In this document: positions 1 through 64,000 of the stretch, piece by piece
How the letters are laid out: each line of letters begins with the position of its first letter
Numbering within the stretch: position 1 is the first letter of the stretch
Virus record (IMG/VR): IMGVR_UViG_3300028394_002659
Strand: one strand, 5' to 3'
Origin: a virus
Length of the DNA: 64,000 bases
The notes under the pieces: generated by a model
Told to the model about the DNA's origin: nothing
Database searches by the model: none
Seen by the model: only the letters and a program-made list of their open reading frames with translations
Made by a program: the position numbers and the translations under genes

Positions 1-1
1 C

Positions 2-760
2 CTAATAGTAGCAACTAATACTCAAGACACAGACTATGTGAATTGCAGTGAAACTCTGGCCAAGACCATCAAGTACTGGCACCCTGATGCAAAAATTTGT
101 TTGTTGACCAATGAAGACCGTGAGCCTGATCATTTGTTCGATTACGTTCGCAAGTTTCCGTTTCCCATTGATACGGCTAACCCTTATGCCAATGACTGGC
201 AAGTGTTCAACGCTACACCATTCCGTGAAACAATCAAACTAGAGGCAGACATGTTGATCACCAGCCCTGTTGATCACTGGTGGACCATGTTACGTCATCG
301 TGATGTAGTGGTATCAACAGGCTGTAGAGACTGGAAAGATCAGCGAGCCAAGTCTAGACACTATCGTCAAGTGTTTGATGCCAACCATTTGCCAGATGTT
401 TACAATGCAATTACCTACTGGCGCTTGAGTAAAACAGCACAGGAGTTCTTTGTGACTGTACGCAACATATTTGAAAACTGGCCGCAGTATCGTGCCATGT
501 TAAAATTTCCCGAACAGTCACCGTCGACGGATGTGGTATATGCCATTGCGGCCATGATCCAGGGACCTGAAACATGTACCATGCCTTTTGCCAGTTACCC
601 CACTATCATACACATGAAACGTCATATTATTGCCGCCAAGCGAGATCCTTGGGTGGACGAATTGATTTGTGAATACCGCGATTATGAACTGCGAGTAAAC
701 ACTGTCGTGCAACGTGGTGCATTTCATTACAACGTTAAGAATTGGCACCATGAACGCTGA
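2..760 (+). CDS. Glycosyltransferase-like protein (GT-A/GT8-like), 5' truncated by window edge
   Basis: Frame open from base 2 (LIVATNTQDTDYV...); ETIKLEADML DxD-like motif; late IIHMK and FHY motifs. Confidence 0.55.
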   Translation, partial: LIVATNTQDTDYVNCSETLAKTIKYWHPDAKICLLTNEDREPDHLFDYVRKFPFPIDTANPYANDWQVFNATPFRETIKLEADMLITSPVDHWWTMLRHRDVVVSTGCRDWKDQRAKSRHYRQVFDANHLPDVYNAITYWRLSKTAQEFFVTVRNIFENWPQYRAMLKFPEQSPSTDVVYAIAAMIQGPETCTMPFASYPTIIHMKRHIIAAKRDPWVDELICEYRDYELRVNTVVQRGAFHYNVKNWHHER

Positions 761-1082
761 AGAATTCTGGGCAATCTTGCATGCCATGCCTGAACCACAA
801 TCAGTGTCATGGCGCTTGTACCACGACGAATCAGGTGAGCCAATAACCTACAGCATGGAAGATTTACCTGGTACATACATTGATGTTGATGCTGAAACTT
901 ATGCTCGGGCACCCATGAATGTTCGAGTGCAAGCGGGTCAACTGATTGAATTAAAATCTGCTGTGCGCAGACTTACACCTACAGATACAGGAACTGCTTG
1001 CCATCCCGACAACGTGGCCATAGTAGTGCCTGCAACAGAGCCTTACCAAAGATGGAGTATGAAAACACATGAATCCTATTGA
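750..1082 (+). CDS. Hypothetical protein
   Basis: ATG 750 (MNAEEFW) overlaps end of previous gene; coupled to next gene. Confidence 0.6.
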   Translation: MNAEEFWAILHAMPEPQSVSWRLYHDESGEPITYSMEDLPGTYIDVDAETYARAPMNVRVQAGQLIELKSAVRRLTPTDTGTACHPDNVAIVVPATEPYQRWSMKTHESY

Positions 1083-1995
1083 CATTGCAGACCTAGACTG
1101 CATCTACCTATCATATGACGAACCCGAAAAAGAACAATATTGGATCCGAATTAAAAACATGGTGCCTTGGGCCCGTAGGGTCGATGGTGTACTGGGAAGC
1201 GATGCGGCACACAAAGCCGCGGCCCTGGCAAGTGACACCGAAAGATTTATCCTTGTGGATGGAGACAATATCCCCGATCCGGCGTTTTTTAATCAAACAC
1301 TTGATTTTGCCACATCAGACCATGAGCGGGCTGTGTTCCGGTGGCGGGCTCGTAATCATGTGAACGGACTCATGTATGGCAATGGTGGCCTGAGTTCATG
1401 GACTCGAGAACATGTGATGAACATGCGCACACACGAGAATACAGACGGACGCGATGAAACTGTGGTAGAGTTTTGTTTTGATCCCTTGTACTGGGCCATG
1501 CATGACTGCTACAGCACAACTTATCCCAACCAAAGCCCATTCCATGCCTGGCGTGCCGGCTTTCGTGAAGGTGTAAAGATGTGTTTGAATCAAGGTTCCA
1601 AACCCACTATACAAGACTTCAAACAACGTGTGCATCAACGCAACCTAGATAATTTGACTATTTGGCACAACGTGGGTGCAGATGTGGAAAATGGCATGTG
1701 GTGCATTGCAGGAAGTCGTATGGGCACATATATGACCATGCTGACCAATGTGGATTACATAATGGTACAGGACTTTGAACGACTACGTGAACTGTGGGAC
1801 ACAGTAAAGGATAGTGATCCGCGCTTGCTGGCCAACCGTGTGGCAGAAGAATTAGGGACCACACTAGACCTGCCCTTGGCCATGCTGGAAGCAGAACAAA
1901 GCCAATTCTTCAAGCATCACTATCGATCAAACTTTACAAACCGTGGCATCATGACTAGAGAAATAGACATTATTCGTCAACAAGAGGGCTGGTAA
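1069..1995 (+). CDS. GT-A-like phage protein, homologous to C-terminus of 18132-20138
   Basis: DCIYLSYDEP, RVDGVLG, LVDGD, ARNHVNGLMYG, AWRAGFREGVK. Confidence 0.6.
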   Translation: MNPIDIADLDCIYLSYDEPEKEQYWIRIKNMVPWARRVDGVLGSDAAHKAAALASDTERFILVDGDNIPDPAFFNQTLDFATSDHERAVFRWRARNHVNGLMYGNGGLSSWTREHVMNMRTHENTDGRDETVVEFCFDPLYWAMHDCYSTTYPNQSPFHAWRAGFREGVKMCLNQGSKPTIQDFKQRVHQRNLDNLTIWHNVGADVENGMWCIAGSRMGTYMTMLTNVDYIMVQDFERLRELWDTVKDSDPRLLANRVAEELGTTLDLPLAMLEAEQSQFFKHHYRSNFTNRGIMTREIDIIRQQEGW

Positions 1996-3374
1996 TGGAT
2001 AACAAGAGTGTGTTCATGGGCTCAGCAGAGCAAATGAAAGACAAACTGGGTCCTGCACTATGTTTGGCCAAATGGAAACAAGTCAGCCTGCACTTGCCTA
2101 CAGGACTCAACAATTCCTGCTACCATCCACCGCTACATGCCATAGACCCCGAAGCAGTCAAACTCAATCCCAGTGCTCTACACAATACCGAGCACAAAAA
2201 ACAACAGAGACAAATAATGTTGCGCAATGAGCGGCCACAAGAATGCTCCTATTGCTGGAACATGGAAGATCGGGGCAAATTGAGTGATCGACACTATCGT
2301 TCGGGCGAACCCTGGGCCGCCATGGACTTTGAACAAATAAAAAATTCGACAGGAGCCGAAGATGATATTATCCCTAGTTATGTTGAAGTTAATTTTAATC
2401 ACGCTTGCAATCTCAAGTGTAGTTATTGTAGTCCTCAATTTAGTAGCAGTTGGCACGATGAAGCACAGAGAATGGGGCCTTATGCTACCAGTACTCCGCA
2501 CAACAGTCTGGACCATTTTACCGGGAATAGGCGCATTATTCCTGCCCGAGAGCATAACCCTTATGTAGAAGCATTTTGGGCCTGGTGGCCCCAACTATAT
2601 CCCACACTGGAACACTTTAGAATGACCGGTGGTGAACCGCTAATGGACAAGAACACATACAGAGTGTTTGACCATGTGATTGAAAATCCGTCAAAGAAAC
2701 TGCACTTGAACGTTACATCAAACTTCTCAGTAGATGAAGTGTTGTTTCAAAAGTATCTGACCGCTGTCAAAACCATTTGTGATGGCCGCATAGAACATTT
2801 CATGCAGTATGTGAGTTTAGATGGCTGGGGTGCTCAAGCAGAGTACATGCGACACGGTATGACGTTTGATCTAGTGTGGTCACGTGTGGATCAATACTTG
2901 ACTCAAGTGCCCTCCTACAACAGTCTAACGTTTATTATCACAATGAACAATCTGTCAGTGAGCAGTCTGCAACAACTGCTGGAGGGCATACTGGAACTAC
3001 GTCGGAAACATAGCACAACATATCAGCGTGTGTGGTTTGATACACCTGTGCTTAGACAGCCTGCCTGGCAAAGCCTACAGACCTTGCCTGAATCATATGC
3101 ACAGCGACTAGAAAGTGTTCGAGACTGGATGAGTCAAAATTTAATCACAGACACCAATCCCTATCACGGATTCAAAGACTATGAAGTGGCACGCCTGGAT
3201 AGAGACATTGCCTGGATGCGTAGTGCGCAGGCACAAGATCATTCTGTGGCTCGTGCAGATTTTTATCGTTTCTTTGCGGAACATGATTGCCGCCGAGGCA
3301 CAGACTTCTTGGCAACATTTCCTGAAATGCGTGCCTGGTGGGCCGAATGTGAGTATCATGCCAAAAACACATAA
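1995..3374 (+). CDS. Radical SAM protein with N-terminal Twitch/SPASM-like domain (#1)
   Basis: CLAKW..SCYH..CSYCW, then CNLKCSYC and TGGEP. Confidence 0.9.
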   Translation: MDNKSVFMGSAEQMKDKLGPALCLAKWKQVSLHLPTGLNNSCYHPPLHAIDPEAVKLNPSALHNTEHKKQQRQIMLRNERPQECSYCWNMEDRGKLSDRHYRSGEPWAAMDFEQIKNSTGAEDDIIPSYVEVNFNHACNLKCSYCSPQFSSSWHDEAQRMGPYATSTPHNSLDHFTGNRRIIPAREHNPYVEAFWAWWPQLYPTLEHFRMTGGEPLMDKNTYRVFDHVIENPSKKLHLNVTSNFSVDEVLFQKYLTAVKTICDGRIEHFMQYVSLDGWGAQAEYMRHGMTFDLVWSRVDQYLTQVPSYNSLTFIITMNNLSVSSLQQLLEGILELRRKHSTTYQRVWFDTPVLRQPAWQSLQTLPESYAQRLESVRDWMSQNLITDTNPYHGFKDYEVARLDRDIAWMRSAQAQDHSVARADFYRFFAEHDCRRGTDFLATFPEMRAWWAECEYHAKNT

Positions 3375-4476
3375 ACTCATATGCGATACTTTCTGTGAAA
3401 TATATCCACAGATAGCACAGTTTTGTGACAATACATTTTGGGATTTTGATCAGCATGAGCCGCAAGCAGGCTCTGTCACAGTGATAAGTCGTCAAGCATT
3501 CAATCAGCACCATGTGAAGATTAAAGAATTGGCCAGTACTGGTTTCTTTTATCCTGTGTTGGCCAACCCTACAGAAGGATCTAGTACATTGAAACATCAA
3601 TGTGAACGCCTGGGTCTAATAGATTTATTAAAACAGAACAAAATGGCCCTGGTAGGCTGTGGTGACATGGAATCTGACCTACCGCACTTGTTCTACGACA
3701 GTTATTTGTGCAAACCATATGAGTACAAAGAAAATCGTGATCAATGTGCCAGAGTAGATGAAATATATGCCAAACTACATAAACCCTACAAGTTCTTGTT
3801 TTTAAATGGCCGCACACGCCCGCACAGAAAATACATGATTGAAAGTCTGCGTACATTGTTAGATCAGGCATTGTGGACCAATCTAGACATTGCACCAGTG
3901 TACCATCACACATACCAAACTGATCTGTTGTCCAGACCTTCAAAAATACAGTTGTTGCCCGCAAAATATGAAGTTGACCAATTTCGTGTGGGCTTGGATA
4001 TGGCACACCAAAACTCCTTTGTCAAGGCAGAATTATTTAATGACCATTGGGGAGAAATCTACATACAGGCTGAACCTTATGTTGATACCTATTTTAGTTT
4101 GGTAACAGAAACAGTATGCGATTATCCATACAGTTTGCGCAGTGAAAAGATATACAAACCCATTGCCATGGGCCATCCCTGGATAGCAGTGGCCAATTGT
4201 GGTTTTTATCGGGACTTAAAAAAACAAGGATTCCAAACCTACAGTCATCTAATAGACGAATCATTTGATCTAATGGACAACAATCAAGACAGACTAGATA
4301 GAATTGTAGCGGTGGTACAAGATCTATGTCAACAAGACCTGGCAAAATTCCTGGTTGCGGCGGAACAAATAAGTAAGTATAATCAACAGCATATGGCCGA
4401 CCTTGGCCCTAAAATTCGCGCTGAATTCCCCCAGCAGTTCCTGGACTTTGTGGACCGCACATTCAACCTCAAATGA
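3358..4476 (+). CDS. GT10 (fucosyltransferase)-like protein
   Basis: Start moved to MPKTHK; FLFLNGRTRPHR, YFSLVTET, SEKIYKPIAMGHP, GFQTY..IDESFD. Confidence 0.6.
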   Translation: MPKTHKLICDTFCEIYPQIAQFCDNTFWDFDQHEPQAGSVTVISRQAFNQHHVKIKELASTGFFYPVLANPTEGSSTLKHQCERLGLIDLLKQNKMALVGCGDMESDLPHLFYDSYLCKPYEYKENRDQCARVDEIYAKLHKPYKFLFLNGRTRPHRKYMIESLRTLLDQALWTNLDIAPVYHHTYQTDLLSRPSKIQLLPAKYEVDQFRVGLDMAHQNSFVKAELFNDHWGEIYIQAEPYVDTYFSLVTETVCDYPYSLRSEKIYKPIAMGHPWIAVANCGFYRDLKKQGFQTYSHLIDESFDLMDNNQDRLDRIVAVVQDLCQQDLAKFLVAAEQISKYNQQHMADLGPKIRAEFPQQFLDFVDRTFNLK

Positions 4477-5570
4477 TCACAAGTATAATTAATTCCTTTC
4501 CTGAACAATGGGTTTATGGCAGTTACGAACAGTCAATACTTCGCGGTATTCAGCAACAGATTGATCAGACTTTCCCCACGCAACGCAATCTGCTGTTCAA
4601 TACCACCTGGCGCTTGCCGCCCAGCGAGGATGCGGAACTGCAACAAATACTCACAGCAGGAGAACAGTTTGACAACTTGTTTGTGGTGTCCACTGTGGAT
4701 TACTTTTCACAGCATCACGAACCAGTGGTACTGGAACTAATCCAACGCCTGGCGATCAAACACACATACTTCCTGGGCAACTTTGACACCCCCAGCCCCA
4801 TCTGGGCGCCTGCAGACAGCACAACCATTTACTTTAACTTTTTTGCTATTGTGTGCAGAGATCATTTTGAAATATATCAAACACAAGAATTAGTATTGAC
4901 TGATCCCAAGTACTTGTTTATCAGTTACAATCGCAAACCTTACCCACATAGATTGGCATTTGTAAAAAAGTTAATCGAACACAATCTAAAGGATCTTGGA
5001 GTAGTGACCCTGGGAAGATCTTTCGACGGGGATACAGGGCCGGACAAGGATCTTTATTTCTCCATTGGAGAGAAAAATCAGGACTATGTAAAATACGGAC
5101 ACTGGTACCCTGAAAGCTCAGCCGCTACCCCACACGACATCCCACACGACCTTTTTAGTTTGCACAATATGCATTATTGGCAACATCATTTCTTGCACAT
5201 AGTAGGTGGCACCAGTAACAATCCTCGAAATCAATTTATAAATCAAATTGATTTTAAACCCATTATTGGCCTGCGACCTTTCTTGATCAACGGACAAACA
5301 CAACATTACGAATTCTGGGAACACAATGGATTTCGTATGTTTGATCATTATTTTCCGGGACTGAAACTTCGTCCTGATCCCACAATAGATCCCAATGACA
5401 CACTACACACTGCATTGATTGCGGCAATAAAACAACTGAGTACAGCCAGCCCAACTGAACTACTAGATATGTACAACCGCATGCTACCGGACTTGTTGCA
5501 TAATAGACAACGTTGGTATGAATGGGCTGATGAACAAAACCACATAGTTAGTAACTTATTCAATGAATGA
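4473..5570 (+). CDS. Divergent GT10-like protein
   Basis: FISYNRKPYPHR, FKPIIGLRPF, GFRMF; ATGA coupling. Confidence 0.5.
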   Translation: MITSIINSFPEQWVYGSYEQSILRGIQQQIDQTFPTQRNLLFNTTWRLPPSEDAELQQILTAGEQFDNLFVVSTVDYFSQHHEPVVLELIQRLAIKHTYFLGNFDTPSPIWAPADSTTIYFNFFAIVCRDHFEIYQTQELVLTDPKYLFISYNRKPYPHRLAFVKKLIEHNLKDLGVVTLGRSFDGDTGPDKDLYFSIGEKNQDYVKYGHWYPESSAATPHDIPHDLFSLHNMHYWQHHFLHIVGGTSNNPRNQFINQIDFKPIIGLRPFLINGQTQHYEFWEHNGFRMFDHYFPGLKLRPDPTIDPNDTLHTALIAAIKQLSTASPTELLDMYNRMLPDLLHNRQRWYEWADEQNHIVSNLFNE

Positions 5571-6894
5571 TCTAGAATTTAAACACACAGTATTAGACCC
5601 TCTCTCAGCCAGTTTCTGTGCGGCGAAATGGTACAACGCAACCATTTGGTTAGGATCAGGGCAGACTACCAGTTGCCATCACCCGCCAGCCCATTTGGTG
5701 GACCCGGATCGAGTACGTTCCAACCCTAGGCTACTGCACAACACTGATCAAAAGAAAGAGGATCGTCGTAAAATGCTTGCGGGCGAACGTCCTGCAGGTT
5801 GTGAGTATTGTTGGAAGATCGAAGACATGGGATTGGACGCTGTGTCAGACCGTGTGTACAAAAGTAAGATATACCCCATAGAGGCCTTGAATGAAGCATT
5901 TAATACTGCACCCGATACCGACGTCAATCTCCGCACACTGGAAATTGCTTTTGATCGTACTTGTCAGTTTGCTTGCTCCTATTGTAATCCTGCTTTTAGC
6001 ACAACTTGGGTCAAGGACATACGTACAAATGGACCCTACAATGATCTTGTCAGTGACGGTCGCAACCACTTTACTCATACTCACGATAATGCACAACTGT
6101 TTAGGATCACAGAGGCTAATCCTTATATTGACGCATTTTTTGCTTGGTGGGAAACAGATCTACATCATACCCTTCAGGAACTTAGAATTACCGGAGGAGA
6201 GCCCCTTATGTCTGCCCATACCTGGCGACTCATTGATTGGTTTCGAGATAATCAGGGCAAGAGTAGCACACGCTTGGCTATCAATAGTAATCTGGGCACC
6301 GAAGTTGACATTGATCGATTACTTGCCAGTACACATGGCATGGCCATCGACTTATACACAAGCAATGAGGCAATCTCCACTCAAGCAGAGTATATACGTG
6401 ACGGCCTGATCTGGGACGACTGGGCCAACAATGTAGAACGCTTGTTAGATTCGGGGCAGTTCCGGGGCATACACGTTATGTGTACCATTAATGCACTGTG
6501 CCTGAGCACACTGGATCAGTTGTTAGAGTGCATAATGAATTGGAAAATGGAATACGGAAAGGATGCTATAAGTTTCACACTAAATATCTTACGCTTTCCG
6601 TCATTTCAATCACCATTGATTCTACCCGACGCCCAGCGCCAAGTATATAGACAACGCTTGGTCACATGGCTGGCGCATTGGTCTGACAGTGACGTCATAC
6701 ACGAACACGAAGTCAATCACACACAACGATTAATAGATTACTTGGATGTGGTCAAGACCCCGCATTCAGAAGCATTTGATCGCCCCAAACTATTAAATGA
6801 TTTTCGACAGTTTTATTCACAGTATGATCAACGTAGATCAAAAGACTTTGACACAGCATTTCCCGAATTAAAAGAATGGTACAACGCATTATGA
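5563..6894 (+). CDS. N-Twitch radical SAM protein (#2)
   Basis: CAAKW..SCHH..CEYCW; CQFACSYC; TGGEP. Confidence 0.9.
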   Translation: MNDLEFKHTVLDPLSASFCAAKWYNATIWLGSGQTTSCHHPPAHLVDPDRVRSNPRLLHNTDQKKEDRRKMLAGERPAGCEYCWKIEDMGLDAVSDRVYKSKIYPIEALNEAFNTAPDTDVNLRTLEIAFDRTCQFACSYCNPAFSTTWVKDIRTNGPYNDLVSDGRNHFTHTHDNAQLFRITEANPYIDAFFAWWETDLHHTLQELRITGGEPLMSAHTWRLIDWFRDNQGKSSTRLAINSNLGTEVDIDRLLASTHGMAIDLYTSNEAISTQAEYIRDGLIWDDWANNVERLLDSGQFRGIHVMCTINALCLSTLDQLLECIMNWKMEYGKDAISFTLNILRFPSFQSPLILPDAQRQVYRQRLVTWLAHWSDSDVIHEHEVNHTQRLIDYLDVVKTPHSEAFDRPKLLNDFRQFYSQYDQRRSKDFDTAFPELKEWYNAL

Positions 6895-8573
6895 TACTAG
6901 CACACGAGATAAACAGATTAAAACAACAATATGACATAGTGTCAGTCATTGATCTAGACCAATGGCATGACTTGTCTGACTTTGATAAAAAAGCCTGGCT
7001 ACGAACAGTATTTGGTTCTGTGCATCAGCCGGTGTTTGAAAATAACCAACGCATACTGCTCACACTCACTCGTGGTGACGTTTACTCAGACAACTACAGT
7101 TTGGTTGGACAACTGCTAGAACAAGTGCAAAGACGTCTAAACGAAATTGATATCAGCAATTTTTTTGTTATATTGTTAACCACAGATGCTACCTTGCCCG
7201 AAGCATACAGCAAATCGTTTGATAGGATCAGCAGTGACCGTGTGCCAATTGAAATTGTTGTGTATGCCCAAGACATAACAAAAAAGATCGTGCGCAACGC
7301 ATATAATTCCCAAGAACCATTGAAAATAGATCTGGCTCAGTTGACTCAAGTTGACCAGGATCTACTGACCAAAAGCAAAACATTTTGTATGCTGCCTTGG
7401 ATTCATTTCCACGCCTACCCCAATGGCAAAGCATATCCTTGTTGTTCAGCAGACATGCAGTTCCCGATGGGGGACATGCGCCAGCACACCATAAAAGAAA
7501 TATGGAATCAGGAGCCCCTACGCGAGATCCGCAGAAACATGCTGAATAGCACTCCAGTACATGCTTGTAATCGTTGTTACGAGCAAGAGGAAGTGGGATT
7601 CATGAGTGGACGTATCAGTGCCAACAAACACTTTGGACACCATATAAACAAAACTCACAACACACAGCCGGATGGTACATTGGATGAATTTGAATTGACT
7701 TACTGGGACATTCGATTTAGTAATCTATGTAATTTAAGTTGTCGCAGTTGTGGCCACATCTTTAGTTCAAGTTGGTACAAAGATCAAGCCCAATTGGCAG
7801 GTCCTGAATGGAAAAAACACAACAAGGTACTAAACTATGCTGGAAGATTCGAAATAGACGCATGGGATCAATTGGTAGAACACATTGAGCACGTGGAGCA
7901 GATTTACTTTGCCGGCGGGGAACCATTGTTGATGGAAGAGCATTATCGCATCTTAGACGAACTGGTGCGACGCAAAATGTTCCATGTACGGTTGGTGTAT
8001 AACACCAACTTTACCCACACAGATTTAAAAGGACGCAGTGTATTTGAATATTGGAAACAGTTCAAATCAGTATCTGTTGGCGCCAGTCTAGATGGCATGG
8101 GACTGCCCGCTGAATACATACGCAAAGGTACCCGCTGGTATGATGTGGTAAAAAACCGTCACGAGATGATTGCAATATGTCCTGGGGTGGATTTTTATAT
8201 TAGCCCTACCTTGAGCATAATGAATGCTTGGCACCTGCCAGATTTTCATCGCGAATGGGTGGCTGCCGGGTTGATTCGTGCCCAGGATCTCAATGTAAAT
8301 ATCTTGCAAGATCCCCCGTACTATAGAATAGATATTGCACCGCAGGAATACAAACAACGACTGGAAGAAAAATATCGCAAGCACCTGAGTTGGATGAGCG
8401 ACCGGGATCCGCTACAGCGTGCCACACAAGGGTTTGAATCGGCCATTACCTTTATGAACGCAACAGACAACAGCCATTTAATTGACAAGTTCTGGGAAAA
8501 GACCAATCAACTTGATGGAATCAGAAATGAATCGTGGGCAGACGCATTGCCTGAATTGGCAGCATTAAAATGA
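6891..8573 (+). CDS. N-Twitch radical SAM protein (#3) with extra N-terminal domain
   Basis: ATGA overlap at 6891; CMLPW..PCC..CNRC; CNLSCRSC; AGGEP. Confidence 0.9.
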   Translation: MILAHEINRLKQQYDIVSVIDLDQWHDLSDFDKKAWLRTVFGSVHQPVFENNQRILLTLTRGDVYSDNYSLVGQLLEQVQRRLNEIDISNFFVILLTTDATLPEAYSKSFDRISSDRVPIEIVVYAQDITKKIVRNAYNSQEPLKIDLAQLTQVDQDLLTKSKTFCMLPWIHFHAYPNGKAYPCCSADMQFPMGDMRQHTIKEIWNQEPLREIRRNMLNSTPVHACNRCYEQEEVGFMSGRISANKHFGHHINKTHNTQPDGTLDEFELTYWDIRFSNLCNLSCRSCGHIFSSSWYKDQAQLAGPEWKKHNKVLNYAGRFEIDAWDQLVEHIEHVEQIYFAGGEPLLMEEHYRILDELVRRKMFHVRLVYNTNFTHTDLKGRSVFEYWKQFKSVSVGASLDGMGLPAEYIRKGTRWYDVVKNRHEMIAICPGVDFYISPTLSIMNAWHLPDFHREWVAAGLIRAQDLNVNILQDPPYYRIDIAPQEYKQRLEEKYRKHLSWMSDRDPLQRATQGFESAITFMNATDNSHLIDKFWEKTNQLDGIRNESWADALPELAALK

Positions 8574-8668
8574 CAGCATTGGCACTGGGTTGTAGCCATA
8601 GTGCTGTGTGTCACGGACAATGGGCACAACGATTACATGGATCATTAAATGAAATTACCACAAGATAA
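8570..8668 (+). pseudogene. 32-aa ORF, probable internally deleted SGNH-like gene
   Basis: MTALALGCSHSAVCHGQWAQRLHGSLNEITTR; joins motifs resembling both ends of 54949-55677 (GCSHTA...HRLWAEH). Confidence 0.5.
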
Positions 8669-9863
8669 ATTTTGTGTACTACCTTGGATTAGCCTAGAAG
8701 CCTCACCCATTGGTACAGTGCGTCCATGCTGTCTGGCCGATGACGAAATTGTAGACAACGCAGGAAATAAGTTTGAATTAAGCACTGCCAATTTTGTGGA
8801 CATACAAAACTCAAATTACATGCGCAATCTACGCCAACAATTCCTGGACAGCGAACAACCACAAACATGTCGCAAGTGTTGGTCAGAAGAGCGTTCGGGG
8901 CGCACAAGCAAAAGAATGCACACCTTGGATAGACTCAAGCACATGGGCATTGGGTCAGAATTCACAGCAGATGCCAAACCCCTGATGTTTCTGGACCTTA
9001 AATTAGGCAATATATGTAATCTTAAATGTCGTATATGCGGGTCATGGTCCAGCAGCCAATTTGCCGCAGAAGAAATTGCACAATTGCCCCGGGACGAACA
9101 GAAAAAGTCACACGCTTACACAATGCTACGTGCTGGTGCTTGGCCCAGGGACAATCCTCAATTCTGGGATCAAATTGACTCAGTGGTCGATGACATACGC
9201 TATATTGAATTCACTGGCGGTGAGCCATTTATGATTGCAGAACACTTTGACATGCTTCGAGGCATTGTGGATCGCGGTATAGCGCATCAAGTAGAAATAC
9301 ACTACAACACAAATGGCACACAATATCCTGAGCAGGCTGAGTCAATTTGGAAGCATTTTAAAACAGTGGAAATAGCATTTTCAATAGATGATGTGGGCGA
9401 GCGTTTTGAATATCAACGCTCCAATGCTGAGTGGGCTCTGGTTTGTGAAAATCTAGATCGTTTCACAGATCTAAAGGAAATACACCCCAATATTCAACTG
9501 CAAGTGTGTACCACAGTCAACGTGTTCAATGTGCGTTATCTTGGCAACGTTGCGACTTGGCTGGAACGCAACCGTGCGAGTTTCTCTTTTGTGTACTGGA
9601 ACATGATGCACGATGCCTGGTATTTCTCAATTGCTTGTTTGCCCGATGTGGCCAAACAAGCCATCACCGAATACTTGGATTCAGTGAATACCATTTATCG
9701 TGGGGAATTTGATCGTATACGGGACTTTATGAATTCAGGTGCATCAACCGACGGCTTTATGACACGCATGAAAATTGCTGACCTAGATCGCAAACGCAAC
9801 CAAGACCTGCGCCGAGTAGCACCAGAATTGGCTGACTTGTTGCAGTACCAAAAACATGCGTAA
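8649..9863 (+). CDS. N-Twitch radical SAM protein (#4)
   Basis: CVLPW..PCC..CRKCW; CNLKCRIC; TGGEP. Confidence 0.9.
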   Translation: MKLPQDKFCVLPWISLEASPIGTVRPCCLADDEIVDNAGNKFELSTANFVDIQNSNYMRNLRQQFLDSEQPQTCRKCWSEERSGRTSKRMHTLDRLKHMGIGSEFTADAKPLMFLDLKLGNICNLKCRICGSWSSSQFAAEEIAQLPRDEQKKSHAYTMLRAGAWPRDNPQFWDQIDSVVDDIRYIEFTGGEPFMIAEHFDMLRGIVDRGIAHQVEIHYNTNGTQYPEQAESIWKHFKTVEIAFSIDDVGERFEYQRSNAEWALVCENLDRFTDLKEIHPNIQLQVCTTVNVFNVRYLGNVATWLERNRASFSFVYWNMMHDAWYFSIACLPDVAKQAITEYLDSVNTIYRGEFDRIRDFMNSGASTDGFMTRMKIADLDRKRNQDLRRVAPELADLLQYQKHA

Positions 9864-10896
9864 GATTGTGTACATGTTTCTGCAGGATCAGTCACCGAAT
9901 TGGTTTCGACCGGCCGTGCCTGTGGATTATCCTGTGGATTATTGGGATCCTGATTGCACATATGATGCAGACACTATATTTTATTATGACATGTATGGGC
10001 CATATCACAACACAATACAAACTCATTTAGATCGCGGACATTGCGTGATATTTGACGCAAAGAATGAACACTATGTGCATTATGGTCTGCATTGGGTATT
10101 TGTGCTCATGCTACAACATCCTGGGCAAGGAACAATTATTGTAAGTGGTGATAGTGCAAAGATCATTCCAGGAGTGAAAATTATTGCCACACCGTATTGG
10201 TATTGGATAACAACTCAAAGTGCGCTACATGCTTTTGAGTTAGATCAATATCAACCACAGTCACCTGGGGTAAAAAAGAAATTCTTTATGAGCATTGGGC
10301 TACACCGCCCGGAACGTGATTATCTTTATGACAGTCTGGGGGATCTATTAGAGGACAGCATACACAGTTATAGACACCGTGGAGTCTTTTTACCCGATGA
10401 TTGCTCTATGACACTACAAAATGCAGTGCCGTTAACGCTTAAAGATGCCTGGCAACGATACATCAATACAGACTGGATGGACAGTACCGTCTTTACCCTG
10501 GCTGTGGAAACTTATATTGATGATTGTGCTTTTACGGGCTACAGTTTGACTGAGAATGATCGTTTTTTCTTGAGTGAAAAGAGTTACAAGCCCATGGCCT
10601 GCAAGCATCCTATATTAATGGTCAGCACATCGGGTAATCTAGCACACTTGCGCAGTCAAGGATTTGAAACATTTCCTGAATTATGGGACGAAACATATGA
10701 TGATATCACTGACTGGCGAGAAAGAATCGACCGCATAGTACAAATTGTGCGGGACTTTGATCACAGGCTGCTCGATAATCCTGCAATTAAAGAAAAATTG
10801 TTGTATAATAGCGCAAGGTTCTTTGATCAAGACCTAACAAAAAAATTGCTCAACACCAGTATTGTTGAACCTGTATTGGAATTCGTAAATGCATAA
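9856..10896 (+). CDS. GT10-like protein
   Basis: FTLAVET, SEKSYKPMACKHP, GFETF..WDETYD. Confidence 0.6.
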   Translation: MRKIVYMFLQDQSPNWFRPAVPVDYPVDYWDPDCTYDADTIFYYDMYGPYHNTIQTHLDRGHCVIFDAKNEHYVHYGLHWVFVLMLQHPGQGTIIVSGDSAKIIPGVKIIATPYWYWITTQSALHAFELDQYQPQSPGVKKKFFMSIGLHRPERDYLYDSLGDLLEDSIHSYRHRGVFLPDDCSMTLQNAVPLTLKDAWQRYINTDWMDSTVFTLAVETYIDDCAFTGYSLTENDRFFLSEKSYKPMACKHPILMVSTSGNLAHLRSQGFETFPELWDETYDDITDWRERIDRIVQIVRDFDHRLLDNPAIKEKLLYNSARFFDQDLTKKLLNTSIVEPVLEFVNA

Positions 10897-12178
10897 ACCT
10901 GATACCATGTGTCTAGCCCCCTGGGTGCATACATATCTCTCCCCGCAAACAGAACGCAGAATGTGCTGTGCCAGCCGTGAGCCTGCACAGAACTTTGAAC
11001 AGTACATAGACACTGCCGCAGGTACAGGGCGATACATACCCGTGACTCTTGAGGCTCACTGGAATTCAGAGCACATGCGATCGGTACGGCGCAGAATGAT
11101 GGCCGGAGAAACACTACCAGAATGTGAGGTTTGCAATGACCGGTTACTCAATGTATCCGTATACCGCGATTATTTTTGGCACCTGTTCCAGGGAAGACTT
11201 GATCAAATATGGGATAGCACTGACTCAACTGGATCGACTCATATGCGCCCTGTTTCATGGGATTATAGGTTTTCAAACCTGTGCAATTTCAAATGTAGAA
11301 CCTGTGGCGACATGCTGTCCAGTGCATGGGAGACTGAACAAAAACAAAACAAAATGGTTGACTGGACTAATCCTAAAAACAATTGGATGCGAAACGATAC
11401 ACGTGCCGAAATCACAAACTTTCAGGACAGTCAAATTGAAGCCGAATTCAGTGCGGCTGTGGAGCAACATCGAGTAGAAGAAATATATTGGGTGGGTGGG
11501 GAACCGTTGATGTATGAACAGCATTGGCGCTACATGAAACGCATAATAGAACTAGAGGATGGAGGAAAATTATATGCTAGATACAATACTAATCTCAGCA
11601 GGATTGCTTATGGTGGGATTGATCTTTACCAAGATATACTTTCGAACATACGTGACTGGCAAATCTGCGCCAGTCTTGATGGAACAGGACACACTGGAGA
11701 GTATATTCGCACAGGCTTACATTATGAATCATTCCTTGACAACTTCCGACAGGGATTAAAGATAGCCACAAATCCGCGTCAAATGCGCCTGGACTTCACA
11801 CTCACACTACCGGGCATGACTGAAGTGGATCGTATGACGGCATTGGCCGCTGAGTTGGGTGTGGAAATGTTGGCCAAGGTGATCTTTAGTTTCTCACCTG
11901 ATATCATCTTGAGTCCATTGGCACTGCCTAGGCATTTATTAGACCCATGGGTTGACGAGTTAGCAGGCCGCTCCGCAGGTGCCATGCGTGATGTACTGTT
12001 ACAATTAAAGAGCCGGCCTTGTTTTGAAGAACAGTGGCCGGACACTTATCAAGCAGGGCTTGCAAAAGGCAAAGCCCGTGTGTTACGATTAGAACAAATA
12101 AGAACACAGTCAGTGACAATGACAGATATCCTGGGCTCACGTCCAGATGTATTAGAATGGTGGATGAAAATTGCTTGA
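10889..12178 (+). CDS. N-Twitch radical SAM protein (#5)
   Basis: CLAPW..MCC..CEVC; CNFKCRTC; VGGEP. Confidence 0.9.
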   Translation: MHKPDTMCLAPWVHTYLSPQTERRMCCASREPAQNFEQYIDTAAGTGRYIPVTLEAHWNSEHMRSVRRRMMAGETLPECEVCNDRLLNVSVYRDYFWHLFQGRLDQIWDSTDSTGSTHMRPVSWDYRFSNLCNFKCRTCGDMLSSAWETEQKQNKMVDWTNPKNNWMRNDTRAEITNFQDSQIEAEFSAAVEQHRVEEIYWVGGEPLMYEQHWRYMKRIIELEDGGKLYARYNTNLSRIAYGGIDLYQDILSNIRDWQICASLDGTGHTGEYIRTGLHYESFLDNFRQGLKIATNPRQMRLDFTLTLPGMTEVDRMTALAAELGVEMLAKVIFSFSPDIILSPLALPRHLLDPWVDELAGRSAGAMRDVLLQLKSRPCFEEQWPDTYQAGLAKGKARVLRLEQIRTQSVTMTDILGSRPDVLEWWMKIA

Positions 12179-13205
12179 TACAATTGAGATAGACCTACGC
12201 GGCACAAAGAACATACTAACTGTGTACATAGACATTGCAGACAACAGTCTCAGCCGCAAATGGCTGACGGCATTAAATGATATTGTTCAAAATAGTCTGC
12301 ATTTAGAAAAGAACTACTGCTGGCTTGGCTGGACTGAAAGCGCCAGAACAGCAGAGTATCTGTGTACACAGATCAATAGATCAATCAACGCTATCAATGC
12401 CAGCACGTTGGATTATCGCATACAAGATTTCTTTAGCCCGGGCACAGTAATACAAGCAGATCTAGACGTCAATCATGCGCAAATGAATCAACTGCACAGA
12501 TACTTTGAAGATCTGCAGGGCACCGCAGGGGCAATGAGTCCGCATTACACAGCCGCAGATGATCACACACGCTGGCACATACGTCAATTGAACCTGTTGT
12601 GTCACGAACTGGAAAGTTTGGTGCTGAGCATGCGCAAGGCAGTACAGGCGCCTGAATGGCGCAGGCCCAGTCAACTCATGTGCTGGTTGAATGCCCCGCG
12701 ATTTGAATTAGAGGAACAGGATCTTGAATTGTTTGGTATAGACACAATCAATAGAAAACTGGGTGGTGTGTATGTGGGCGTAAATAAAGCAGTAGGCAAG
12801 CATCACTGGGAGGTGTTTCAAGATGAAGGTAGGGATTCGCGTATTGGTGAACTGGTTACTACAAGTCTTCGAACACAGACTCAAGCCGCTGGAGACTTTG
12901 ATATTGAATGGGCACGTGATCCCGGCGCATACCCGTGGCAAATTGCGCAATTGGCCGAATTTCGAAGGTGGCTTGAACGGAATGGATTCGACCCAACTGA
13001 CCCCGGTCTCACAATCGGCCACCCTTGTATCGGGCAAGTTGATCTTGAAAGATCATTTGGTACACAAGACCATCAAGCGATCTGGGCACAACTAGCCCAA
13101 CACCTGGATGTGTGTGCTGTGCGTACTGGTCAAGCACAGGTCACATATGATTATCACTGGAGCGATCCGGACTATATAGAGCAACAAATTAGGAGTTTAA
13201 AATGA
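12171..13205 (+). CDS. Hypothetical protein
   Basis: 344-aa ORF, TTG start, overlaps both neighbours. Confidence 0.75.
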   Translation: MLDTIEIDLRGTKNILTVYIDIADNSLSRKWLTALNDIVQNSLHLEKNYCWLGWTESARTAEYLCTQINRSINAINASTLDYRIQDFFSPGTVIQADLDVNHAQMNQLHRYFEDLQGTAGAMSPHYTAADDHTRWHIRQLNLLCHELESLVLSMRKAVQAPEWRRPSQLMCWLNAPRFELEEQDLELFGIDTINRKLGGVYVGVNKAVGKHHWEVFQDEGRDSRIGELVTTSLRTQTQAAGDFDIEWARDPGAYPWQIAQLAEFRRWLERNGFDPTDPGLTIGHPCIGQVDLERSFGTQDHQAIWAQLAQHLDVCAVRTGQAQVTYDYHWSDPDYIEQQIRSLK

Positions 13206-13303
13206 ACTGGATTCGAAGACTTTGGGATAGAATTACATTAGAAATACGCTATCGTAAAAAATTAAAAGAACTGCGCAAACGAGATCCATTTATCTACAAA
13301 TGA
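13202..13303 (+). CDS. 33-aa basic micro-protein
   Basis: MNWIRRLWDRITLEIRYRKKLKELRKRDPFIYK; ATGA overlaps at both ends fill the gap exactly. Confidence 0.7.
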   Translation: MNWIRRLWDRITLEIRYRKKLKELRKRDPFIYK

Positions 13304-14787
13304 ATATATTGGGCATTTCAGCAGGCTTTCATGATGCAGCCGCCACGGTCATAAGTCCCAACGGAGACATATTGTTTGCCGGCCATTCGGAACGTTATAG
13401 CAAAAAGAAAAATGATGCTGACTTCTGTACACCATTGATTAGAGAATTAGAAAACTACAATCCAATTAGCACAGTGGCATACTATGAACGCCCGGTTATG
13501 AAACAGTTGCGTCAATTGTACAGCGGCCAGGGCATTGAGTGGAACCGACTCAGTGTGAAGAAAAACATACACGATCAAATAGGTCATGCCAATTGGCAGG
13601 ACGTCAAACACTACAAGAATTACAATCATCATTTATCGCATGCGGCAGCAGGCTTTCAGACGTCACCATTCGAACGTGCCACTGTAGTTGTCATTGACGC
13701 CATTGGTGAATGGGATACCGTCAGTATCTGGGGTGCAACGTATGATCGAACAGGTCAGGCACGGTATAAAAGACTATGGCGTCAGGTTTATCCACACTCA
13801 ATCGGACTGTTCTACAGTGCAGTTACCAAGCGTATCGGCCTACATCCACTAGACGAAGAATACATCACCATGGGTATGGCAGCCTGGGGTCGCAACACCT
13901 GGTATCATGACATGCGTGAGCACGTGATAGCCAACGAGCGTGATATTGAACTGCGACACAACTTTCACACAGGCATGAGCAACGATTTCCTTATGGGTGC
14001 CAGCAACGAAAACATTGCGGCTGCCGGGCAGTTGGTGGCAGAGGATCTTATAAAACAAGTAATGATTCGCGCCAGAAACTTTGAATTTAGTTCAAATCTG
14101 GTATATATGGGTGGGGTTGCACTAAACTGTAGCGCCAATCGCATGTTAGGAGAATACTTTGATAATATATGGATTATGCCTTGTCCCGGTGATGCTGGCA
14201 GTAGCCTTGGTGCTGCCGCTTTGGCTCTTGGACATAGAATTAACTGGCGCGGTGCTAGTCTGGGGCACAATATTCCTGGGCCTTATCCCGTTAATGGCCT
14301 TTTGGATCGGCTACTTATTGAACAGATTGTTGGAGTTGCCTCCGGACGAGCCGAGTTCGGCCCCAGAGCACTGGGAAACCGTAGCCTCCTTGCAGACCCT
14401 AGAGGCAGCGAGATCAAGGAGAAAGTAAATGCAATCAAACGTAGACAACAGTTCAGACCCTTTGCGCCTGTTATTCTGGAGGAGATGGCTGACATGTACT
14501 TTGATATGCCTCGTGGTTTCAGTAACAGTAGGTATATGCAAACAATCGCTAGGTGTAGGCATACTGAGTTATTTCCTGCTATCGTTCACGTTGATGGCAC
14601 TAGTCGTGTACAAACTGTTCCCAAAGACGGATCAGGCATAAGAGAACTGCTGGAAAAATGGTACGTAATGACCGGCTGTCCCATGCTGTTAAACACCAGC
14701 TTAAACATACGTGGAGAGCCCATGGTCAATGATCGAGCAGATGCTGATCGTTTTGAACAGTTGTATGGCGTAACTGTTTGTAGTTAA
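13300..14787 (+). CDS. Carbamoyltransferase (CmcH/NodU/TobZ family)
   Basis: ILGIS..HDAAA, HHLSHAA, GGVALNC, EFGPRALGNRS, FRPFAP, LLNTSLN. Confidence 0.95.
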   Translation: MNILGISAGFHDAAATVISPNGDILFAGHSERYSKKKNDADFCTPLIRELENYNPISTVAYYERPVMKQLRQLYSGQGIEWNRLSVKKNIHDQIGHANWQDVKHYKNYNHHLSHAAAGFQTSPFERATVVVIDAIGEWDTVSIWGATYDRTGQARYKRLWRQVYPHSIGLFYSAVTKRIGLHPLDEEYITMGMAAWGRNTWYHDMREHVIANERDIELRHNFHTGMSNDFLMGASNENIAAAGQLVAEDLIKQVMIRARNFEFSSNLVYMGGVALNCSANRMLGEYFDNIWIMPCPGDAGSSLGAAALALGHRINWRGASLGHNIPGPYPVNGLLDRLLIEQIVGVASGRAEFGPRALGNRSLLADPRGSEIKEKVNAIKRRQQFRPFAPVILEEMADMYFDMPRGFSNSRYMQTIARCRHTELFPAIVHVDGTSRVQTVPKDGSGIRELLEKWYVMTGCPMLLNTSLNIRGEPMVNDRADADRFEQLYGVTVCS

Positions 14788-15821
14788 AGATAAGTTTCTA
14801 ATCCGCCCCGGCGACGGATATCTTGTGTACAGCATGAGATACCACCGTCCCAGAAGTAACTGTGACGCAGTTCACTAATGATAGGCTCTATCCGGTGCCG
14901 ACGGCAGTAGTCAAACACTTCCCGATTGTAAGCACTAAAAATCACATGTGATTCATCTAGTACCAAGCAGTTGACATCAAACACAGTTTCGGCAACAAAG
15001 CCAGTCCACTTGTTTAGATAAGTGTCCACAAACTGTGTGAACTCTTGCGTGGGTGTTTGTCCTTGCACATACCAAGCACCTGGTGATTGTTCGTATTTGA
15101 ACTTGCCAACTTCCATTGCGGCCCAGATACTTGAATCCCAGATCTTGCATACGTCCCAGCCAGGAAAGTCTCGGGCCAAGTCCAAGTTAACATCGTGCTT
15201 GGAACTCAGCAACACTCCGGGCTTGAGAATAGCAAACACAGCATCTCCATGGCCATCTGTAATGGCTTCATGGATGCGATATTCAGGACCTAACACATTG
15301 TCCACAATCCAACGGGTCTGCTCAGGCTTTAAGAAGTCTGAGTTATCAAAAAACACATCACGACCCACACGCACAATACAACTAGCACTTGCACCATTAA
15401 GAACGCAGTTCTCGTCCCAGCCTGTAGGTCCATGCGGATTGATCACTGTGCCGCCCGCAGACTCGTACTCGCCGCACAGCCCGTCTAGTTCAGACATGGC
15501 CAACACACGCAACAGTCGGTCGCCTAGTGTGATTTGCCAGTCTCTTGGTGTGAGTGGTGGAAGAGGTGCACCGCTACCGTGAACCTGTGATTGAATAAAG
15601 CGATCACGGTCGGGCAAGTCGGGACGACGTACTCGAGCACCAAACTTTTCTATTGTGCGTTGCAAGTTAGCAAGGTCTTCTTCAGTTTCCAAAAGGATTT
15701 GTTGTAACTGATTGCGCACTTGTGCGTTCTCGATGAAGTCAAAATAGTCTGGGCTGTACGCACGGCCGACTATGACTTCTTCAAGGGGTTGCCAACTTGT
15801 ATAACTGTTAATAGGATTCAT
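14784..15821 (-). CDS. Amidinotransferase (glycine/inosamine-phosphate type)
   Basis: WQPLEEVIVG, PRD, GHGD, WDGGISCCTQDIRR. Confidence 0.85.
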   Translation of the reverse strand: MNPINSYTSWQPLEEVIVGRAYSPDYFDFIENAQVRNQLQQILLETEEDLANLQRTIEKFGARVRRPDLPDRDRFIQSQVHGSGAPLPPLTPRDWQITLGDRLLRVLAMSELDGLCGEYESAGGTVINPHGPTGWDENCVLNGASASCIVRVGRDVFFDNSDFLKPEQTRWIVDNVLGPEYRIHEAITDGHGDAVFAILKPGVLLSSKHDVNLDLARDFPGWDVCKIWDSSIWAAMEVGKFKYEQSPGAWYVQGQTPTQEFTQFVDTYLNKWTGFVAETVFDVNCLVLDESHVIFSAYNREVFDYCRRHRIEPIISELRHSYFWDGGISCCTQDIRRRGGLETYL

Positions 15822-16989
15822 TTATGTGCTCGAGTAGGATATTTAAGCGGGCTGTCTTGAGTTCAAGAAATAAACGTTGGTTGTGTTCTATGTCTGCCCT
15901 GGCACGAGCATGTAATCTAGGCAAATCAGATTGTGCCCGGACTATTGCATTGCGCAGTTTGGTCCAACGATGTGTATTATTATGATCGTAATCATAACTG
16001 TTATCCAGGATGCCGTCAAATGTTCTATAACCCAGATTGCGTAGGGTTTGTAGACTGCCTGCTGGTCCTACTACAAAAAACATCTGTCCGTGTTTGATAG
16101 GTTTGAATGTTTTTTCTGATAAAAGTACTCCACTAGACTGATCAGCATCAAAATGTGTTTCCAGTGCAATATGACAATAACTATTTGAGAAGTACTTGCC
16201 CACAAGGTTGGCATGATTGTTACGTTCTGTTTGATTTAACTCATCGCTGTAGTACGGTGCTGACTTTAAAAATTGCTCTGTTCTGGCTCTTAAATCATCA
16301 AACGAATCAATCTCAATAGGGTTTTCTTCATCCACAACCTCACCCGATTCGCAATAACTCCAATAACTGTTGTCCAACACATGATGCTGTAGTAAATCGG
16401 CCATTGCAGTGGCACGCCATGTTTTGTGTAATCTGTTCAAGGCAGTGAACTCACGCTCACGTGGTTGATCGTGTATGACCATTGGTGCTGTGGCATGATT
16501 TCGATGCCAATACCATAGTTCAGAATCAGCAAAGTACACAAAGCCTTTGACATCACGTGCGGCTGTGTTACCGCTGACAAATTTATAACAACAAGGGGGC
16601 AGTTGATGATTGGCCACTAATTCATCTAGTCGTTGTTTGATCTTTACAGGATTGTCACCTTCGTGATAATAAAACAATACACGTATGTTACCGTGCCCAA
16701 GTTCAGAGACCACACGGCCGGGTAATAGTTCAAAATAGTCTATGTCAAAATCAAAAAAACCCAGGCCAACCGGATAGAATGTATTTTTAGGCCAGGCCTC
16801 GTTCAACTCAAATATGTTCAATTCAACGCCATGATGTTCGCAATATTCCTGTAGTCTAAGTGGCACAGTAAACGGCCAGTGCTGTTCAAACTCACGCCAT
16901 GATTGTGTGTAAGGCTCTGCTTGATGTCTTGCAAAAGCAGGATATATTTTACCCCGGACTGTCTGGTCCGATATCAGATTCAATTTCAT
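15808..16989 (-). CDS. GT10-like protein
   Basis: LNRLHKTWR, HIALET, SEKTFKPIKHGQ, GYRTF..DNSYD. Confidence 0.6.
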   Translation of the reverse strand: MKLNLISDQTVRGKIYPAFARHQAEPYTQSWREFEQHWPFTVPLRLQEYCEHHGVELNIFELNEAWPKNTFYPVGLGFFDFDIDYFELLPGRVVSELGHGNIRVLFYYHEGDNPVKIKQRLDELVANHQLPPCCYKFVSGNTAARDVKGFVYFADSELWYWHRNHATAPMVIHDQPREREFTALNRLHKTWRATAMADLLQHHVLDNSYWSYCESGEVVDEENPIEIDSFDDLRARTEQFLKSAPYYSDELNQTERNNHANLVGKYFSNSYCHIALETHFDADQSSGVLLSEKTFKPIKHGQMFFVVGPAGSLQTLRNLGYRTFDGILDNSYDYDHNNTHRWTKLRNAIVRAQSDLPRLHARARADIEHNQRLFLELKTARLNILLEHINESY

Positions 16990-18133
16990 TCAACATCTCC
17001 TGTAGTTCTGCCCACAGCACGGCTTCGAAGCCACCATTATAAAAATGATTCCAATTGTGTTCTACAACTTCTCGTGCCTGATCAAACAGGTCTTGCTTGC
17101 CTTCTGGGGGCAGTTCGTCTAGACTACGCAACAAACTAGCAACACGCTCGATACGCACTGAATCTTCTGCCAAGTCATAACTTTCATCCCATATACCCTC
17201 AAATGTACGGAATCCATAACTACGCAAGTACTCAAGACTGCCACGAGTACCTACAATGACAAACGGCATGCCCAGGGCTATGGGTTTGAATGTCTTTTCT
17301 GTCAGGTGATGTCTGCGCCCTGTTGCTATAGTTTCTGTCACAAGATACAGTAAACTTTCTGCCGACTCACCGAACAGGCTCAACCAACATGAATGCATGG
17401 GATGATCTGTTTCGCCTGCAAAGTTAATGGGCAGTGTTTGTTGTGCAAACACTTGTTCAATATCTGGATACTTGTTCACCAATGGTTTGACTGCATCGTG
17501 TATACTGATATTTTCTGCTGGGCAAGTTTCTGGACAACTGATATGATTGTTTAATAATTTATTTTTGAATAGGTGATACAGCACTTCTAGCCTGTGTTGA
17601 CGCTCACCTGCCACAATACGATTGGGTGCAATAAATGTTCGAGTAATAGTGCGTTCTGCTGGCGGTGAAATCAAGAATGTTCGATCATATCCACGATACC
17701 AATCTAGTGCGGCCCAGCCATGAAAGAAATAATATAGTGATTTCCATTGGTACTTGTTGCAAATAGCCTCAACGTTTTCACTATCACGCTCACTGGTCAC
17801 AATGTAACCAGGTGCAACAAATCCCGGAGGTCTTGGTATTTTTCCTGCCATTTTGTACTTGCCGTTGTTTCTCTCCCAGTAGCAGTTGGTATGTATGTCT
17901 TCATTAAGCGTGACAACTTGTTCAAAAGTAGGCTGATGTATGTTCAAATGAATAGGCTCTTGGTCAAAAAAGAATATATAATTGTGTTCGTGACAATCGT
18001 CTCTTCCATAGTTCATCACGCTGTCCGGGTCGCTTCTCCCGAATGGTTCACAAAAAAATTCTCTAAAGCCTGGTCTATTCTTTCTAATCCAGGGCCAGAA
18101 TGTATTGTTATAAATTTCATCTATTCTAATCAT
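16949..18133 (-). CDS. GT10-like protein
   Basis: LYLVTET, TEKTFKPIALGMPF, GFRTF..WDESYD. Confidence 0.6.
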   Translation of the reverse strand: MIRIDEIYNNTFWPWIRKNRPGFREFFCEPFGRSDPDSVMNYGRDDCHEHNYIFFFDQEPIHLNIHQPTFEQVVTLNEDIHTNCYWERNNGKYKMAGKIPRPPGFVAPGYIVTSERDSENVEAICNKYQWKSLYYFFHGWAALDWYRGYDRTFLISPPAERTITRTFIAPNRIVAGERQHRLEVLYHLFKNKLLNNHISCPETCPAENISIHDAVKPLVNKYPDIEQVFAQQTLPINFAGETDHPMHSCWLSLFGESAESLLYLVTETIATGRRHHLTEKTFKPIALGMPFVIVGTRGSLEYLRSYGFRTFEGIWDESYDLAEDSVRIERVASLLRSLDELPPEGKQDLFDQAREVVEHNWNHFYNGGFEAVLWAELQEMLNEIESDIGPDSPG

Positions 18134-20138
18134 GTTTGACGTATTCTATTCGGGTATTAAACCCAATCAATTTGCACACGAGCGTGAGGCTGATTCGATT
18201 GAGCATGCACAGACCATGAGCCGCACAAGATATTTTTGGTGGATCTCATACTTATGTGACTATTCCAAGTGGGATTGGCTTTGGGAGCCTGTTCCTTGGC
18301 AATCCACACAACGTCATGCATGGCCCAGTCAATGGCAAAAGGATTCTGGTACATATTTGATTCCTAAAGCAGTATTCACTGACACAAACTATCATGACGC
18401 ACCAGTTATTATACGTGTCTGTAGAGATACTGTCAACTGGACTGTGCCAGAAGGCATTGAGGCATTTGATACCACGTGGCACCCAGATCCAACTGAACCA
18501 CCAATGACTTATCAATTTGGCACACAACATCAACGCACAGGTGGGCCAAGATACCGCAATGGTGGCACCCTGGTCAAGTATGTTGACGCACCCAGGGCTG
18601 TAAAAATATCACAAGACAATTGCTGGATCATTCCCGAAGGCGCAGATACTGATAGTTTTGATTGGACTTGGCACCCAGATGATACAGATCCTCCTTATGT
18701 CTATCAATTTGGCACACAACATCAACGCACTGGCGGTCCACAGTATTGTGTGTCCGGTGCCCTGGATACAAAATTCATTGGACAAATGGTCATACAAACC
18801 AACCGAGTGGCCACAGCCATATATGAAATTGATCATATGGACGGTAATACGGGCAACATTGCCAACACCACTCGACGTGTGCGTTACTTTGACAACTACC
18901 GCGATACACTCATACGCATAGCAAAAAGCATAGGCCCTGAGCATGAGTTTGTGTGGATATGTTCCTCAATCTGTGACTACAGCGACTTTGACTTTTCGTG
19001 GCACCCTGAACAATGGCAAGCAGGTATGTTACATGTGTTTGCCAGTGATGGCGAAAAGTTTGGGGACACATTCTTCATGCATGTGCCCACATTTGCATAT
19101 CGTGCAGAACGTGTGGCTTTGTTGGAATGGTACGACTGTAACTTTGTTGAGACCAGTGTTCCACGTAGACCTATGCCGGTGATCAATCATGCCCTTGACA
19201 GTCAGGCTGAAGCAGTTCGAGCACTGCCATTCGACGGTCCGCTGGCCCTGTATACCACAACAGATTATGTGCCGGGCAACTTGGTCACAGTTCCGTTATG
19301 GCGCCAGGAAACCAAAACTATTGTGCCGTTGAGTGAGGGCGCAACCAGTGTGATTGTGCCCAAGGCCGCAGTAGGAGACATACGCACACAGTTGTACGAT
19401 TACGCTTACATAGACCGAACACATCGCATGTTAAAAGATCAACCCTTGGACATTGTGTTTATTTCAAATGGCGAACCCAATGCTAGATCTAATTTTTTGC
19501 AGATGACAATGTATTTGGCCAACGAGTCAAGATACACAAACAAAGTTCACTTAGTAGACGGTGTAAACGGACGAGTGGCAGCATACCATGCGGCTGCTAG
19601 AGCCAGCACCACACCTTGGTTCTTTGCTGTGTTTGCCAAATTAGAAGTGGATCAACTGTTTGATTGGTCCTGGCAACCAGATCGTATGCAACAGGCCAAG
19701 CATTATATCTTCCATGCACGTAATCCTGTCAATGGATTACAGTACGGGCATCAGGCCATGATTGCCTACAACAAAAAATTAGCATTGGAGAATACTGGTG
19801 TTGGGCTAGATTTTACGCTGGATCAAGCACATGAAGTTGTGCCTATTGTATCCGGAACAGCAAACTATTATATCAACGATTGGATGTGTTGGCGTACTGC
19901 ATTTCGCGAAGTGATCAAACTCAAGGCAAGTTTACCAGATGTAGAAAATGAGTATAGACTTTGTCAATGGCTCGCTGTAGATAACACACAGTCTAAGTGG
20001 AGCATGAAAGGTGCCCAGGATGCAGTGGAGTTTTATGACTCTGTAAATGGCGATCCCGCTGAACTCCAGAAGAGTTATGAGTGGGCATGGCTTGCAAGTT
20101 ATGCGTTTGTCAAACGATCTCTAACAACTGATCAATAA
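18132..20138 (+). CDS. 668-aa protein with internal repeats and C-terminal GT-A-like domain
   Basis: Repeated WHPD..PP..YQFGTQHQRTGGP; C-terminal LDIVFISNGEP, ARNPVNGLQYG, WRTAFREVIK. Confidence 0.75.
   Translation: MFDVFYSGIKPNQFAHEREADSIEHAQTMSRTRYFWWISYLCDYSKWDWLWEPVPWQSTQRHAWPSQWQKDSGTYLIPKAVFTDTNYHDAPVIIRVCRDTVNWTVPEGIEAFDTTWHPDPTEPPMTYQFGTQHQRTGGPRYRNGGTLVKYVDAPRAVKISQDNCWIIPEGADTDSFDWTWHPDDTDPPYVYQFGTQHQRTGGPQYCVSGALDTKFIGQMVIQTNRVATAIYEIDHMDGNTGNIANTTRRVRYFDNYRDTLIRIAKSIGPEHEFVWICSSICDYSDFDFSWHPEQWQAGMLHVFASDGEKFGDTFFMHVPTFAYRAERVALLEWYDCNFVETSVPRRPMPVINHALDSQAEAVRALPFDGPLALYTTTDYVPGNLVTVPLWRQETKTIVPLSEGATSVIVPKAAVGDIRTQLYDYAYIDRTHRMLKDQPLDIVFISNGEPNARSNFLQMTMYLANESRYTNKVHLVDGVNGRVAAYHAAARASTTPWFFAVFAKLEVDQLFDWSWQPDRMQQAKHYIFHARNPVNGLQYGHQAMIAYNKKLALENTGVGLDFTLDQAHEVVPIVSGTANYYINDWMCWRTAFREVIKLKASLPDVENEYRLCQWLAVDNTQSKWSMKGAQDAVEFYDSVNGDPAELQKSYEWAWLASYAFVKRSLTTDQ
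18510..18730 (+). repeat. 29-nt exact direct repeat, 192-nt period, inside CDS
   Basis: TATCAATTTGGCACACAACATCAACGCAC at 18510 and 18702. Confidence 0.9.
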
Positions 20139-21213
20139 CGTATTCAACTTCAAGGTCTGTGAGTTCAGGATAGATAGGCAAACTTAGGCAACGTCTGCTT
20201 AGTGCAGATGCTGGACTTAGTAACCCGCCGGGGTTGTCCAGGTGCTGATAAGCAGGCAATTCATGCAGGGGTTCAGCATAGTGAACTTTGGTTTCAATTT
20301 TGCATATGGCAAGGTTACGTTGCACAATATCTCTGGCATCCACTTCAATCACAAACTTGTGATAGCAATGAGTTGAGAAGTTGCTGTCGTCAATTAGCGA
20401 ACGTACATTGCGCTTCTTTAGTTGTTCAATCCAGTGTGCCGCAATCTCACCACGTCGTTTTTGCCAAGCATCTATGTGCCGAGTCTTGACCATCATTTGC
20501 GCACAATCAATTTCGCTCATCCTTGAGTTTGTACCAGTTTCGGCATGACGAGTATGCTTGCCATTGTTCACCCAGTCTCTTGCATAGTCCAAGAGATTTC
20601 TATCATCGGACACCACAGCACCACCGTTGCCATAATTGGCCAAGTTCTTTGTGGGATCGAAACTGATAGCGGTGGCCTCGCCTTGTCTGTTACAGTTGTC
20701 ACTCAACCAATGCTGTGCGCCATCTTCCAGCAGGATGGCCCGATTACGTGCTGGTTGCATGTCACGTAATGCCGCACCATACAATCCCACAGCACACACA
20801 GCATGATAATGCGAATCCATATCCTTGAGTGTCTTTCGTATGTCTAACTGACCATAGTAGTCAGTCTCACCAATCATCACCTGCCATCCTGCTCGTATGA
20901 AAGCATTAGCAGTGGCCGGATAAGTCAATGCAGGAACAAGCACAGTAGGAGGTTTTACATAACTCAATTCGGTTTGAGCATAGTAATTGGCCAAGATCTC
21001 AAGTGCCTGCGTGCCTGAGTGACAAGTCACAGCATAACTCACGTGATTTTTTTTAGCCAGCCAGTTTTCAAACTCAGCAGTATAGTTGCCACCCATGAGA
21101 ATACCTGAACGCAACACTTCATCTGTTGTGTCCAGTATTTCTGTGCGGAGATTGTTATACTGCTTTTTTAGACCAGTAAACGGAATTGTCAATCCAGTTG
21201 TAGTAATTTTCAA
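20110..21213 (-). CDS. DegT/DnrJ/EryC1/StrS PLP aminotransferase (start uncertain)
   Basis: SGTQAL, EDGAQ, SFDPTKNL..YGNGG, NSRMSEI, LSLPIYP. Confidence 0.9.
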   Translation of the reverse strand: MKITTTGLTIPFTGLKKQYNNLRTEILDTTDEVLRSGILMGGNYTAEFENWLAKKNHVSYAVTCHSGTQALEILANYYAQTELSYVKPPTVLVPALTYPATANAFIRAGWQVMIGETDYYGQLDIRKTLKDMDSHYHAVCAVGLYGAALRDMQPARNRAILLEDGAQHWLSDNCNRQGEATAISFDPTKNLANYGNGGAVVSDDRNLLDYARDWVNNGKHTRHAETGTNSRMSEIDCAQMMVKTRHIDAWQKRRGEIAAHWIEQLKKRNVRSLIDDSNFSTHCYHKFVIEVDARDIVQRNLAICKIETKVHYAEPLHELPAYQHLDNPGGLLSPASALSRRCLSLPIYPELTDLEVEYVIDQLLEIV

Positions 21214-22126
21214 ATCCTTGTTCAACATCCACTTGGGGATCATACCCAAGTATGGTCCTGGCACGATCAATATTTAATGCGCCGCGTGACGGGAAGTCTG
21301 CATCCTTGTCGCGTATCTCAATGGTGCCCTTGCCCACAATCTTAACAATCATCTCTGCGGCTTCTAACAAACTGACTGAGTGTGATTTGGTAATGTTATA
21401 GGTCTTGTTGGCAGCCATAATGCGTGTCGCGGCAGCCACAATACCATCCGCGGCATCATCCACATAGGTAAAGTCTAGTGTCTCGGATACCCCATTAACA
21501 TGGAGAACGCTGCCTCGCATGGCGGCGAGCATAAACTTTGCAACCACTCGGTCTTCCACGTCCAAGGGTCCGTATACAGCACTAGGCCTGATAATAGCGT
21601 AGTCAAAGCAACCACGACGATGATAATCTTTAACAAGGTCTTCTCCAGATAATTTCATAATTCCATATTGTCCAATAGGACGGCATTCAGCATCCTCTAG
21701 CACTTGATCTTCAAAGTCTCCGTAGACCATACTGCTGGATATGTACACCACACGCTCCACACCATGCTTTTTGGCACTCTCGCAAACGTTGATCAAACCT
21801 TCCGTCATGACTCTGGCACCCCATGCAGGGTTGGCATTCACAACTTTCTGTCGAGGAAAGCTGGCCATGTGTATGATCACATCAGGCTTGTGTTCTTCTA
21901 CCACACGATCAAATGCCTCGGCGTCTGAGATATCAGTGCGATATATGTCCTGTGTTGCAATCTTCTTGCGCCGTTCGTCCAACAAGTACTCTAGTTCGTC
22001 TTGCGGAATGATACCATAGTTAGTCATGATGTCCACAATCACAACTTCATGTTCTTTTGCTTCTAGTCGTTGTACCACGTTGTGCCCAATCAGACCCATG
22101 CCCCCGGTTACTAAAAATTTACTCAT
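21155..22126 (-). CDS. NAD-dependent sugar epimerase/dehydratase
   Basis: VTGGMGLIG, ISSSMVYG, YGIMK. Confidence 0.9.
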   Translation of the reverse strand: MSKFLVTGGMGLIGHNVVQRLEAKEHEVVIVDIMTNYGIIPQDELEYLLDERRKKIATQDIYRTDISDAEAFDRVVEEHKPDVIIHMASFPRQKVVNANPAWGARVMTEGLINVCESAKKHGVERVVYISSSMVYGDFEDQVLEDAECRPIGQYGIMKLSGEDLVKDYHRRGCFDYAIIRPSAVYGPLDVEDRVVAKFMLAAMRGSVLHVNGVSETLDFTYVDDAADGIVAAATRIMAANKTYNITKSHSVSLLEAAEMIVKIVGKGTIEIRDKDADFPSRGALNIDRARTILGYDPQVDVEQGFENYYNWIDNSVYWSKKAV

Positions 22127-22449
22127 TTAATATCGCCCCATTTGAGTTGCCAAAAAGTTTCGTTCTGTTCGCTGAGCCTGGCCACAATGCGATACATGTG
22201 TCCATAATTGTGAGGATCCATGCTACGAGACCAATAAGGTTTGTCCTCAGCATTTTCCATTATGAATCGACCAGCATCTGATTCTTGCCACTTCCATATG
22301 GGTTCAGCAACCATCAAATCCGGATCTTCTACATCGCCCATGCGAATCTCATGCACACATACGTCGCGAAAACGTACTGCCTTATCGTTGATGATTTTTA
22401 CTTGTTCAGGTTGCCAATGCTCTACTTGCTCATTGTGTGTTATTGCCAT
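22123..22449 (-). CDS. Hypothetical protein (leaderless)
   Basis: MAITHNEQ start 5 nt after TATACT of a TTGCAA-17-TATACT promoter (22483-22455). Confidence 0.7.
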   Translation of the reverse strand: MAITHNEQVEHWQPEQVKIINDKAVRFRDVCVHEIRMGDVEDPDLMVAEPIWKWQESDAGRFIMENAEDKPYWSRSMDPHNYGHMYRIVARLSEQNETFWQLKWGDIK

Positions 22450-22469
22450 ACACAAGTATAGCAGAGCAG

Positions 22470-23141
22470 TTAGTTTTTTGCAACCAAGTCGGTGGCCAAT
22501 GGGAAGATTGCGGCAATGGCTCGAGCACACTCAACAGCCACCGCTTGGTGTTCCAGTTGTGTGCCATTACCTGAACGTAGTTCAATAAAGTGTATCCATG
22601 ATCTCAAGGTACCGTTCATGTATAGTCGACTTTGAATCAAGCCTTCTGGTAGCACAGCACGTGCCTGTTCCTTGGCAATACCGTTCTTGATAGCCCATTC
22701 ATACTCACGTCGGGCCGCATAGATAACCCGCTGTTGAGCACGATACCATTCGTTCTCCAACAAGTTGTTGTCGTGCTCTATGCTATTTTGTCGATTCTTT
22801 GGGTCTTGAAGTCTTCCACTGCGGGTAACGAATTCAAGATCCGTTGTCGGGTCAGCATATCGTTGACTGAACTCTTGGAAACTGAAACTTCTGTGTCTGA
22901 GGATTTGCCGTGCAATATCTCGTGTTGTCGTAATTTCCATGCAAGCTGAGACCATTTCGAGTGGACTCCAGTGTTGGTGTCTGACAAGGTATCGGATGAG
23001 TTTTTCGCTGGTTTCATTGTTGAACTGGTTGGTGGGATTGGATACTCGTGCGCAGAAAGCGATAAGTTCTTGAGCATCGTCAATGCCCTGGGCTCTAAAG
23101 TCTTCTGTTGGTTGTGAATAGGAGACAAGTTTAACATTCAT
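22470..23141 (-). CDS. thyX: Flavin-dependent thymidylate synthase
   Basis: HWSPLE and RQILRHRSFSFQEFSQRY ThyX motif. Confidence 0.95.
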   Translation of the reverse strand: MNVKLVSYSQPTEDFRAQGIDDAQELIAFCARVSNPTNQFNNETSEKLIRYLVRHQHWSPLEMVSACMEITTTRDIARQILRHRSFSFQEFSQRYADPTTDLEFVTRSGRLQDPKNRQNSIEHDNNLLENEWYRAQQRVIYAARREYEWAIKNGIAKEQARAVLPEGLIQSRLYMNGTLRSWIHFIELRSGNGTQLEHQAVAVECARAIAAIFPLATDLVAKN

Positions 23142-23440
23142 AGATCTTTTAAAAGTTTATCGGTTTCGGGCTGTACAAGTTTGGCAACTTCAGTAACATC
23201 GACCACAAAGTCAATGTCACGAACAGTGTCTCCAAGTTCAGTTAGTGTACGGGTCAAGATAGTTTCAACTTCTTCTAGGTCAAGACCCTGTCGTCTTAGT
23301 GCGGCCAGATTAATCGTTTTTTGACGACGATCACCTAGTCTAATTACAACTTTTTTAATGCACTCAAGTGGGACTTCTGTTTTATTGACTTGTTCAATAA
23401 TGTGTTCCCACTGTTGAATGAATTCATCACTGAACGGCAT
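23138..23440 (-). CDS. Hypothetical protein
   Basis: 100-aa ORF overlapping neighbours. Confidence 0.7.
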   Translation of the reverse strand: MPFSDEFIQQWEHIIEQVNKTEVPLECIKKVVIRLGDRRQKTINLAALRRQGLDLEEVETILTRTLTELGDTVRDIDFVVDVTEVAKLVQPETDKLLKDL

Positions 23441-24170
23441 CGGCAGTCGCTACCTTGGCTTTAGGAGGACGACCTTTTTTTGGTGCCGTGGGGGCGACTG
23501 ATTCTGCGACAGGTGTAACATACTCTTTTGCATTGACACTGGGATTTAAACCTTGTGCTTGTTTCTTCATGCGGGCGGCTTCGGCAATCATGCCTTTGGC
23601 TTCTATTTCCATACGTTTGGCCTGTGCCAACATGTTGGCCGCAAGAGTCTTGTCATCCAGTGCACCGTCGGTGCTGGTCAATGGTGGAACATAAGGTGTG
23701 GCTGTGTCTTGTGCCTTGCGTTCTTCTCTGCGTTTGTATTCTGCTTCGGCCTTGCGCTTTTGTGCAGGATCAACCATGCCGGCGCTGGCATCAAGTTCTT
23801 GTAGACGTTTGAGTGCTTCTCCGCCTTGTTCCATTTCGCGAATGATTTTGTTCATCTCGTCCAGTTTCACACTGCTTTGTGCGCTGGGAGTTACAATAAC
23901 TTGGTTGGTAGAGATCTTCTTGATCATGCCTTCACGATGCATGGCTTCCAGTTGTGGACGGCCATCGGGCAGGAGATTGCGGTGCAACACTTCTGACAAG
24001 TTTGTTGCGGCCTGTCCTGGAGCACTTTCCAGCGTGGCCATGATTGAGTTGTGAATATGTGTGGGCATGGTTTCTGGATATACCACAAGGCACATGTGCT
24101 CCTCGCCGGGTACTTCTCTGTAGAGAATAGCAACCTTGCGGTCACCGTGTCGTCCTATATGTTTAAGCAT
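23427..24170 (-). CDS. Hypothetical protein
   Basis: 247 aa; SD GGAG; charged helical C-terminus. Confidence 0.75.
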   Translation of the reverse strand: MLKHIGRHGDRKVAILYREVPGEEHMCLVVYPETMPTHIHNSIMATLESAPGQAATNLSEVLHRNLLPDGRPQLEAMHREGMIKKISTNQVIVTPSAQSSVKLDEMNKIIREMEQGGEALKRLQELDASAGMVDPAQKRKAEAEYKRREERKAQDTATPYVPPLTSTDGALDDKTLAANMLAQAKRMEIEAKGMIAEAARMKKQAQGLNPSVNAKEYVTPVAESVAPTAPKKGRPPKAKVATADAVQ

Positions 24171-24372
24171 TTTGATCTCCTTGAGGTTGTGCTTGTTCTG
24201 CTTCTTGGGCTTGCTGTTGGGCTACAATAGAGTCCAAGAATGCAGAAAGTTTATCATAAACATCACCAACAGATTTCATCTCTGCGGCTCGGAATGCACC
24301 GCGAGTACATGCGGCATCGATGATTTGTTTGAGACTTGCTAAATCAGCAATAGTAAGTTGTGCGTTTTCCAT
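24163..24372 (-). CDS. Hypothetical protein
   Basis: MENAQLTIADL; TAAATA 5 nt upstream. Confidence 0.7.
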   Translation of the reverse strand: MENAQLTIADLASLKQIIDAACTRGAFRAAEMKSVGDVYDKLSAFLDSIVAQQQAQEAEQAQPQGDQNA

Positions 24373-24411
24373 ATAGATATTTAACAATCAAATCTCAGAA
24401 GATTTTATTTT

Positions 24412-25281
24412 CTATATAATTTCGGGCAAATTAACCAATCCTAATTGCTGTCTAATTTTGGCAACAGGTATATAGAGATCTATCAGTTCTGGCATGTGTA
24501 ATTTTAACAGATCTTGGTGCTTATCTTTTATATGGTGCAATCTCTCAAACCCATTCATTTTGGATCTACGTTTCATCTCGGGCCATGCACGATGGAACTC
24601 TAATATTTTTTCGGGACTGGAGCCGATTGGGTTAGAAACAAAGTAATTAACATCCTGACAAATAAGTTTAAGTACTGGACTGTCTAAATATGCAGACATA
24701 AGTTCGGGAGTGGTTTCAAAAAAACTAGGGTAATGATGATTACCAGTCGCTTGATTCCACTCATGGCTCATAATATGCCCAAGGTCATAACGTATTGCTG
24801 GACGTTTTTTGTAACGACTGATTGCTTCCTCACGGCCGCCCATGACCAGACTATATCCTTGTTGCCCTGCCTGTTCCATTAACCAAAGTTGAAGATATCT
24901 AAAAACTTCGTGACTTTTATACCCTTGATCAATATAAGATCTTGTGCCTTGTGACATAAAACCTAATATGTCAACGTCTAGCACAATAGGGGTAATCTTA
25001 TTTTCAGTACAAAACTTAAACGCCCAAGATATATCCTGGGTGTTAAAATCATCGTTGAATTTCATGATGAATACCCTAAAGTCTATATCTTGTTCTAGCA
25101 AACTGCGACAAATAACTTCACTATCAATCCCACCACTAAACGCAACTGCCATTGGTCGTTTGATTGTTCCAGCAATCAATTGTAGTGCGGCATCAACTTC
25201 TTCTCGCAAAGATGCTACTGGTCTCTGTATTGATCTAAAGGTAATTTCAAAAGGATCTAGAGTATATTCAAAAGCAAGCAT
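24412..25281 (-). CDS. PP-loop (adenine nucleotide alpha-hydrolase-like) protein
   Basis: VAFSGGIDSE. Confidence 0.7.
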   Translation of the reverse strand: MLAFEYTLDPFEITFRSIQRPVASLREEVDAALQLIAGTIKRPMAVAFSGGIDSEVICRSLLEQDIDFRVFIMKFNDDFNTQDISWAFKFCTENKITPIVLDVDILGFMSQGTRSYIDQGYKSHEVFRYLQLWLMEQAGQQGYSLVMGGREEAISRYKKRPAIRYDLGHIMSHEWNQATGNHHYPSFFETTPELMSAYLDSPVLKLICQDVNYFVSNPIGSSPEKILEFHRAWPEMKRRSKMNGFERLHHIKDKHQDLLKLHMPELIDLYIPVAKIRQQLGLVNLPEII

Positions 25282-25283
25282 CT

Positions 25284-25493
25284 TTAACTGTGTAAGAATT
25301 CGTTCAGGCGGTCAACTGCCTCGTTGAAGTCCACTGCCCAAACCCGTGCCTCTAATATGTTGCCTGTGATCTGCATGTCAAACGGTATGACACCGCGAAA
25401 GCCAAAATCATCTGGAAGTTCGGTAGTGACTGTAAATTCCTGTAAATTCTTTGCCCTAAAGATCAAGTTAGTGGCCATGTCGACTGAGTTCAT
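25284..25493 (-). CDS. Hypothetical protein
   Basis: SD AAGGAG; coupled to upstream ORF. Confidence 0.6.
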   Translation of the reverse strand: MNSVDMATNLIFRAKNLQEFTVTTELPDDFGFRGVIPFDMQITGNILEARVWAVDFNEAVDRLNEFLHS

Positions 25494-25729
25494 TTATACT
25501 CCTTAATATCCTTGTGCTTGACAATGATAAAGTTATATATCTGATTATCGAACCGGATAGGTAAATCTAGGTGTATAGTAATCTCAGGACCATCACGATG
25601 GTTGAGCAAACGATCGTTACCAACCGTGCCCACAAACGGTATCTTGTTCCACTTACCAAACACACGATCGCCTATATCCCATACGGCTTGGTAGCCTATA
25701 CGGTCAAAGTAATCAGTTTGATTGCCCAT
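25490..25729 (-). CDS. Hypothetical protein
   Basis: MGNQTDYF start chosen. Confidence 0.6.
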   Translation of the reverse strand: MGNQTDYFDRIGYQAVWDIGDRVFGKWNKIPFVGTVGNDRLLNHRDGPEITIHLDLPIRFDNQIYNFIIVKHKDIKEYK

Positions 25730-25898
25730 GACTACCCATTTTTTTGCCAGACAGCAACAAGTTTGCCACTGAAACAAACAGGCTCAAACTGCCATATGCC
25801 ATGTCGCCACGAGCAAAGTAATCTGCGGCAACCATCAAACTAACACCTGACACAAAGCCAGAAATAACATCTTGATGTTTTATTATCCATGCGTACAT
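25713..25898 (-). CDS. Small membrane protein
   Basis: Two hydrophobic segments. Confidence 0.55.
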   Translation of the reverse strand: MYAWIIKHQDVISGFVSGVSLMVAADYFARGDMAYGSLSLFVSVANLLLSGKKMGSHGQSN

Positions 25899-26080
25899 TA
25901 TATAAAATCCTTAAACATTTTTTTACGTCCTTCTTCACCAATGTGATAGTCGAACAATTCCCTTGTGCGTTGCAACATAGCACAAGCCATCATCAATTGA
26001 TCTTCACGGTCATCGCACATGAGTATCTGTTGCTCTATTGGACGCATGAGGTCAGTCATGCGTTTTTGAATCTCGCTCAC
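25898..26080 (-). CDS. Hypothetical protein
   Basis: Coupled 60-aa ORF. Confidence 0.6.
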   Translation of the reverse strand: MSEIQKRMTDLMRPIEQQILMCDDREDQLMMACAMLQRTRELFDYHIGEEGRKKMFKDFI

Positions 26081-26286
26081 ATCTTTCTTTCGTGAATCAT
26101 GGATTCAAATGTGTTCCACAAGAGATTGAACTTGCGCTCGTAGTATTCGGCCAATACCTTGAAATCTTCTGTTGCGGAATCTTGATCAATGTACATTTGA
26201 ATGTCAGCAGTGACTTTCCAGCACTCCAAGATCTCTTGCTCTAGATCAAACCGATCTTTTGTTTTCTCAATCATTTCAACTTCCAT
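26077..26286 (-). CDS. Hypothetical protein
   Basis: MEVEMIEKTKDRFDLEQEI; SD GGAGG. Confidence 0.6.
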   Translation of the reverse strand: MEVEMIEKTKDRFDLEQEILECWKVTADIQMYIDQDSATEDFKVLAEYYERKFNLLWNTFESMIHERKM

Positions 26287-26422
26287 CGTGGTTCCTCCAT
26301 TCCTTCCTGGCCAGTTTAGCCTCTTCAACAACCCTCTTGCACAAAGTCCATACAGGATGCCAAAAGTATCCTAGTACAAAGCCCCAGACAAACGGTCCTA
26401 ACGCTTGTAAAAAGTCATTCAC
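26276..26422 (-). CDS. 48-aa membrane protein (not in ORF track)
   Basis: GTG start; MNDFLQALGPFVWGFVLGYFWHPVW...; fills gap. Confidence 0.5.
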   Translation of the reverse strand: MNDFLQALGPFVWGFVLGYFWHPVWTLCKRVVEEAKLARKEWRNHDGS

Positions 26423-26643
26423 GTTTCGACTCCAAAATGTTCTTTGATTCTCATACCGTTAGTTTTAGTAATATATCCACAACCAAGTGAATTGGATCTC
26501 TCTGTATCAGCGATCATAGCACATTCTCCAACAATCAACTGGGCCAATTTTTCTAATTTGTGCTGTTGGCGATAACAAGTCATTCCGTTAACAAACTGTA
26601 ATAATTCAGCCTGTTCAGCAAGTTGTTTAGTTAGTTCGTGCAT
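26419..26643 (-). CDS. Hypothetical protein, paralog of 26812-27042
   Basis: Shared C-terminus ECA.I.DTERSNS.GCGYITKTNGMRIKEHFG. Confidence 0.65.
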   Translation of the reverse strand: MHELTKQLAEQAELLQFVNGMTCYRQQHKLEKLAQLIVGECAMIADTERSNSLGCGYITKTNGMRIKEHFGVET

Positions 26644-26815
26644 GTTGACTCCATTTGATATATCCACCATTGGTCTCACTCCACGGACAATATTGTTCCC
26701 ATAGTGCTTGGCCTGTGTCAGGATTTTCTTTCATCAATCGGTCTATGCCGGGTCGAGTCGTATATCCGTCCAAACTCCAGTTGTGATTTTTCAGTGCAGT
26801 TTCAAGTTCGGTCAT
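26627..26815 (-). CDS. Hypothetical protein
   Basis: Coupled 62-aa ORF. Confidence 0.55.
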   Translation of the reverse strand: MTELETALKNHNWSLDGYTTRPGIDRLMKENPDTGQALWEQYCPWSETNGGYIKWSQHARTN

Positions 26816-27042
26816 GGTTCAAGTCCAAAATGTTCTTTAATTCTCATGCCGTTTGTTTTGGTAATATATCCACAACCAACTGAATTGGATCTCTCCGTAT
26901 CGGAAATCTCAGCACATTCTTGCACAATCAATCGGGCGAATTTCTCAATATCAAAGTGCTCGTCAATCATGAATGTTCTGTTGCCATACACTTGATTCCA
27001 GGCACCGCACTCACGTGCAAATTTTTCTATGCGTTGGTTCAT
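26812..27042 (-). CDS. Hypothetical protein, paralog of 26419-26643
   Basis: Same shared C-terminus. Confidence 0.65.
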   Translation of the reverse strand: MNQRIEKFARECGAWNQVYGNRTFMIDEHFDIEKFARLIVQECAEISDTERSNSVGCGYITKTNGMRIKEHFGLEP

Positions 27043-28316
27043 TACTCAGCCTCGTCATAGTAAGCATATTGACCCCAAGGTGGTTCAATGGTTGTGGTAC
27101 CATGCAAGATCCAAACAGTATCTGCATAGTTCTCATCGCCCCATGAACCAAAAGGGTAGCCGTCTGTGAACACAACCAGTCGCTTGGGTTCAATTTCATT
27201 GTCCTTCAAATACTTGAAGATACAATCAAAGTCAGTGCCACCGCCACCTGTTACTTCGTAGTCGCAGATGTCCTCCAGGTTGTCTGAGTCGTATTGTGCA
27301 GGGTTGTATGCATCAGTATCAAACGTGATAACATGAATACGATATGCAGGGAACGAGTCCATAATACCTTGGATCTCACCCAAGAAGTCCTTCAACATCT
27401 TTTCTGAGATTGAGCCCGAAGCGTCCAGTGCAATAGCAATATCAATCATGGGATCCAGTTTCATACCGGGCATGACCGCATCCATGTGCCAACCTTTACG
27501 GCTGGCTCGCATCCAGGTGTAGTCACTCTTGATGGTGGATTCCAATTGCATACGCAACAATTCACGCCAGTTCATCTTGGGCTCGGTCATGTCTTGTATA
27601 AGACGCTTGACACCTGCTGGGATATTGCCTGCACCATCCACTGTAGCGGCTGCCGCCAACATGGCTTCTTTGATCTCGTCGCGGATTTGTTGGCGCTCTT
27701 CAGGTGTTAGTTTAGGACGACCTTTGCCTTCTTGGTCGCCATCGCCACCATCAGCAGGATCGCCCTCACCATCCATGTGCTCGTCAATCATCTTGTCCAA
27801 CAAGTCACTGATGTTGATCTTTTCTGCTTTCTCGTACAACTGGTCGTAGATTTCTTCTGAACTCATGCCGTCATACTTGCGATCAAACAGGCAAGGCACT
27901 GTGGTAATCATCTCACCTACCTTGTGTTTGACCAAATCTTGGTTGACAGCAAAGTCATTGGCAATATTAAACAACTGTGGGTCGCGATTGCCGCGACGTC
28001 CAAAGTGATCATAAACACAATGCAGGACCTCGTGTCCAAACAAGAATTCAATCTCTTTGGGCTTGAGCATTTTAATAAAGCGGCTATTGTAATAGAAGTT
28101 TCTGCCGTCTGTTGCGGCAGTGGCACACCACTCGTCTGCGTTTACCAGTTTCAAACGAGTAGCAAGATTGCCAAAGAATGAAGCCTTGAGCAACAGGCCC
28201 ACACGGGCAGTGATCAACATTTCACGCACAATTTTGTCGAGTTTTGGGTCCATGGGTCCAATAAGATCTTTGAACTTATCAGACTCTTTTTTGTTAGTAG
28301 TAGTAGCGGTAGTCAC
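27042..28316 (-). CDS. Metallopeptidase-like + VWA domain protein (DUF2201-like)
   Basis: TAATDG, HEVLH, DASGS MIDAS, GGGGTDF, FTDG. Confidence 0.9.
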   Translation of the reverse strand: MTTATTTNKKESDKFKDLIGPMDPKLDKIVREMLITARVGLLLKASFFGNLATRLKLVNADEWCATAATDGRNFYYNSRFIKMLKPKEIEFLFGHEVLHCVYDHFGRRGNRDPQLFNIANDFAVNQDLVKHKVGEMITTVPCLFDRKYDGMSSEEIYDQLYEKAEKINISDLLDKMIDEHMDGEGDPADGGDGDQEGKGRPKLTPEERQQIRDEIKEAMLAAAATVDGAGNIPAGVKRLIQDMTEPKMNWRELLRMQLESTIKSDYTWMRASRKGWHMDAVMPGMKLDPMIDIAIALDASGSISEKMLKDFLGEIQGIMDSFPAYRIHVITFDTDAYNPAQYDSDNLEDICDYEVTGGGGTDFDCIFKYLKDNEIEPKRLVVFTDGYPFGSWGDENYADTVWILHGTTTIEPPWGQYAYYDEAE

Positions 28317-28345
28317 GGGCTGTTCCTTTTGTTGTTTATGTGTAT

Positions 28346-28392
28346 ATTATAACAGATCACGATTTATTGGTCAAGTAGTACTTGGGTACTAT
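28346..28392 (-). promoter_or_regulatory. sigma70 promoter with abutting palindromic box
   Basis: TTGACC-17-TATAAT; GTAGTAC-TTGG-GTACTAT at 28375-28392. Confidence 0.75.
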
Positions 28393-28718
28393 GACACAGG
28401 GTGACTCAACAAGAACCAACTGAGTTCTTTGTCTGTTGCAACATAGATTCGGTAGTCATTGTATTTGGCACTGAAGGACCAAGTGGAGTTGATGTCATCC
28501 GGCTCAAATTCTTCCTCATGATGTTGTCGGGTACGAAGCAGTTCACTTCGAACTTCCACGTCTTGACCCCATCCATAGGTTGTGGTGAACCAACGTCGGG
28601 CACGATCAAAACTCAACACTCCTGTGCCAATCCAGTGTCCTTTTGAAAACTCAATCATGTACTGGTAGGCGGTATGATGACTGTACCTTGCATCTAATTT
28701 TATAACTTTGTATTTCAT
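28389..28718 (-). CDS. Hypothetical protein
   Basis: 109-aa ORF. Confidence 0.65.
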   Translation of the reverse strand: MKYKVIKLDARYSHHTAYQYMIEFSKGHWIGTGVLSFDRARRWFTTTYGWGQDVEVRSELLRTRQHHEEEFEPDDINSTWSFSAKYNDYRIYVATDKELSWFLLSHPVS

Positions 28719-28783
28719 ACCTGGAGAAGAAAAGGGGCCATGTGTCCACAGCCCGTGTATTTAATCCACACGACCCCTTAAAC

Positions 28784-29866
28784 TTAGGCCGACGCCTGCA
28801 AGATGTACTTGCCAAAGCGTTGGTGAAACTCGTCAAAGTTCTTCAACTTGGTTGGGAGGAAGGGCAAGTCGTATGTGGTCAATGCAATACGAGCACCCAT
28901 CACAGTCAACTCTGTCTCAAAGTTCTTCATCATGTAGCCCAGGAAGTTATCGGCCATCTCATGGAACTTTTTGTCTTCCACTTTGTTCTCCACTGCACCC
29001 TTCAACTCATAGCACATGGAGATTACCAGGCTGTACATGGCTGACACTTCTTTGACATTCAAGTCTTTGACTTTGCCGTTCAAGATGTCTGTAGGGTTAG
29101 GCATGCGGCCGGCAACCTTTTTATGGGCCATAAACTTCACTGCCAACCCTTCACCCACAGTACCTGCAATCAAGTTCATTATGGTGTCGTCGTCATCGCC
29201 TTCGTCAAGTAACTGGCTCACAAAGGTCCACGAACGTGGTGTAGCAAATGCACGGCTGGCACTCTTGGCATCAAAGTCGTACAAGTCTTGCTTGGCAAAA
29301 CTCAAGTAACCGACCACGTCCTTGTGGATACGGTTGTTCACCGCCCACTCTTGCCATGATGCAAAGTCCACTTTCATCTCTTGGTGGATGAAACGGTTTG
29401 CCAGCGGAGTCGGCATTCTATAAGTAACGCCTTTGTCGCTTTCACGGTTACCTGCGGCAACCATCACAACATTGTCGGGTAATTTATACTTGCCAATGCG
29501 TCGATTCAAAATAAGTTGATAAGCGGCACTCTGGACAGACGGTGCGGCACTGTTAAGTTCATCCAAGAACAAAATTACAATAGGGTAGTCCTTGGACATT
29601 TCTTCATCGGGCAGTTCCACAGGAGGAGCCCAATCCATCTTGCCAATGTCCTTGTTGTAGAACGGAATACCACGGATGTCTGTGGGTTCCATCTGACCCA
29701 GGCGCAGGTCAATCATCAAGCCACCAAGTTCCCGGGCAATGCCTTCAACCAGTTCACTCTTGCCAATGCCGGGAGGACCCCACAAGAACAAAGGACGTTT
29801 TACTTTGAATGCTTTGAGCAAAGATTTTTTTGCTTGAAGCGCGGTAACGGTGCGGGATTCTGACAT
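28784..29866 (-). CDS. MoxR-like AAA+ ATPase
   Basis: GPPGIGKS, LFLDELN, AAGN, PLANRF; adjacent VWA partner. Confidence 0.9.
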   Translation of the reverse strand: MSESRTVTALQAKKSLLKAFKVKRPLFLWGPPGIGKSELVEGIARELGGLMIDLRLGQMEPTDIRGIPFYNKDIGKMDWAPPVELPDEEMSKDYPIVILFLDELNSAAPSVQSAAYQLILNRRIGKYKLPDNVVMVAAGNRESDKGVTYRMPTPLANRFIHQEMKVDFASWQEWAVNNRIHKDVVGYLSFAKQDLYDFDAKSASRAFATPRSWTFVSQLLDEGDDDDTIMNLIAGTVGEGLAVKFMAHKKVAGRMPNPTDILNGKVKDLNVKEVSAMYSLVISMCYELKGAVENKVEDKKFHEMADNFLGYMMKNFETELTVMGARIALTTYDLPFLPTKLKNFDEFHQRFGKYILQASA

Positions 29867-29896
29867 GGGCTGTGCCTTTCAAGTTAATAAGTCTAT

Positions 29897-29925
29897 ATTG
29901 TAGCAGATGTTGATTTTGTGGTCAA
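29897..29925 (-). promoter_or_regulatory. sigma70 promoter
   Basis: TTGACC-17-TACAAT. Confidence 0.7.
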
Positions 29926-30092
29926 CTGTTTATTGTTGTAAAAGGGCTGAGAACTTCTTCAGGTTCTTGTGCCTCTGGCTTCTCGTAAACCCAAGATACT
30001 GGGATTTCAAGTTCACGGGCAATGTCCATTGCAGTCCGGCCCTTCTCCAGCAAGTACCGGATATCCAAATCAAGTTCGCTCATTCTGCTCAT
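29922..30092 (-). CDS. 56-aa helix-turn-helix protein (not in ORF track)
   Basis: MSRMSELDLDIRYLLEKGRTAMDIARELEIPVSWVYE... Confidence 0.65.
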   Translation of the reverse strand: MSRMSELDLDIRYLLEKGRTAMDIARELEIPVSWVYEKPEAQEPEEVLSPFTTINS

Positions 30093-30361
30093 GCTGTCTC
30101 CCTGTCCATGATGTAAGTGAATAAAATAAATTTTGCACGGTTCAGAGTCAAACGCTGGTCTTCCAAGATGTTAGCAAGGTTGTCGCTGTTGTGAGGACCA
30201 TAAGCCACCATCTCTTGGCTATCGCTCATTAGCCCGGCTACCATCATGGCAGGTCCTGACGTACGAAATGTGATGCTACGTTCCACACTCTCGCGAAGTT
30301 CGACTTCGGTAACACCATACATGCGAACTTCACGTTTTTGGCTTTCAGTCAGTTGTTTCAA
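30089..30361 (-). CDS. Hypothetical protein
   Basis: SD AAGGAG; promoter 30392-30420. Confidence 0.7.
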   Translation of the reverse strand: MKQLTESQKREVRMYGVTEVELRESVERSITFRTSGPAMMVAGLMSDSQEMVAYGPHNSDNLANILEDQRLTLNRAKFILFTYIMDRETA

Positions 30362-30391
30362 TTTAGGCTCCTTTTGTGTCTGTATGTGTAT

Positions 30392-30420
30392 ATTATAGCA
30401 AATCGGTAATTATCGGTCAA
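30392..30420 (-). promoter_or_regulatory. sigma70 promoter, near-duplicate of 51829-51857
   Basis: TTGACC-17-TATAAT. Confidence 0.75.
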
Positions 30421-30650
30421 CCAATTGCTTTGACTAGTCCTGTGAGCCCGATTGCCAGTGCAACAATGTTTACCAGTAACTGTGGGCGATTTGCAACACG
30501 GATTGACCATGCCATGAACAGTATAGTTCCCAGGAAAAATGCAAGAATGTTCCAAGGGTAGGCCGCAGGGCCCACGGCGTTGAGACTGTGGCCTGCAATG
30601 ATAAACACTGCCCCGGTCCACTGTAGTATTTCGTTAATTTCTAATTTCAT
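30417..30650 (-). CDS. Small membrane protein (leaderless)
   Basis: Hydrophobic helices; ATG 6 nt after TATAAT. Confidence 0.7.
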   Translation of the reverse strand: MKLEINEILQWTGAVFIIAGHSLNAVGPAAYPWNILAFFLGTILFMAWSIRVANRPQLLVNIVALAIGLTGLVKAIG

Positions 30651-30656
30651 GTTATG

Positions 30657-30685
30657 ATTATAACCGATCTTGAATATTTGGTCAA
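30657..30685 (-). promoter_or_regulatory. sigma70 promoter
   Basis: TTGACC-17-TATAAT. Confidence 0.75.
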
Positions 30686-30687
30686 GT

Positions 30688-30718
30688 CAAAAAAAAGCCC
30701 TACACGCAGTAGGGCTTT
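30688..30718 (-). terminator. Intrinsic terminator
   Basis: AAAGCCCTAC-5nt-GTAGGGCTTT followed by a T run. Confidence 0.85.
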
Positions 30719-30740
30719 GGTAGTACTAAAGTATTACTTT

Positions 30741-31346
30741 TTACATAGTGGGTCCGTTACCGCTCTTAAACCCTAATACACCACCTTCTGCTTCGATGCG
30801 TTTATATACATCTTCCAACAAGATTGGTGCAAAGTCTGTCTGCTCCACGCATACACAATGATAGCGAGAGTCAATCTCATTGCCGTATAATACAGTTCCG
30901 GCCTTGGCATCAACACCACGTGCCTTCTTCACACGACTGGCATGCAAGTGTCCGTGTATGTTTACACCAAAGCGGCCCAATGAAGCCTCATGCACAGGGA
31001 TATGACTCAAGATCATTCCGTTCATCACATGGTATGCACGTAACTCACGAAAGTATTCGCGGTACTCGTCATCACGGAAGATGTCGTGATTGCCACGGAT
31101 CAATACTTTGTCCCCGTTCAACCTGGCCAATGTCTTCAAGGCCTTGCGGTTGATAACAACATCACCCAAGTGATACACCTTGTCGTTTGGACGAACACGA
31201 TCGTTCCAGTTTTTGATCATGGCCTCGTCCATCTCGGCAGGATCAGTCCATGGCCGTAATTTCACTTCAGGATCGTCAGGGTGTGTGAAGTGACAGACGC
31301 CGGCGTGTCCGAAGTGTGTGTCACTGACTAAAAATACTGCTGGCAT
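30741..31346 (-). CDS. Calcineurin-like metallophosphoesterase
   Basis: SDTHFGH, HLGD, GNHD, HGHLH. Confidence 0.9.
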   Translation of the reverse strand: MPAVFLVSDTHFGHAGVCHFTHPDDPEVKLRPWTDPAEMDEAMIKNWNDRVRPNDKVYHLGDVVINRKALKTLARLNGDKVLIRGNHDIFRDDEYREYFRELRAYHVMNGMILSHIPVHEASLGRFGVNIHGHLHASRVKKARGVDAKAGTVLYGNEIDSRYHCVCVEQTDFAPILLEDVYKRIEAEGGVLGFKSGNGPTM

Positions 31347-31371
31347 CTTGTGCTCCTTTCTGTAATTGTTA

Positions 31372-31418
31372 ATTATAGCATTTTGGGAATATCTGGTCAA
31401 GTAGTACTAAGTTATTAC
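31372..31418 (-). promoter_or_regulatory. sigma70 promoter with abutting palindromic box
   Basis: TTGACC-17-TATAAT; GTAGTAC-TAAG-TTATTAC at 31401-31418. Confidence 0.75.
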
Positions 31419-31883
31419 TTCTTGCCAGGTATGATCACCCATGTACTTGACCTGCATTAGGTACTGGTAATCTTCTGGCACGCCAGTGTTCCAATCGTCG
31501 GGTCCAGTAAGTACCAGTAGATTTTTGTTATGCCTCTTGTGCCATACCAACCAATAGCAATGACCCATCACGATCTGAAAACTGTATTCTGCGGCATATA
31601 CTGCATCAGTAACATCCAGTCTACGTCGAATGTCATCCGCTTGGCGTTGCAGTACTGTGACCAATTCCATTATGCGATCGTATTCCTGCTGGGCATACAT
31701 CCTGGCATGGTTGATCATCAAGTCCTTTTGCTTCTCAACAGGCACAAGATCAAATGTAGGACCTAGTGTGCTGGTAGCGTAAGGTGTTACATTTCTGTTG
31801 AAAAAATGTACTAGAGTATTGCCAGTGGTGACATCAAAACTTTCACGGCCCTTGGCTGAGTTTGGCTGATCAGAATCCGCCAT
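31407..31883 (-). CDS. Conserved hypothetical protein (DUF2452-like)
   Basis: TPYATS..GP.F, coiled segment, G..YWL, GDHTW. Confidence 0.6.
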   Translation of the reverse strand: MADSDQPNSAKGRESFDVTTGNTLVHFFNRNVTPYATSTLGPTFDLVPVEKQKDLMINHARMYAQQEYDRIMELVTVLQRQADDIRRRLDVTDAVYAAEYSFQIVMGHCYWLVWHKRHNKNLLVLTGPDDWNTGVPEDYQYLMQVKYMGDHTWQEVIT

Positions 31884-32160
31884 ATTCCTTGAAGCGACGA
31901 CGTGGTTCGATGTCCAACTGCTTGTACAGATACTCACGACCGATCAACCGGTGTTCGATCTCTTTGAGAGCCGTGACTACTGCACTGTGTTTAGGACCAT
32001 CAATCTTTGGCTTGTCGCCGCGGCCTAGTTCTCTAGCACGACGAGCACCAATCAGCACTAGGTCGTAACGGTTTTCTACTGCCTCAACTGCGGCTTCATT
32101 GCTGAGCCCCAGTGTTGATTCATATCTGATTGCGTCTTGAATGTTTTGTACGTTATTCAT
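31870..32160 (-). CDS. rpoZ: RNA polymerase omega subunit homolog
   Basis: AVEAVENRYDLVLIGARRAREL...VVTALKEIE. Confidence 0.85.
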   Translation of the reverse strand: MNNVQNIQDAIRYESTLGLSNEAAVEAVENRYDLVLIGARRARELGRGDKPKIDGPKHSAVVTALKEIEHRLIGREYLYKQLDIEPRRRFKEYGGF

Positions 32161-32173
32161 CTTGGTCCTTTGG

Positions 32174-32824
32174 TTAAATGTTAATGTAAAGATGCGGATA
32201 ATCAACTTGAAAGTCAGATAGTGTATAATCAAAATCACAAAGATTACCCCTGCTATCTTGATCAGGATCTAGATCTAATCTAACCAATTTTATGGCTATG
32301 AATAATCTAGTAGATTCTATATTTTCTACACTATGACAACGATTCACGTTGTAACAATACCAATCTTGCTTGAATACATATTGTTCAACAGAATTTATTT
32401 CAGTGTAAGGAATATTTGTAGACACCCCAACAATAGGTTCAACACGATCGTAAAATACAGTTTTTACATCATTGCCACCTAAAGTTATAAAATAGTTCAA
32501 ACCAATTGCTCTAGAACGATCACAATGTGGCGGCAAGCATGCCGGCGTATCTTGTGTGTTTTTCATAATTCCTATCATACCACTAATTTCATGGCGAGGA
32601 AAAAACGATTGGAACTCATCTTTGATCAGTTGTGTTAAAAAATCTGGATTACCAAAATAATGATGCACAGAATTAATTTTATTACCATGAAACTCATCCA
32701 ACCATCGCTTGTGATCTGGATCACACGCATAGGAATCAGCATAACTTTGTACTGCATTGATCAAATCGATTGACGGTGCAGGCAAATTAATTTTGATCAC
32801 ATTACCAGTCTGTATGTTATTCAT
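32174..32824 (-). CDS. Putative cupin/2OG-Fe(II) oxygenase-like protein
   Basis: PPHCD...HSVE..R facial-triad pattern. Confidence 0.5.
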   Translation of the reverse strand: MNNIQTGNVIKINLPAPSIDLINAVQSYADSYACDPDHKRWLDEFHGNKINSVHHYFGNPDFLTQLIKDEFQSFFPRHEISGMIGIMKNTQDTPACLPPHCDRSRAIGLNYFITLGGNDVKTVFYDRVEPIVGVSTNIPYTEINSVEQYVFKQDWYCYNVNRCHSVENIESTRLFIAIKLVRLDLDPDQDSRGNLCDFDYTLSDFQVDYPHLYINI

Positions 32825-33119
32825 CTTGGTGCTTTGATAATCCGTTTAAGTGTCTATCTTTGATCTCTTCCAGATCTTGGAACAGTCGCTTTTCTTGTGT
32901 TGTAAGTCGATCCTTGTGTGTCTTGCGTGGGTTACCGCATAAAAAACAACCGGGGTTGCCACAATCCATGGCATGGTGTTTGGCCAGTCTATGTGGTTGT
33001 TTAAGATTTGCCTGATTGTATGTATTGTGTGATCGGGCAATCTTTACTTGCCTGGAAATTGCCACATCTGTTTTGTGGCGACGTTTGGAGTTTAAGTATC
33101 GGGCTAGATCGTTGCTCAT
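32817..33119 (-). CDS. Basic Cys/His-rich hypothetical protein
   Basis: KHHAMDCGNPGCFLCGNPR. Confidence 0.7.
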   Translation of the reverse strand: MSNDLARYLNSKRRHKTDVAISRQVKIARSHNTYNQANLKQPHRLAKHHAMDCGNPGCFLCGNPRKTHKDRLTTQEKRLFQDLEEIKDRHLNGLSKHQDE

Positions 33120-33135
33120 ATACACCTGTGTAATA

Positions 33136-33174
33136 ATGTAGAACTATTGTAACATAGTCCTACATCATTGTCAA
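33136..33174 (-). promoter_or_regulatory. sigma70 promoter overlapped by inverted repeat
   Basis: TTGACA-17-TACAAT; ATGTAGAACTAT-6-ATAGTCCTACAT. Confidence 0.7.
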
Positions 33175-33175
33175 G

Positions 33176-33304
33176 TTACAATGGCTGATATTCTTCTTTA
33201 CCGCAACCACACTCTGGACAGTTGTAGTATTTTGGCAAATCTTCAAACTTGCCATCTGTCTCTTCATTATGGACATGTCCACATACAGTGCATACGTATT
33301 CCAT
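33176..33304 (-). CDS. Rubredoxin, 42 aa (not in ORF track)
   Basis: MEYVCTVCGHVHNEETDGKFEDLPKYYNCPECGCGKEEYQPL; two CxxC motifs. Confidence 0.9.
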   Translation of the reverse strand: MEYVCTVCGHVHNEETDGKFEDLPKYYNCPECGCGKEEYQPL

Positions 33305-33313
33305 GGTAATTCC

Positions 33314-33751
33314 TTATTGTGCTTCTTTGTGAGCAGTCAATGCTTTGGTAAAGCGATTGGCATGTGAACGTTCGGCCTTGGCCAGGGTTTCAAACCAGTC
33401 AGCAATTTCGTCCAAGCCTTCGTCTCTAGCAGTTTTTGCCATGCCAGGATACATGTCGGTGTACTCATGTGTTTCGCCGTGTATGGCTGATTCCAGTGCT
33501 TCAGCAGTGGTCTTGGCTGTCATTCCTGTGGCAGGATCTCCAGAACCACCATCAATCAAGTATTCCATGTGACCATGTGCGTGTCCTGTTTCACCTTCGG
33601 CTGTGCTACGGAACAGGGCTGAAATGTCATTGTCGCCGGCCACGTCGGCCATGTTTGCAAAATATAGATAGCGGCGATTGGCTTGGCTTTCACCGGCAAA
33701 TGCCGCTTTCAAGTTTTGTTCGGTAAGTGTACCTTTTACAGATTGTGTCAT
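33314..33751 (-). CDS. rbr: Rubrerythrin (short, ferritin-like domain only)
   Basis: [32 protein letters not shown]. Confidence 0.92.
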
Positions 33752-33843
33752 ATTTCCTCCTTGTAGACAACACTATTATATAGTATAGTTGTAGCCTAAG
33801 TCAAGAGGTTTTGCCATTGAATTTTTCTATGTCAGCAATAGTA

Positions 33844-34695
33844 TCATGCCACTCTGGAAGTGCTAACAAGACAAGTTCTATGCATAACACGTGGACAGTC
33901 ATCTGGGGTACCGGTGGCCAAATGCATCAATGAACGATTGTCCCAAAACACAATATCAAATGGTTTCCATTTGTGTCGATAAACATATTGTGGCTTGGTG
34001 GTATGCTCGAATAAAAATTGCAAAAGTTCTTGACCTTGTTGTTCGGGCAAGCCATCAATCCTGGAAGTAAAATGTGGGTTTACTAACAAAGTCTTAAACC
34101 CACCTACTGGATGTTGTTGTACAATAGATTGCAGGCGAGGGGGATTTTTAGCCCGCTGTTCTGTAGATAGATCTGGACGATAGGGATTTTGAGATTGTAA
34201 TTCGTCGTACTTATGATAATACACATGCTCGGCTCGCAGGCCTTGCAGTTGTTGTTTCATGTCTGTACTGAGACCATCATATGCGGCTTGTTGATCAGCA
34301 AACAGGGTATCTCCACCTTGAGCAGGTAACACCTGAGCATGCAAAAATGCTCCTGCATACGGGTATTCTTTCCAACTGCTGTCAGAGTGCCAGTATAGTC
34401 CTGCATCTCGAATACCAATGGGCCGAGAATCTTTGATTACATTGCTCACCACCAGCACTTCAGGATGCCCCGGCAAAGGATAATCTAGTACAGGATGATT
34501 ATATGTTGATAGATTACCAAAATTGCTAGAAAGAGCAATAAGTTGGTCAGGGGTGATTGGTTGATCACGAAATATCAACAAATGCTCTTGAAGATGAATT
34601 GATTTTAATTCAGCAACTACGTTGTCTTCAAGCGGTTGAGAACAATCAAGACCTATGACTTCTGCGCCAAATGGTCGTAGTTTAGTAATCTGCAT
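33844..34695 (-). CDS. TauD/TfdA family 2OG-Fe(II) dioxygenase
   Basis: WHSD, GGDTLFAD, WDNRSLMH, R.MHR. Confidence 0.92.
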   Translation of the reverse strand: MQITKLRPFGAEVIGLDCSQPLEDNVVAELKSIHLQEHLLIFRDQPITPDQLIALSSNFGNLSTYNHPVLDYPLPGHPEVLVVSNVIKDSRPIGIRDAGLYWHSDSSWKEYPYAGAFLHAQVLPAQGGDTLFADQQAAYDGLSTDMKQQLQGLRAEHVYYHKYDELQSQNPYRPDLSTEQRAKNPPRLQSIVQQHPVGGFKTLLVNPHFTSRIDGLPEQQGQELLQFLFEHTTKPQYVYRHKWKPFDIVFWDNRSLMHLATGTPDDCPRVMHRTCLVSTSRVA

Positions 34696-34730
34696 GATGC
34701 AATTATTTATCTACACTGATATTGTTATAA

Positions 34731-35054
34731 TTATTCAGGATCGACTTGGGCACTGATGATCATTGCCGGAAATTCAAGTCCTTGGCCTAAATTTCCTGCT
34801 GAAACAAGATCAGCCCAGGCTTGTGCTGTGGCTAGATCTGGCCAGGACCGAACCACAGATCTTGGTGAGCTTTCAGACACGCTTTCAACAACTGATTCAC
34901 TAACAACATTATTACTTGAAACTCCGTGCGTTGTTGCAAATGTTTCTAAAACTGATTGTGCTTGTGCTTGGAAGACAGATATTGCTGTTGTAAAATCGCT
35001 TCCAGATAAGTTATGATGGGCAAATCCCCCGTTGACTACAGTAGTTGTACGCAT
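34731..35054 (-). CDS. Hypothetical late protein
   Basis: TATAAATA (35079-35086) and AGGAG upstream. Confidence 0.7.
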   Translation of the reverse strand: MRTTTVVNGGFAHHNLSGSDFTTAISVFQAQAQSVLETFATTHGVSSNNVVSESVVESVSESSPRSVVRSWPDLATAQAWADLVSAGNLGQGLEFPAMIISAQVDPE

Positions 35055-35135
35055 GATAATCTCCTATATGCTTTGAAGTATTTATACTAGACAACCCAAT
35101 AAGGTCCAAGAGTTATGTATTATCAATTACCAATT

Positions 35136-35209
35136 TGGAGCGGGATACGAGAATCGAACTCGTCACTAAACCTTGGCAAGGTTTCGAGATACCACTTCAC
35201 CAATCCCGC
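35136..35209 (-). tRNA. tRNA-Gly(GCC)
   Basis: Cloverleaf, anticodon loop TTGCCAA, CCA. Confidence 0.95.
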
Positions 35210-35290
35210 ATTTGAGAAAAACCCTGTCGTATGTGCCAACTTCCGGGAGTGGCCAGCACACAGAGGACAGAGCCGTGTTGCTTTCGCTTG

Positions 35291-35764
35291 TTAGGCTGCA
35301 CGTAGACCTTTGAATCGATCTGCGGCATATGAAGCCGCAAACGCATCAGGTTTGACAAAAGGTATAACATTACACACACCCTTGATGTAACCAATGGCCT
35401 GTGAAATCACACAACTTGATCCATGCATTTCGTTGGGATTGATGTCCAGGTGAACTTCAACTTCACGCCCTTCTAGTACTTCGGCCAGTTTTAGGTACAA
35501 TTCGCTTACTTTGTACACTTCGGTCATGAGCCGCAAACTGGGGCGACTGGCTCGTTGATCCCAGTCACGCTCACGTTGCACTTCACCAAACAATTTGCAA
35601 CCGTTGTTGCCGTTGATATGAACCACGATAGCCAGCACATAGTCAGCATGCCAAGCACCGTCAACTTTGATACGTTCACTATCACAACCAAGATAGATTC
35701 GAGTTTCGGGTGTTTGAGTCCGAATGAATTCTGCCACTTGGTCAATGTCTAGTTTTTTCATCAT
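35291..35764 (-). CDS. RNase H-like YkuK/DUF458 family protein
   Basis: IYLGCDS, RLMTEV, EVHLDIN, KPDAFAASYAAD. Confidence 0.8.
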   Translation of the reverse strand: MMKKLDIDQVAEFIRTQTPETRIYLGCDSERIKVDGAWHADYVLAIVVHINGNNGCKLFGEVQRERDWDQRASRPSLRLMTEVYKVSELYLKLAEVLEGREVEVHLDINPNEMHGSSCVISQAIGYIKGVCNVIPFVKPDAFAASYAADRFKGLRAA

Positions 35765-35804
35765 TTGCCTTCTATTTAACCTGATAAACATTACAGTTTT
35801 ATTA

Positions 35805-35881
35805 TGGTGCCCCAAGAGAGACTCGAACTCTCAAAATTTGGCTTCTAAGACCAACACGTATACCAATTCCGTCATCGGGGC
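35805..35881 (-). tRNA. tRNA-Leu(TAG), short variable loop
   Basis: Loop CTTAGAA; 77 nt; CCA. Confidence 0.9.
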
Positions 35882-35888
35882 TGAATAC

Positions 35889-35962
35889 TGGCACGGGAAC
35901 TAGGGCTCGAACCTAGAATGACAGAGTCAAAGTCTGTAGTGTTACCATTACACTATTCCCGA
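35889..35962 (-). tRNA. tRNA-Gln(TTG)
   Basis: Loop CTTTGAC; CCA. Confidence 0.93.
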
Positions 35963-35972
35963 ACAAAAAACT

Positions 35973-36047
35973 TGGTGGATGAGAGTAGAGTCGAACTACC
36001 ACTTAACTCCGTATGAAGGAGGCGCACTACCATTATGCTACTCATCC
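35973..36047 (-). tRNA. tRNA-Met/Ile2(CAT)
   Basis: Loop TTCATAC; CCA. Confidence 0.88.
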
Positions 36048-36049
36048 AT

Positions 36050-36125
36050 TGGGGTGTCTGATGGGGATCGAACCCACGCATATCGGGATCACAACCCGAG
36101 GCCTTACCACTTGGCGACAGACACC
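36050..36125 (-). tRNA. tRNA-His(GTG)
   Basis: Loop TTGTGAT; G-1:C73; CCA. Confidence 0.95.
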
Positions 36126-36131
36126 GTTGAT

Positions 36132-36208
36132 TGGCCGGTCCTGAGAGATTTGAACTCCCAACTTCCAGTTTCGAAGACTGGCACTCTATCCAATTGAGTT
36201 AAGGACCG
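36132..36208 (-). tRNA. tRNA-Arg(TCG)
   Basis: Loop CTTCGAA; CCA. Confidence 0.93.
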
Positions 36209-36213
36209 CTTAA

Positions 36214-36321
36214 CATAAGCAAACACACTACATCCAGCGAACCCATCTGCTGGCTTAGTTATTAATCGCTACAGGGTAACCGGAACCCTTCGCTGAGGCG
36301 TTAGTAATGTGTTTGCTTATG
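36214..36321 (-). ncRNA. Unassigned structured RNA, element A
   Basis: 18-bp closing stem; interior motifs shared with 38357-38421. Confidence 0.55.
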
Positions 36322-36393
36322 GTAGGGGTGCTCGGGAACGATCCGAGTTTTACTGGTTAAAAGCCAGTTACTTCACCTTAAAGTTTCACCCCC
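36320..36393 (-). tRNA. tRNA-Lys(TTT)
   Basis: Loop CTTTTAA; atypical T-loop ATCGTTC; CCA. Confidence 0.9.
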
Positions 36394-36444
36394 GCTATCT
36401 TATCACTCTTGTCACTTGTCATGACAGATCTCCTTTTAAAAAAT

Positions 36445-36518
36445 TGGTAGCCAGAACAAGAATTGAACTTGTAATAATCGCTTATCAAGCGACCGTTATA
36501 CCATTTAACTATCCGGCT
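36445..36518 (-). tRNA. tRNA-Ile(GAT)
   Basis: Loop TTGATAA; CCA. Confidence 0.93.
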
Positions 36519-36530
36519 ATAAATATGCGT

Positions 36531-36761
36531 ATGATTACCGCTGACGACGCTATGATATTCCTGTCCCAAGAGGCACAAGGTGTTTATCAACAACGATTTT
36601 ATTCCACCACAACTCGCAAGTTCACTCTCAATACCATGCTGATCAACCCACCTAAAGAGTTCAAACTTGATACTACGTTTGTGGTGCCTCCTCCAGGTTC
36701 CGACCCTGGTTCCCTGGATTTTCAGTCCAGTGCTATGACCACATCAGCTAAAGAGGCGTAA
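36531..36761 (+). CDS. 76-aa ORF antisense to the tRNA array, overlapping tRNA-Phe
   Basis: TATAAATA at 36518-36525, ATG 5 nt later. Confidence 0.45.
   Translation: MITADDAMIFLSQEAQGVYQQRFYSTTTRKFTLNTMLINPPKEFKLDTTFVVPPPGSDPGSLDFQSSAMTTSAKEA
36682..36757 (-). tRNA. tRNA-Phe(GAA)
   Basis: Loop CTGAAAA; atypical T-loop GTCGGAA; CCA. Confidence 0.9.
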
Positions 36762-36837
36762 TGGTACATCCTGACGGGCTCGAACCGCCGACAGCCTCGG
36801 TGTAAACGAGGAACTCTACCAACTGAGTTAAGGATGC
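36762..36837 (-). tRNA. tRNA-Val(TAC)
   Basis: Loop TTTACAC; CCA. Confidence 0.95.
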
Positions 36838-36842
36838 ATGTT

Positions 36843-36930
36843 TGGCGGAAGCGGTGAGATTCGAACTCACGGTACCTTTCGATACGCTGGTTTTCAAGAC
36901 CAGAGCCATAGACCACTCGACCACACTTCC
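36843..36930 (-). tRNA. tRNA-Ser(TGA)
   Basis: Loop CTTGAAA; long variable arm; CCA. Confidence 0.95.
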
Positions 36931-36936
36931 TAATTT

Positions 36937-37014
36937 TGGAATAGCGGGTGAGATTCGAACTCACGATTTTAGGGATTTGCAATCCCTTGCATTTGACCAC
37001 TCTGCCACCGCTAT
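36937..37014 (-). tRNA. tRNA-Cys(GCA)
   Basis: Loop TTGCAAA; U73; CCA. Confidence 0.93.
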
Positions 37015-37018
37015 ATAT

Positions 37019-37095
37019 TGGTCCGAGTAGTAGGATTCAAACCTACGACCCTCTGGTCCCAAACCAGATGCGCTATCAGGCTGCGCTATACTCGG
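37019..37095 (-). tRNA. tRNA-Pro(TGG)
   Basis: Loop TTTGGGA; CCA. Confidence 0.95.
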
Positions 37096-37334
37096 TTAAT
37101 TTTTTTCTTGATCCACATGCCGAACAATGTACCACAGTAGGCACCTGCCAGGGCTGGAATTAATGCCCAGTGATCTTCGGTGTAGTTGATCACTGCCACA
37201 CTGGCTGTGAATGTCACAGCCACAGACCACCATGCGGCCATCATGGCACGATCATCCTGAATTGACTTTACAAAGTAAACATAAATCAAATCAGTGGCAA
37301 ACACTGCCGCAAAAGTTATGAAGTAGGTCCACAT
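37086..37334 (-). CDS. Small membrane protein
   Basis: Three hydrophobic helices; stop lies inside the tRNA-Pro 5' end. Confidence 0.7.
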   Translation of the reverse strand: MWTYFITFAAVFATDLIYVYFVKSIQDDRAMMAAWWSVAVTFTASVAVINYTEDHWALIPALAGAYCGTLFGMWIKKKINRV

Positions 37335-37335
37335 G

Positions 37336-37563
37336 TTATTTCTTGGTTAATGGAGATTCTTGTGTTTTTTCTATCTCCGGCGGTTCTTCAAATCTTGCAT
37401 TGCCACCAAGTCCTTTCCAACTGTCTTCTGTGAAGATTCTAATGGGTCGCCAGTGTCGAGCAATGATGTTGTTGATTACAACAAGACCAATTACCACAAC
37501 AACAAAGCCTAGTGCTGTCAAAACACTACCGGCTAGAAACACTGCCGCTTGATCCATGTCCAT
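37336..37563 (-). CDS. Small membrane protein
   Basis: One TM helix; SD AAGGA. Confidence 0.7.
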   Translation of the reverse strand: MDMDQAAVFLAGSVLTALGFVVVVIGLVVINNIIARHWRPIRIFTEDSWKGLGGNARFEEPPEIEKTQESPLTKK

Positions 37564-37580
37564 AAGTTTTTCCTTAATTT

Positions 37581-37654
37581 TGGAGCGGGATAGCGGAATC
37601 GAACCGCTGACTCTAACTTGGAAGGATAGGGTAATACCATTTTACGAATCCCGC
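37581..37654 (-). tRNA. tRNA-Gly(TCC)
   Basis: Loop CTTCCAA; CCA. Confidence 0.92.
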
Positions 37655-37663
37655 TTGTTGTAT

Positions 37664-37692
37664 ATTATACTGTGTATAGACAGTTTAGTCAA
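37664..37692 (-). promoter_or_regulatory. sigma70 promoter inside tRNA array
   Basis: TTGACT-17-TATAAT. Confidence 0.8.
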
Positions 37693-37705
37693 TGACTTTG
37701 AATAC

Positions 37706-37779
37706 TGGAGCGGAATACCAGAATCGAACTGGTGACATGACCTTGGCAAGGTCGCGTTTTACCCCTAAACTAATTCCGC
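37706..37779 (-). tRNA. tRNA-Gly(GCC), second copy
   Basis: Loop TTGCCAA; CCA. Confidence 0.93.
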
Positions 37780-37784
37780 ATAAG

Positions 37785-37860
37785 TGGTGCCCCCACCATG
37801 ATTCGAACACGGCACCTACTGATTACAAATCAGTTGCTCTACCGAATGAGCTATAGGGGC
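37785..37860 (-). tRNA. tRNA-Thr(TGT)
   Basis: Loop TTTGTAA; CCA. Confidence 0.95.
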
Positions 37861-37866
37861 AAATTT

Positions 37867-37942
37867 TGGCTCCTCAGGGTGGGATCGAACCACCGACACC
37901 TTGATTAACAGTCAAGTGCAACTACCGCTGTGCTACTGAGGA
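37867..37942 (-). tRNA. tRNA-Asn(GTT)
   Basis: Loop CTGTTAA; CCA. Confidence 0.95.
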
Positions 37943-37950
37943 ATAAACTT

Positions 37951-38040
37951 TGGCGGAACGTTAGGGAGTCGAACCCTATCAACAGCGTTAACCATTGTAC
38001 AGATTAGCAATCTGCTGCCTTACCATCCGGCCCACGTTCC
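37951..38040 (-). tRNA. tRNA-Ser(GCT)
   Basis: Loop TTGCTAA; long variable arm; CCA. Confidence 0.95.
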
Positions 38041-38048
38041 TCTATACT

Positions 38049-38077
38049 ATTATATAGTTAACACCTCATGGTGTCAA
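38049..38077 (-). promoter_or_regulatory. Perfect sigma70 promoter inside tRNA array
   Basis: TTGACA-17-TATAAT. Confidence 0.85.
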
Positions 38078-38085
38078 CAGTTATT

Positions 38086-38171
38086 TGGTGGAGAGTCAGG
38101 GATTCGAACCCCGTATACCGTAAGGTGGAAGATTTACAGTCTCCTGAAGTCGCCAATGCTTCTCACTCTCC
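38086..38171 (-). tRNA. tRNA-Tyr(GTA)
   Basis: Loop CTGTAAA; long variable arm; CCA. Confidence 0.93.
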
Positions 38172-38175
38172 AATT

Positions 38176-38250
38176 TGGTGGACCGTCCCGGGTTCGAACC
38201 GGGGACTGAGGCTTGCAAAGCCACTGTGTTCCCAACTATACCAACAGCCC
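38176..38250 (-). tRNA. tRNA-Ala(TGC)
   Basis: Loop TTTGCAA; G3.U70; CCA. Confidence 0.93.
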
Positions 38251-38257
38251 AATTATT

Positions 38258-38334
38258 TGGCGACTCCGAAAGGATTTGAACCTCTGACATTTGGTTTTGG
38301 AGACCAACGTTCTGCCGGACTGAACTACGGAGCC
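38258..38334 (-). tRNA. tRNA-Trp(CCA)
   Basis: Loop CTCCAAA; G73; CCA. Confidence 0.93.
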
Positions 38335-38356
38335 ATCAACACACTGTTGCCAATGT

Positions 38357-38421
38357 GCGTATCGAAACACTCTACATGGATGAACCCACTTGCCTTGAGG
38401 CCTGAGAATGCTTCGATACGC
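38357..38421 (-). ncRNA. Unassigned structured RNA, element B (homolog of A)
   Basis: 17-bp stem enclosing GCCTCA..GCA..TGGGTTC..ATGTAG. Confidence 0.55.
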
Positions 38422-38520
38422 TCGGTTTTTTTTGTGTACAAAAACACAAGCCATCCCCGAGGCCGCCCATTTGCAGTTTTGAGTGATACCGGCTCGCGTT
38501 GCCTTGCACTTTGATAACGA

Positions 38521-38568
38521 TCATTGAACGTTATTGTGAATCCATTGCCAATACTCTTCTGTTGTCAT
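38521..38568 (-). CDS. 15-aa micro-ORF MTTEEYWQWIHNNVQ
   Basis: Strong SD AAGGAG 7 nt upstream. Confidence 0.45.
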   Translation of the reverse strand: MTTEEYWQWIHNNVQ

Positions 38569-38585
38569 TCTAGTTCTCCTTAAAA

Positions 38586-38620
38586 ACAAAAAACCCTGGA
38601 GTTTTTAGTTCCAGGGTCTT
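38586..38620 (-). terminator. Intrinsic terminator of putative attenuator 1
   Basis: ACCCTGGA-9nt-TCCAGGGT followed by TTTTTGTTTTT. Confidence 0.85.
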
Positions 38621-38646
38621 TGAATTAGATACGATTGCGTACTACG

Positions 38647-38757
38647 TTAAGACCCTGTGTCTCCTAGAATGATTGCTGTTGCGCGACCATAGGCATGTGA
38701 CCAGGCAGATGTCTGACTGAACATATTCTTGGGCGACAAACAGAGTTTCGTTTTCAT
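38647..38757 (-). CDS. Putative leader peptide 1 (36 aa, leaderless)
   Basis: MKTKLCLSPKNMFSQTSAWSHAYGRATAIILGDTGS; ATG 7 nt after TATAAT. Confidence 0.6.
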   Translation of the reverse strand: MKTKLCLSPKNMFSQTSAWSHAYGRATAIILGDTGS

Positions 38758-38764
38758 AGTATCA

Positions 38765-38793
38765 ATTATAGTTTATTTACCTTTGTGCGTCAA
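38765..38793 (-). promoter_or_regulatory. sigma70 promoter of leader 1
   Basis: TTGACG-17-TATAAT, with TAAATA in the spacer. Confidence 0.85.
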
Positions 38794-38834
38794 TCATTTT
38801 GGCAAACTTTCTTGTTGTATTTACACAACAGATT

Positions 38835-39965
38835 TTATTCACCTATACAGAAGGGTTTGCTGTAGATTGGTGCCCCGGTATCTTTTCCAATCATACTGTT
38901 GATTGGGTTGATACTGGTTTCTACCAGATGGTTGCAGAAGTCTTTTTCTAATAATAAATTTTTAATGCCTTTTACATAAAGATTAGCCACGTCATTGTGC
39001 TTCTTTAGCAAAACATCTAATCCAAGATCAAATCCACAAGAAAGTTCGCCATCAATGCCATCAACATTCACGGGGGCCAATTCAAATTTGGATTCGGCGC
39101 CTTTTTGTGCAAAACTTGCGCCAGCAAATACTTCATTTTGTCTCGATAAGTTTTTTTGCCATATGCTATACGTAGCACTTGCGATGTTTTTAAATTTGGA
39201 ACCATCGGGATCTAACCTGGCCTTGCCTGTATTTGCACTCATACGAAGTTTGAGTATTTTTTTAATCATATGACTTTGTTTGAGTGCCAACATAGGGTCA
39301 GTAAAAAAACATTCAATGTTTTCAAAATTCATTGTGCTCAACAAGGTTCTTGCATCATGGCATGAATAATATTTGTTATCTTTTTGGAATACTCTAGGTT
39401 GTTCGTGTCCAGTAATCAAACACCAGGTTGAACCACCGAACTGGTCAGCACAATAGTCCCACATTACAGAGTCCGTGGTTCCCATGGCAAATTTAGGGAT
39501 CATTGAAATATTTTGAAAGATCCAATCTTCTCCTGTTACAATTTGTTGTTTGGCCGCAGGATTAAAACGTTCTTTTACAGTAATTTTGGTCAGTGGGTCA
39601 TGATGGTTGTTTTTTAGCCAATCCACATATTGTGAATTATTCCAGGGCTCGTACTTGTCGTTGACCCAAATTACAATTTCATCAATGTGTAAATTATTGC
39701 GTTTGAACACATTGTAGATTGTGTTACTATCTGTACCGCCACTCCACGACAGCATCACATGTTCATATTTGTTTCTTAAATTACACGCATGCTGATCCAT
39801 CAGTTGATCCAAGGACTCAGCAGGGTCTTGTAACCAATTTAGTTGGTCATTCTGTTGGTCGTGACAAACAAACTCAATAGGAGTTTTGCTTATAAATGCC
39901 TCGTATTTTGCAAGTATATGATTGAAAATTATTTTGCCATTAACACGGAAATAGATAGAGGGCAT
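38835..39965 (-). CDS. PP-loop (adenine nucleotide alpha-hydrolase-like) protein
   Basis: LSWSGGTDS; GHEQPR; paralog of 43513-44628. Confidence 0.75.
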   Translation of the reverse strand: MPSIYFRVNGKIIFNHILAKYEAFISKTPIEFVCHDQQNDQLNWLQDPAESLDQLMDQHACNLRNKYEHVMLSWSGGTDSNTIYNVFKRNNLHIDEIVIWVNDKYEPWNNSQYVDWLKNNHHDPLTKITVKERFNPAAKQQIVTGEDWIFQNISMIPKFAMGTTDSVMWDYCADQFGGSTWCLITGHEQPRVFQKDNKYYSCHDARTLLSTMNFENIECFFTDPMLALKQSHMIKKILKLRMSANTGKARLDPDGSKFKNIASATYSIWQKNLSRQNEVFAGASFAQKGAESKFELAPVNVDGIDGELSCGFDLGLDVLLKKHNDVANLYVKGIKNLLLEKDFCNHLVETSINPINSMIGKDTGAPIYSKPFCIGE

Positions 39966-39981
39966 TTGTGTAGCGTATGAT

Positions 39982-40055
39982 TGGATGCGGGGGACAGATT
40001 CGAACTGCCGATGCACCTGGCTTATGAGACCGGTGTGGTGACCGCCCTCCCCGCG
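39982..40055 (-). tRNA. Atypical initiator-like tRNA(CAT)
   Basis: CGCGGGG/CCCCGCA with C1:A72 mismatch; loop CTCATAA; reduced D arm; CCA. Confidence 0.75.
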
Positions 40056-40065
40056 GTATATTTAA

Positions 40066-40369
40066 TGCTCTGCGTCCCCCGGCGGTAATTATAGTGTATC
40101 AGAAATTTCGTCAAGTTGCCCCAACTAGTCTATTCATCACTTACACCCTCCACCCGCTTCCCGACAGGGACCGTTCTCGTATTGCTAACGCCGGTTAGGT
40201 TGGACCGCTGATTGCTCAGTGAAACTTTGCTGTTTCAGAACCACCCGTGTGTGTCATCACACTTCTCATCGTCTGGGTCAGACTATCCAGTGACGCTGGA
40301 ACGTAGGGGAGAGGCCACGGTTGCAGGATCTAGTGCTCCGAAGAGGAAGTGTCCAGGCGGTGTGGCCTC
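40066..40369 (-). ncRNA. Unassigned ~300-nt structured RNA
   Basis: GC-rich, no credible ORF, many hairpins, three GCAA tetraloops on the minus strand. Confidence 0.55.
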
Positions 40370-40374
40370 AAACT

Positions 40375-40450
40375 TGGCGGTCTTAGGGGGTAACGATCCC
40401 CACTCTTACGGCGTGACAAGCCGTCGTGCGTCCATGAACACTTTAAGACC
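40375..40450 (-). tRNA. tRNA-Asp(GTC)
   Basis: Loop TTGTCAC; atypical T-loop ATCGTTA; CCA. Confidence 0.92.
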
Positions 40451-40453
40451 AAA

Positions 40454-40606
40454 TTTTTATAGTCAAGCACCGAGAATGCCAATTTAGGAGTCCGGTGCTT
40501 CCGTTCCAAAGCCGATGCAGTTATATCAGGATCAGTCGCCGGCCGCTGTGACCCGAATAGTGTATGCGTCCATACACGATACCTTATCGATGCTTGACTA
40601 TAAAAA
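40454..40606 (-). ncRNA. Unassigned structured RNA, element C
   Basis: 20-bp closing stem TTTTTATAGTCAAGCATCGA/TCGGTGCTTGACTATAAAAA. Confidence 0.55.
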
Positions 40607-40609
40607 CAA

Positions 40610-40685
40610 TGGTACTCCGTGGGGGAATCGAACCCCTCCTTACCCGCGTGAAAGGCGAGTGTCCTAACCGATAGACGAACGGAGC
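40610..40685 (-). tRNA. tRNA-Glu(TTC)
   Basis: Loop CTTTCAC; CCA. Confidence 0.95.
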
Positions 40686-40954
40686 ATGTAGTTTTACATT
40701 GAGGAACCATTGTGGATCTCGTTCTGCTTGGTTTGCGAGGCCAAGTCACCACGGTCATTACTGCCAGACGATCCGCCGCTTTTCTGGATCTACTTTTTAC
40801 AGTAGAGAGCCGACTTCATGACTGATAGCAAGTGGACACCCGCCGGTGTCAATTCACTTCTACCAATGCCTCTAACGGGTCTGGTAACCTCTTTGTATAT
40901 TTTAATGATCTGTTGCAAGTAGTCTCGATCGACTTTGTTGCTTTGTTAAGTTCT

Positions 40955-40983
40955 ATTGTAGCAGAGTTTCAATTTATGGTCTA
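40955..40983 (-). promoter_or_regulatory. sigma70-like promoter
   Basis: TAGACC-17-TACAAT. Confidence 0.6.
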
Positions 40984-40986
40984 GCA

Positions 40987-41020
40987 CAAAAAAGAAAACC
41001 CTCCGAAGCGGAGGGTCTTT
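40987..41020 (-). terminator. Intrinsic terminator of putative attenuator 2
   Basis: ACCCTCCG-CTT-CGGAGGGT followed by TTTCTTTTTT. Confidence 0.85.
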
Positions 41021-41038
41021 GTTAGTAGTACTTTTGTA

Positions 41039-41116
41039 TTACAGACAAAGCCCCCAATGGCAATCCCACTCATGTTCTGAGCGAAGGGTTGTGATGATTG
41101 CAGTTGTTTGTTTCAT
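41039..41116 (-). CDS. Putative leader peptide 2 (25 aa, leaderless)
   Basis: MKQTTAIITTLRSEHEWDCHWGLCL; ATG 6 nt after TATAAT. Confidence 0.55.
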   Translation of the reverse strand: MKQTTAIITTLRSEHEWDCHWGLCL

Positions 41117-41122
41117 AAGTGT

Positions 41123-41151
41123 ATTATATATGACAAGTGAATAAAAGTCAA
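41123..41151 (-). promoter_or_regulatory. sigma70 promoter of leader 2
   Basis: TTGACT-17-TATAAT. Confidence 0.85.
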
Positions 41152-41312
41152 GGCTTTTTGGCTCGGTTGCAAGCAGGATCTCGACAAGCCGTAATTCGTT
41201 TGCGATCACAGTCTGGGCAGTCTTTGATTCTGATCCACATGGTGGGCATGAATCTTACAACCTCATTTTTGCCTGGTTTATCCCAACTGTCACATTTGAT
41301 AGCATGTTGCAT
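41148..41312 (-). CDS. Small Cys-rich protein
   Basis: SD AAGGAG before MQHAIKC; CPDC..C....C. Confidence 0.55.
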   Translation of the reverse strand: MQHAIKCDSWDKPGKNEVVRFMPTMWIRIKDCPDCDRKRITACRDPACNRAKKP

Positions 41313-41382
41313 AATGTCTCCTTGACATACATATACAACGCCGTAGCCCGTCAAAGGGTTTACACAAACTGTGTTACTTTGC

Positions 41383-42276
41383 TCATTTCTTAGTCAATAG
41401 TTTTACTACCTGTTGATACTCACGCTCAATATCACGTGCAAACTCATCGGGTGTTTGTTTTCGGGGAACTCCAGCATGTACCACAGTGAGAATTTGTTTT
41501 TGCACTTCTTCGTTGGCTCTAGCACTTTCTAGCATGTTGTACAAGCGATCACGTGTGTCTTTGGGGGTTCCCGGTGGCGCCCAGAACCCAGTCCAGCCTT
41601 CTTGGCTGATATTGTACCCAAGTTCCACAAGACTTTTTATACCATTACGTCCCTTTGGGGTTAGCACTGCCAGGCCGTTTAGTTCTCCAGTGGCAACTCG
41701 ATCCTCCAACAAGAAAGTAACAGTGGTAACTTCGATACTCTTGTTCATCAATGCCAACATGGCCGCATTGTCACCGTTGTAGTTCACCATGATGAGATTG
41801 GGATTGTTGCCCAGCAATTCTTCAAGTGCAATTCTGGTAATAGCGCCATTGTTGCCCACAGCCACAGTGCGTGTTTTCAATGCAGACTTCAGTTGCTCGA
41901 CTGTGCGGATGTCGGAGTCTTTGCGACTGACTAGCATCTGGCCGTTTGTGGCACCACGCATGAGTGGCACAATCTTTGTCATGATTTCGTGGGCCGCGGG
42001 GTTACTGGCAGAATTGTAAACCACTGCACTGCTACCGGTATACATCACAGTGTTGCCGTCGGGCTTGGCAGCCATCAACTCCTGCATGCCAACTAGGCCT
42101 TCGGCGCCAGGTTTGTTGACTACTATAGCCTCAACGCCCTGGCGTGCCAATTCCTTGGCATACACACGTGCCGCAAGGTCAGTGTTGCCCCCGGCCGCAT
42201 AGGTAACAATAATTTTCAATGGTTCTGCCGCATGAGCAGAAGCCACAAGTAATAATGAGAGTAAAAGTTTTTTCAT
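41383..42276 (-). CDS. Bug/TctC tripartite tricarboxylate transporter solute-binding protein
   Basis: Signal peptide; YAAGGNTD, VVNKPGAEG, KPDGNT, W.GFWAPPGTP. Confidence 0.9.
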   Translation of the reverse strand: MKKLLLSLLLVASAHAAEPLKIIVTYAAGGNTDLAARVYAKELARQGVEAIVVNKPGAEGLVGMQELMAAKPDGNTVMYTGSSAVVYNSASNPAAHEIMTKIVPLMRGATNGQMLVSRKDSDIRTVEQLKSALKTRTVAVGNNGAITRIALEELLGNNPNLIMVNYNGDNAAMLALMNKSIEVTTVTFLLEDRVATGELNGLAVLTPKGRNGIKSLVELGYNISQEGWTGFWAPPGTPKDTRDRLYNMLESARANEEVQKQILTVVHAGVPRKQTPDEFARDIEREYQQVVKLLTKK

Positions 42277-42971
42277 AATTGATTGTAATCCAATTCAAAA
42301 GGTACGCTGGATTCAGCCAGTTCTTTGAACCGATCTGTGACTAAACCACTCAATCGCAACAGAGCCCTGTGCCAGTATCCAGCGTTGAAAGTGCTGTGAG
42401 CACCTGTGGGCCAATCCCAATGCACAACATCTCCGGTCCGCCAGTGAGTGTAAATTTCGTCTCCAAAAATAATACCTTGTCCCCAGCGCCAGTCAGTGAG
42501 CAATATTAACACACGACTGGCAGTGCGTCTATCATTTTGAAAAGCCGCAAGTTCCTCCTCACTGAATTGAATCTTGTGTATACTAGATTCTTCAGGAGCA
42601 ATGTAACCGTATCCCAGTTCATCTATATGCAATGGTTGCAACGCACCTGGTACAAGTGTTTGTACTCGACCACTGGGCTTGCGATAGCCGATCAAATCAC
42701 CGATACGTTCTATCACGGCAGTATCGGTGACCAACCATCTATCAAAGTCTTTGGGATCTGCTGACTCACCCACAATAGTACCAATATCAGTGTCTTTGTA
42801 CCCTAGTTCTCGAGTCAACTGATCTGCCACTGCCAGACGGCTGATGTGTTTTGCTTCCTGTAAACTGGGAATACTTTGTGCAATAGTTTGACCGTGACTT
42901 AAAAATTCGTTCCACTCCGAATGTGGAGGAATATTGCGGATATTACCTAGGTATTTGTAATGCGTTGCCAT
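42273..42971 (-). CDS. Putative cupin/2OG-Fe(II) oxygenase-like protein
   Basis: PLHID...W..GD...AHST.NAG...R. Confidence 0.55.
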   Translation of the reverse strand: MATHYKYLGNIRNIPPHSEWNEFLSHGQTIAQSIPSLQEAKHISRLAVADQLTRELGYKDTDIGTIVGESADPKDFDRWLVTDTAVIERIGDLIGYRKPSGRVQTLVPGALQPLHIDELGYGYIAPEESSIHKIQFSEEELAAFQNDRRTASRVLILLTDWRWGQGIIFGDEIYTHWRTGDVVHWDWPTGAHSTFNAGYWHRALLRLSGLVTDRFKELAESSVPFELDYNQL

Positions 42972-42989
42972 GAGAAGTTGAAAATAGGA

Positions 42990-43250
42990 GATAGGTTTAT
43001 TCTGTTACGAGGAAAACCTATCAAAACCCTAGGCTACAATCAAGCGGCCAATGCGAACTGTGAGTCGTTAGCGGTTACTTTTGTTTAGTTTTTACGACTA
43101 TCGCTGTCGTGCTGTCCACTTCAATACTCCTGACCCAATCGATCCTGTGTCATCCCCACCTAAATATACCTCATACACTTAGGTGGAGATGCCGGGCACT
43201 GCCCCCGGGTCTTGAATCCATTTTTATCGGCTTCATACAGCAATAACTTA
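42990..43250 (-). ncRNA. ssrA: Circularly permuted (two-piece) tmRNA; tag (A)ANDSQFALAA
   Basis: T arm and CATCTCC-ACC (43191-43182) lie upstream of GGGGATG (43157); G3.U70; tag ORF 43072-43040; 3' hairpin 42990-43022; TATAAATA at 43258-43265. Confidence 0.9.
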
Positions 43251-43281
43251 CAGTATATATTTATACAGGTTGTTTGTCAAC

Positions 43282-43461
43282 CTATTTGGTACTCACATGA
43301 CATGCGGCCACAATCTGTTTGTTTTGTGCCCGGAATTCTTCACGTTTTTGAACTCGGGCTTGCTCGCATTCTGCCTGAGTTTTGAACTTGGCCTGTTCGC
43401 CATACTCAGGCACCGGTCCTAAGACACTAAAACTCAACACCCAGATCAGAGTCCGGCTCAT
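43282..43461 (-). CDS. 59-aa small exported/membrane protein with two Cys (not in ORF track)
   Basis: MSRTLIWVLSFSVLG..FKTQAECEQA..ACHVSTK; TATAAATA at 43481-43488. Confidence 0.65.
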   Translation of the reverse strand: MSRTLIWVLSFSVLGPVPEYGEQAKFKTQAECEQARVQKREEFRAQNKQIVAACHVSTK

Positions 43462-43512
43462 GGCAAAATCCTAACTACTGTATTTATAGCCCAGTAGTTA
43501 AAAATCCACTGG

Positions 43513-44628
43513 TCATGGACCGATACAGTACTCCTTTGACCATGTAAATTTCAAACTGCTAAAACGCATGTCGCCAGATCTAAACCAGCCGTTGTCCCGT
43601 AACCAATTGGTAAATCCAAACTCACTGGTCAAATTATGAAATCCTTTGAGATAGTTTACCGCTGCCGGATTGTTGTCGGACAAGTCATGAAGCAGATGTC
43701 GATCAGAACTGTGTACATTGCGCCAGTCACCGTGTACCTGTAGTTGCAGTTGATCAAAAGATTCGTTGCCAATTTTTTGTGTGTGGCTGACTCCGATATA
43801 AACTTCGTCGTGTCTTCCGCAAGCAGTGGCCCAGGCACGGTATCCTGCAGGATCTTTGTCCCATTTGGACTCAGCCCAGTCATTACTGTACAACGGTTGT
43901 GCAGTTTGTTTAATGATGTTTTTAACCGCACGTTTGACCATGTGTGCTTGTTTGATTGCAATCAATGGCTCAAAGAAAAAATGTTCAATATAATCATGGC
44001 CCATTGTAGGTTGTAGCACCATGCTGAGTTGTCTATGATACCAAGCACCGTCACGATAGATCAGTCTGGGTTTTTCGTAGCCACCTATGGCTTTCCATGT
44101 GTGCCCGGCGTGATTTTTTTCGCACAGAAATTTCACAGCATCTGCAGAACTTGTGTTGCCGTATTTGAGTAGGTCGCCTTTGTTCTTCCATACCCAGTCT
44201 TCGTCGGGCAAATCAATCAGTCGCAGGTCAGTGTCGTGATCATCGTAGCGTGTGATGATTGTGGTTGGATCCCAGTGATTATTTTGGATCCAGTATACAT
44301 TGCGCTCGGGAAACATTTCTGAATCTTCTCCGGCCTTGATGATCAGTTCGTCAATGTGAATATTGTTACGTTTAAAAATGTTGTAGATAGTATGACTGTC
44401 AGTGCCGCCACTCCATAACAGAATCAGTCGCTCATATTTCTCACGCAAGGCAAGAGCATGTTGCGTCATCAAGAAGTCTAGCGATGCTTCGGGTTCCAGA
44501 GTCCAATCAAATTGATCAAACTCATAGTCATAACAGTAAAATTTAAGTTCGTGATTGTTTTTCCAGCAATCTCGCAGGGCTAGAAACACATTGTTGTAAT
44601 GTTGCCCGTTTACTTGATATGATACCAT
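43513..44628 (-). CDS. PP-loop (adenine nucleotide alpha-hydrolase-like) protein
   Basis: LLWSGGTDSH; GYEKPR; starts 1 nt after Bug gene stop. Confidence 0.75.
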   Translation of the reverse strand: MVSYQVNGQHYNNVFLALRDCWKNNHELKFYCYDYEFDQFDWTLEPEASLDFLMTQHALALREKYERLILLWSGGTDSHTIYNIFKRNNIHIDELIIKAGEDSEMFPERNVYWIQNNHWDPTTIITRYDDHDTDLRLIDLPDEDWVWKNKGDLLKYGNTSSADAVKFLCEKNHAGHTWKAIGGYEKPRLIYRDGAWYHRQLSMVLQPTMGHDYIEHFFFEPLIAIKQAHMVKRAVKNIIKQTAQPLYSNDWAESKWDKDPAGYRAWATACGRHDEVYIGVSHTQKIGNESFDQLQLQVHGDWRNVHSSDRHLLHDLSDNNPAAVNYLKGFHNLTSEFGFTNWLRDNGWFRSGDMRFSSLKFTWSKEYCIGP

Positions 44629-44629
44629 G

Positions 44630-45514
44630 TTATTTTTTAAGTTGATCTCTGTAGTATTCAGTTTCTTTGACGGCCCTGGCATTCAAGTCAGCATCTGCTT
44701 TGACCACTACAAAACTTCTTTCTGTAAGAGGTTTGGTCAGTTCTGCATCCTGGTTCCATGTTTTGATAATGCTGATCAATTCTGCATTCTTCAACAAATT
44801 GCTGTTGTTGGGAATTGCTGTGGCATACCAAGTCTCAAATTGATATTTTGGCAACACAGTACTCATGGCAGGAATGTCACTACGCACAGCCTTGCTGGAT
44901 GCAAGGAATTTTACTTTGCCTTCTAATCCAGTGTACGCCGCAATCTGATCGTAGCCACAGGGAGTATGACCACCCACAATGTCCGGAATCATCTGGCCTG
45001 TTCCTTTGTAGGGCACTGGTACAAATTTAGTGCCGTAGGTGGAGTTGATTTGTTTGAGTTCGATTTCACCGTGGCTGTTGCTGACACCACACACAGTTTC
45101 TTTTTTCTTTGCTGATTCAATCAGTTCTCGGAACGTTTTGACTTCACCAGATTCGGGAGTGATAAAAACCATTGGGTTGGTAACAGATGGTCCTAGCAGT
45201 TGTGTTTTTGTGGCATAGATGTTTTCTCTATTGAGCAACACATTGGAAAATACAAAGTTTGCAGAACTTGCAACAAATATAATATTGTCTCGTTTTTCCA
45301 CAGCAATGTTCAGAGCAATGTCTCCGTTGGCACCGGGGTGATATACCACCACGTTGTCATGTCCCTTGTTCATCAATGCCTTTGATAAACTACGTGCAGT
45401 GATATCAATTGCACCACCTGGCGGTGTTGGAACAACAATAGTGATTGGGTCTCCGGCAAATACTGTGGCCGAAAATGCCAAAGCAAAAATGAATTGTGTG
45501 AATTTTTTGATCAT
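44630..45514 (-). CDS. Bug/TctC solute-binding protein
   Basis: Signal peptide; VPTPPGGAID, PGANG, VPYKG; SD AGGAG. Confidence 0.88.
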   Translation of the reverse strand: MIKKFTQFIFALAFSATVFAGDPITIVVPTPPGGAIDITARSLSKALMNKGHDNVVVYHPGANGDIALNIAVEKRDNIIFVASSANFVFSNVLLNRENIYATKTQLLGPSVTNPMVFITPESGEVKTFRELIESAKKKETVCGVSNSHGEIELKQINSTYGTKFVPVPYKGTGQMIPDIVGGHTPCGYDQIAAYTGLEGKVKFLASSKAVRSDIPAMSTVLPKYQFETWYATAIPNNSNLLKNAELISIIKTWNQDAELTKPLTERSFVVVKADADLNARAVKETEYYRDQLKK

Positions 45515-45673
45515 GGTTTCTCCTAAAAGTCTATTATACACAATTGCTAGTAGGAGGTCTACATACGGTGCGGCGTTCTGAGCATAGTTATGTCAGTAAA
45601 AGGGTTACTACCCCAGGCGTCACTGGAAATACCGACGTCAGCCTGTTGCTGGCGTTACAGAAATATTTATAAG

Positions 45674-45697
45674 AAAGCGGCCGAAGCCGCTTTTTTT
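45674..45697. terminator. Intrinsic terminator, likely bidirectional
   Basis: AAAGCGGC-TTCG-GCCGCTTT. Confidence 0.85.
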
Positions 45698-46670
45698 AGT
45701 GTCGAGTTTGTCTAATGCGTTTTACTAAATCAGGTGTGAAGAAATATTTGGTTTTGACATAAGTCATTTGAGACTTGTGCTTTAATGCCTCAGTGTCTTG
45801 CTTAGAGATTTCAGTAATGGTAATACCATTCTTAACGGCATTGGCTTCGAATGTTTCACCATCTTGAATGCTCCATTCACGCTCTTTGCGTGATGCCACC
45901 AGTGCAGCCTGACTAAATGCTTGCTGTTGTTGGTCAGTCAATGAATCCCAAAACTTGTTGCTGACCACAATAGTGGTCATGAACATGGAATGATTGGTTT
46001 TGAGCACATGTTTGCCGTTGAATCGTAGATAGGTCGTTTCCACAGCATCGGCTTCACCTTTGCCTATCAAGTCGTATTTGTTCCAAAGGCATGGTTTTAT
46101 CGGAATTGCTTTTCCGCCCATGCTTTCAATAGTGGTGCCTAGTGTGATTGGGTTTTGAACAACAATGCGTTTGTTTTTCAACTCATCCAAAGTTAGGATA
46201 GGTTCGTCACTGCCAATCACACGATAGCCGCCGGAATAGGTAAATGCCAATCCAGTCACACCTGACTTCTGTCCCAGGTTGTAGCACAGTTCTTGACCTA
46301 TTGGGCCTTCTAATGTTTCGCTCACATGATCGTGATTGTCAAATATAAATGGCATGTCCAGAGCATGGAAATCAGAGTATAATTCTCCAACTTGTCCAAC
46401 TTGGATTTGGCTCATTTCTATTTCACTATCGAACAGTGCTTGCCAAAAACTCTTGATAGCGGCGTCAATGTCAACATCGGCTTGATCAAGGATTTCTAGG
46501 TTGGGAATAGAACGATATTTTTCGCGATATTCTGGATAGGTTAAAATTTCAACTTCTAGTTCACCGGCACAAGTTTTATTGAGTTCTTCGCTGAATGCTC
46601 GAGCGGTACGCACAAATAACTCTTGTGGCTGATGTGCAATAAGCCATCTGATTTTACGGGGTTTTGACAT
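45696..46670 (-). CDS. TRAP transporter DctP-like solute-binding protein, no signal peptide
   Basis: LDMPFIFDNHDH, L.GPIGQEL, GGYR, W.SLT..QQ.AF..AA. Confidence 0.8.
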   Translation of the reverse strand: MSKPRKIRWLIAHQPQELFVRTARAFSEELNKTCAGELEVEILTYPEYREKYRSIPNLEILDQADVDIDAAIKSFWQALFDSEIEMSQIQVGQVGELYSDFHALDMPFIFDNHDHVSETLEGPIGQELCYNLGQKSGVTGLAFTYSGGYRVIGSDEPILTLDELKNKRIVVQNPITLGTTIESMGGKAIPIKPCLWNKYDLIGKGEADAVETTYLRFNGKHVLKTNHSMFMTTIVVSNKFWDSLTDQQQQAFSQAALVASRKEREWSIQDGETFEANAVKNGITITEISKQDTEALKHKSQMTYVKTKYFFTPDLVKRIRQTRH

Positions 46671-46704
46671 GTATATCTCCTAGGGGGTTTTGTACAATTA
46701 TTTA

Positions 46705-47226
46705 TCAAACATCATTCGAATCTTTTGGAATCCATCCCAATCGGAACAAATCCTCGCGTATTTGATCCGTTACAGTGCCTTCGGGCACATGCCCTAGATC
46801 TACCCAGTCCTCATCAGGCTCACCCTGTATGCCCGAGCAGTACCACTCAATGTAGTCGCCCGATTCGCGCATGTCAGCCACAATGCCGCCTGCATAGCGC
46901 CAACTGGCACTCCAGCGTTGATCCTTGAGCAAAGGCCAGACCTCGTTTTTCACAAACTCCATGTTACACATGGCCGCATACAAGTTCTGAGCGTAAGTTT
47001 TATTGCTCTTGACTTTGTCACAGATCCACGGGGTACTGCGCAAGTCGTATTCCATGTTGTTTTTTTGCCAGGCAGGATCGGCCATGCGTTCTTGATCCTG
47101 CTCACGCCGAGACTTGAACATATTCAAGTAATCCTCGCTGGGATTGTTACCTTCTTCCCGGCATCGGTCGATGTAACTTTGTTCTTGAAAGGTATGACGT
47201 TCGGGACTGGAATTTATTTTGGTCAT
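46705..47226 (-). CDS. Hypothetical protein
   Basis: YAQNLYAAMCN, WSASWR.AGG.VA, YCSG; start just after tRNA-Arg. Confidence 0.75.
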   Translation of the reverse strand: MTKINSSPERHTFQEQSYIDRCREEGNNPSEDYLNMFKSRREQDQERMADPAWQKNNMEYDLRSTPWICDKVKSNKTYAQNLYAAMCNMEFVKNEVWPLLKDQRWSASWRYAGGIVADMRESGDYIEWYCSGIQGEPDEDWVDLGHVPEGTVTDQIREDLFRLGWIPKDSNDV

Positions 47227-47232
47227 AGTATT

Positions 47233-47307
47233 TGGTCCGGCGTAGTGGAATCGAACCACTATTATCTCTTTAGAAGAAAGATGTCCTATCCGTTGAACGA
47301 ACGCCAG
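47233..47307 (-). tRNA. tRNA-Arg(TCT)
   Basis: Loop CTTCTAA; CCA. Confidence 0.93.
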
Positions 47308-47328
47308 CGAATGGTGCAAGTTGCTTTG

Positions 47329-47400
47329 TGGGACCTACTGGATTCGAACCAGTCCCTTAAGAATTATGAGTTCTCGGCACTACCTCTATGCTAAAGTCCC
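47329..47400 (-). tRNA. tRNA-Ile2/Met(CAT), CCA not encoded
   Basis: GGGACTT/AGGTCCC acceptor stem; loop CTCATAA. Confidence 0.85.
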
Positions 47401-47948
47401 ACAAAACAACCTTCACGGATTTGCTTTATTTCTTTTTCTTTGATTATACACAACTTTTCAGAAAATTGCGACCACTTTGATCGATCTCTATCCGTTTCAT
47501 ATCCTTTGACTTCAACATATAAGTCCTTAGACTCAATGTAAAAATCTGGATGATACCACCTATCACCATTCCAAACATATCTGAATGCCTTTGACGGTCT
47601 TTGTGGATTCAGTCCGGCTTCTTTTGCCCACATATAAAAATCAACTTCCCACTGCCCTTGTAGTGTTATTCCGTCAACTATTATTTGTTTGGTCCTGCCT
47701 CTATTTGATGAACTATACGATTCTGGGTTCTCCTGCACAGCACGTTTCATTGATTCTTGATGCTTGATTCTAAACTCAGGGTCGTTCCATTGTTTTTTGT
47801 TTTGAGCAATAGTAGACTGACGAATACGTTCTCTGCCTGCGTCCGTTAATCCTTCATGTATCCTATCTGGATTTTTCGGGCATCTGCGGACATGGTTAGA
47901 ATAACCAATTTTACTTGTAAACTCTTTCGAGCAATGTAGGCATATCAT
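47391..47948 (-). CDS. PD-(D/E)xK nuclease with zinc finger, putative free-standing homing endonuclease
   Basis: CLHC..H...C; YHPDFY..LYVEVKG. Confidence 0.7.
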   Translation of the reverse strand: MICLHCSKEFTSKIGYSNHVRRCPKNPDRIHEGLTDAGRERIRQSTIAQNKKQWNDPEFRIKHQESMKRAVQENPESYSSSNRGRTKQIIVDGITLQGQWEVDFYMWAKEAGLNPQRPSKAFRYVWNGDRWYHPDFYIESKDLYVEVKGYETDRDRSKWSQFSEKLCIIKEKEIKQIREGCFVGL

Positions 47949-47994
47949 AAAGCACTGGACTCCAATGCTTTTATTTATCAAAGTCCAGTGCTTT
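47949..47994 (-). promoter_or_regulatory. RBS-sequestering hairpin with late promoter in loop
   Basis: AAAGCACTGGACT..ATAAATA..GG-AGTCCAGTGCTTT-ATG. Confidence 0.7.
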
Positions 47995-47997
47995 TAC

Positions 47998-48378
47998 CTA
48001 TTTAGTGTCAACAGTGCCATCTGCCAAGTGGTCCTGTTTGATTTCCCGCACAGGATGCCCCAAGATAGTGGCAATGGAGTTTTTGTAAGCGATCCGCTTG
48101 TTGTTGAAATCGCGAATGGCAATTGCTCTACGACCAATCTCTTGTAGGCTCAACATCTGCTCCACTCCAGATTTCAGTTGCCACTCCAGATCCCAGATGG
48201 CATGGTGGATGTCAGTCATTGCTTGAATATCTGCATCCAGTTCTACACTTTGGGGGAGTTGGCGGAACTTGTCCTCGTACCAATCAAGTTCAACTTGATT
48301 TGCACCTTGAGTACGAGCATGTTTTACTCTGGCAATGCAGAGTCGATCGATCAGTTCTAATACCGGTAAGAATTCCAT
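47998..48378 (-). CDS. Hypothetical helical protein
   Basis: ELIDRLCI..K, IWDLE, N.KR...KN; promoter TTGACA-17-TATAAT at 48436-48408. Confidence 0.7.
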   Translation of the reverse strand: MEFLPVLELIDRLCIARVKHARTQGANQVELDWYEDKFRQLPQSVELDADIQAMTDIHHAIWDLEWQLKSGVEQMLSLQEIGRRAIAIRDFNNKRIAYKNSIATILGHPVREIKQDHLADGTVDTK

Positions 48379-48432
48379 ATACGGCCTTTCATGTTTTATG
48401 GATTCTTATTATATAATATTGCTAAGTTTTTG

Positions 48433-50379
48433 TCAAGCCCGGGGACGGTCCCATTGGCCACTTTGTTTCCATTCTAAGTGAAAATCAGTTGGTACCCCTT
48501 GCCATGGTTCACCTTGCATTCTTATATCAAAATCTGCTGACCATACGCCAGAGGCATTGATTTCAAAATCATACCTTGCCCATAATTTATGATCACCGCC
48601 GCGTGGATAACGAAGATAACCAAATTCTTCTAGGTCTAGTTCGGGATCAAATTCTAGATGAAATTGATAAGCACCCATGGCCAGCCAAGTCACACGCAAG
48701 AATGGCCATATCTCATTCACCAGGTGATTGGCAATGGGATTGATGTCGTCCTTGATTACGTAATAATCAAAGTCTTTTTCCCAGGGTATAGGATCAAGCC
48801 AGTTGGCAGGATCATATTCTATACTATAGTGATTTTCTAACGTAGGATATTGTTTGACAGGTTTTAACCACGGTGGTGTGTTGTGTAATCTAAATTGTTC
48901 TATCAAGATATTGGTCGTTTTCCAACGAATAAATCTAGTGAATCCGGTATTTTTGCCGTCGGTAGTAGCCCAGCCATAACACCAGTCTTGACCTTCGGGT
49001 CGGACCCCAAACCGTTCGCGTTCTAGTTCCAAAGGTGTGTTGTGCCCAAGGCCGCATGTGCCGGAACTCAGTCCGCCCATGCCTGATATACGTAATCGCC
49101 ATATCATGGTCATGGTTTGTGCTACATCGGTTAATTCTTCCCCAGGAAAACCAGTGAACCATGTGGCAAAATTATTTCTCAATTTGTTGTCATTTAGATC
49201 TTGAAAGTTTTGTTCAATCCACTCAACCTTGCAATTCTTTTTCATAAGATCCAACACTCGTTGTGACCCAGATTCAACACCAAATGCAAACCCACTAGCA
49301 CCTGCTTTTTGTAGCAGTCCCCAAAAGTCTCGATCCATTCTACCATCAATGCGAGCATATCCTTGCCATTTGATTTTAATTTCTCTATCAATTAACCCTA
49401 GTGCAAATGATTCCAATTCACGCAAATTGCCATTTAGTAAACTGTCAATAAACCATACTGATTTTGCATTTTGCTGTCGGTACACAATTTCAATTTCCTC
49501 TAACACTCGACTGGCCTGTCTTGAACGGTATTTCCAAAACACTGTTTCATTGCAGTACACACAATTGCTAGTGCAGCCACGACTGAATTCACAACTGATT
49601 CCTTGGCCATCGTATAAACTGATATCCATGTCAGAATAGTCAGCAGGCGGCATTGAATCAAGATCTATTTTTTGATCTTTACTTTGCACACAAAGTTGTG
49701 GAATTTCCTCTGTGGGATTTTCTAAGTTTTCAAGTATACGTACAAACCACAATTCGCCCTCGCCGCTGACCACATAGTCAATCGAGGTTGAATGAGTCAT
49801 TTTTAATTGAGTGGCATTGGCACCACCGATAATGATAATCACACCCGGGATAAGTCTTTTAAATTCTTGTGCCATCCACATGGTACATGTGTCATTGGTA
49901 TACCATGTGCTAAAACCAATTACTGTGGGTGCCCATTCTATAACCTGTGCCATGTATTTTCGTAGGGTTGGCTCAATAATAGGATGTACATTCTGACTGT
50001 AGTTTGGCTCAATCCACTTCCAATCTTCGTATGCTGTCCATAATTCTGGCACTCCAGCCTCATGTTTGGTCAAGATGTTGATATCCCAAACTCGTGTGGG
50101 CCATCCCCCGTGCTTGGACAATGCGCTCATTCTAGCAATACCGTAAGGTGGTGCTAGTTGTGTCCACTCGGGCGCAACAACAAGAGCCACACGATTTTGG
50201 CGTGTGGCATCTGTGTGCTGTACAACCTCAGTCAAGTTCTTTTGCTTGCGGCTTTCTAATCTAGGACGATTTTCTGCCATGTACATTTCAGTAAGAATCA
50301 CATGGGGGTCTTGTCCTAGATTTTGTGGCCGGGGATCAGGCGCTTGAACAGTCTGGATTGGAATTATTCTTTTTTCCAT
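48433..50379 (-). CDS. B12-binding domain radical SAM protein
   Basis: PPYGIA, IIIGG, GEGE, SRGCTSNCVYC, GVESGS, GFPGE. Confidence 0.92.
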   Translation of the reverse strand: MEKRIIPIQTVQAPDPRPQNLGQDPHVILTEMYMAENRPRLESRKQKNLTEVVQHTDATRQNRVALVVAPEWTQLAPPYGIARMSALSKHGGWPTRVWDINILTKHEAGVPELWTAYEDWKWIEPNYSQNVHPIIEPTLRKYMAQVIEWAPTVIGFSTWYTNDTCTMWMAQEFKRLIPGVIIIIGGANATQLKMTHSTSIDYVVSGEGELWFVRILENLENPTEEIPQLCVQSKDQKIDLDSMPPADYSDMDISLYDGQGISCEFSRGCTSNCVYCNETVFWKYRSRQASRVLEEIEIVYRQQNAKSVWFIDSLLNGNLRELESFALGLIDREIKIKWQGYARIDGRMDRDFWGLLQKAGASGFAFGVESGSQRVLDLMKKNCKVEWIEQNFQDLNDNKLRNNFATWFTGFPGEELTDVAQTMTMIWRLRISGMGGLSSGTCGLGHNTPLELERERFGVRPEGQDWCYGWATTDGKNTGFTRFIRWKTTNILIEQFRLHNTPPWLKPVKQYPTLENHYSIEYDPANWLDPIPWEKDFDYYVIKDDINPIANHLVNEIWPFLRVTWLAMGAYQFHLEFDPELDLEEFGYLRYPRGGDHKLWARYDFEINASGVWSADFDIRMQGEPWQGVPTDFHLEWKQSGQWDRPRA

Positions 50380-50405
50380 ACCAGTTACTTATGCTTACGT
50401 ATATG

Positions 50406-50714
50406 TCAAGCCCGGTACCAAATTATGTCTGATTTTATTTCAATAGTCTCTGCACCGTCGTGTTCTTTTATGATGAATTCCGTGCCCACAGGAAGCCACT
50501 CTATTTCTAAATCTCTCATGCCACCATCATAGATACCTGGGTATTTGAGTTTGACATATACGTCTAGTTCTTCCCATTTATTATGTTCGACCAATTCTAC
50601 TATAGCAGAGTCAAACAATAATTCTTCGGTGTCAGGATTCCACGAACTCCAGCCTGCACCATAGCCTGGCGATACTAGTACAGCCACCCGACCATCGCGG
50701 ATTAGTTTGTTCAT
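50406..50714 (-). CDS. Conserved phage hypothetical protein
   Basis: VAVLVSPGYGAGWSSW, EHDGAE. Confidence 0.75.
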   Translation of the reverse strand: MNKLIRDGRVAVLVSPGYGAGWSSWNPDTEELLFDSAIVELVEHNKWEELDVYVKLKYPGIYDGGMRDLEIEWLPVGTEFIIKEHDGAETIEIKSDIIWYRA

Positions 50715-50980
50715 TTCAAGTCGCCTCGGAGGGTATGCCATACCACAGGGTCACATCCAAGATAGATACGGTATTTTACATTGTTGCGCCAGCGTGTGAA
50801 TTCGTTGATCCGGCGTTCTACAAAATTAAACATTGAGTCACGAAACCAAAACGGATTTAGTATGGCCGCAATCATGGCTGTGGCCAGGGGTGGCATTAGC
50901 ACAGCCACGGTGAACCAATGAAACGCCATGGCACGATAGAATCGGCCACCCGCAGGTGTTAGTGTAATTTCTTTGTTCAT
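50711..50980 (-). CDS. Small membrane protein
   Basis: Hydrophobic segment; coupled. Confidence 0.6.
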   Translation of the reverse strand: MNKEITLTPAGGRFYRAMAFHWFTVAVLMPPLATAMIAAILNPFWFRDSMFNFVERRINEFTRWRNNVKYRIYLGCDPVVWHTLRGDLK

Positions 50981-51174
50981 TGCTGTACCTTTCTGCATTC
51001 AAACACGCCTGGGAACATTTTTTGTTCACGTACCAATTGATCCATGTATGTGACCATGGAAGTCCGGGTCTTTTCGCAGTCCGCTACGTCACGAAACTGA
51101 CTCATGCGCTCTATGTGAAAGCCCGGAAGCCCGGACTTGGCCACAACCAAAAATGTAAAGATTAGTTCGTACAT
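50977..51174 (-). CDS. Small two-Cys membrane/exported protein
   Basis: Same layout as 43282-43461. Confidence 0.6.
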   Translation of the reverse strand: MYELIFTFLVVAKSGLPGFHIERMSQFRDVADCEKTRTSMVTYMDQLVREQKMFPGVFECRKVQQ

Positions 51175-51176
51175 GG

Positions 51177-51359
51177 TTAGTCCATCAAACTGTGAAGTCT
51201 ATCTTCCCAGTAAAATTCATAACTTTGGCACTGCTCGGCTACTCGGCCCACAAGGCTGGCACGTTGTAGATAGGTGCGTGAAGCCTTTGCCGCTTCTAAT
51301 TTGGCAATCAATGCGTCAATGTCTGCGTTCATACGCTCGTCAAGTGGTGATAGTCTCAT
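51177..51359 (-). CDS. Hypothetical protein
   Basis: 60-aa ORF within operon. Confidence 0.55.
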   Translation of the reverse strand: MRLSPLDERMNADIDALIAKLEAAKASRTYLQRASLVGRVAEQCQSYEFYWEDRLHSLMD

Positions 51360-51450
51360 ATGTTTCTCTTTACATGTATCGGTTGATGAACCAAACTTTG
51401 ATCACAAAGGTAATGGCCAGGAATAAGAACATTTCAATCATGACGTTTCC

Positions 51451-51798
51451 TTAATCTAAACGGCTACCAGCGTAGGCTGTGAATCCGTATCGCTTGAACA
51501 CATCAGCCGCCGCTTGGGCACCTGCCTCCAGGGTGTCTACGTTTTGCACGTACATGTCTGCTGGGTTCCAAATTTGGAAGGCACCGGTGTGACTCTTGCT
51601 TACGCCTGCTTCTTTCAGTGCCTTACCAAGTTTGGTATTGCCTCGAACACCAAAGATGTCAACCCAGGCAAAGCCACAGGCAAACTGATCTCGTCCGCCA
51701 AGTTTTTCTTGGAAGAAACGTTCAGCGGCTTCGCGAGCGGCTGACTTGGCTTCGGCCACAATTGTGTCTACTTTGACACCGTTTACTGTTACTGTCAT
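51451..51798 (-). CDS. Conserved phage hypothetical protein
   Basis: CGFAWV..Q....E.GA.A.A....SRLD; SD AAGGAG; promoter 51829-51857. Confidence 0.75.
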   Translation of the reverse strand: MTVTVNGVKVDTIVAEAKSAAREAAERFFQEKLGGRDQFACGFAWVDIFGVRGNTKLGKALKEAGVSKSHTGAFQIWNPADMYVQNVDTLEAGAQAAADVFKRYGFTAYAGSRLD

Positions 51799-51846
51799 GG
51801 AGGGCTCCTTTTTAGTTTCTATACAAGTATTATAACAAATCGGTAA

Positions 51847-52194
51847 TTATTGGTCAACCGCTTTTGTACGCACATCTGTGTTGAGAGCAGGTGTATACTT
51901 TCGTATTAGTTCACGCTCTAGTGTGTGTGCCTGGGTCTTGCCACGTACAATGTCAACAATCGCAAAGTTCACAGCCGACTCACCAGCGGCACGAATTGCT
52001 TCGTACAGGCGCCAAGATTTGTCTTCTGTGCGTGAGCGATAAATGTGCTTGTTGATGCGTGAGCGCAGGCTCATGGTGATTGTGCGTTGAGTTTTTGCTG
52101 TAACACCAATGTAGTACTCCAAACCAATTTGGATGAAGTAAACAATGTGTGTACGGTCCACTCGTTTTTTGCGTGATTGCTTTTTAAGTTCCAT
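51847..52194 (-). CDS. GIY-YIG-like nuclease domain protein (leaderless)
   Basis: HIVYFI..YYIGVT..R...H..E..LI..LN; ATG 6 nt after TATAAT. Confidence 0.65.
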
Positions 52195-52200
52195 ACATGT

Positions 52201-52292
52201 ATTATAACCGAAATTGCTTTTTTGGTCAACCGAAATCAACTACTACAAAAGTATTACTTTTTCAGGGTTACAAAAGTAATACTTTGGGTTAC
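52201..52292 (-). promoter_or_regulatory. sigma70 promoter with clustered degenerate palindromic boxes
   Basis: TTGACC-17-TATAAT; CTACTAC-AAAA-GTATTAC; GGGTTAC-AAAA-GTAATAC-TTTG-GGTTAC. Confidence 0.7.
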
Positions 52293-52295
52293 ATT

Positions 52296-52655
52296 TTATG
52301 TACGATCAAGATAGCGTAAAAACTTTTCCAAGTCGCCATACATGGCGTACATGATGGCCTGCTGACTGCCGAATATGATTAGTTTGGGAGTTTTACCCGC
52401 CTTGAGATAGTAGGGACAATCCAGTTTTCGATTCAAGGTCATAAGCAAACTAGGACTCAACACTTTTGTAAAATCAAATTCATATTGTTCGATGGACAAA
52501 AATCTAAAAGCATCATAGCCAGAGATGCTCAATCTCAATCCACCATCGTCACGTGGATCTTGCCACCATGCTTTGAGTGCTAGTTCAACGCCAAGCCGGT
52601 CATCTACTGGCAGTTGATTTAGCAGTTGTTGAGTGAGTTGTTTTTTATTTGACAT
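52296..52655 (-). CDS. Hypothetical protein
   Basis: GGLRLS..G, CPYY. Confidence 0.7.
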   Translation of the reverse strand: MSNKKQLTQQLLNQLPVDDRLGVELALKAWWQDPRDDGGLRLSISGYDAFRFLSIEQYEFDFTKVLSPSLLMTLNRKLDCPYYLKAGKTPKLIIFGSQQAIMYAMYGDLEKFLRYLDRT

Positions 52656-52941
52656 CGGGGTATACTTGCGCCCCCTGCGTCAAGAGCACGACTGTGAACT
52701 TGTCGGTCTTGAATTGTGTGTTGAGTTTACGTGCTAGGTTCTTGGCATGACCGGGATTGGAGAATGAAACCTTCTTGTACTTGGGGCCGGGGTACTGTGT
52801 GAGCATGTTGGAGGTCTTCAAGTTGATTGGTTTGGTATCAAAAAACACCGCCCACACTCCTTCGGAAGCCAACACTTGTTCGGTCTTGTAAGTTGCTTTG
52901 TCAGTGTGTTCAATCAACACATTTGGTTTGGGTCTCGACAT
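52645..52941 (-). CDS. Hypothetical protein
   Basis: ATAAATA and GGAG upstream; KYKKVSFSNPGHA. Confidence 0.75.
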   Translation of the reverse strand: MSRPKPNVLIEHTDKATYKTEQVLASEGVWAVFFDTKPINLKTSNMLTQYPGPKYKKVSFSNPGHAKNLARKLNTQFKTDKFTVVLLTQGAQVYPDVK

Positions 52942-52972
52942 GATTATCTCCGTAGTTTATTTATCCCAATAA

Positions 52973-53188
52973 CTACGTGGTTTTGAAACTGCCACCGCTC
53001 AATTCTACCGTAACAGTTTCTTCTTTTGGCTGTGTATTTCGGGTATGCAAGGACTCCAGTGTCAGTAATAGTTTTGTAATATCACTATGTAAATCTTTGG
53101 CTTCTCGCATGGTCATAGCAAAATCACGCTGACCGCGTGATTCATGTGCTTTGATGCTGTCTACAAATCTATTGATGTGTATACTCAT
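52973..53188 (-). CDS. Hypothetical protein
   Basis: MSIHINRF..ELSGGSF; coupled. Confidence 0.65.
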   Translation of the reverse strand: MSIHINRFVDSIKAHESRGQRDFAMTMREAKDLHSDITKLLLTLESLHTRNTQPKEETVTVELSGGSFKTT

Positions 53189-53541
53189 GACACAAAAGGT
53201 TCTAGGTTGGGTGGAGTCCAACCAGCGGGCTTGAGTACCTTGCCATCTTCACGTTTGCGTACTCGACCTGTTTGTTTATCAATTTTGGCAAAGTTAGTGC
53301 TCATGACTTCTTTCCAGGCACCTTCGGCATCTACACCAAGACTGTGTATGGCACCAACGGTCACAACCAGGATGTCAATCAATGCGTCGAGATCGTCTAC
53401 TTTGGTCGTACTGGCTATTAGTTCATTGAATTCTTCACTGATGAGATTACAATACAGTTGATATTGTTGTTCGTTAAAGTCGCCCACGGTTTGTTCGCAG
53501 GCTCGCATGAATTTTTCTTGATCACGAAACGGATTTGTCAC
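53185..53541 (-). CDS. MazG-like NTP pyrophosphohydrolase
   Basis: LISEEFNEL, DALIDILVV, REDGKVLKP. Confidence 0.85.
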   Translation of the reverse strand: MTNPFRDQEKFMRACEQTVGDFNEQQYQLYCNLISEEFNELIASTTKVDDLDALIDILVVTVGAIHSLGVDAEGAWKEVMSTNFAKIDKQTGRVRKREDGKVLKPAGWTPPNLEPFVS

Positions 53542-53974
53542 TTGCTTGTTCCTTGGTTTGAAAGGGACCTTGATATGCATAACGCTCCAAGGTAATAAGT
53601 TTAGGGTGCTGTACTGCTTTCCACTTGCGATGTTGTTTGACCCGGTACCAACCAGCGGCAAACCACGACTTAGATTTGTCTTCTCTAGTGAACAGTGGCA
53701 ATCGGTGTTTCACGTCCCACAACGGATTAAACACATCTCCCGCGACTTCATGTCCATAAACCATGTTTGGTGGCAATGGGGTTGCTGTTTCTGCCGGCTC
53801 AAATTGGATGTTAACCGCCTCTCGAGCCATCTTGATTGTTTTGTAACTGATTACACTGTCAAGAATTTTTATTGTACAGTTACCGTTCTCTTTTACTTCA
53901 AGTTGGCCAATCTTGCGATCATCCTTCTTGAGTATGTAATACTGATTGTCCACCACTGGTTTGGCTAATATCAT
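53522..53974 (-). CDS. Hypothetical protein
   Basis: LPLFT..KSKSWFAAGWY, PKLITL.RY..GPF. Confidence 0.75.
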   Translation of the reverse strand: MILAKPVVDNQYYILKKDDRKIGQLEVKENGNCTIKILDSVISYKTIKMAREAVNIQFEPAETATPLPPNMVYGHEVAGDVFNPLWDVKHRLPLFTREDKSKSWFAAGWYRVKQHRKWKAVQHPKLITLERYAYQGPFQTKEQASDKSVS

Positions 53975-54968
53975 CTAGCACTCCTTTATATGTTTCGTTG
54001 AGCCAGCGACCAAATTGTTCGGCCGCATCGCTACATTTGTTCAATTCGTACTTGCCGCAGAATTGCATAAATCTCACACCCACTTGCCCCACGTCTCGGT
54101 GACTTATCTGCTCACGGATGGCTGTGTCTATAGTGTTCTTGATGTTGTCTGGTTGTGCTGTGAGATCAATGAGTGTGCGATTGCGTTCATAGTCATCTAG
54201 CACACGATGTTCGACCCCATCCGGGTCGGTCCAACGTTGCAACATCATGTTGTTCCAATTGTATCCGCGCTTGTCTCGGTCTCCAAAGGCCTCACGGAGA
54301 CCAACTTTATTCTTTGTGCCTTTCTCACGTACTCCAGGATACGCACTGAATACGTTGTCTGAGGAGTCACCACGCATGCACTTCTCAAATAACAACCAGG
54401 CTGGATCCGGGATGGTTTTTGGCTGTTTAGTTTTCTTATCATTGACGTGCTTACCTTTAGCATCAAATATGCCCTCCAGTGTTAACAGTTCATCAGCAAT
54501 GCCATTGTATTGCGTGACATTGGGTGCGAGTAATTGCACAAAGTCAGAATCTGAACTGATAACAACGTGTTGGTCTTGGGGGTGTAAAGAGATCCAACGT
54601 GCTATGATATCATCTGCTTCAGCAGTGGCACATCGGATAACGCTACAATTAGTTTTCGTAGCCAAGTATTTAGTCAGTTCGTCATACGTCTCCCAGAAAA
54701 GTTTATCTTCTTCTGCTTCTGCTTCGGTCATTTTGCCCCGGGCCACAGCACGATTTGCTTTGTAGGGTTTGTAATAATCCTTGCGCCACGAGCGCCCTTC
54801 CAGTGCGAATACCACATGATCTGCTTCAAATCTCTTGACCATTTTGTTCACTGCCATCAAGGTCACGTGCAGGGCAAAGCCCAATTTGGTCCAAGAGTCT
54901 GCGGCCCTAAATGCTCCGTGCCTGGCACGAAAAAACATGTTGGCAGTGTCAATCAGTACGTATTTCAT
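53919..54968 (-). CDS. 5'-3' exonuclease / T4 RNase H-like flap nuclease
   Basis: LIDTAN, WRKDYY.PYKANR, EADD, SSDSDF.Q, GDSSDN. Confidence 0.9.
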   Translation of the reverse strand: MKYVLIDTANMFFRARHGAFRAADSWTKLGFALHVTLMAVNKMVKRFEADHVVFALEGRSWRKDYYKPYKANRAVARGKMTEAEAEEDKLFWETYDELTKYLATKTNCSVIRCATAEADDIIARWISLHPQDQHVVISSDSDFVQLLAPNVTQYNGIADELLTLEGIFDAKGKHVNDKKTKQPKTIPDPAWLLFEKCMRGDSSDNVFSAYPGVREKGTKNKVGLREAFGDRDKRGYNWNNMMLQRWTDPDGVEHRVLDDYERNRTLIDLTAQPDNIKNTIDTAIREQISHRDVGQVGVRFMQFCGKYELNKCSDAAEQFGRWLNETYKGVLDDISQTSGGQSVLHTQEG

Positions 54969-55677
54969 TGTGTTCAATTAAGTTGTTATCGTTGATGTAT
55001 TGTAACACATGTTCGGCCCAAAGTCTATGACTTTTGGCATCAAAATGGTAACTTGCCGCATTTGCATAGGTTCCACCGTTGTTTTTTAGCCAATTATGAT
55101 AGGATTCTTCCCGAATATACGGGTGCATATAATTTTTGCCCCAATCGTGGTGATTGTAGATATCACTAAAGGTGCTGTGTCCGCTAAAGAACAAATGACG
55201 TACACCCAAGCCTTTGAGGTACTGGTGCATGGTCCAAATTTTGTCATGTGCTTCGGGAGTTTTAACCGACCAATTTATGTTTACAACATAATTTTTATAG
55301 CGGTCTTGTAAATCATCTGGAACGCTGTCTATTCCACTGGCATTAACTTGATACCAAGTACCTTTATGAAGCCACTCTTCTCTCTCCCAAGTAGTCCACT
55401 GTAGAATCATAAACGTATTGGCTAACATGTCACGATTGTTTTCAATCCACTCCATTGTGGTGCGAATAGTACGATCGTTACTGCCGCCAGAACTTGCTTG
55501 ACAGATTAGTGTTGCATCCAATGCATCAGCAATGTGTTTACCATAACTAACTGCCAAATTTGCAGGGTGTGCTTCTGTGCCTTTGTCCCAGTATTGCCTA
55601 TCATCCACAGCCCATGCATGTGGCACAGCGGCCTCGGCGGCCGCGGTATGACTACAGCCGTTTACATACAAGATCAT
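54949..55677 (-). CDS. SGNH/GDSL-like hydrolase or acyltransferase
   Basis: NGCSHT, GGSNDR, QWT..ER.E, HF....H..WA. Confidence 0.6.
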   Translation of the reverse strand: MILYVNGCSHTAAAEAAVPHAWAVDDRQYWDKGTEAHPANLAVSYGKHIADALDATLICQASSGGSNDRTIRTTMEWIENNRDMLANTFMILQWTTWEREEWLHKGTWYQVNASGIDSVPDDLQDRYKNYVVNINWSVKTPEAHDKIWTMHQYLKGLGVRHLFFSGHSTFSDIYNHHDWGKNYMHPYIREESYHNWLKNNGGTYANAASYHFDAKSHRLWAEHVLQYINDNNLIEHNEIRTD

Positions 55678-56150
55678 TTTCGTAGCAGGACTTTTTCAGT
55701 TTCGGCGGCAACCACACGTTTGCGTAGACTTGAACTGGAGAACGAATGATCTCTGCTGTTGAATACATGTTCAATTTGCATGGCCTGCCCTTCACTGCGT
55801 CCGGTGAAGTTGGTGTCTTCGTATTCGCTTCCTAGTATACGCACGTCAATTGGTAATGTAAGAATTAAATCTACTAGATCTTGTTCTGTGGTGTATACAA
55901 CAATCTCGTCTACAAAACGGCAAGCACCTAATTGTATTTGACGTTCTACAATACTTTGAACAGGAGGATTTTTAATGCCCGGGCGATCAATACTTGCATC
56001 AGTTTGTAATCCTGCAATCAAGTAGTCGCAATGATTTTTGGCTTCGGCTAACATAGCGATATGCCCTGCGTGTAGCATGTCAAATTGACTGAATGTGATA
56101 CCGATTTTTTTGCCCTCGGCTTTGAGTTCTTTAATGTGATTGAATATCAT
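55674..56150 (-). CDS. Cytidylyltransferase (TagD/RfaE-like)
   Basis: FDMLHAGH, SSSSLRKR. Confidence 0.9.
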   Translation of the reverse strand: MIFNHIKELKAEGKKIGITFSQFDMLHAGHIAMLAEAKNHCDYLIAGLQTDASIDRPGIKNPPVQSIVERQIQLGACRFVDEIVVYTTEQDLVDLILTLPIDVRILGSEYEDTNFTGRSEGQAMQIEHVFNSRDHSFSSSSLRKRVVAAETEKVLLRK

Positions 56151-56542
56151 GATACCTCTGTTCTTCCGCCACCTATGTCTCTAGAGTTTACATATTGACT
56201 GCTGTACTTGTTCATGGCCTGCTCTTGTTCCCAGGTTTCCATGACCACGTGTCGGCAAATATTTTGGAACCAACGATCCACTATATCTGCATCCGCATCA
56301 TCGGGTTTCATCATGTAACCGGCCTTGACCAGTCGTGCCACAAAGATTTCGTTCCAGTCTAGTTCAAATGCACCTTGATGCAAGTTGTTGGGATCAATAT
56401 CCATGCGAACAATACCCACATAAGGTTCGTTTTTTTCTGTGGCTAGTTCTTTTTCAGTCTTCTCTGGCGCACGAGGTTTGGGTTCAGCTCGGACTTTTGG
56501 AACCGGCTCAGGCTTTTTGCGAAAGCGATCAAATATTCCCAT
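56147..56542 (-). CDS. Hypothetical protein
   Basis: KELAT.K.EPYV, FELDWN, IVDRWF. Confidence 0.75.
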   Translation of the reverse strand: MGIFDRFRKKPEPVPKVRAEPKPRAPEKTEKELATEKNEPYVGIVRMDIDPNNLHQGAFELDWNEIFVARLVKAGYMMKPDDADADIVDRWFQNICRHVVMETWEQEQAMNKYSSQYVNSRDIGGGRTEVS

Positions 56543-57390
56543 CAGGTTCCCCATTCGTTCTTGAAGAGTGGCACTTGTAGTCTATCACTGTAGCGCCAGC
56601 CTTTTCGCATGGCCATTTCTGCCACTGCACGATTGTTAAGAGTATACACCCGCTCAACACCACCAACAGGCATGACATACACAGGACCAGTAAACCCTGC
56701 TGTGCGATATTCCAACACTGCTTGTTCTGCATCTGCTAGATCCTGTTCTGTCGCTACCACCAGTTTCAAGTAAGTATACCCAACTTGCTCGTATTCGCAT
56801 ACCACTTCTGGAACAATGGCCTCTTCCCACCGCTCGCCTGAACCGGGAAGTTTGGCACTGACACTGAATGTGATTTCACGTTGTGCCCGCCAACGCTGTA
56901 GATATTCTTTGAACTCTGGCGTAAGTTTTTGAGTACCATTTGTTTCGAACGTAATTTCTTTAAGACCATGCATACTGTCATGATCCAACAAGTCTGGATA
57001 AGCACGTTGCCAACCCAGCAATGGTTCACCACCTGTGATCACAAGATGCTCATCTTCCCAACGCCGATGTGGCAGTATCTCCATGATGTGATCCACAATT
57101 CCATTACTATCCATCATGGGACTTAGATCTTTAAAGTCTGGATGCCATGACGCATAACTATCGCAACCGGTACTCACAAGCGGAAGTTCTTGATACTTCT
57201 CAAAAGCCTTGACCATTGTATGTGTAGCCGCAAGATCAGTTGCTTCGTGGCTTACTTCACCACGTGGCATACCAAATCCTGCACATTTAAAATTGCAACC
57301 AAATGTTCTCAAGAACACACTTGGTACACCCATGTATCGACCTTCACCTTGGATCGAATAAAATAATTCTGCTATTTTAATTCTAGACAT
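56542..57390 (-). CDS. queE: 7-carboxy-7-deazaguanine synthase-like radical SAM
   Basis: ELFYSIQGEG, VFLRTFGCN, GCDS, ITGGEP, ETNGT. Confidence 0.85.
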   Translation of the reverse strand: MSRIKIAELFYSIQGEGRYMGVPSVFLRTFGCNFKCAGFGMPRGEVSHEATDLAATHTMVKAFEKYQELPLVSTGCDSYASWHPDFKDLSPMMDSNGIVDHIMEILPHRRWEDEHLVITGGEPLLGWQRAYPDLLDHDSMHGLKEITFETNGTQKLTPEFKEYLQRWRAQREITFSVSAKLPGSGERWEEAIVPEVVCEYEQVGYTYLKLVVATEQDLADAEQAVLEYRTAGFTGPVYVMPVGGVERVYTLNNRAVAEMAMRKGWRYSDRLQVPLFKNEWGT

Positions 57391-57462
57391 CTACATCCTT
57401 TGTTACTCATTGTACATTATACATGAAACTGCGGGTGTTTTGCAAGTGGTGAATTTGCCAGT

Positions 57463-58353
57463 TTATCCAATTGATTTTTGCACACCCGACTCAAAACTCA
57501 TGGGCACATAATCTGGCATGATGCTTCGTAGTTTGCTGATATCGGGTCTGCGACTGGCAGTGCTTCCGGGCTTGCCTGGTGTGGTGGTCCAAGAGGGATT
57601 ATCATGTCCCATAGCCGATGCAATAATTTGAGCCGCATCCATGATGGTGATTTCTCTATCGTTACCAATGTTGATCAGTTCACGAGTCTGTGTTTCAGCG
57701 CAGTAGATACTTGCCCTAATAGCATCTTCCACATGACAGAAACTTCTGGTCTCATTGGCACCAAAACACTCAAAACGGCCTTCTTTGATCTTGGCTATTT
57801 GATCAGCCAAGAAGTGTCCGGCCTTGCTGTTCTCACCGTACACGTTGAAGTAACGCAACATAACATACGGCAGTTTGCTGTTGGCCAAATAGTTTTCACT
57901 GCACACTTTGGCCAGTCTATAACTCCAACGAGCGTTGTGAATGTCTCGGATAGCAATGTCTAAGTGTTCAGGCACTGGACTCACAGGATCATCACTAACA
58001 ATCTCGCTACTGCTGGCATATACAATTTTTTTAAGATTTGCAATTTCGCTAGCATACTCAAACATATTTAGGTCACAAACAAAATTGTTTGTTAACACCT
58101 GATTGGGTCGTTCGTAAAAATTCTTGGTACCATTGATAGCACCATAGTGATAGATGTAATCAAAGTCTCGGGGCAGTTGAGCAATCGCGGTTTGGTCATT
58201 TAGATCAATTGTTAAAAACTGATCACAAGGTGGGATAGTTGAACTGCGGCTGTGATTGTCAATTGCCCAAACTTCATTGCCCGCAACTGTTTTTAGTTGT
58301 CTGCAGATTTCTGTACCCAATAGCCCACTGGCACCTGTTACTAATATTTTCAT
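57463..58353 (-). CDS. NAD-dependent epimerase/dehydratase
   Basis: VTGASGLLG, ASSSE, YRLAK, RYFNVYG. Confidence 0.9.
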   Translation of the reverse strand: MKILVTGASGLLGTEICRQLKTVAGNEVWAIDNHSRSSTIPPCDQFLTIDLNDQTAIAQLPRDFDYIYHYGAINGTKNFYERPNQVLTNNFVCDLNMFEYASEIANLKKIVYASSSEIVSDDPVSPVPEHLDIAIRDIHNARWSYRLAKVCSENYLANSKLPYVMLRYFNVYGENSKAGHFLADQIAKIKEGRFECFGANETRSFCHVEDAIRASIYCAETQTRELINIGNDREITIMDAAQIIASAMGHDNPSWTTTPGKPGSTASRRPDISKLRSIMPDYVPMSFESGVQKSIG

Positions 58354-59123
58354 TTGCTTACTTTCTGATTGTCGTCAATTACACTTTGAATCAAAGTGTA
58401 AGGTAGATCAAGATTCTTGATCAAGTTGTTCCATGCACTGGTATCTTTGGGCAAACAGTGTCCGCCATATCCACGCATGTTATCATTGGCCATTAGATAG
58501 TTTGGATTGATACATTCTCTACGAGTGATTGCATCATACACATTCTTATAATCGGCACCTAATTTTTTACACACATCATATGTGATATTGGCAAAGGTCA
58601 CGCTCATGGCATGATGTACATTGTTAAAGTACTTGACTACTTCTGCTTCAGTAGGACTCACACAAGCCACTGTCTTTGGGAAGTGTCCATGGATTTTCTT
58701 GATCAATTCAAAGTCTTGTTCACGATCACTACCGATAATCAACAAGTCATGATTGTACACAAAGTCTGCTAGAGCAGTCTTAGCCCGTAAAAATTCAGGC
58801 ACACTACAGATTTTTAAATTAGGGTAAGAGTCACTTAGACGTCGGCTAGTACCGGGTACCACTGTGCTTTTGATTGCTACTAGTCCTGAATATTGATGTT
58901 GGTTCAACTCTTCGATTACTCGTTCAACAATGCTGGTATCACAATCACCGTTGGCTGCTTGGTTGGTTGGTACACTGAGAAATACACACTCGGCATCTAG
59001 TACATCTGCCAACTGGCTACCTTCGTAAGCCGGATCAAAGAAACACATGTTGTGTCCAAGATATTCCAAGCCTTCATACACGGCTTTGCCTACTGTACCT
59101 TTTCCAATAATTCCTATTTTCAT
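58350..59123 (-). CDS. UDP-glucose/GDP-mannose dehydrogenase family protein
   Basis: GKGTVG, KSTVVPGT, PEFLR, GYGGHCLPKD. Confidence 0.92.
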   Translation of the reverse strand: MKIGIIGKGTVGKAVYEGLEYLGHNMCFFDPAYEGSQLADVLDAECVFLSVPTNQAANGDCDTSIVERVIEELNQHQYSGLVAIKSTVVPGTSRRLSDSYPNLKICSVPEFLRAKTALADFVYNHDLLIIGSDREQDFELIKKIHGHFPKTVACVSPTEAEVVKYFNNVHHAMSVTFANITYDVCKKLGADYKNVYDAITRRECINPNYLMANDNMRGYGGHCLPKDTSAWNNLIKNLDLPYTLIQSVIDDNQKVSK

Positions 59124-59734
59124 ATCTCATCCTTAAAAGTCATATCTACACATGTACTGGGCAAATCAGATTCAACCAGTTTAAAAATTTCATCAGCCAC
59201 TTGATCTGGTTCCAGGTAATCCAACGTGGGATCAAATGATTTGCCTACGCTGGCCATCTTGGTACGTGTTCGTACTGGATTGATCAAATCAACCACAATC
59301 TCTGAACCACCAAAGTAATCTCTTGCTGATTCCCACAAGTTGTACAAGGCCGCCTTGCTGGCGCTGTACAACGGATACAACTGTCGACCACTAGTATAAC
59401 TGCTACTGCCAACCATGATGATTCTTGTGGTCTTACTTAGGCCTTTGAGTGCCATGAAATAACTTATGATTGACCAGTTGCTACCAAAGTTCACGTTCAT
59501 AGTGGCATGATGGGTATTGACATATCCATTGACAAACACTCCAGCACTATTAACCACAACATCGGCTTGTGCTTGATTCAGTAATTTAGCAACATCATAA
59601 TGACTGTTGGCGCTTTCAAAATCCAATTGATCACTGCCCACTGGAATAACACGGTACCCTTGATCTGCAAACAATTTTGCAGTGGCACTACCGATGCCAC
59701 CGTACGCTCCAAAGATCACCACAGTTTTCGTCAT
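59120..59734 (-). CDS. Short-chain dehydrogenase/reductase
   Basis: GAYGGIG, NSAG, YSASK. Confidence 0.9.
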   Translation of the reverse strand: MTKTVVIFGAYGGIGSATAKLFADQGYRVIPVGSDQLDFESANSHYDVAKLLNQAQADVVVNSAGVFVNGYVNTHHATMNVNFGSNWSIISYFMALKGLSKTTRIIMVGSSSYTSGRQLYPLYSASKAALYNLWESARDYFGGSEIVVDLINPVRTRTKMASVGKSFDPTLDYLEPDQVADEIFKLVESDLPSTCVDMTFKDEI

Positions 59735-60138
59735 TGAGTAATATCATCTACTCGATAGGTATCAGACTCATAGTCTGCTCCGCCCCTTGGACCTTCTGCA
59801 AATGCAATAAAGACACACCCATCACTACCGGATCGCATGGCATGGATCTCAAGTGGCGCACTGATGATCATGTCACCGGCCACAGCATTGAAAACATCTG
59901 CGGGTTCATCGCCGCCTATACTTCGACTGTAGTAGGTCAACGTGCCGGACAATATGTAAGTGTATTGTGTGGTAAACTTGTGATAATGATTGCCACGCAC
60001 AGCACCTGGTTGATTGGTAATAATGCAACCGTGATTCATGTTGGACATATAAAATATGTCCGTGATACTGCCTCGATCATCAGTAAAAGATTCAAGACCT
60101 TTTACTCCGTGGTCAGCATAGATGTTGTATGTTTTCAT
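59731..60138 (-). CDS. Cupin sugar epimerase/isomerase
   Basis: DDRGSI, RGNHYH. Confidence 0.8.
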   Translation of the reverse strand: MKTYNIYADHGVKGLESFTDDRGSITDIFYMSNMNHGCIITNQPGAVRGNHYHKFTTQYTYILSGTLTYYSRSIGGDEPADVFNAVAGDMIISAPLEIHAMRSGSDGCVFIAFAEGPRGGADYESDTYRVDDITQ

Positions 60139-61352
60139 TGTGAAATAAACCTTGTGTTAGGATTGATATTCGATATGGCTCTGCGAAGACCTTCGCCAAT
60201 GTTCCAACTCAATATCAATGCATATGGCCGCTTATGGCGAGCAAATTCTTCGTCTGCCTGAATTGGAATTCTAGTGAATGGTGTGTACTTGCCTTGCTTG
60301 TGTTCGCTGGCATCAGTGATACAATGAATAACGGTACTGTCAAGCCCGTGCCATTTTAACCATGTGTTGGCCTTGGCTGCCGCACCCACTCCTATGACTA
60401 CTGCTTCGGAATCTTCGCTGAGTAATTGATAAAAAGAGGCTAACCAATCAACCTTGACTTGCTCAAATTTCAGTTGTAAGTTTTGATAAAATGCAGGATC
60501 AAACAAACCTGTTTGGGTTTCTTTGACTATGGCGTCTTGAATTTTAACAGGCATATCAGCACCAGTGTCAAGACGAGCAAACATTCGTAGGCTTCCGCCA
60601 TGATAATCAACCACATCAAAGTCAGTGATCTCTAGTCCCGCGGCTTTCAACAAGTTCCATGCCATCTTCACAGTGAAGTATGTAGGATGCTCGTGATATA
60701 CCATGTCTGTGAATCTTCCTGATTCAATCATGCTGAGCCAATACGGTACTTCAAACACAAATTCTCCTGTGTTGGACAGTAGTCGGGCCACGCTTTGTGC
60801 AAATGTCACAGGATCGTTGGCATGGTTAAACACATTGTTGGCAATGATCACACTTGCTGTGCCGTGTTTGTGTTTTATTGCATCAGCAGTGGCATCGTCG
60901 AACAAAGTGTTTATTGTTTCAACACCCTTTGCTTGGGACAATGCACACATTTCTGCACTGGAGTCTACACCTACTGCATGATCAAATTGACTCACAAGAT
61001 AACCATCATTGCTGCCAATTTCTACTACCAGTCCGGTGTGTCTACGGCTTTTGATTGTTTGAGCATACCTGTCCCAGTGATTTCTGGCTGTTTGACTATT
61101 GCTGGAAGTGTAACTGTAACTGTAGAGATTGTAACGATCCGTGGCCGAACTCACATAGCCCAGTTGTATACTACCTGAGTTGGCATTGAGATATACCTGC
61201 AAAGGAAAAACAGGCTCACTGAGATTCAATTGATCTGGTCGGATAAATGTATCAGCGTAAGCATGCTGTCCAAAGTCAAGTATTTTTGTAACTGGATTTT
61301 TTGAAATCACACACTCAGTGACCAGTTTGCTGACGGTTATATTATTTTGCAA
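60135..61352 (-). CDS. NDP-hexose C-methyltransferase-like protein
   Basis: EIGSNDG, ANNVFNH, YHEH, HGGSLR, GAAAKA, LSWN. Confidence 0.85.
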   Translation of the reverse strand: MQNNITVSKLVTECVISKNPVTKILDFGQHAYADTFIRPDQLNLSEPVFPLQVYLNANSGSIQLGYVSSATDRYNLYSYSYTSSNSQTARNHWDRYAQTIKSRRHTGLVVEIGSNDGYLVSQFDHAVGVDSSAEMCALSQAKGVETINTLFDDATADAIKHKHGTASVIIANNVFNHANDPVTFAQSVARLLSNTGEFVFEVPYWLSMIESGRFTDMVYHEHPTYFTVKMAWNLLKAAGLEITDFDVVDYHGGSLRMFARLDTGADMPVKIQDAIVKETQTGLFDPAFYQNLQLKFEQVKVDWLASFYQLLSEDSEAVVIGVGAAAKANTWLKWHGLDSTVIHCITDASEHKQGKYTPFTRIPIQADEEFARHKRPYALILSWNIGEGLRRAISNINPNTRFISQ

Positions 61353-62235
61353 GGGATATCCTGAAATCTTCGCTTTTTTGGTCTTTGTCATAGGACAATA
61401 CTTGCCCATGCTCGTCGAGTTGCATTACAAATTGACTCATCTGTTTGTTGACATCTAGAGCAATTAATTTTTCCCAGGGGTAATTTTTACCACTCTTGAC
61501 ACTTTCCCACCAAGTGGCATCTAACCCAATTGTACGCATGTATTCAGCAATGGTATCACAATCTTGATAGCGTTGCGCACTAGTTTGAGGATTATGGAAA
61601 TCATGCGGATTGGCAGGGTTACCTTCAAAACGTACCTTGGGTTTGAGAGGGTCAGTTGCATCTTTGGTTAACTCAACTTGATTGTGTGTGACATCAATCT
61701 CAATCACTTGCATAATATCCAGCAAGAAAGCCAGTTGACTTAGTTCAGCATCGATCATTTGATGACGGCTGAGATGATTCATTAGGTCATACCATGCTCG
61801 TGGCATTATAGGAAAAATGCTGTAGGGATGGTCATTGTGCGTGTGAACTTTTAACAGTTTGAATTCGCCTGTGTATTGTTCAATTACCGAGTCCCATCCC
61901 TGAGTTTCCATCACAGCATCATCATTCCATACAAACAGCCAGTCTGCCGACGTTGATTTTGCCAAATGATTGTAGTATCGATTGAGTCCAGCATAGCCCA
62001 TACTTTTAAAAGACTGTGCTTCGTAAGATACTCCATGCTTGTCTAACATGGGTTGTATCACCTTGGTAAAATGTGCTAGTCCTATTTTGTCATCATCGTC
62101 AAATCCAAACACCAATTGTATACGGGAAATGTCATTGGCTAGATCTACAATGCTGGTCACACTGGCAGTGAGTGCATCGGTCCGGCTACGAGTGGGCAGT
62201 AAAACTGCTATGCTGTATTCGTGTGTGTTATTCAT
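61342..62235 (-). CDS. GT2-like glycosyltransferase
   Basis: VLLPTRSR, FDDDD, WNDD. Confidence 0.8.
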   Translation of the reverse strand: MNNTHEYSIAVLLPTRSRTDALTASVTSIVDLANDISRIQLVFGFDDDDKIGLAHFTKVIQPMLDKHGVSYEAQSFKSMGYAGLNRYYNHLAKSTSADWLFVWNDDAVMETQGWDSVIEQYTGEFKLLKVHTHNDHPYSIFPIMPRAWYDLMNHLSRHQMIDAELSQLAFLLDIMQVIEIDVTHNQVELTKDATDPLKPKVRFEGNPANPHDFHNPQTSAQRYQDCDTIAEYMRTIGLDATWWESVKSGKNYPWEKLIALDVNKQMSQFVMQLDEHGQVLSYDKDQKSEDFRISLAK

Positions 62236-64000
62236 AACTTCGAGTGATGTTTGTTTTTCCAAAATTTCTTTTCCTGGCAAAATACATATTTTCAAGAAAA
62301 TGTTCTAGGCTCATATTATGATCCTCTGTGCTTTCAAAAACACACATACATGGTTTTTCAAGTTGAGTGTTGTCTTGAATATAGCCAAGAAAATCATAAT
62401 CAAAATTTTGCTGTATAGGCAGGTATTTAAGATTGCGATAGTCAACCACGTAATTTCTTTGAAACTGCATGAGTTGATCTAATATGTCTTTGTTGATATT
62501 ATAATGATTTTTTACAAAGGTGTCAACCAAATCAAACACATAATTTAGGCGATCTTGTTGTTGTATGTATAGAGTAGTGCGATGCACTAAATTCCATCCA
62601 AATACCTGGACGTTGCCAATTGGCGGATGACTAATAGAGCCGTGGCTTGCCCAGTTTGCAAAGTAATTTCGTGTGTCATTGAACTGTGTTTGAAACCAAG
62701 GATCGTGCTGAACCCAGACATATAAATTATCATAGAATTCGCTATAATCAATTTGATGTGCTTTTTCCAAATATCTGGCAATGTACGTGGTCAGACCATT
62801 GATGTGAAATGTCTGGATAAAACTGTTCCAAACCAGTGTGTCTAGCATCTGTTGTTTAGAAATGTCCTTGGTACTGATAACCACATCCACACACTCGCTC
62901 AACTCCGCATCATTGTAACTGCCGCTCATGTAATCGTGTACTGGCACAGCCTCTAACTGCCACAAGCGTTTTTGTAATAGATTCATTTCGGCATTTTCCA
63001 ACAACTGTGCCTGCAAGATATTGATGCCAGTGTGATTGCCAGCGCGGAAAATTTTCCAAAATGCTCCCTTCCATGATTCAACAGTTTCGCCAGGCAGTCC
63101 CAGTATCAGTTCTGTATACACAGGAATGTTGTTGCGATCGCACAGATCAAAAATTTCATCAATTTTGTGTTGGTCAAGATTTCTACGTTTGACATTTTCC
63201 AACACATCATGATCCATGCTCTGTACACTCACCGTGAGCCCTTGACCAAAGTTTGGACTTTCGTGTATGAGTTTCTTGACAATGTCCACTACTTCGTTCT
63301 TTTGATTCTTGGCCCAGGTCATTGAGAACGATGTTAGTTTTTCATATTTCTTTTGTACTTCAATCAACTTGTCCACAATCATATTGTCGCGTTCTATAAA
63401 CATGCCAAAGTTAGCGTCAGTGATGGTAACAAACCCACAGTTGGCACCAATCCATTCTAGTTCGTGATATACTCTAGTAAGATCAAATTTTTTCACTTTA
63501 CTGTAGGTAAGACTGCCCCAGTCGCAAAAGGTACACTGATAAGGACAACCACGATTGGTTTCTAGTGTAGCATTCCAAATCACTTCGGGGTTGTCCTTGA
63601 TGATTTGATCAAACATGCCTGAAAGATATGGACTAGGTATTTGGTCCAGATTATCAATTCTGGCACAGTCACCGGTGTTGATCAATCCGGTGGGCGTGTT
63701 GATCAACAGTCCCGGTATGTGTGTGTAGTCTGTGTCAAAGTCTTCGAGTATGCGTTTAAAAGTAATCTCACCTTCCATCTTGATCACTAGATCTATGAAA
63801 GGTTCCTTTTCAAACAAGCCTGGATCTTCAATGGCTGGCTCAGGCCCGCCGACTATTATTGTTACCCGAGGATTGATTTCTTTTATGCGACGAGCCAATG
63901 CATAATTGTACCTATGATTCCATACATAGGTACTAAATGCCACAATATTATTTTTGGCCAGTTTTGTGGCCAGATCCTCAATAGGATCTCTCCGCCAGAT
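62228..64000 (-). CDS. B12-binding domain radical SAM protein, 5' truncated by window edge
   Basis: FSTYVWN, GGPE, EGE, ETNRGCPYQCTFCDW, GLPGET. Confidence 0.9.
   Translation of the reverse strand: MWRRDPIEDLATKLAKNNIVAFSTYVWNHRYNYALARRIKEINPRVTIIVGGPEPAIEDPGLFEKEPFIDLVIKMEGEITFKRILEDFDTDYTHIPGLLINTPTGLINTGDCARIDNLDQIPSPYLSGMFDQIIKDNPEVIWNATLETNRGCPYQCTFCDWGSLTYSKVKKFDLTRVYHELEWIGANCGFVTITDANFGMFIERDNMIVDKLIEVQKKYEKLTSFSMTWAKNQKNEVVDIVKKLIHESPNFGQGLTVSVQSMDHDVLENVKRRNLDQHKIDEIFDLCDRNNIPVYTELILGLPGETVESWKGAFWKIFRAGNHTGINILQAQLLENAEMNLLQKRLWQLEAVPVHDYMSGSYNDAELSECVDVVISTKDISKQQMLDTLVWNSFIQTFHINGLTTYIARYLEKAHQIDYSEFYDNLYVWVQHDPWFQTQFNDTRNYFANWASHGSISHPPIGNVQVFGWNLVHRTTLYIQQQDRLNYVFDLVDTFVKNHYNINKDILDQLMQFQRNYVVDYRNLKYLPIQQNFDYDFLGYIQDNTQLEKPCMCVFESTEDHNMSLEHFLENMYFARKRNFGKTNITRSYE

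What the first reader, a model, noticed from the sequence alone, without database searches (positions are those of the whole stretch)
36214..40606. Family of long-stem small RNAs interspersed among the tRNAs (A 36214-36321, B 38357-38421, C 40454-40606)
Seen (minus strand): each is closed by a 17-20 bp stem containing the same CAU/GUG step with a U.G wobble, despite different flanking sequence. A and B also share the interior order GCCTCA...GCA-nn-TGGGTTC-n4/5-ATGTAG, with A carrying an insert. Inference: an unrecognised ncRNA class released by tRNA processing, possibly protein decoys, antitoxin mimics or processing signals.
Basis: partly seen in the sequence, partly recalled or inferred. Interest (0 to 1): 0.7.

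Follow-up and report, generated by a model that had tools for sequence, protein, structure and literature searches.

The report
Clamp-and-cassette RNAs in phage tRNA operons
The three long stems are real RNA helices of a giant freshwater phage: standard roughly 20-base-pair "sockets" in its tRNA operons that each hold an exchangeable folded RNA, a modular arrangement that matches no catalogued RNA family and whose function is still unproven.

Summary
A, B and C are the three strongest inverted repeats in the tRNA region. Each folds far better than shuffles, and none matches Rfam.

They are not three equivalent small RNAs.
- A is a 19-23 bp clamp that starts on the CCA of tRNA-Lys and encloses a conserved ~75-nt core. 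The core occurs in 18 distinct sequences with strong covariation.
- C is a similar clamp after tRNA-Glu, around a different conserved core. Its homologs sit after tRNA-Glu, Leu and Tyr in other phages.
- B is not a free-standing RNA. It is the constant 15-17 bp helix of a single-copy, ~190-nt leader RNA that heads the tRNA array. That leader occurs in at least 119 viral contigs and is almost absent from cellular genomes.

At all three kinds of site the helix is kept while its top is swapped: 34 tip types in helix B and 41 cores after tRNA-Lys. Identical cores turn up in different sockets. The closest relative has bare hairpins at sites A and B.

G-U pairs are far commoner than A-C mismatches (none in helix B), so the pairing is RNA on the tRNA strand.

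My best reading, which is inferred, is that these are RNase III-type processing stalks that release cassette RNAs and free the tRNA 3' ends. What the cores do is unknown.

This scan reached a similar reading on another phage genome (e1-5338259).

The parts
36211..36324 (-). Element A. The clamp helix P1 has arms 36304-36324 and 36211-36231, and its 5' arm begins on the ACCA end of tRNA-Lys(UUU). It encloses the A-type core (about 36232-36303), which contains P2, the P3 hairpin with a CCGG loop, and the P4 hairpin with loop AGAUGGGUUC.
   Evidence: I2. Model R1 scores 130.8 bits at 36210-36325. Covariation was counted on alignment A4.
36320..36393 (-). tRNA-Lys(UUU). Its 3' CCA (36320-36322) lies inside the 5' arm of clamp A.
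38357..38421 (-). Element B. This is the long helix of the tRNA-array leader RNA, carrying the most common ('class 1') tip: a GCC-loop-GGC hairpin plus a GUGGGUUCAUCCAU hairpin.
38339..38525 (-). Whole tRNA-array leader RNA. It comprises the 5' strand of S1 (AAGUG), hairpin H1 (loop AACGCGA), stem S2 enclosing CACUCAAAAC (which pairs back with S1 as a pseudoknot), the single-stranded AAUGGGCGGCCU, H3/H4 with a GGAUGG//AAAAAA internal loop, helix B, and hairpin H6 (ACAUUGGCAACAGUGU). tRNA-Trp follows directly.
   Evidence: Model R2 hits G000:56486-56594, which is window 38412-38520.
40454..40606 (-). Element C. A 19-21 bp clamp that follows the CCA of tRNA-Glu(UUC) after a 3-nt gap and ends 3 nt before tRNA-Asp. 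It encloses the C-type core: GGUAUCGU, a hairpin with GGAC loop, a GGGUC...GAUCC hairpin holding CGGCCG, and further helices.
   Evidence: (I1).
38765..38793 (-). Sigma-70-type promoter (TTGACG-17-TATAAT). Through a short ORF and a terminator (about 38590-38620), it drives the transcript that carries the leader RNA with B and the tRNA-Trp/Ala/Tyr genes.
   Evidence: and the sequence. This is context, not part of the RNA.
37664..37692 (-). Promoter (TTGACT-17-TATAAT) of the long sub-array that contains tRNA-Lys, A and tRNA-Arg.
   Evidence: Context only.
41123..41151 (-). Promoter (TTGACT-17-TATAAT) of the unit that contains tRNA-Glu, C and tRNA-Asp.
   Evidence: Context only.

Best explanation
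A, B and C are three 'sockets' in the tRNA operons of a giant freshwater phage, whose host is probably a Polynucleobacter-like betaproteobacterium. Each socket is a double-stranded RNA clamp of fixed length: about 20 bp when anchored on the CCA end of a tRNA (A after tRNA-Lys, C after tRNA-Glu), and 15-17 bp stacked on a 5-bp helix in the operon's leader RNA (B). Each clamp presents an exchangeable, independently folding RNA cassette at its top. Shown here: the helices are RNA-level, conserved in length and partly in sequence, while the cassettes are swapped between phages and between sockets. Inferred: the clamp is a processing stalk cut by a double-strand-specific nuclease, most likely host RNase III, as in bacterial rRNA operons. 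A staggered cut in the stalk would have three effects. It would release the cassette as a hairpin-closed small RNA. It would leave the upstream tRNA with a short single-stranded trailer that exonucleases can trim back to CCA. It would hand the downstream tRNA to RNase P. The two conserved arms would also supply the homology that lets co-infecting phages exchange cassettes. What the released cores do is not known.
For: RNA helix on the tRNA strand:
- A-type P1 has 14 of 19 pairs with compensatory double changes and 95.6% of cells paired, with 0 of 500 shuffles as good.
- The basal 13 pairs of helix B count 1093 Watson-Crick, 64 G-U and 0 A-C.

Fixed length near two helical turns:
- 111 CCA-anchored clamps of at least 16 bp have a mode of 20 bp, and 87 of them are 19-22 bp.
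- Helix B is 15-17 bp in 83 of 94 folded sequences. Its 5' strand continues directly from the 3' strand of the 5-bp H3.

Dispensable or exchangeable tops:
- Helix B tips range from 3 to 96 nt and fall into 34 clusters among 89 helices.
- There are 41 core clusters in 57 tRNA-Lys clamps.
- 12 core clusters occur in two or more socket kinds, 3 of them shared between helix B and CCA clamps.
- The close relative L031 keeps bare hairpins at sites A and B.

Placement between mature RNAs:
- The clamp starts on the CCA in 147 of 1784 tRNA 3' ends, against 30 in shuffled controls.
- The next tRNA lies within 12 nt in 76 of 102 cases.

Shared mid-helix sequence, suggesting one reader:
- A-type (L155) has AUAUCGAAGCA/UGUUUCGAUAU and B has GUAUCGAAGCA/UGUUUCGAUAC.

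Background:
- RNase III reactivity depends on base-pair sequence in the proximal box, and rRNA processing stems are its classic substrates (PMC3074117).
Against: - No cleavage data exist for these helices.
- Most tRNA junctions in these arrays have no clamp and are presumably processed without one, so the stalk is not needed for tRNA release in general.
- The phages carry no RNase III gene of their own, so a host enzyme has to be assumed.
- Helix B alone (15-17 bp) is shorter than a canonical two-turn substrate.
- The interiors of A-type and C-type are themselves strongly conserved. The helix may therefore serve the core, as a folding insulator or end protection, rather than act as a cleavage site.
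Confidence: 0.45

Rival explanations
1. The clamps are not cut. They are terminal 'staples' that let a foreign structured RNA fold independently inside a polycistronic tRNA transcript, and they protect its ends from exonucleases once RNase P and 3' trimming have released it. The cores would be the functional products: trans-acting small RNAs such as protein decoys, anti-defence RNAs or self-assembling RNAs.
For: - The cores are under selection of their own. A-type has invariant junction and loop nucleotides plus covarying P3 and P4. In C-type, 17 of 26 predicted pairs are compensatory.
- The A-type P3 loop holds a 4-8 nt palindrome in 18 of 18 sequences, in six forms (CCGG, CCCGGG and its longer form, the CAUG form UCCAUGGA, ACUAGU, and the CUAG forms UCUAGA and UUCUAGAA). 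The two central positions always stay complementary, as expected for a kissing-loop homodimer.
- A-type also occurs outside tRNA arrays.
- The G003 copy of C is followed by a terminator-like hairpin, like a stand-alone gene.
Against: - A 20-bp perfect duplex would be an RNase III substrate in most bacteria unless protected.
- With the CCA buried in an uncut helix, the upstream tRNA-Lys could not be matured without destroying the cassette.
- Bare hairpins with no core are maintained at the same sites, so the helix has value without a core.
Confidence: 0.3
2. The elements are small self-cleaving ribozymes next to viral tRNAs, comparable to the HDV-like theta ribozymes, that cut themselves off the tRNA 3' end.
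For: The context is the same as reported for theta ribozymes, which lie adjacent to viral tRNAs (bioRxiv 10.1101/2023.06.13.544163, abstract listed). A-type starts exactly at the CCA and has a conserved multi-helix core with a possible GCCU/GGGU pseudoknot (helix 2, invariant).
Against: - No hit to any ribozyme family in Rfam at E<=10.
- The 5' and 3' ends pair with each other over about 20 continuous bp, which is not the HDV-like topology.
- The cores at one site are unrelated to each other (41 types), so a common catalytic core is excluded.
- Bare hairpins occur at the same sites.
Confidence: 0.05
3. The elements are DNA-level features: miniature inverted-repeat mobile elements, or protein-binding or recombination palindromes, with no RNA role.
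For: They have terminal inverted repeats of 17-23 bp with variable content between them. Cassettes move between sites.
Against: - The imperfections are strand-specific. G-U occurs 64 times and A-C never in helix B. In A-type P1 the counts are 26 G-U against 3 A-C.
- The elements always lie on the tRNA strand, with no opposite-strand tRNA in any of 102 loci.
- The inverted repeats stay in place while the interior changes, the reverse of what a transposon does.
- Internal hairpins also covary.
Confidence: 0.03
4. The elements are regulatory hairpins (attenuators, terminators or RNA thermometers) that tune expression of the downstream tRNAs.
For: B lies in an operon leader just downstream of a terminator. 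Two promoter/short-ORF/terminator units head the arrays (sequence).
Against: - No U-tract follows A, B or C, and none is called as a terminator on the minus strand.
- A 20-bp helix offers no obvious alternative fold.
- A and C sit in the middle of arrays.
Confidence: 0.07
5. The elements are Y-RNA-like RNAs: a long stem bound by a Ro/Rsr protein plus a tRNA-like module.
For: They have a long terminal stem with a structured head and are encoded next to tRNAs. Some cores in other phages carry a T-arm (GGGGUUCAAAUCCCC).
Against: The Rfam YrlA model hits only genuine tRNAs, well below threshold, and none of A, B or C. No TROVE/Ro gene is present in this phage fragment or in 4 near-complete relatives.
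Confidence: 0.03

Closest known systems
RNase III processing stalks of bacterial rRNA operons (long helices formed by the sequences flanking 16S and 23S rRNA)
   Same: Both are a long duplex that loops out a structured RNA within a polycistronic stable-RNA transcript containing tRNAs. The sequence inside the duplex can matter to the enzyme (PMC3074117). The clamps here peak at 20 bp.
   Different: Here the looped-out RNA is 3-170 nt and freely exchangeable rather than an rRNA. Many stalks start on the CCA of a tRNA. Cleavage has not been shown. The Aquifex rRNA stalks in that paper are predicted at about 33 and 44 bp.
Phage T4 small stable RNAs rnaC (species 1, 139 nt) and rnaD (species 2, 119 nt) in the T4 tRNA cluster
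   Same: Both are non-tRNA stable RNAs of unknown function, encoded on the tRNA strand directly beside phage tRNA genes (annotation). T4 rnaC contains a T-arm-like hairpin, as do some cassette cores here.
   Different: There is no sequence or structure homology: model R1 finds nothing in the T4 region. The T4 RNAs have no 20-bp terminal clamp. No cassette exchange is known for them.
HDV-like theta ribozymes next to tRNAs of gut phages (bioRxiv 10.1101/2023.06.13.544163)
   Same: Both are small structured RNAs placed adjacent to viral tRNAs, with a proposed role in tRNA end formation.
   Different: The topology differs: here the ends pair with each other over about 20 bp. There is no Rfam ribozyme hit, and no catalytic core is shared among the many cassettes.
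Bacterial Y RNAs (YrlA, Rfam RF02553)
   Same: Both have a long terminal stem plus a folded head and are associated with tRNA-like modules.
   Different: There is no model match on A, B or C and no Ro/TROVE gene in these phages.
Promoter-early stem-loop (PeSL) mobile regulatory cassettes of T4-type phages (recalled from memory: Arbiol et al. 2010; not checked here)
   Same: Both involve conserved flanking sequences that let small non-coding modules be shuffled between related phage genomes.
   Different: PeSLs are promoter-plus-terminator DNA modules flanking genes. The modules here are RNA helices within tRNA transcripts that carry structured RNA cores.

Membership tests
Any Rfam 15 family | Covariance-model score at or near the family's gathering threshold | tested here: not met
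   No hit overlaps A, B, C or the leader RNA at E<=10 in window 35000-44000, nor the leader RNA at E<=1 in 11 other loci that carry it.
RNase III processing stalk | Continuous double-stranded RNA of about two helical turns | tested here: met
   CCA-anchored clamps have a mode of 20 bp, and 87 of 111 are 19-22 bp. A is 19 bp and C about 21 bp. Helix B is 15-17 bp, shorter unless it stacks on H3.
RNase III processing stalk | Flanks or loops out a mature stable RNA within a multi-gene precursor | tested here: met
   The clamps run from a tRNA CCA to within 12 nt of the next tRNA in 76 of 102 cases. B lies between the leader domain and tRNA-Trp.
RNase III processing stalk | Staggered double-strand cleavage by RNase III | not testable with these tools
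   Needs end mapping in wild-type and rnc hosts, or an in vitro assay.
Y RNA / YrlA | Match to the YrlA model (Ro-binding stem plus tRNA-like domain) | tested here: not met
   RF02553 hits only true tRNAs, at 23-28 bits against a threshold of 69.
Y RNA / YrlA | Ro/Rsr (TROVE) protein encoded nearby | tested here: not met
   PF05731 is absent from G000 and 4 near-complete relatives, while the control genomes were detected. The host genome could not be tested.
T4 species 1 / species 2 RNAs | Stable non-tRNA RNA gene on the tRNA strand inside a phage tRNA cluster | tested here: met
   The T4 annotation is. RNA stability here is untested.
T4 species 1 / species 2 RNAs | Sequence or structure homology to rnaC or rnaD | tested here: not met
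   R1 finds nothing in T4 69500-73500. Folds of rnaC and rnaD lack a long terminal clamp.
HDV-like (theta) ribozyme | Nested double-pseudoknot fold whose P1 begins at the cleavage site and pairs with an internal segment | tested here: not met
   The 5' end pairs continuously with the 3' end over 19-23 bp. No HDV-family hit.
Miniature inverted-repeat DNA element | Symmetric DNA inverted repeats that move together with their interior | tested here: not met
   G-U is tolerated while A-C is absent or rare. The arms stay at the site while the interiors change.
Intrinsic terminator | GC-rich hairpin followed by a U-tract | tested here: not met
   No minus-strand terminator call at A, B or C. The flanks read UUAAGCGG, ACAUUGG and AUUUGGUC.

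The most novel reading that the evidence does not exclude
Giant freshwater phages run a general expression platform for small structured RNAs inside their tRNA operons. It consists of a few standard clamp 'sockets' (one in a dedicated single-copy leader RNA, others anchored on the CCA of tRNA-Lys, Glu, Leu, Thr or Tyr) into which about a hundred unrelated RNA cassettes (100 clusters among 192 cores here) are swapped by recombination. The released cassettes would be trans-acting effectors, for example decoys against host tRNA-directed or RNA-sensing defences. Some may self-assemble, given the palindromic loops of A-type. That would make this a fast-evolving RNA arsenal analogous to protein anti-defence islands.
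Probability: 0.25. Interest if true: 0.85.

Novelty: new variant of a known kind. Interest (0 to 1): 0.66.

Why it matters
Phage tRNA arrays are usually read as codon-usage or anti-defence supplements. Non-tRNA RNAs inside them have been known since T4 (species 1 and 2) and have never been explained.

This analysis adds several things:
- Three new, covariation-supported RNA families: the A-type core, the C-type core and the tRNA-array leader RNA.
- A constant-length clamp shared by all of them.
- Evidence that the clamp is a reusable socket whose contents turn over quickly between phages.

If the clamp is an RNase III stalk, it explains how a phage can load arbitrary structured RNAs into a tRNA precursor without spoiling tRNA maturation. 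It would also offer a natural design for expressing folded RNAs.

If the cores are effectors, this is a large unexplored pool of phage small RNAs. Both readings can be tested directly by RNA end mapping once a cultured host-phage pair is available.

Tried and rejected
- **Rfam.** The gathering and E<=10 searches of the window, and an E<=1 search of 11 more loci, found only tRNAs, the tmRNA and sub-threshold noise.
- **Phage database.** A megablast of the region found only tRNA-sized matches.
- **Phage-encoded enzymes.** RNase III (PF14622) and Ro/TROVE (PF05731) are absent from this record and 4 near-complete relatives.
- **Narrow helix regex.** Searching for the helix as AAGCAY...RTGCYT was too narrow. 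It found only C and one chance hit at 51569-51633.
- **Known folds, compared by eye.** I compared the leader RNA and A-type with hammerhead, HDV-like, twister, RNase P P4, SRP, 5S loop E and T-loop patterns. Only short resemblances turned up (for example AAAGU.../...ACUUA against RNase P P4, and GCAGAUG...GGAUGUAG against 4.5S RNA), and I dropped them.
- **boxA/boxC.** The 3' arm of helix B plus H6 faintly recalls boxA and boxC of nut/rrn antitermination leaders. The boxA-like strand is locked in a stable helix and aligns only with gaps, so I kept this as a lead only.
- **Literature.** The searches found no description of these RNAs. One search failed on a term that was too short.
- **Ascertainment caveat.** The first A/B homolog set was selected on the shared motif. 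I repeated the search with patterns that do not include that motif, and conclusions about motif conservation rest on the second set.

Full report
**Source and setting.** The window is part of an IMG/VR virus record of 148,928 bases, judged about 43% complete. Relatives that carry the same RNAs are 329-364 kb phage genomes, two of them with terminal repeats. On the minus strand the window carries 25 tRNA genes and a permuted tmRNA. These are arranged in sub-arrays behind near-consensus sigma-70 promoters at 41151, 38793, 38077 and 37692. The surrounding genes include TctC/Bug and DctP solute-binding proteins and TauD. The leader-RNA pattern had only one exact match among 185,579 cellular species genomes, on a 6-kb contig of a Polynucleobacter MAG. 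This points to a freshwater betaproteobacterial host and shows that the RNA is essentially confined to viruses.

**Checking the observation.** A (36214-36321), B (38357-38421) and C (40454-40606) are the three best noncoding inverted repeats in the tRNA region. Each folds with a long terminal stem, with z-scores of -4.6, -6.8 and -5.3 against dinucleotide shuffles. The CAU/GUG step and the shared A/B interior motifs are present as described. No Rfam family matches any of them, even at E<=10.

**Element A.**
- *Homologs and structure.* Two pattern scans of IMG/VR, one of which did not use the motif shared with B, recovered 18 distinct homologs. I wrote a structure on alignment A4 consisting of clamp P1, a short P2, hairpin P3 and hairpin P4. 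On it, 95.6% of cells pair and 21 of 35 pairs show changes on both sides. None of 500 shuffles and none of the slid controls comes close.
- *The clamp.* P1 is 19-23 bp, and 14 of its 19 pairs covary.
- *The core.* The ~75-nt core is strongly conserved. It includes an invariant AGAUGGGUUC loop and a possible four-pair GCCU/GGGU pseudoknot. The pseudoknot pairs hardly vary, so they are untested.
- *The P3 loop.* The loop contains a 4-8 nt palindrome in all 18 sequences (cores CCGG, CUAG, CAUG and CCCGGG, and longer forms). The two central positions change together and stay complementary. Two adjacent positions in one loop cannot pair with each other within one molecule, so this suggests loop-loop homodimers. 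That is an inference.
- *Context.* A-type is single-copy where present (G000 and G001) and absent from G003 and G004. It lies on the tRNA strand. In 7 of 19 contexts it starts on the CCA of an upstream tRNA (Lys, Phe, Tyr or Ser). A few copies lie outside arrays.

**Element B.**
- *It belongs to a larger RNA.* Aligning the flanks of B-type homologs showed that B is one helix of a bigger conserved RNA.
- *Covariation in the 5' domain.* On 98 distinct sequences (alignment A5), hairpin H1, stem S2, H3 and H4 all covary. H3 pairs in 100% of cells, with three pairs changing on both sides. A pseudoknot helix, AAGUG with CACUU, has nine compensatory A-U to C-G cells. Overall 88.5% of cells pair, with 0 of 500 shuffles as good.
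- *Copy number and position.* A covariance model of this domain finds exactly one copy in each of five genomes, including one that lacks the exact pattern. In 84 of 85 loci with enough downstream sequence the RNA is followed by same-strand tRNAs, a median of 10 within 2 kb, and never by opposite-strand tRNAs. It is therefore the leader of the main tRNA array.
- *Helix B within the leader.* Helix B is 15-17 bp in 83 of 94 folded sequences. Its eight basal pairs are almost invariant (GUAUUAAA/UUUAAUAC) and the upper pairs covary. The basal 13 pairs count 1093 Watson-Crick, 64 G-U and no A-C.
- *The tip.* The tip ranges from 3 to 96 nt and falls into 34 unrelated clusters among 89 helices. The window's tip belongs to the largest cluster, with 25 members.

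**Element C.** C is 97-98% identical in L031 and G004 and 82% identical in G003, with compensatory changes in two inner hairpins. A survey of clamps then turned up diverged C-type cores after tRNA-Glu, tRNA-Leu(UAG/UAA) and tRNA-Tyr in seven more phages. On the ten-sequence alignment, 17 of 26 predicted pairs keep pairing through changes on both sides. These include a long-range GGGCCAU/AUGGCUU helix. C is therefore a third independent structured-RNA family.

**What unites them.**
- *Clamp survey.* I tested all 1784 distinct tRNA 3' ends in the fetched loci for a helix of at least 14 bp beginning on the CCA. 147 have one, against 30 when the downstream sequence is shuffled.
- *Clamp length and placement.* Among the 111 clamps of at least 16 bp, length peaks sharply at 20 bp. 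57 follow tRNA-Lys(UUU) and 18 follow tRNA-Glu(UUC). The next tRNA lies within 12 nt in 76 of 102.
- *Variable cores.* The tRNA-Lys clamp has a conserved arm (CCAUAUnAAAACACA) but 41 different cores of 7-167 nt. A-type is just one of these.
- *Cores move between sockets.* Pooling all cores, 12 clusters occur in more than one kind of socket, and three occur both in helix B of the leader and in CCA-anchored clamps.
- *Closest relative.* L031, whose neighbouring gene is 82% identical at the protein level, has bare hairpins at both the A and B positions while keeping C.
- *Shared arm sequence.* The arms of A-type P1 and of helix B share an 11-bp core. The A-type model's only other hit in the genome is B.
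- *Conclusion.* The 'family' is real, but it is a family of sockets: conserved, constant-length clamps holding interchangeable cassettes.

**Mechanism.**
- *Shown.* The pairing is RNA-level on the tRNA strand. Helix length is constant. The helix sequence is partly conserved. Tips are exchangeable, and the helices sit flush between mature RNAs.
- *Inferred.* A perfect duplex of about 20 bp is the textbook substrate of RNase III, whose reactivity also depends on base-pair sequence in the helix (PMC3074117). Because the CCA of tRNA-Lys is buried in the clamp, some endonucleolytic cut in the duplex seems necessary to mature that tRNA without degrading the cassette. A staggered RNase III cut would satisfy all three products.
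- *Caveats and the main rival.* The phages encode no RNase III, so a host enzyme must be assumed, and nothing here demonstrates cleavage. The main rival is that the clamp is an uncut staple serving functional cores. The two readings are not mutually exclusive. I give the stalk model 0.45 and the staple model 0.30.
- *Disfavoured readings.* DNA-level, terminator, ribozyme and Y-RNA readings are disfavoured by specific tests.

**Comparison with known systems.** The nearest functional analogue is the rRNA-operon processing stalk. The nearest positional analogue is the pair of T4 small stable RNAs. Those RNAs lack the clamp and are not homologous. Theta ribozymes share the tRNA-adjacent context but not the fold.

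**Novelty.** I found no paper describing these RNAs. An earlier follow-up in this scan, on another phage genome, described 'CCA-anchored hairpin cassettes' with the same reading (e1-5338259). I reproduced its main claims independently here, with counts. I also added the leader RNA as a second kind of socket, the sharing of cores between sockets, and the A-type and C-type families.

**Verdict.** I rate this a new variant of a known kind (processed passenger RNAs in stable-RNA operons), comprising several new RNA families. Function is unproven.

Noticed in passing
window 38339-38525 (-): The tRNA-array leader RNA is a new family in its own right. It is about 190 nt, with a pseudoknot, an invariant GGGCGG tract and two helices with variable tips (helix B and H6). 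It is single-copy in 5 of 5 genomes, occurs in at least 119 viral contigs, and heads a tRNA array in 84 of 85 loci. Its function is unknown; a processive-antitermination or precursor-handling role is only a guess.
   Followed up: partly
window 36268-36282 (-), P3 loop of A; alignment A4 columns 42-51: The P3 loop holds a 4-8 nt palindrome in all 18 A-type sequences, and the two central bases co-vary to stay complementary. This suggests kissing-loop homodimers. One inner hairpin of C also holds the palindrome CGGCCG (CCGGCCGG in G003).
   Followed up: partly
window 39982-40055 (-): A 74-nt tRNA-shaped gene directly behind a promoter-like TTGACG-15-TATAAT. Its acceptor stem is identical to that of E. 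coli initiator tRNA (CGCGGGG/CCCCGCA, with the C1xA72 mismatch), and it has a normal T arm and a CAU triplet. Its D and anticodon regions are aberrant, and neither ARAGORN nor the Rfam tRNA model calls it.
   Followed up: no
window 38540-38590 (-): A Shine-Dalgarno sequence plus a 15-codon ORF (MTTEEYWQWIHNNVQ, two Trp codons) lies between the upstream terminator and the leader RNA, ahead of tRNA-Trp. It is kept in L031 (MTTEEYWKWIHDNVQ) but absent from most other phages that carry the leader RNA.
   Followed up: no
window 38590-38793 and 40987-41151 (-): Each of two strong promoters is followed within about 7 nt by a short ORF and then an intrinsic terminator, upstream of the tRNA units. In several other phages the same terminator sits 10-20 nt before the leader RNA. 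The arrays may therefore be expressed by read-through.
   Followed up: no
window 40066-40369 (-): A GC-rich, ORF-poor stretch of about 300 nt between tRNA-Asp and the fMet-like tRNA, with several hairpins and no Rfam match at E<=10.
   Followed up: no
window 42979-43294 (-): A phage-encoded permuted (two-piece) tmRNA. It scores 112 bits on both the permuted and the betaproteobacterial Rfam models. L031 has the same gene, with tag peptide ANDSQFALAA.
   Followed up: no
L172 (JBBAKF010000113.1, Polynucleobacter sp. MAG, 6,223-b contig): This is the only cellular-genome match to the leader RNA pattern among 185,579 species genomes. It is most likely a phage fragment binned with its host, which makes it a clue to the host.
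   Followed up: no
window 38357-38375 and 38339-38356 (-): The 3' arm of helix B (UGUUUCGAUACGC here; consensus GUGCUUUAAUACA, and UGCUCUUUGAUACA in some phages) followed by hairpin H6 ending in GUGUGU faintly recalls the boxA and boxC elements of nut/rrn antitermination leaders. However, the boxA-like strand is locked in the helix.
   Followed up: partly
L111, and clusters (after tRNA-Thr, after tRNA-Lys, and in leader helix B): Some cassette cores contain a perfect tRNA T-arm (GGGGUUCRAAUCCCC), like T4 rnaC. Part of the cassette pool is therefore tRNA-derived.
   Followed up: no

Follow-up and report, generated by a model that had tools for sequence, protein, structure and literature searches.

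How does a phage control the transcription of the tRNA genes that it carries? The question is raised by a compact leader located between 38793 and 38582 on the minus strand of the window, by which we mean the whole stretch of viral DNA analysed here, 64,000 nt in length. To our knowledge, the regulation of phage tRNA genes is hardly known. The genes themselves are widespread and their purpose is debated, with codon compensation, replacement of degraded host tRNAs and evasion of anticodon nucleases among the roles discussed in the available part of one account (PMC10264068). An earlier note on this DNA had proposed that the leader is a leader-peptide attenuator heading the tRNA array and built like those of the trp, his and thr operons. 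For an attenuator on phage tRNA genes, no description was found in a search of the full-text literature. On the evidence below, which comes from comparative sequence analysis, we favour with a probability of roughly 0.6 that the leader is a ribosome-mediated transcription attenuator, which would allow read-through to a structured RNA (X) and to tRNA genes when translation lags.

Genome setting and collection of relatives

The window corresponds to the minus strand of a 148.9-kb viral contig with a CheckV completeness of 43%. A related contig reaches 364 kb, indicating that the virus is a giant phage, and the DNA comes from freshwater and lake metagenomes. Around the leader switch, 25 tRNA genes form an island. 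Inside this island we also observed a phage tmRNA (window 42979-43294, minus strand), for which the best Rfam model is beta_tmRNA with 112 bits; ARAGORN missed the window copy, and the tmRNA of relatives carries the tag ANDSQFALAA. The type of this tmRNA suggests a betaproteobacterial host. A GOLLD RNA (Rfam, 204 bits) was detected in the 364-kb relative (L039:10738-11202, minus strand), one tRNA upstream of that phage's leader switch. Auxiliary metabolic genes flank the RNA island and encode a carbamoyltransferase as well as several large proteins of the radical-SAM, B12-binding and SPASM types (window 1995-20138, plus strand, and 48433-63943, minus strand).

Searches of the GenBank phage collection for cultured relatives by megablast, blastn and tblastn gave tRNA matches only, or nothing, and the search of IMG/VR gave two relatives. 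A 22-nt pattern from a conserved non-coding stretch downstream of the leader yielded 47 metagenomic loci. Together with the window and the two IMG/VR relatives, 50 loci bear this stretch, and the whole module was found upstream of it in 47; two of the remaining three end at a contig edge, and one has a leader of another family. The 47 module loci represent 40 distinct leader sequences and 31 distinct peptides.

Promoter and leaderless leader ORF

On the minus strand, the -35 hexamer TTGACG (38788-38793) and the -10 hexamer TATAAT (38765-38770) are separated by a 17-nt spacer, and 7 nt (TGATACT) lie between the -10 hexamer and an ATG at 38757. This promoter (38793-38765) scored 11/12 in our promoter scan. 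All relatives have TTGAC[ACG] at equal spacing, followed either by TATAAT and 7 nt or by TACAAT and AGGACTT(ATG/AAG)ATG, i.e. 10 nt with an in-frame ATG or AAG. As the spacing from promoter to ATG is kept, the mRNA is probably leaderless or nearly so, with a leader of 0-3 nt. The ATG opens an ORF of 36 codons (38647-38757, minus strand; MKTKLCLSPKNMFSQTSAWSHAYGRATAIILGDTGS, MKTKLCLS...GDTGS) that ends at the stop TAA 38649-38647. The earlier note had read the promoter, its distance to the ATG and the leaderless 36-codon ORF in the same way, and all of them were recovered here.

The ORF is open in 47/47 loci, with a length of 34-43 codons. All six types of indel within it are multiples of 3 (3 or 6 nt), for which the probability by chance is about 0.0014, compared with three of the nine types after the stop, where the gaps measure 1, 2, 3, 4, 5, 12 and 22 nt. 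Conservation of the ORF and of the segment-2 complementarity had been set beforehand as a test of the idea, and its outcome was favourable: start, frame and stop position are kept in the 40 distinct sequences, as is the pairing described below. Constraint on the peptide itself is weak (pN/pS about 0.6), and the best-conserved residues of the peptide, W, PG and GS, overlie the arms of RNA helices (helix 1 and segment 2, described below). These patterns of change point to a leader ORF that is translated, yet whose product would be of little importance. The codon adaptation of the leader falls in the lowest 4% of gene windows, and a PHROGs search with the leader peptide returned no family.

An ATG lies 5-7 nt past the -10 hexamer at 5 of 22 strong promoters of this phage, and leaderless mRNAs, judged by this spacing, seem to be common in its early region. 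Two ordinary genes among these five have their ATG 6 nt past a consensus -10 box and would be leaderless, one encoding a GIY-YIG-like protein (at least 98 aa) and the other a membrane protein of 77 aa (C1:42812 and C1:64356, plus strand, equal to window 52194 and 30650, minus strand). Of the 24 strong promoters in the early region, 22 share the same strand. A further observation concerns the sequence just 5' of the -35 hexamer, where a hairpin UGUUGU-GUAAAU-ACAACA is found (window 38813-38830, minus strand); in relatives its stems differ while the A/U-rich loop core UAAAUA is the same, even with a different upstream gene.

Two mutually exclusive folds at the end of the leader

The last sense codons of the ORF and the first base of its stop contain segment 2, CAGGGTCTT (CAGGGUCUU; 38649-38657, minus strand), the 5' strand of the predicted antiterminator. 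Segment 3, AAGACCCTG (AAGACCCUG; 38612-38620), is its exact complement and can pair either with segment 2 or, via ACCCUG, with segment 4. The overlap of this complement with the 5' arm of a U-tailed terminator, to which the earlier note had drawn attention, is present. The intrinsic terminator (38582-38617, minus strand; -12.7 kcal/mol) has a G+C-rich stem of 8 bp, ACCCTGGA (38617-38610) / TCCAGGGT (38600-38593), which reads ACCCUGGA/UCCAGGGU in the RNA, a 9-nt loop and the U-tract UUUUUUGUUUUU (TTTTTTGTTTTT to 38582). Intrinsic terminators usually have smaller loops, and as this one exceeds the scanner limit of 8, the terminator was missing from our minus-strand scan, while the same hairpin was listed on the plus strand. 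Contigs from four freshwater RNA runs include a few from relatives that bridge the terminator and others that reach upstream of the predicted start, although DNA carry-over is possible in these runs and the contigs show no ends.

Helix 2:3 removes ACCC(UG) from the terminator stem, so that the two folds are mutually exclusive. The loop of the antiterminator encloses an inner hairpin (UAGUACG-CAAU-CGUA-U-CUA; 38626-38644, minus strand), which was found by folding and recurs in relatives with other sequence (AUAC/GUAU; UAUA-UUCG-UAUA in L013; GUUAAC in group C). Within the ORF, the RNAalifold consensus of the 40 sequences contains helix 1, formed by CCUGG (38705-38701) and CUAGG (38667-38663). 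As CCUGG/CYAGG it is paired in all sequences with one-sided (G-U) changes only, it does not overlap segment 2, and from its position it may serve as a pause hairpin. A clear 1:2 anti-antiterminator was absent from the consensus fold of the 40 leaders. For the leader as a whole, this consensus is helix 2:3 and not the terminator.

We then asked how far the pairing departs from expectation. In the window, the pairing energy between segment 3 and the leader is -16.4 kcal/mol, compared with -9.4 +/- 2.0 kcal/mol in dinucleotide shuffles (P = 0.0035). The complementarity exceeded shuffles in 6/7 lineages tested (P from <0.0005 to 0.03); in the L012 group (P = 0.086), a U-A pair of the terminator has become A-U with segment 2 unchanged, and the antiterminator is down to 7 bp. 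Across the alignment of 40 sequences, 93.4% of the cells of helix 2:3 are paired, while shuffles gave 88.4%, with 0/500 reaching the observed value, and a slid partner gave at most 62%. Two-sided changes in this helix occupy 14 cells, against 6.3 in shuffles, and since the sequences are kin to each other such covariation counts overstate the number of independent events.

The changes themselves are of several types. Helix 2:3 shows UA/UG/CG at one pair, CG/UA at another and AU/GC at a third, and the U-A/U-G/C-G pair flips between close relatives (L051 vs L015, L022 vs L016). The terminator stem also covaries, one of its pairs being UA, AU or CG. Segments 2, 3 and 4 are altered together in L013/L020 and L049 (CCGGGGUUCU / AGAACCCCGG / CCGGGG), and both helices are preserved. 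Six leaders have an ORF seven codons longer, and in these helix 2:3 is extended by UUUGAA/UUCAAA. Compensatory changes in the three segments, which the earlier note had suggested looking for, are thus found in 2:3 and in 3:4, including cases where all three change at once.

Folding of both states, likewise suggested there, was carried out by forcing each helix in turn. The forced 2:3 fold was more stable than the forced 3:4 fold in 9/9 representatives, by 0.7-7.5 kcal/mol. Since the free RNA is more stable when folded as the antiterminator, termination should require segment 2 to be held, for example by a ribosome. The stop codon is suitably placed: it follows the segment 2 core by 3 nt in 34 leaders, where it overlaps segment 2, and by 21 nt in 6, where it lies inside the extended helix. 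A ribosome finishing the leader would therefore cover the 5' strand of the antiterminator, by geometry alone. In 37/40 leaders the stop is separated from segment 3 by 30-32 nt, a regularity that may mean that a ribosome terminating on the leader has to stand at a set distance from the terminator. The parts of the module, their conservation, covariation, energetics and spacing can all be read from the aligned sequences.

Genes downstream of the proposed switch

Directly past the U-tract and upstream of tRNA-Trp lies ORF2 (38521-38581, minus strand), a conserved ORF of 15 codons (MTTEEYWQWIHNNVQ, with two Trp) that has the strong Shine-Dalgarno sequence AAGGAG and would be reached by read-through only. 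About half of the relatives carry it, as an insert of 78 nt, and the others lack it. The next element is X (38340-38516, minus strand), an unannotated structured RNA of no known class, for which no Rfam match was obtained. RNAalifold analysis of 24 sequences predicted 4 helices with 42 pairs, 15 of them with compensatory changes; the structure spans 160-220 nt, and among its hairpins are one of the GNRA type and a long one whose tip varies. In a search with the leader pattern, X was found on the same strand behind every true leader match with downstream sequence. A tRNA gene does not follow X directly in some loci (L059, L037/L040/L043 and L010). Because X is constant and the tRNA variable behind the leader, we regard X as the leader's constant partner.

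In the window, X is followed by the genes for tRNA-Trp(CCA), tRNA-Ala(UGC) and tRNA-Tyr(GUA) (38086-38334, minus strand), the sole tRNAs downstream of the switch that lack their own consensus promoter. On this strand, no promoter-like site scoring 9/12 or better was detected from the terminator to tRNA-Trp. A promoter inside X was also considered and rejected, as it offered weak hexamer resemblances only, sitting in covarying helices. Further on, near-perfect or perfect sigma-70 promoters (38049-38077 and 37664-37692, minus strand) end 9-10 nt before tRNA-Ser(GCU) and tRNA-Gly(UCC). The array is a patchwork of several transcription units, and as much of it has its own consensus promoters, strict gating would be limited to X and the three tRNAs. 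The proposal that the leader heads the tRNA array would accordingly hold for tRNA-Trp, Ala and Tyr, with the corrections that X comes first and that later tRNAs are partly self-promoted.

Proposed mechanism and alternative explanations

In the proposed mechanism, a strong early promoter of the sigma-70 type would start the RNA at the AUG or within a few bases of it, and 70S ribosomes would load directly onto the leaderless 36-codon leader. In the free RNA, segment 2 would capture segment 3 once it is made, before segment 4 exists, and the resulting antiterminator is the stabler of the two structures. With the antiterminator formed, polymerase would continue to ORF2, X and tRNA-Trp/Ala/Tyr, and would add to the transcription of the tRNAs beyond. 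A ribosome keeping pace on the last codons or the stop would instead cover segment 2, leaving 3:4 to pair and transcription to stop at the U-tract. Read-through would then be inverse to the speed of initiation and decoding on the leader. That the position of the ribosome decides the fold, and that the response runs in this direction, we infer from the relative stability of the two folds and the place of the stop codon.

Three other explanations deserve consideration. A 36-codon ORF and one 9-mer complement are not compelling alone when seen in a single sequence, and the amino-acid diversity of the leader is not significant, so an ordinary promoter and terminator accompanied by an accidental ORF and an accidental 9-nt complement could in principle look much the same. 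We consider this barely conceivable, as the reading frame, its start, the place of the stop and the pairing all persist across 40 distinct sequences, compensatory changes included, and the complementarity stands out from shuffles even in the window alone (P = 0.0035). It is harder to set aside the view that the leader is a stand-alone early unit, either a small-protein gene or a stable leader RNA that doubles as an sRNA, with its own terminator, in which helix 2:3 shapes or stabilises the released RNA, read-through is leakage, and X and the tRNAs are transcribed mainly from other promoters, including phage-specific ones. Promoter, ORF and terminator do form a complete unit in about 175 nt, the peptide core WSH(A/V)YGR is moderately conserved with synonymous changes, and phage middle and late promoters are beyond the reach of the promoter scan used. 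Leader peptides, and RNAs derived from attenuators, are also known to work in trans, for example rnTrpL and peTrpL as described in the available parts of PMC6614838 and PMC7298713. However, it would be hard to explain on this view why a conserved, covarying helix should compete with the terminator of its own unit and be stabler than that terminator. X, moreover, always follows the leader in the same orientation, no promoter being detectable from one to the other, and the peptide is weakly constrained outside the RNA helices and belongs to no PHROG family. We therefore hold the stand-alone unit to be unlikely.

A switch could also exist but be set otherwise, by arrest of the nascent peptide at the end of the ORF in response to a small molecule, as in TnaC and SecM, or by a protein or RNA, of phage or host origin, binding to the leader (e.g. 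at AGGAG or the inner hairpin) and stabilising one fold. AGGAG in the ORF is invariant or nearly so, a W at about -17 from the C-terminus and a nearby (I/S)I(P/L)G are conserved, and the inner hairpin keeps its structure while its sequence changes. Yet the W, PG and GS codons sit on the arms of helix 1 and segment 2, where RNA pairing explains their conservation, and WSHAYGR is replaced in L013/L020 (WLLANGS) and in L037/L049 (WSRGFAG, WSRAFAI) with the switch kept. No candidate binding factor was found, and we judge this explanation to be quite improbable. Attenuation by a translating ribosome remains the reading we prefer.

Relation to known attenuators

The trpL, hisL, thrL, pheL and ilv leaders of E. 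coli and Salmonella share with the phage leader a short translated ORF, an intrinsic terminator and an exclusive antiterminator whose 5' strand lies under the finishing ribosome; in them, a stalled or absent ribosome favours read-through. The phage leader differs from the trp/his class in having no cognate codon run, no clear 1:2 anti-antiterminator and a leaderless mRNA, and in that a phage structured RNA and tRNAs, rather than biosynthetic enzymes, lie downstream. The likeness to the trp/his/thr type drawn in the earlier note was borne out for the anatomy, an ORF followed by 2:3 against 3:4 with covariation, and does not extend to cognate codon runs. Rfam leader families (Trp_leader, His_leader, Thr_leader, Leu_leader and others) gave no match at E up to 1 in 34500-41500, nor at the gathering score in the whole window.

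By analogy, the module is nearer in function to broad translation-stress attenuators than to the trp/his class. Such attenuators without codon runs are already known (the whiB7 uORF and bmrB), and the concept proposed here is a variant of these. In mycobacteria, knocking down genes for amino-acid biosynthesis, tRNAs or tRNA synthetases activates the whiB7 uORF, according to the available part of PMC10274678. As in our proposal, translation of that uORF controls antitermination, and it acts as a broad sensor of translation stress without a strict run of a single codon (same part of PMC10274678). The whiB7 system is a cellular stress regulator in which a transcription factor is controlled and the uORF is enriched in alanine (PMC10274678), whereas the phage leader shows no such enrichment and has no sequence relation to it. 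The bmrB-bmrCD system of B. subtilis likewise combines a leader ORF with alternative stem-loops and an intrinsic terminator and is induced by anything that slows translation, but it is bacterial, not viral, serves an antibiotic response through an ABC transporter and has an SD-dependent start (PMC4191407). Leaderless leader peptides with alternative hairpins that decide termination occur in Corynebacterium glutamicum, for ilvBNC (PMC11857589) and in the trpE, leuA, ilvB and aroF leaders (PMC3890552); unlike the phage leader, these have cognate codon runs (branched-chain or aromatic) and belong to actinobacterial biosynthetic operons.

Candidate signal and related leader units

The earlier note had put weight on a near pan-amino-acid leader as a sensor of general translation stress. 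The leader does use 18 distinct amino acids, with E and V absent. This is not unusual, as 12% of the 36-residue windows in the phage's own proteins do as well (P about 0.12 for 18 of the 20 amino acids), and leaders across the family have 15-20 distinct residues; the composition was consequently ruled out as a statistical signal. The leader has no tandem regulatory codons and no codon run, and its sensitivity to any single tRNA should therefore be low.

Depletion of tRNAs or attack by an anticodon nuclease is a tentative suggestion for the signal. The low codon adaptation of the leader hints at it, as does the presence of translation-repair genes (tRNAs and tmRNA) in the island; the lack of a tandem codon and of a link between leader residues and downstream tRNAs counts against it. 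A fuller and equally speculative version is a dedicated feedback circuit, in which the codon-diverse leader would gauge the decoding capacity of the host (starvation, host tRNA decay or an anticodon nuclease) and free X and the tRNAs, while paralogous leaders would gate Glu/Asp blocks. If true, this would mean that a phage measures translation and answers it, and that leader-peptide attenuation governs non-coding RNA genes. The module that would do so occupies about 180 nt, and it also points to X, a new and strongly covarying structured RNA, behind the switch.

A second unit of the same design is present in the window on the minus strand, with TTGACT-17-TATAAT (41151-41123), a leaderless ORF (41116-41039) and a terminator (41019-40995). 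Its ATG lies 6 nt past the -10 hexamer, the ORF has 25 codons (MKQTTAIITTLRSEHEWDCHWGLCL), a hairpin CUUUGU/ACAAAG extends across the stop, and the MFE fold is the terminator state. In seven related loci checked, this family lies about 430 nt upstream of tRNA-Glu, with tRNA-Asp usually next. E and D are at background frequency in the leader that precedes these genes (3/25 residues), and a link of leader residues to downstream tRNAs is not supported here. A third family has leaderless ORFs of 44-48 codons (...RVQGDRV) and was found at L006:817, L008 (minus strand, about 3420) and L038:3909. In the second and third families, the end of the ORF pairs with the flank or the 5' arm of the terminator, with P at most 0.01 in 9/12 units. 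In L038, the leader of the third family stands in for the first leader upstream of X.

Follow-up and report, generated by a model that had tools for sequence, protein, structure and literature searches.

A candidate translation-sensing transcription attenuator on a leaderless mRNA upstream of phage tRNA genes

Results

A promoter, a leaderless ORF, and a terminator lie ahead of tRNA-Glu and tRNA-Asp

The stretch of DNA we analyzed, a 64,000-nt window, comes from the minus strand of an IMG/VR virus fragment (IMGVR_UViG_3300028394_002659) that is 148.9 kb long, with a completeness estimate of 43%. A fragment of this length and completeness points to a giant phage, in this case an uncultured one from freshwater. 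The phage carries 25 tRNA genes and a permuted tmRNA of betaproteobacterial type, and neighboring genes encode TctC/Bug-like and DctP-like binding proteins, TauD, and radical SAM enzymes. Among GenBank phages we found no close cultured relative; matches were confined to tRNA-sized segments.

At positions 40987–41151, on the minus strand of the window, lies an element that we refer to as unit 2 (Table 1). A first-pass annotation of this DNA had described a promoter, an ATG closely downstream of it, a 25-codon open reading frame (ORF), a pairing between the end of this ORF and the 5′ arm of a terminator, and the terminator itself, and each of these is present where it had been placed. The ATG begins 6 nt past the −10 box, its A being the seventh base, and no Shine-Dalgarno sequence precedes it. 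The described pairing, between the last ORF codons (segment A) and the strand shared with the terminator (segment B), consists of 6 bp, one G·A mismatch or bulged A, and a further 4–5 G:C or G·U pairs.

Table 1. Features of unit 2, its downstream genes, and the sister element unit 1
Feature	Position in window	Strand	Description
Promoter P1	41123–41151	−	sigma70-type, score 11/12; −35 TTGACT (41151–41146), 17-nt spacer, −10 TATAAT (41128–41123)
Leaderless ORF	41039–41116	−	25 codons + TAA; ATG 41116–41114, TAA 41041–41039
Hairpin 1	41059–41101	−	inside ORF; outer helix 6 bp, inner helix 7 bp; in MFE fold and RNAalifold consensus
Segment A	41045–41055	−	antiterminator 5′ strand; last ORF codons
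Small inner hairpin	41025–41042	−	within the antiterminator loop, holds the stop codon; MFE fold and pair counts
Segment B	41011–41022	−	common to antiterminator (with A) and terminator (with C)
Intrinsic terminator	41019–40995, U tract to 40987 (feature entry 40987–41016)	−	8-bp G+C-rich stem, 3-nt loop
Promoter P2	40955–40983	−	TAGACC-17-TACAAT, extended −10 (upstream TG); score 9/12; conserved in all copies
Structured RNA	40686–40954	−	~270 nt, between P2 and tRNA-Glu; downstream cargo of unit 2; compensatory changes in its hairpins distinguish the window, L002, and L004
tRNA-Glu, spacer RNA, tRNA-Asp	40375–40685	−	downstream cargo of unit 2; tRNA-Glu 40685–40610, tRNA-Asp 40450–40375
Unit 1	38585–38793	−	sister element, same design; 36-codon leaderless ORF

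The first-pass annotation had cautioned that a separate promoter beyond the terminator might leave attenuation only a modulating role. This caution was well placed: P2 directly follows the terminator and is conserved, and therefore a switch at unit 2 could only add to basal output, with expression of the downstream cargo being independent of read-through. In relatives that lack unit 2 directly upstream, the −35 box of P2 reads TTGACC.

The RNA genes served by P2 have several unusual neighbors. No Rfam model matched the ~270-nt structured RNA before tRNA-Glu at either the gathering or a relaxed threshold. It occupies one of three long, conserved spacers around tRNA-Glu, tRNA-Asp, and an initiator-like tRNA (40686–40954, 40451–40609, and 40051–40374, minus strand). 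Because hairpins within these spacers show compensatory changes and are swapped between relatives, we regard all three as structured RNAs, and Rfam has no match for any of them. The tRNA-like gene at 39980–40052 (minus strand) has a CAT anticodon loop, a C1xA72-type acceptor end, and a consensus promoter of its own. Its D arm and anticodon stem look irregular, and neither ARAGORN nor the Rfam tRNA model calls it.

Upstream, a gene for a 54-aa Cys-rich protein, possibly a zinc ribbon, occupies 41148–41312 (minus strand), and its stop codon overlaps the −35 box of P1. The protein has 17 homologous clusters, and in relatives the site after this gene holds a promoter driving unrelated genes, several of which are leaderless.

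Within the 149-kb fragment, a consensus promoter followed within 350 nt by a perfect-stem terminator occurs only in unit 2 and in unit 1, and both head tRNA blocks. A search of unit 2 against Rfam 15, including T-box and amino-acid leader models, returned nothing at gathering threshold; sub-threshold matches were driven by the terminator only (Phe_leader, 21 bits against a threshold of 55; rnk leader, 20 against 55).

A strong promoter, a short RNA, and a strong terminator ahead of co-oriented genes also describe the late-gene cassette of phage lambda, PR′-6S RNA-tR′, in which read-through requires the Q protein bound at the promoter. Unit 2 might thus be a constitutive terminator that a processive antitermination factor, whether Q-like or a put/nut-type RNA, overrides for temporal control; its constitutive-looking promoter, short transcript, and terminator would suit such a device. 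However, the 149-kb fragment (~43% of the genome) contains no match to PF06530 or PF03589 and no Q homologue was found there, and the promoter spacer, where a Q-binding element would be expected, is unconserved among copies. The lambda cassette also lacks an ORF-linked competing helix, and this explanation leaves both that helix and the ORF geometry described below unaccounted for. We consider it highly improbable.

Unit 2 belongs to a family of elements heading RNA-gene blocks

We searched for relatives through three anchors, namely a 393-aa neighbor, the conserved core of the downstream RNA, and the upstream 54-aa gene, and these searches led to approximately 30 loci on freshwater viral and metagenome contigs. 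Scans of viral contigs with DNA patterns from unit 2 returned the same three contigs only, and the RNA-core and 54-aa-gene anchors added further copies. In total, we compared seven copies of unit 2: that in the window and those at loci L002, L004, L011, L015, L017, and L018. All seven are followed, in the same order, by P2, the ~270-nt structured RNA, and tRNA-Glu. The P1 hexamers are constant throughout and the P1 spacer is variable; the ORF is open in every copy, including the frame-shifted one of L015.

The sequence upstream of unit 2 varies. The 54-aa gene stands there in the window, L004, and L011, is deleted in L002, and is replaced by a tmRNA in L015 and by a different gene in L017 and L018. 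Conversely, the block of P2, structured RNA, and tRNA-Glu also occurs without unit 2, following a unit-1-like element in L012 and L014 and tRNA genes in L013 and L016. Given the variable upstream context and the existence of blocks that lack it, we take unit 2 to be a mobile module that heads RNA-gene blocks. Permuted tmRNA genes lie immediately upstream of a unit in some relatives (L015, 11345–11811; L028, 2052–2447), and their tag peptides vary by clade, one being of 10 residues and another of 26.

These comparisons bear on whether the terminator mainly ends the upstream operon, comprising a 232-aa gene, the TctC-like gene, and the 54-aa gene, with P1 and the ORF arising as by-products of a promoter module located behind the 54-aa gene. 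The terminator of unit 2 is indeed the first after these three genes, and relatives have, at the corresponding site behind the 54-aa gene, a promoter for quite different genes. Yet L002 and L015 keep the whole unit with no 54-aa gene before it, the unit follows a different gene in L017 and L018, and the antiterminator is conserved, all of which make this a very unlikely account of the element.

The first-pass annotation had also proposed that unit 2 repeats the design of unit 1 and that this recurrence supports function. Both units do share the arrangement of promoter, short ORF, antiterminator, and terminator, and a wider comparison extends it: a regular-expression scan of all loci for the terminator family yielded 20 distinct units, and that of L018 brings the number in these related phages to 21, in four or five subfamilies that have diverged from one another. 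A sigma70-like promoter and an ATG 6–10 nt past the −10 box accompany each terminator of the family; Shine-Dalgarno sequences precede none of the 21. Without exception, the units stand shortly before tRNA and noncoding RNA genes and share their orientation. As relatives, the units compared are not independent samples. Two features noted as common to both leaders, an ATG AAA start and the residues TAII, are real in units 1 and 2, but TAII is lost in the wider family.

In unit 1, indels within the ORF are of 3 and 6 nt and those just outside it are of 1 nt. Among the promoter-like sites listed for the window, none falls in the interval from the unit 1 terminator to tRNA-Trp. Right after this terminator (38520–38567, minus strand) is a 15-codon mini-ORF with a strong Shine-Dalgarno sequence and two Trp codons, which is kept in L002 and L012 with synonymous changes and one stop-to-stop change. 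Since it precedes a tRNA-Glu block in L012, this mini-ORF is not tied to tRNA-Trp.

The −35/−10 spacers of several unit promoters (L017, 3868–3900; L018, 3868–3900; L026; L028) contain a T4 late-promoter word, TATAAATA, which is absent from the unit 2 promoter of the window. A transcript starting from TATAAATA would be non-leaderless and should go untranslated, and so should read through the terminator; such starts would make a temporal switch possible.

The terminator is predicted to compete with an alternative helix of similar stability

We compared the folding of the predicted transcript with that of shuffled sequences. The fold of the 132-nt transcript has a z-score of −3.65, better than all 200 of 200 shuffles. 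Hairpin 1, the terminator, and the base of hairpin 2 all appear in an RNAalifold consensus built from the seven copies. Pair counts over six copies found 91% of cells paired, versus 37–44% with slid partners, and four pairs changed on both sides; for hairpin 1, 94–95% of cells are paired and two pairs are changed on both sides. The terminator itself carries one compensatory change, C-G to G-C, in L015 and L017.

A helix between segments A and B that competes for the 5′ arm of the terminator is present in 20 of 20 scanned units and forms a perfect 10–11 bp duplex in L015 and L017. By constrained folding, moving from the terminator to the antiterminator state costs +2.1 kcal/mol in the window; shuffling the upstream part raised this to 9.7 ± 2.4 kcal/mol, with 0–1 of 150 shuffles as low as observed (1 of 150 for the window). 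The two states differ by −4.2 to +4.4 kcal/mol across all 20 units (L015, −3.6; L017, −1.9).

Segment A changes with its partner between subfamilies, with CAGGGU opposite ACCCUG in some units and UAGGGU opposite ACCCUA in others, and an A-to-G change within segment B of L018 still pairs with U in both of its partners. The invariant GGG:CCC extension of the antiterminator provides no covariation of its own. Points that count against an attenuator are the internal G·A mismatch of the window antiterminator, which leaves it less stable than the terminator state by the amount given above, and L002, where two of three substitutions in or next to the antiterminator weaken it.

Unit 2 lacks a helix equivalent to the 1:2 anti-antiterminator of trp-type leaders. 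A candidate helix of this kind, in which the CCC stretch of the hairpin 1 loop would pair with segment A or C, is lost in L011, and we rejected it. Hairpin 1 itself may act as a pause hairpin.

The folding data would also suit a stand-alone small RNA gene, in which a ~125-nt RNA with a single-stranded 5′ seed, two hairpins, and a terminator with its U tail acts in trans, the ORF being incidental and the alternative pairing only a part of the fold. Unit 2 has a promoter and a terminator of its own and a new promoter directly after, pair counts back the three-hairpin layout, even the diverged L015 copy matches base for base over the first 24 nt, and RNAs derived from attenuators can act in trans, as rnTrpL does (PMC6614838). 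A small RNA, however, has no need for a competitor nearly isoenergetic with its terminator, and complementary stretches in the rest of the phage fragment did not exceed 13 nt, leaving candidate trans targets there at noise level. The placement of the ORF argues further against it: an AUG always stands at the predicted start, and the ORF end tracks segment A in 20 of 20 scanned units, at lengths of 25–49 codons and through a frame-shifting indel. The ORF of unit 2 thus appears to be selected, contrary to what would hold for a small RNA gene, and we regard a dedicated trans-acting RNA as unlikely. The ~125-nt RNA released by an attenuator may nonetheless serve a further function in trans.

The ORF is kept open and its sequence is free to change

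Across 20 measured units, the ORF has 25–49 codons, and the encoded peptides differ among subfamilies. In each of the 20, the frame 0 stop lies in the interval from 1 nt short of the 3′ end of segment A to 18 nt past it and never reaches segment B; in frame 2, most units meet a stop sooner. Shuffled sequences place an ORF end there with a probability of 0.05–0.13 per representative, and Fisher combination over nine representatives gives 6 × 10⁻⁴, a value that overstates significance in that the units are related. Thus the geometry by which a ribosome on the leader would mask segment A is found in all 20 units and the ORF is kept through indels, its translation being a prediction.

Comparison of individual copies illustrates how the frame is maintained. 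Relative to the window, L015 carries indels of +4, +5, and −1 nt (net +8), which place the 3′ part in another frame; the ORF is nevertheless open and ends 4 nt further on, within the same loop, with an unrelated C-terminal half. Between the window and L017, changes at codon positions 1, 2, and 3 number 6, 8, and 8, and with no third-position excess we conclude from these alignments that the unit 2 peptide is not under purifying selection. Conserved residues of the peptide coincide with RNA helices: in L018, a W-to-R change is accompanied by a change on the opposite strand, and in hairpin 1 the outer helix thereby grows to 8 bp.

We weighed these observations against the possibility that unit 2 is a leaderless micro-protein gene whose product is the 25-residue peptide and whose terminator merely ends the gene. 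The ORF is found in all copies, a block of 13 residues near the C terminus is similar in six of the seven, and the phage does have leaderless protein genes. The even spread of changes over codon positions, the unrelated C-terminal half in L015, the coincidence of conserved residues with helices, including the paired W-to-R change of L018, and the retention of the design rather than the peptide in the wider family all speak against it, and we consider it quite unlikely. The peptide is conserved no further than the RNA helices require and is probably not the product of the locus; a regulatory leader ORF, kept open with its sequence free to vary, fits the pattern.

Leaderless expression itself appears to be normal in these phages, because ordinary protein genes share the −10-to-ATG spacing of unit 2. 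A gene for a 115-aa GIY-YIG-like protein (~51850–52194, minus strand) has a consensus sigma70 promoter with its ATG 6 nt past the −10 box, is leaderless, and shows a clear coding signature in comparison with L015 (13 synonymous and 3 non-synonymous differences). Relatives hold leaderless genes of 80 and 48 aa. The window also encodes a 77-aa membrane protein (~30420–30650, minus strand) from a leaderless gene with the same kind of promoter and spacing.

The Glu and Asp codons are poorly placed for sensing

The leader encodes E-H-E-W-D, which had been suggested as a sensor matched to the downstream tRNA-Glu and tRNA-Asp genes. This suggestion finds no support: the codons in question constitute the 3′ arm of hairpin 1. 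Of the leader codons, two encode Glu, not next to each other, and one encodes Asp; all three fall within the conserved helix. No run of identical codons occurs. Because these codons lie in a conserved RNA helix, sensing of Glu or Asp is unsupported; they also sit at the edge of, or past, the useful stalling window. We rejected such sensing on two further grounds, namely that a ribosome stalled at the Asp codon would partly cover the nearby antiterminator strand, and that L012 and L014 place a different, unit-1-like leader before the same block of promoter, structured RNA, and tRNA-Glu. Were a particular codon class to be sensed, codons 4–10, rich in Thr and Ile, would be better placed than Glu or Asp. 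This stretch is also simply A- and C-rich, which favors sensing of translation in general.

Discussion

We propose, with a confidence somewhat above even, that unit 2 is a ribosome-mediated, translation-sensing transcription attenuator acting on a leaderless mRNA, a reading based on comparative sequence analysis. Host sigma70 RNA polymerase would start at or beside the A of the ATG, as the promoter spacing suggests, and 70S ribosomes would load at the 5′-terminal AUG and translate the 25 codons, as the comparative evidence suggests. The sequence, with the folding energies computed from it, indicates that segment B, the 5′ arm of the terminator, is able to pair with segment A as well. A prompt ribosome, with the stop codon in its A site, would cover segment A and leave B free to form the B:C terminator, ending the P1 transcript at approximately +125. 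With no ribosome, or with one stalled within approximately the first 16 codons, A and B would pair once B emerges, the terminator would not form, and transcription would read through. The strong output of P1 would then add to that of the weaker P2, raising production of the structured RNA, tRNA-Glu, the spacer RNA, and tRNA-Asp. In transcripts arriving from upstream, the AUG would be internal and without a Shine-Dalgarno sequence, and these should also tend to read through. More transcription thus probably enters the structured RNA, tRNA-Glu, and tRNA-Asp genes when ribosomes lag. Because read-through would follow either ribosome absence or an early stall, the device would report general translation performance, not the supply of one amino acid.

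The leader-peptide transcription attenuators of enterobacterial amino-acid operons (trpL, hisL, thrL, pheL, and leuL) provide the closest template for this mechanism. Like them, unit 2 has a promoter-proximal short ORF, an intrinsic terminator, an upstream competing strand that a ribosome can mask, and a stop codon just before the terminator. Unlike them, its mRNA is leaderless, with no Shine-Dalgarno sequence and no regulatory codon run, and in place of biosynthetic enzymes its cargo comprises phage tRNA and noncoding RNA genes, with a second promoter after the terminator. Without a 1:2 anti-antiterminator helix, an untranslated transcript of unit 2 should therefore read through, in contrast to those of trpL-type systems.

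Attenuators built on upstream ORFs (uORFs) are also known to sense ribosome stalling or translation stress, as in Bacillus subtilis vmlR (PMC9226507), the mycobacterial whiB7 uORF (bioRxiv 10.1101/2023.06.02.543512), and the Escherichia coli topAI uORF (PMC12121999). In these, as proposed for unit 2, a lagging or stalled ribosome in a short uORF favors an antiterminator and turns on downstream genes, and the peptide is loosely constrained. They differ from unit 2 in controlling cellular resistance or stress proteins, some of them through Rho or translation attenuation, and none of them is reported for tRNA genes or in phage. Leader peptides in Actinobacteria offer another parallel: small leader peptides upstream of the trpE, leuA, ilvB, and aroF operons of Corynebacterium glutamicum are thought to attenuate transcription in organisms that use leaderless mRNAs widely (PMC3890552). 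Unlike that of unit 2, those leaders regulate biosynthetic operons and contain runs of codons specific to an amino acid.

The tRNA genes of phages are currently viewed as a means of offsetting codon mismatch and of resisting host defenses that target tRNAs (PMC10264068, PMC11555353). Little is known of how their expression is controlled, and in a search of the literature we found no description of attenuator control ahead of phage tRNA genes. The unit 2 element is small, modular, and testable with ordinary reporter constructs. If our interpretation is correct, leader-peptide attenuation would extend to leaderless mRNAs in phage, with RNA genes as cargo, and decoding performance would feed back directly on tRNA supply. 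As a tentative extension, which we hold to be possible and less than probable, the phage might run a feedback loop in which leaderless test ORFs gauge prompt decoding. On failure, caused for example by tRNA depletion at the hands of host anticodon nucleases or other defenses, the attenuators would open and a promoter of consensus strength would swamp the cell with phage tRNAs and the structured RNAs that accompany them.
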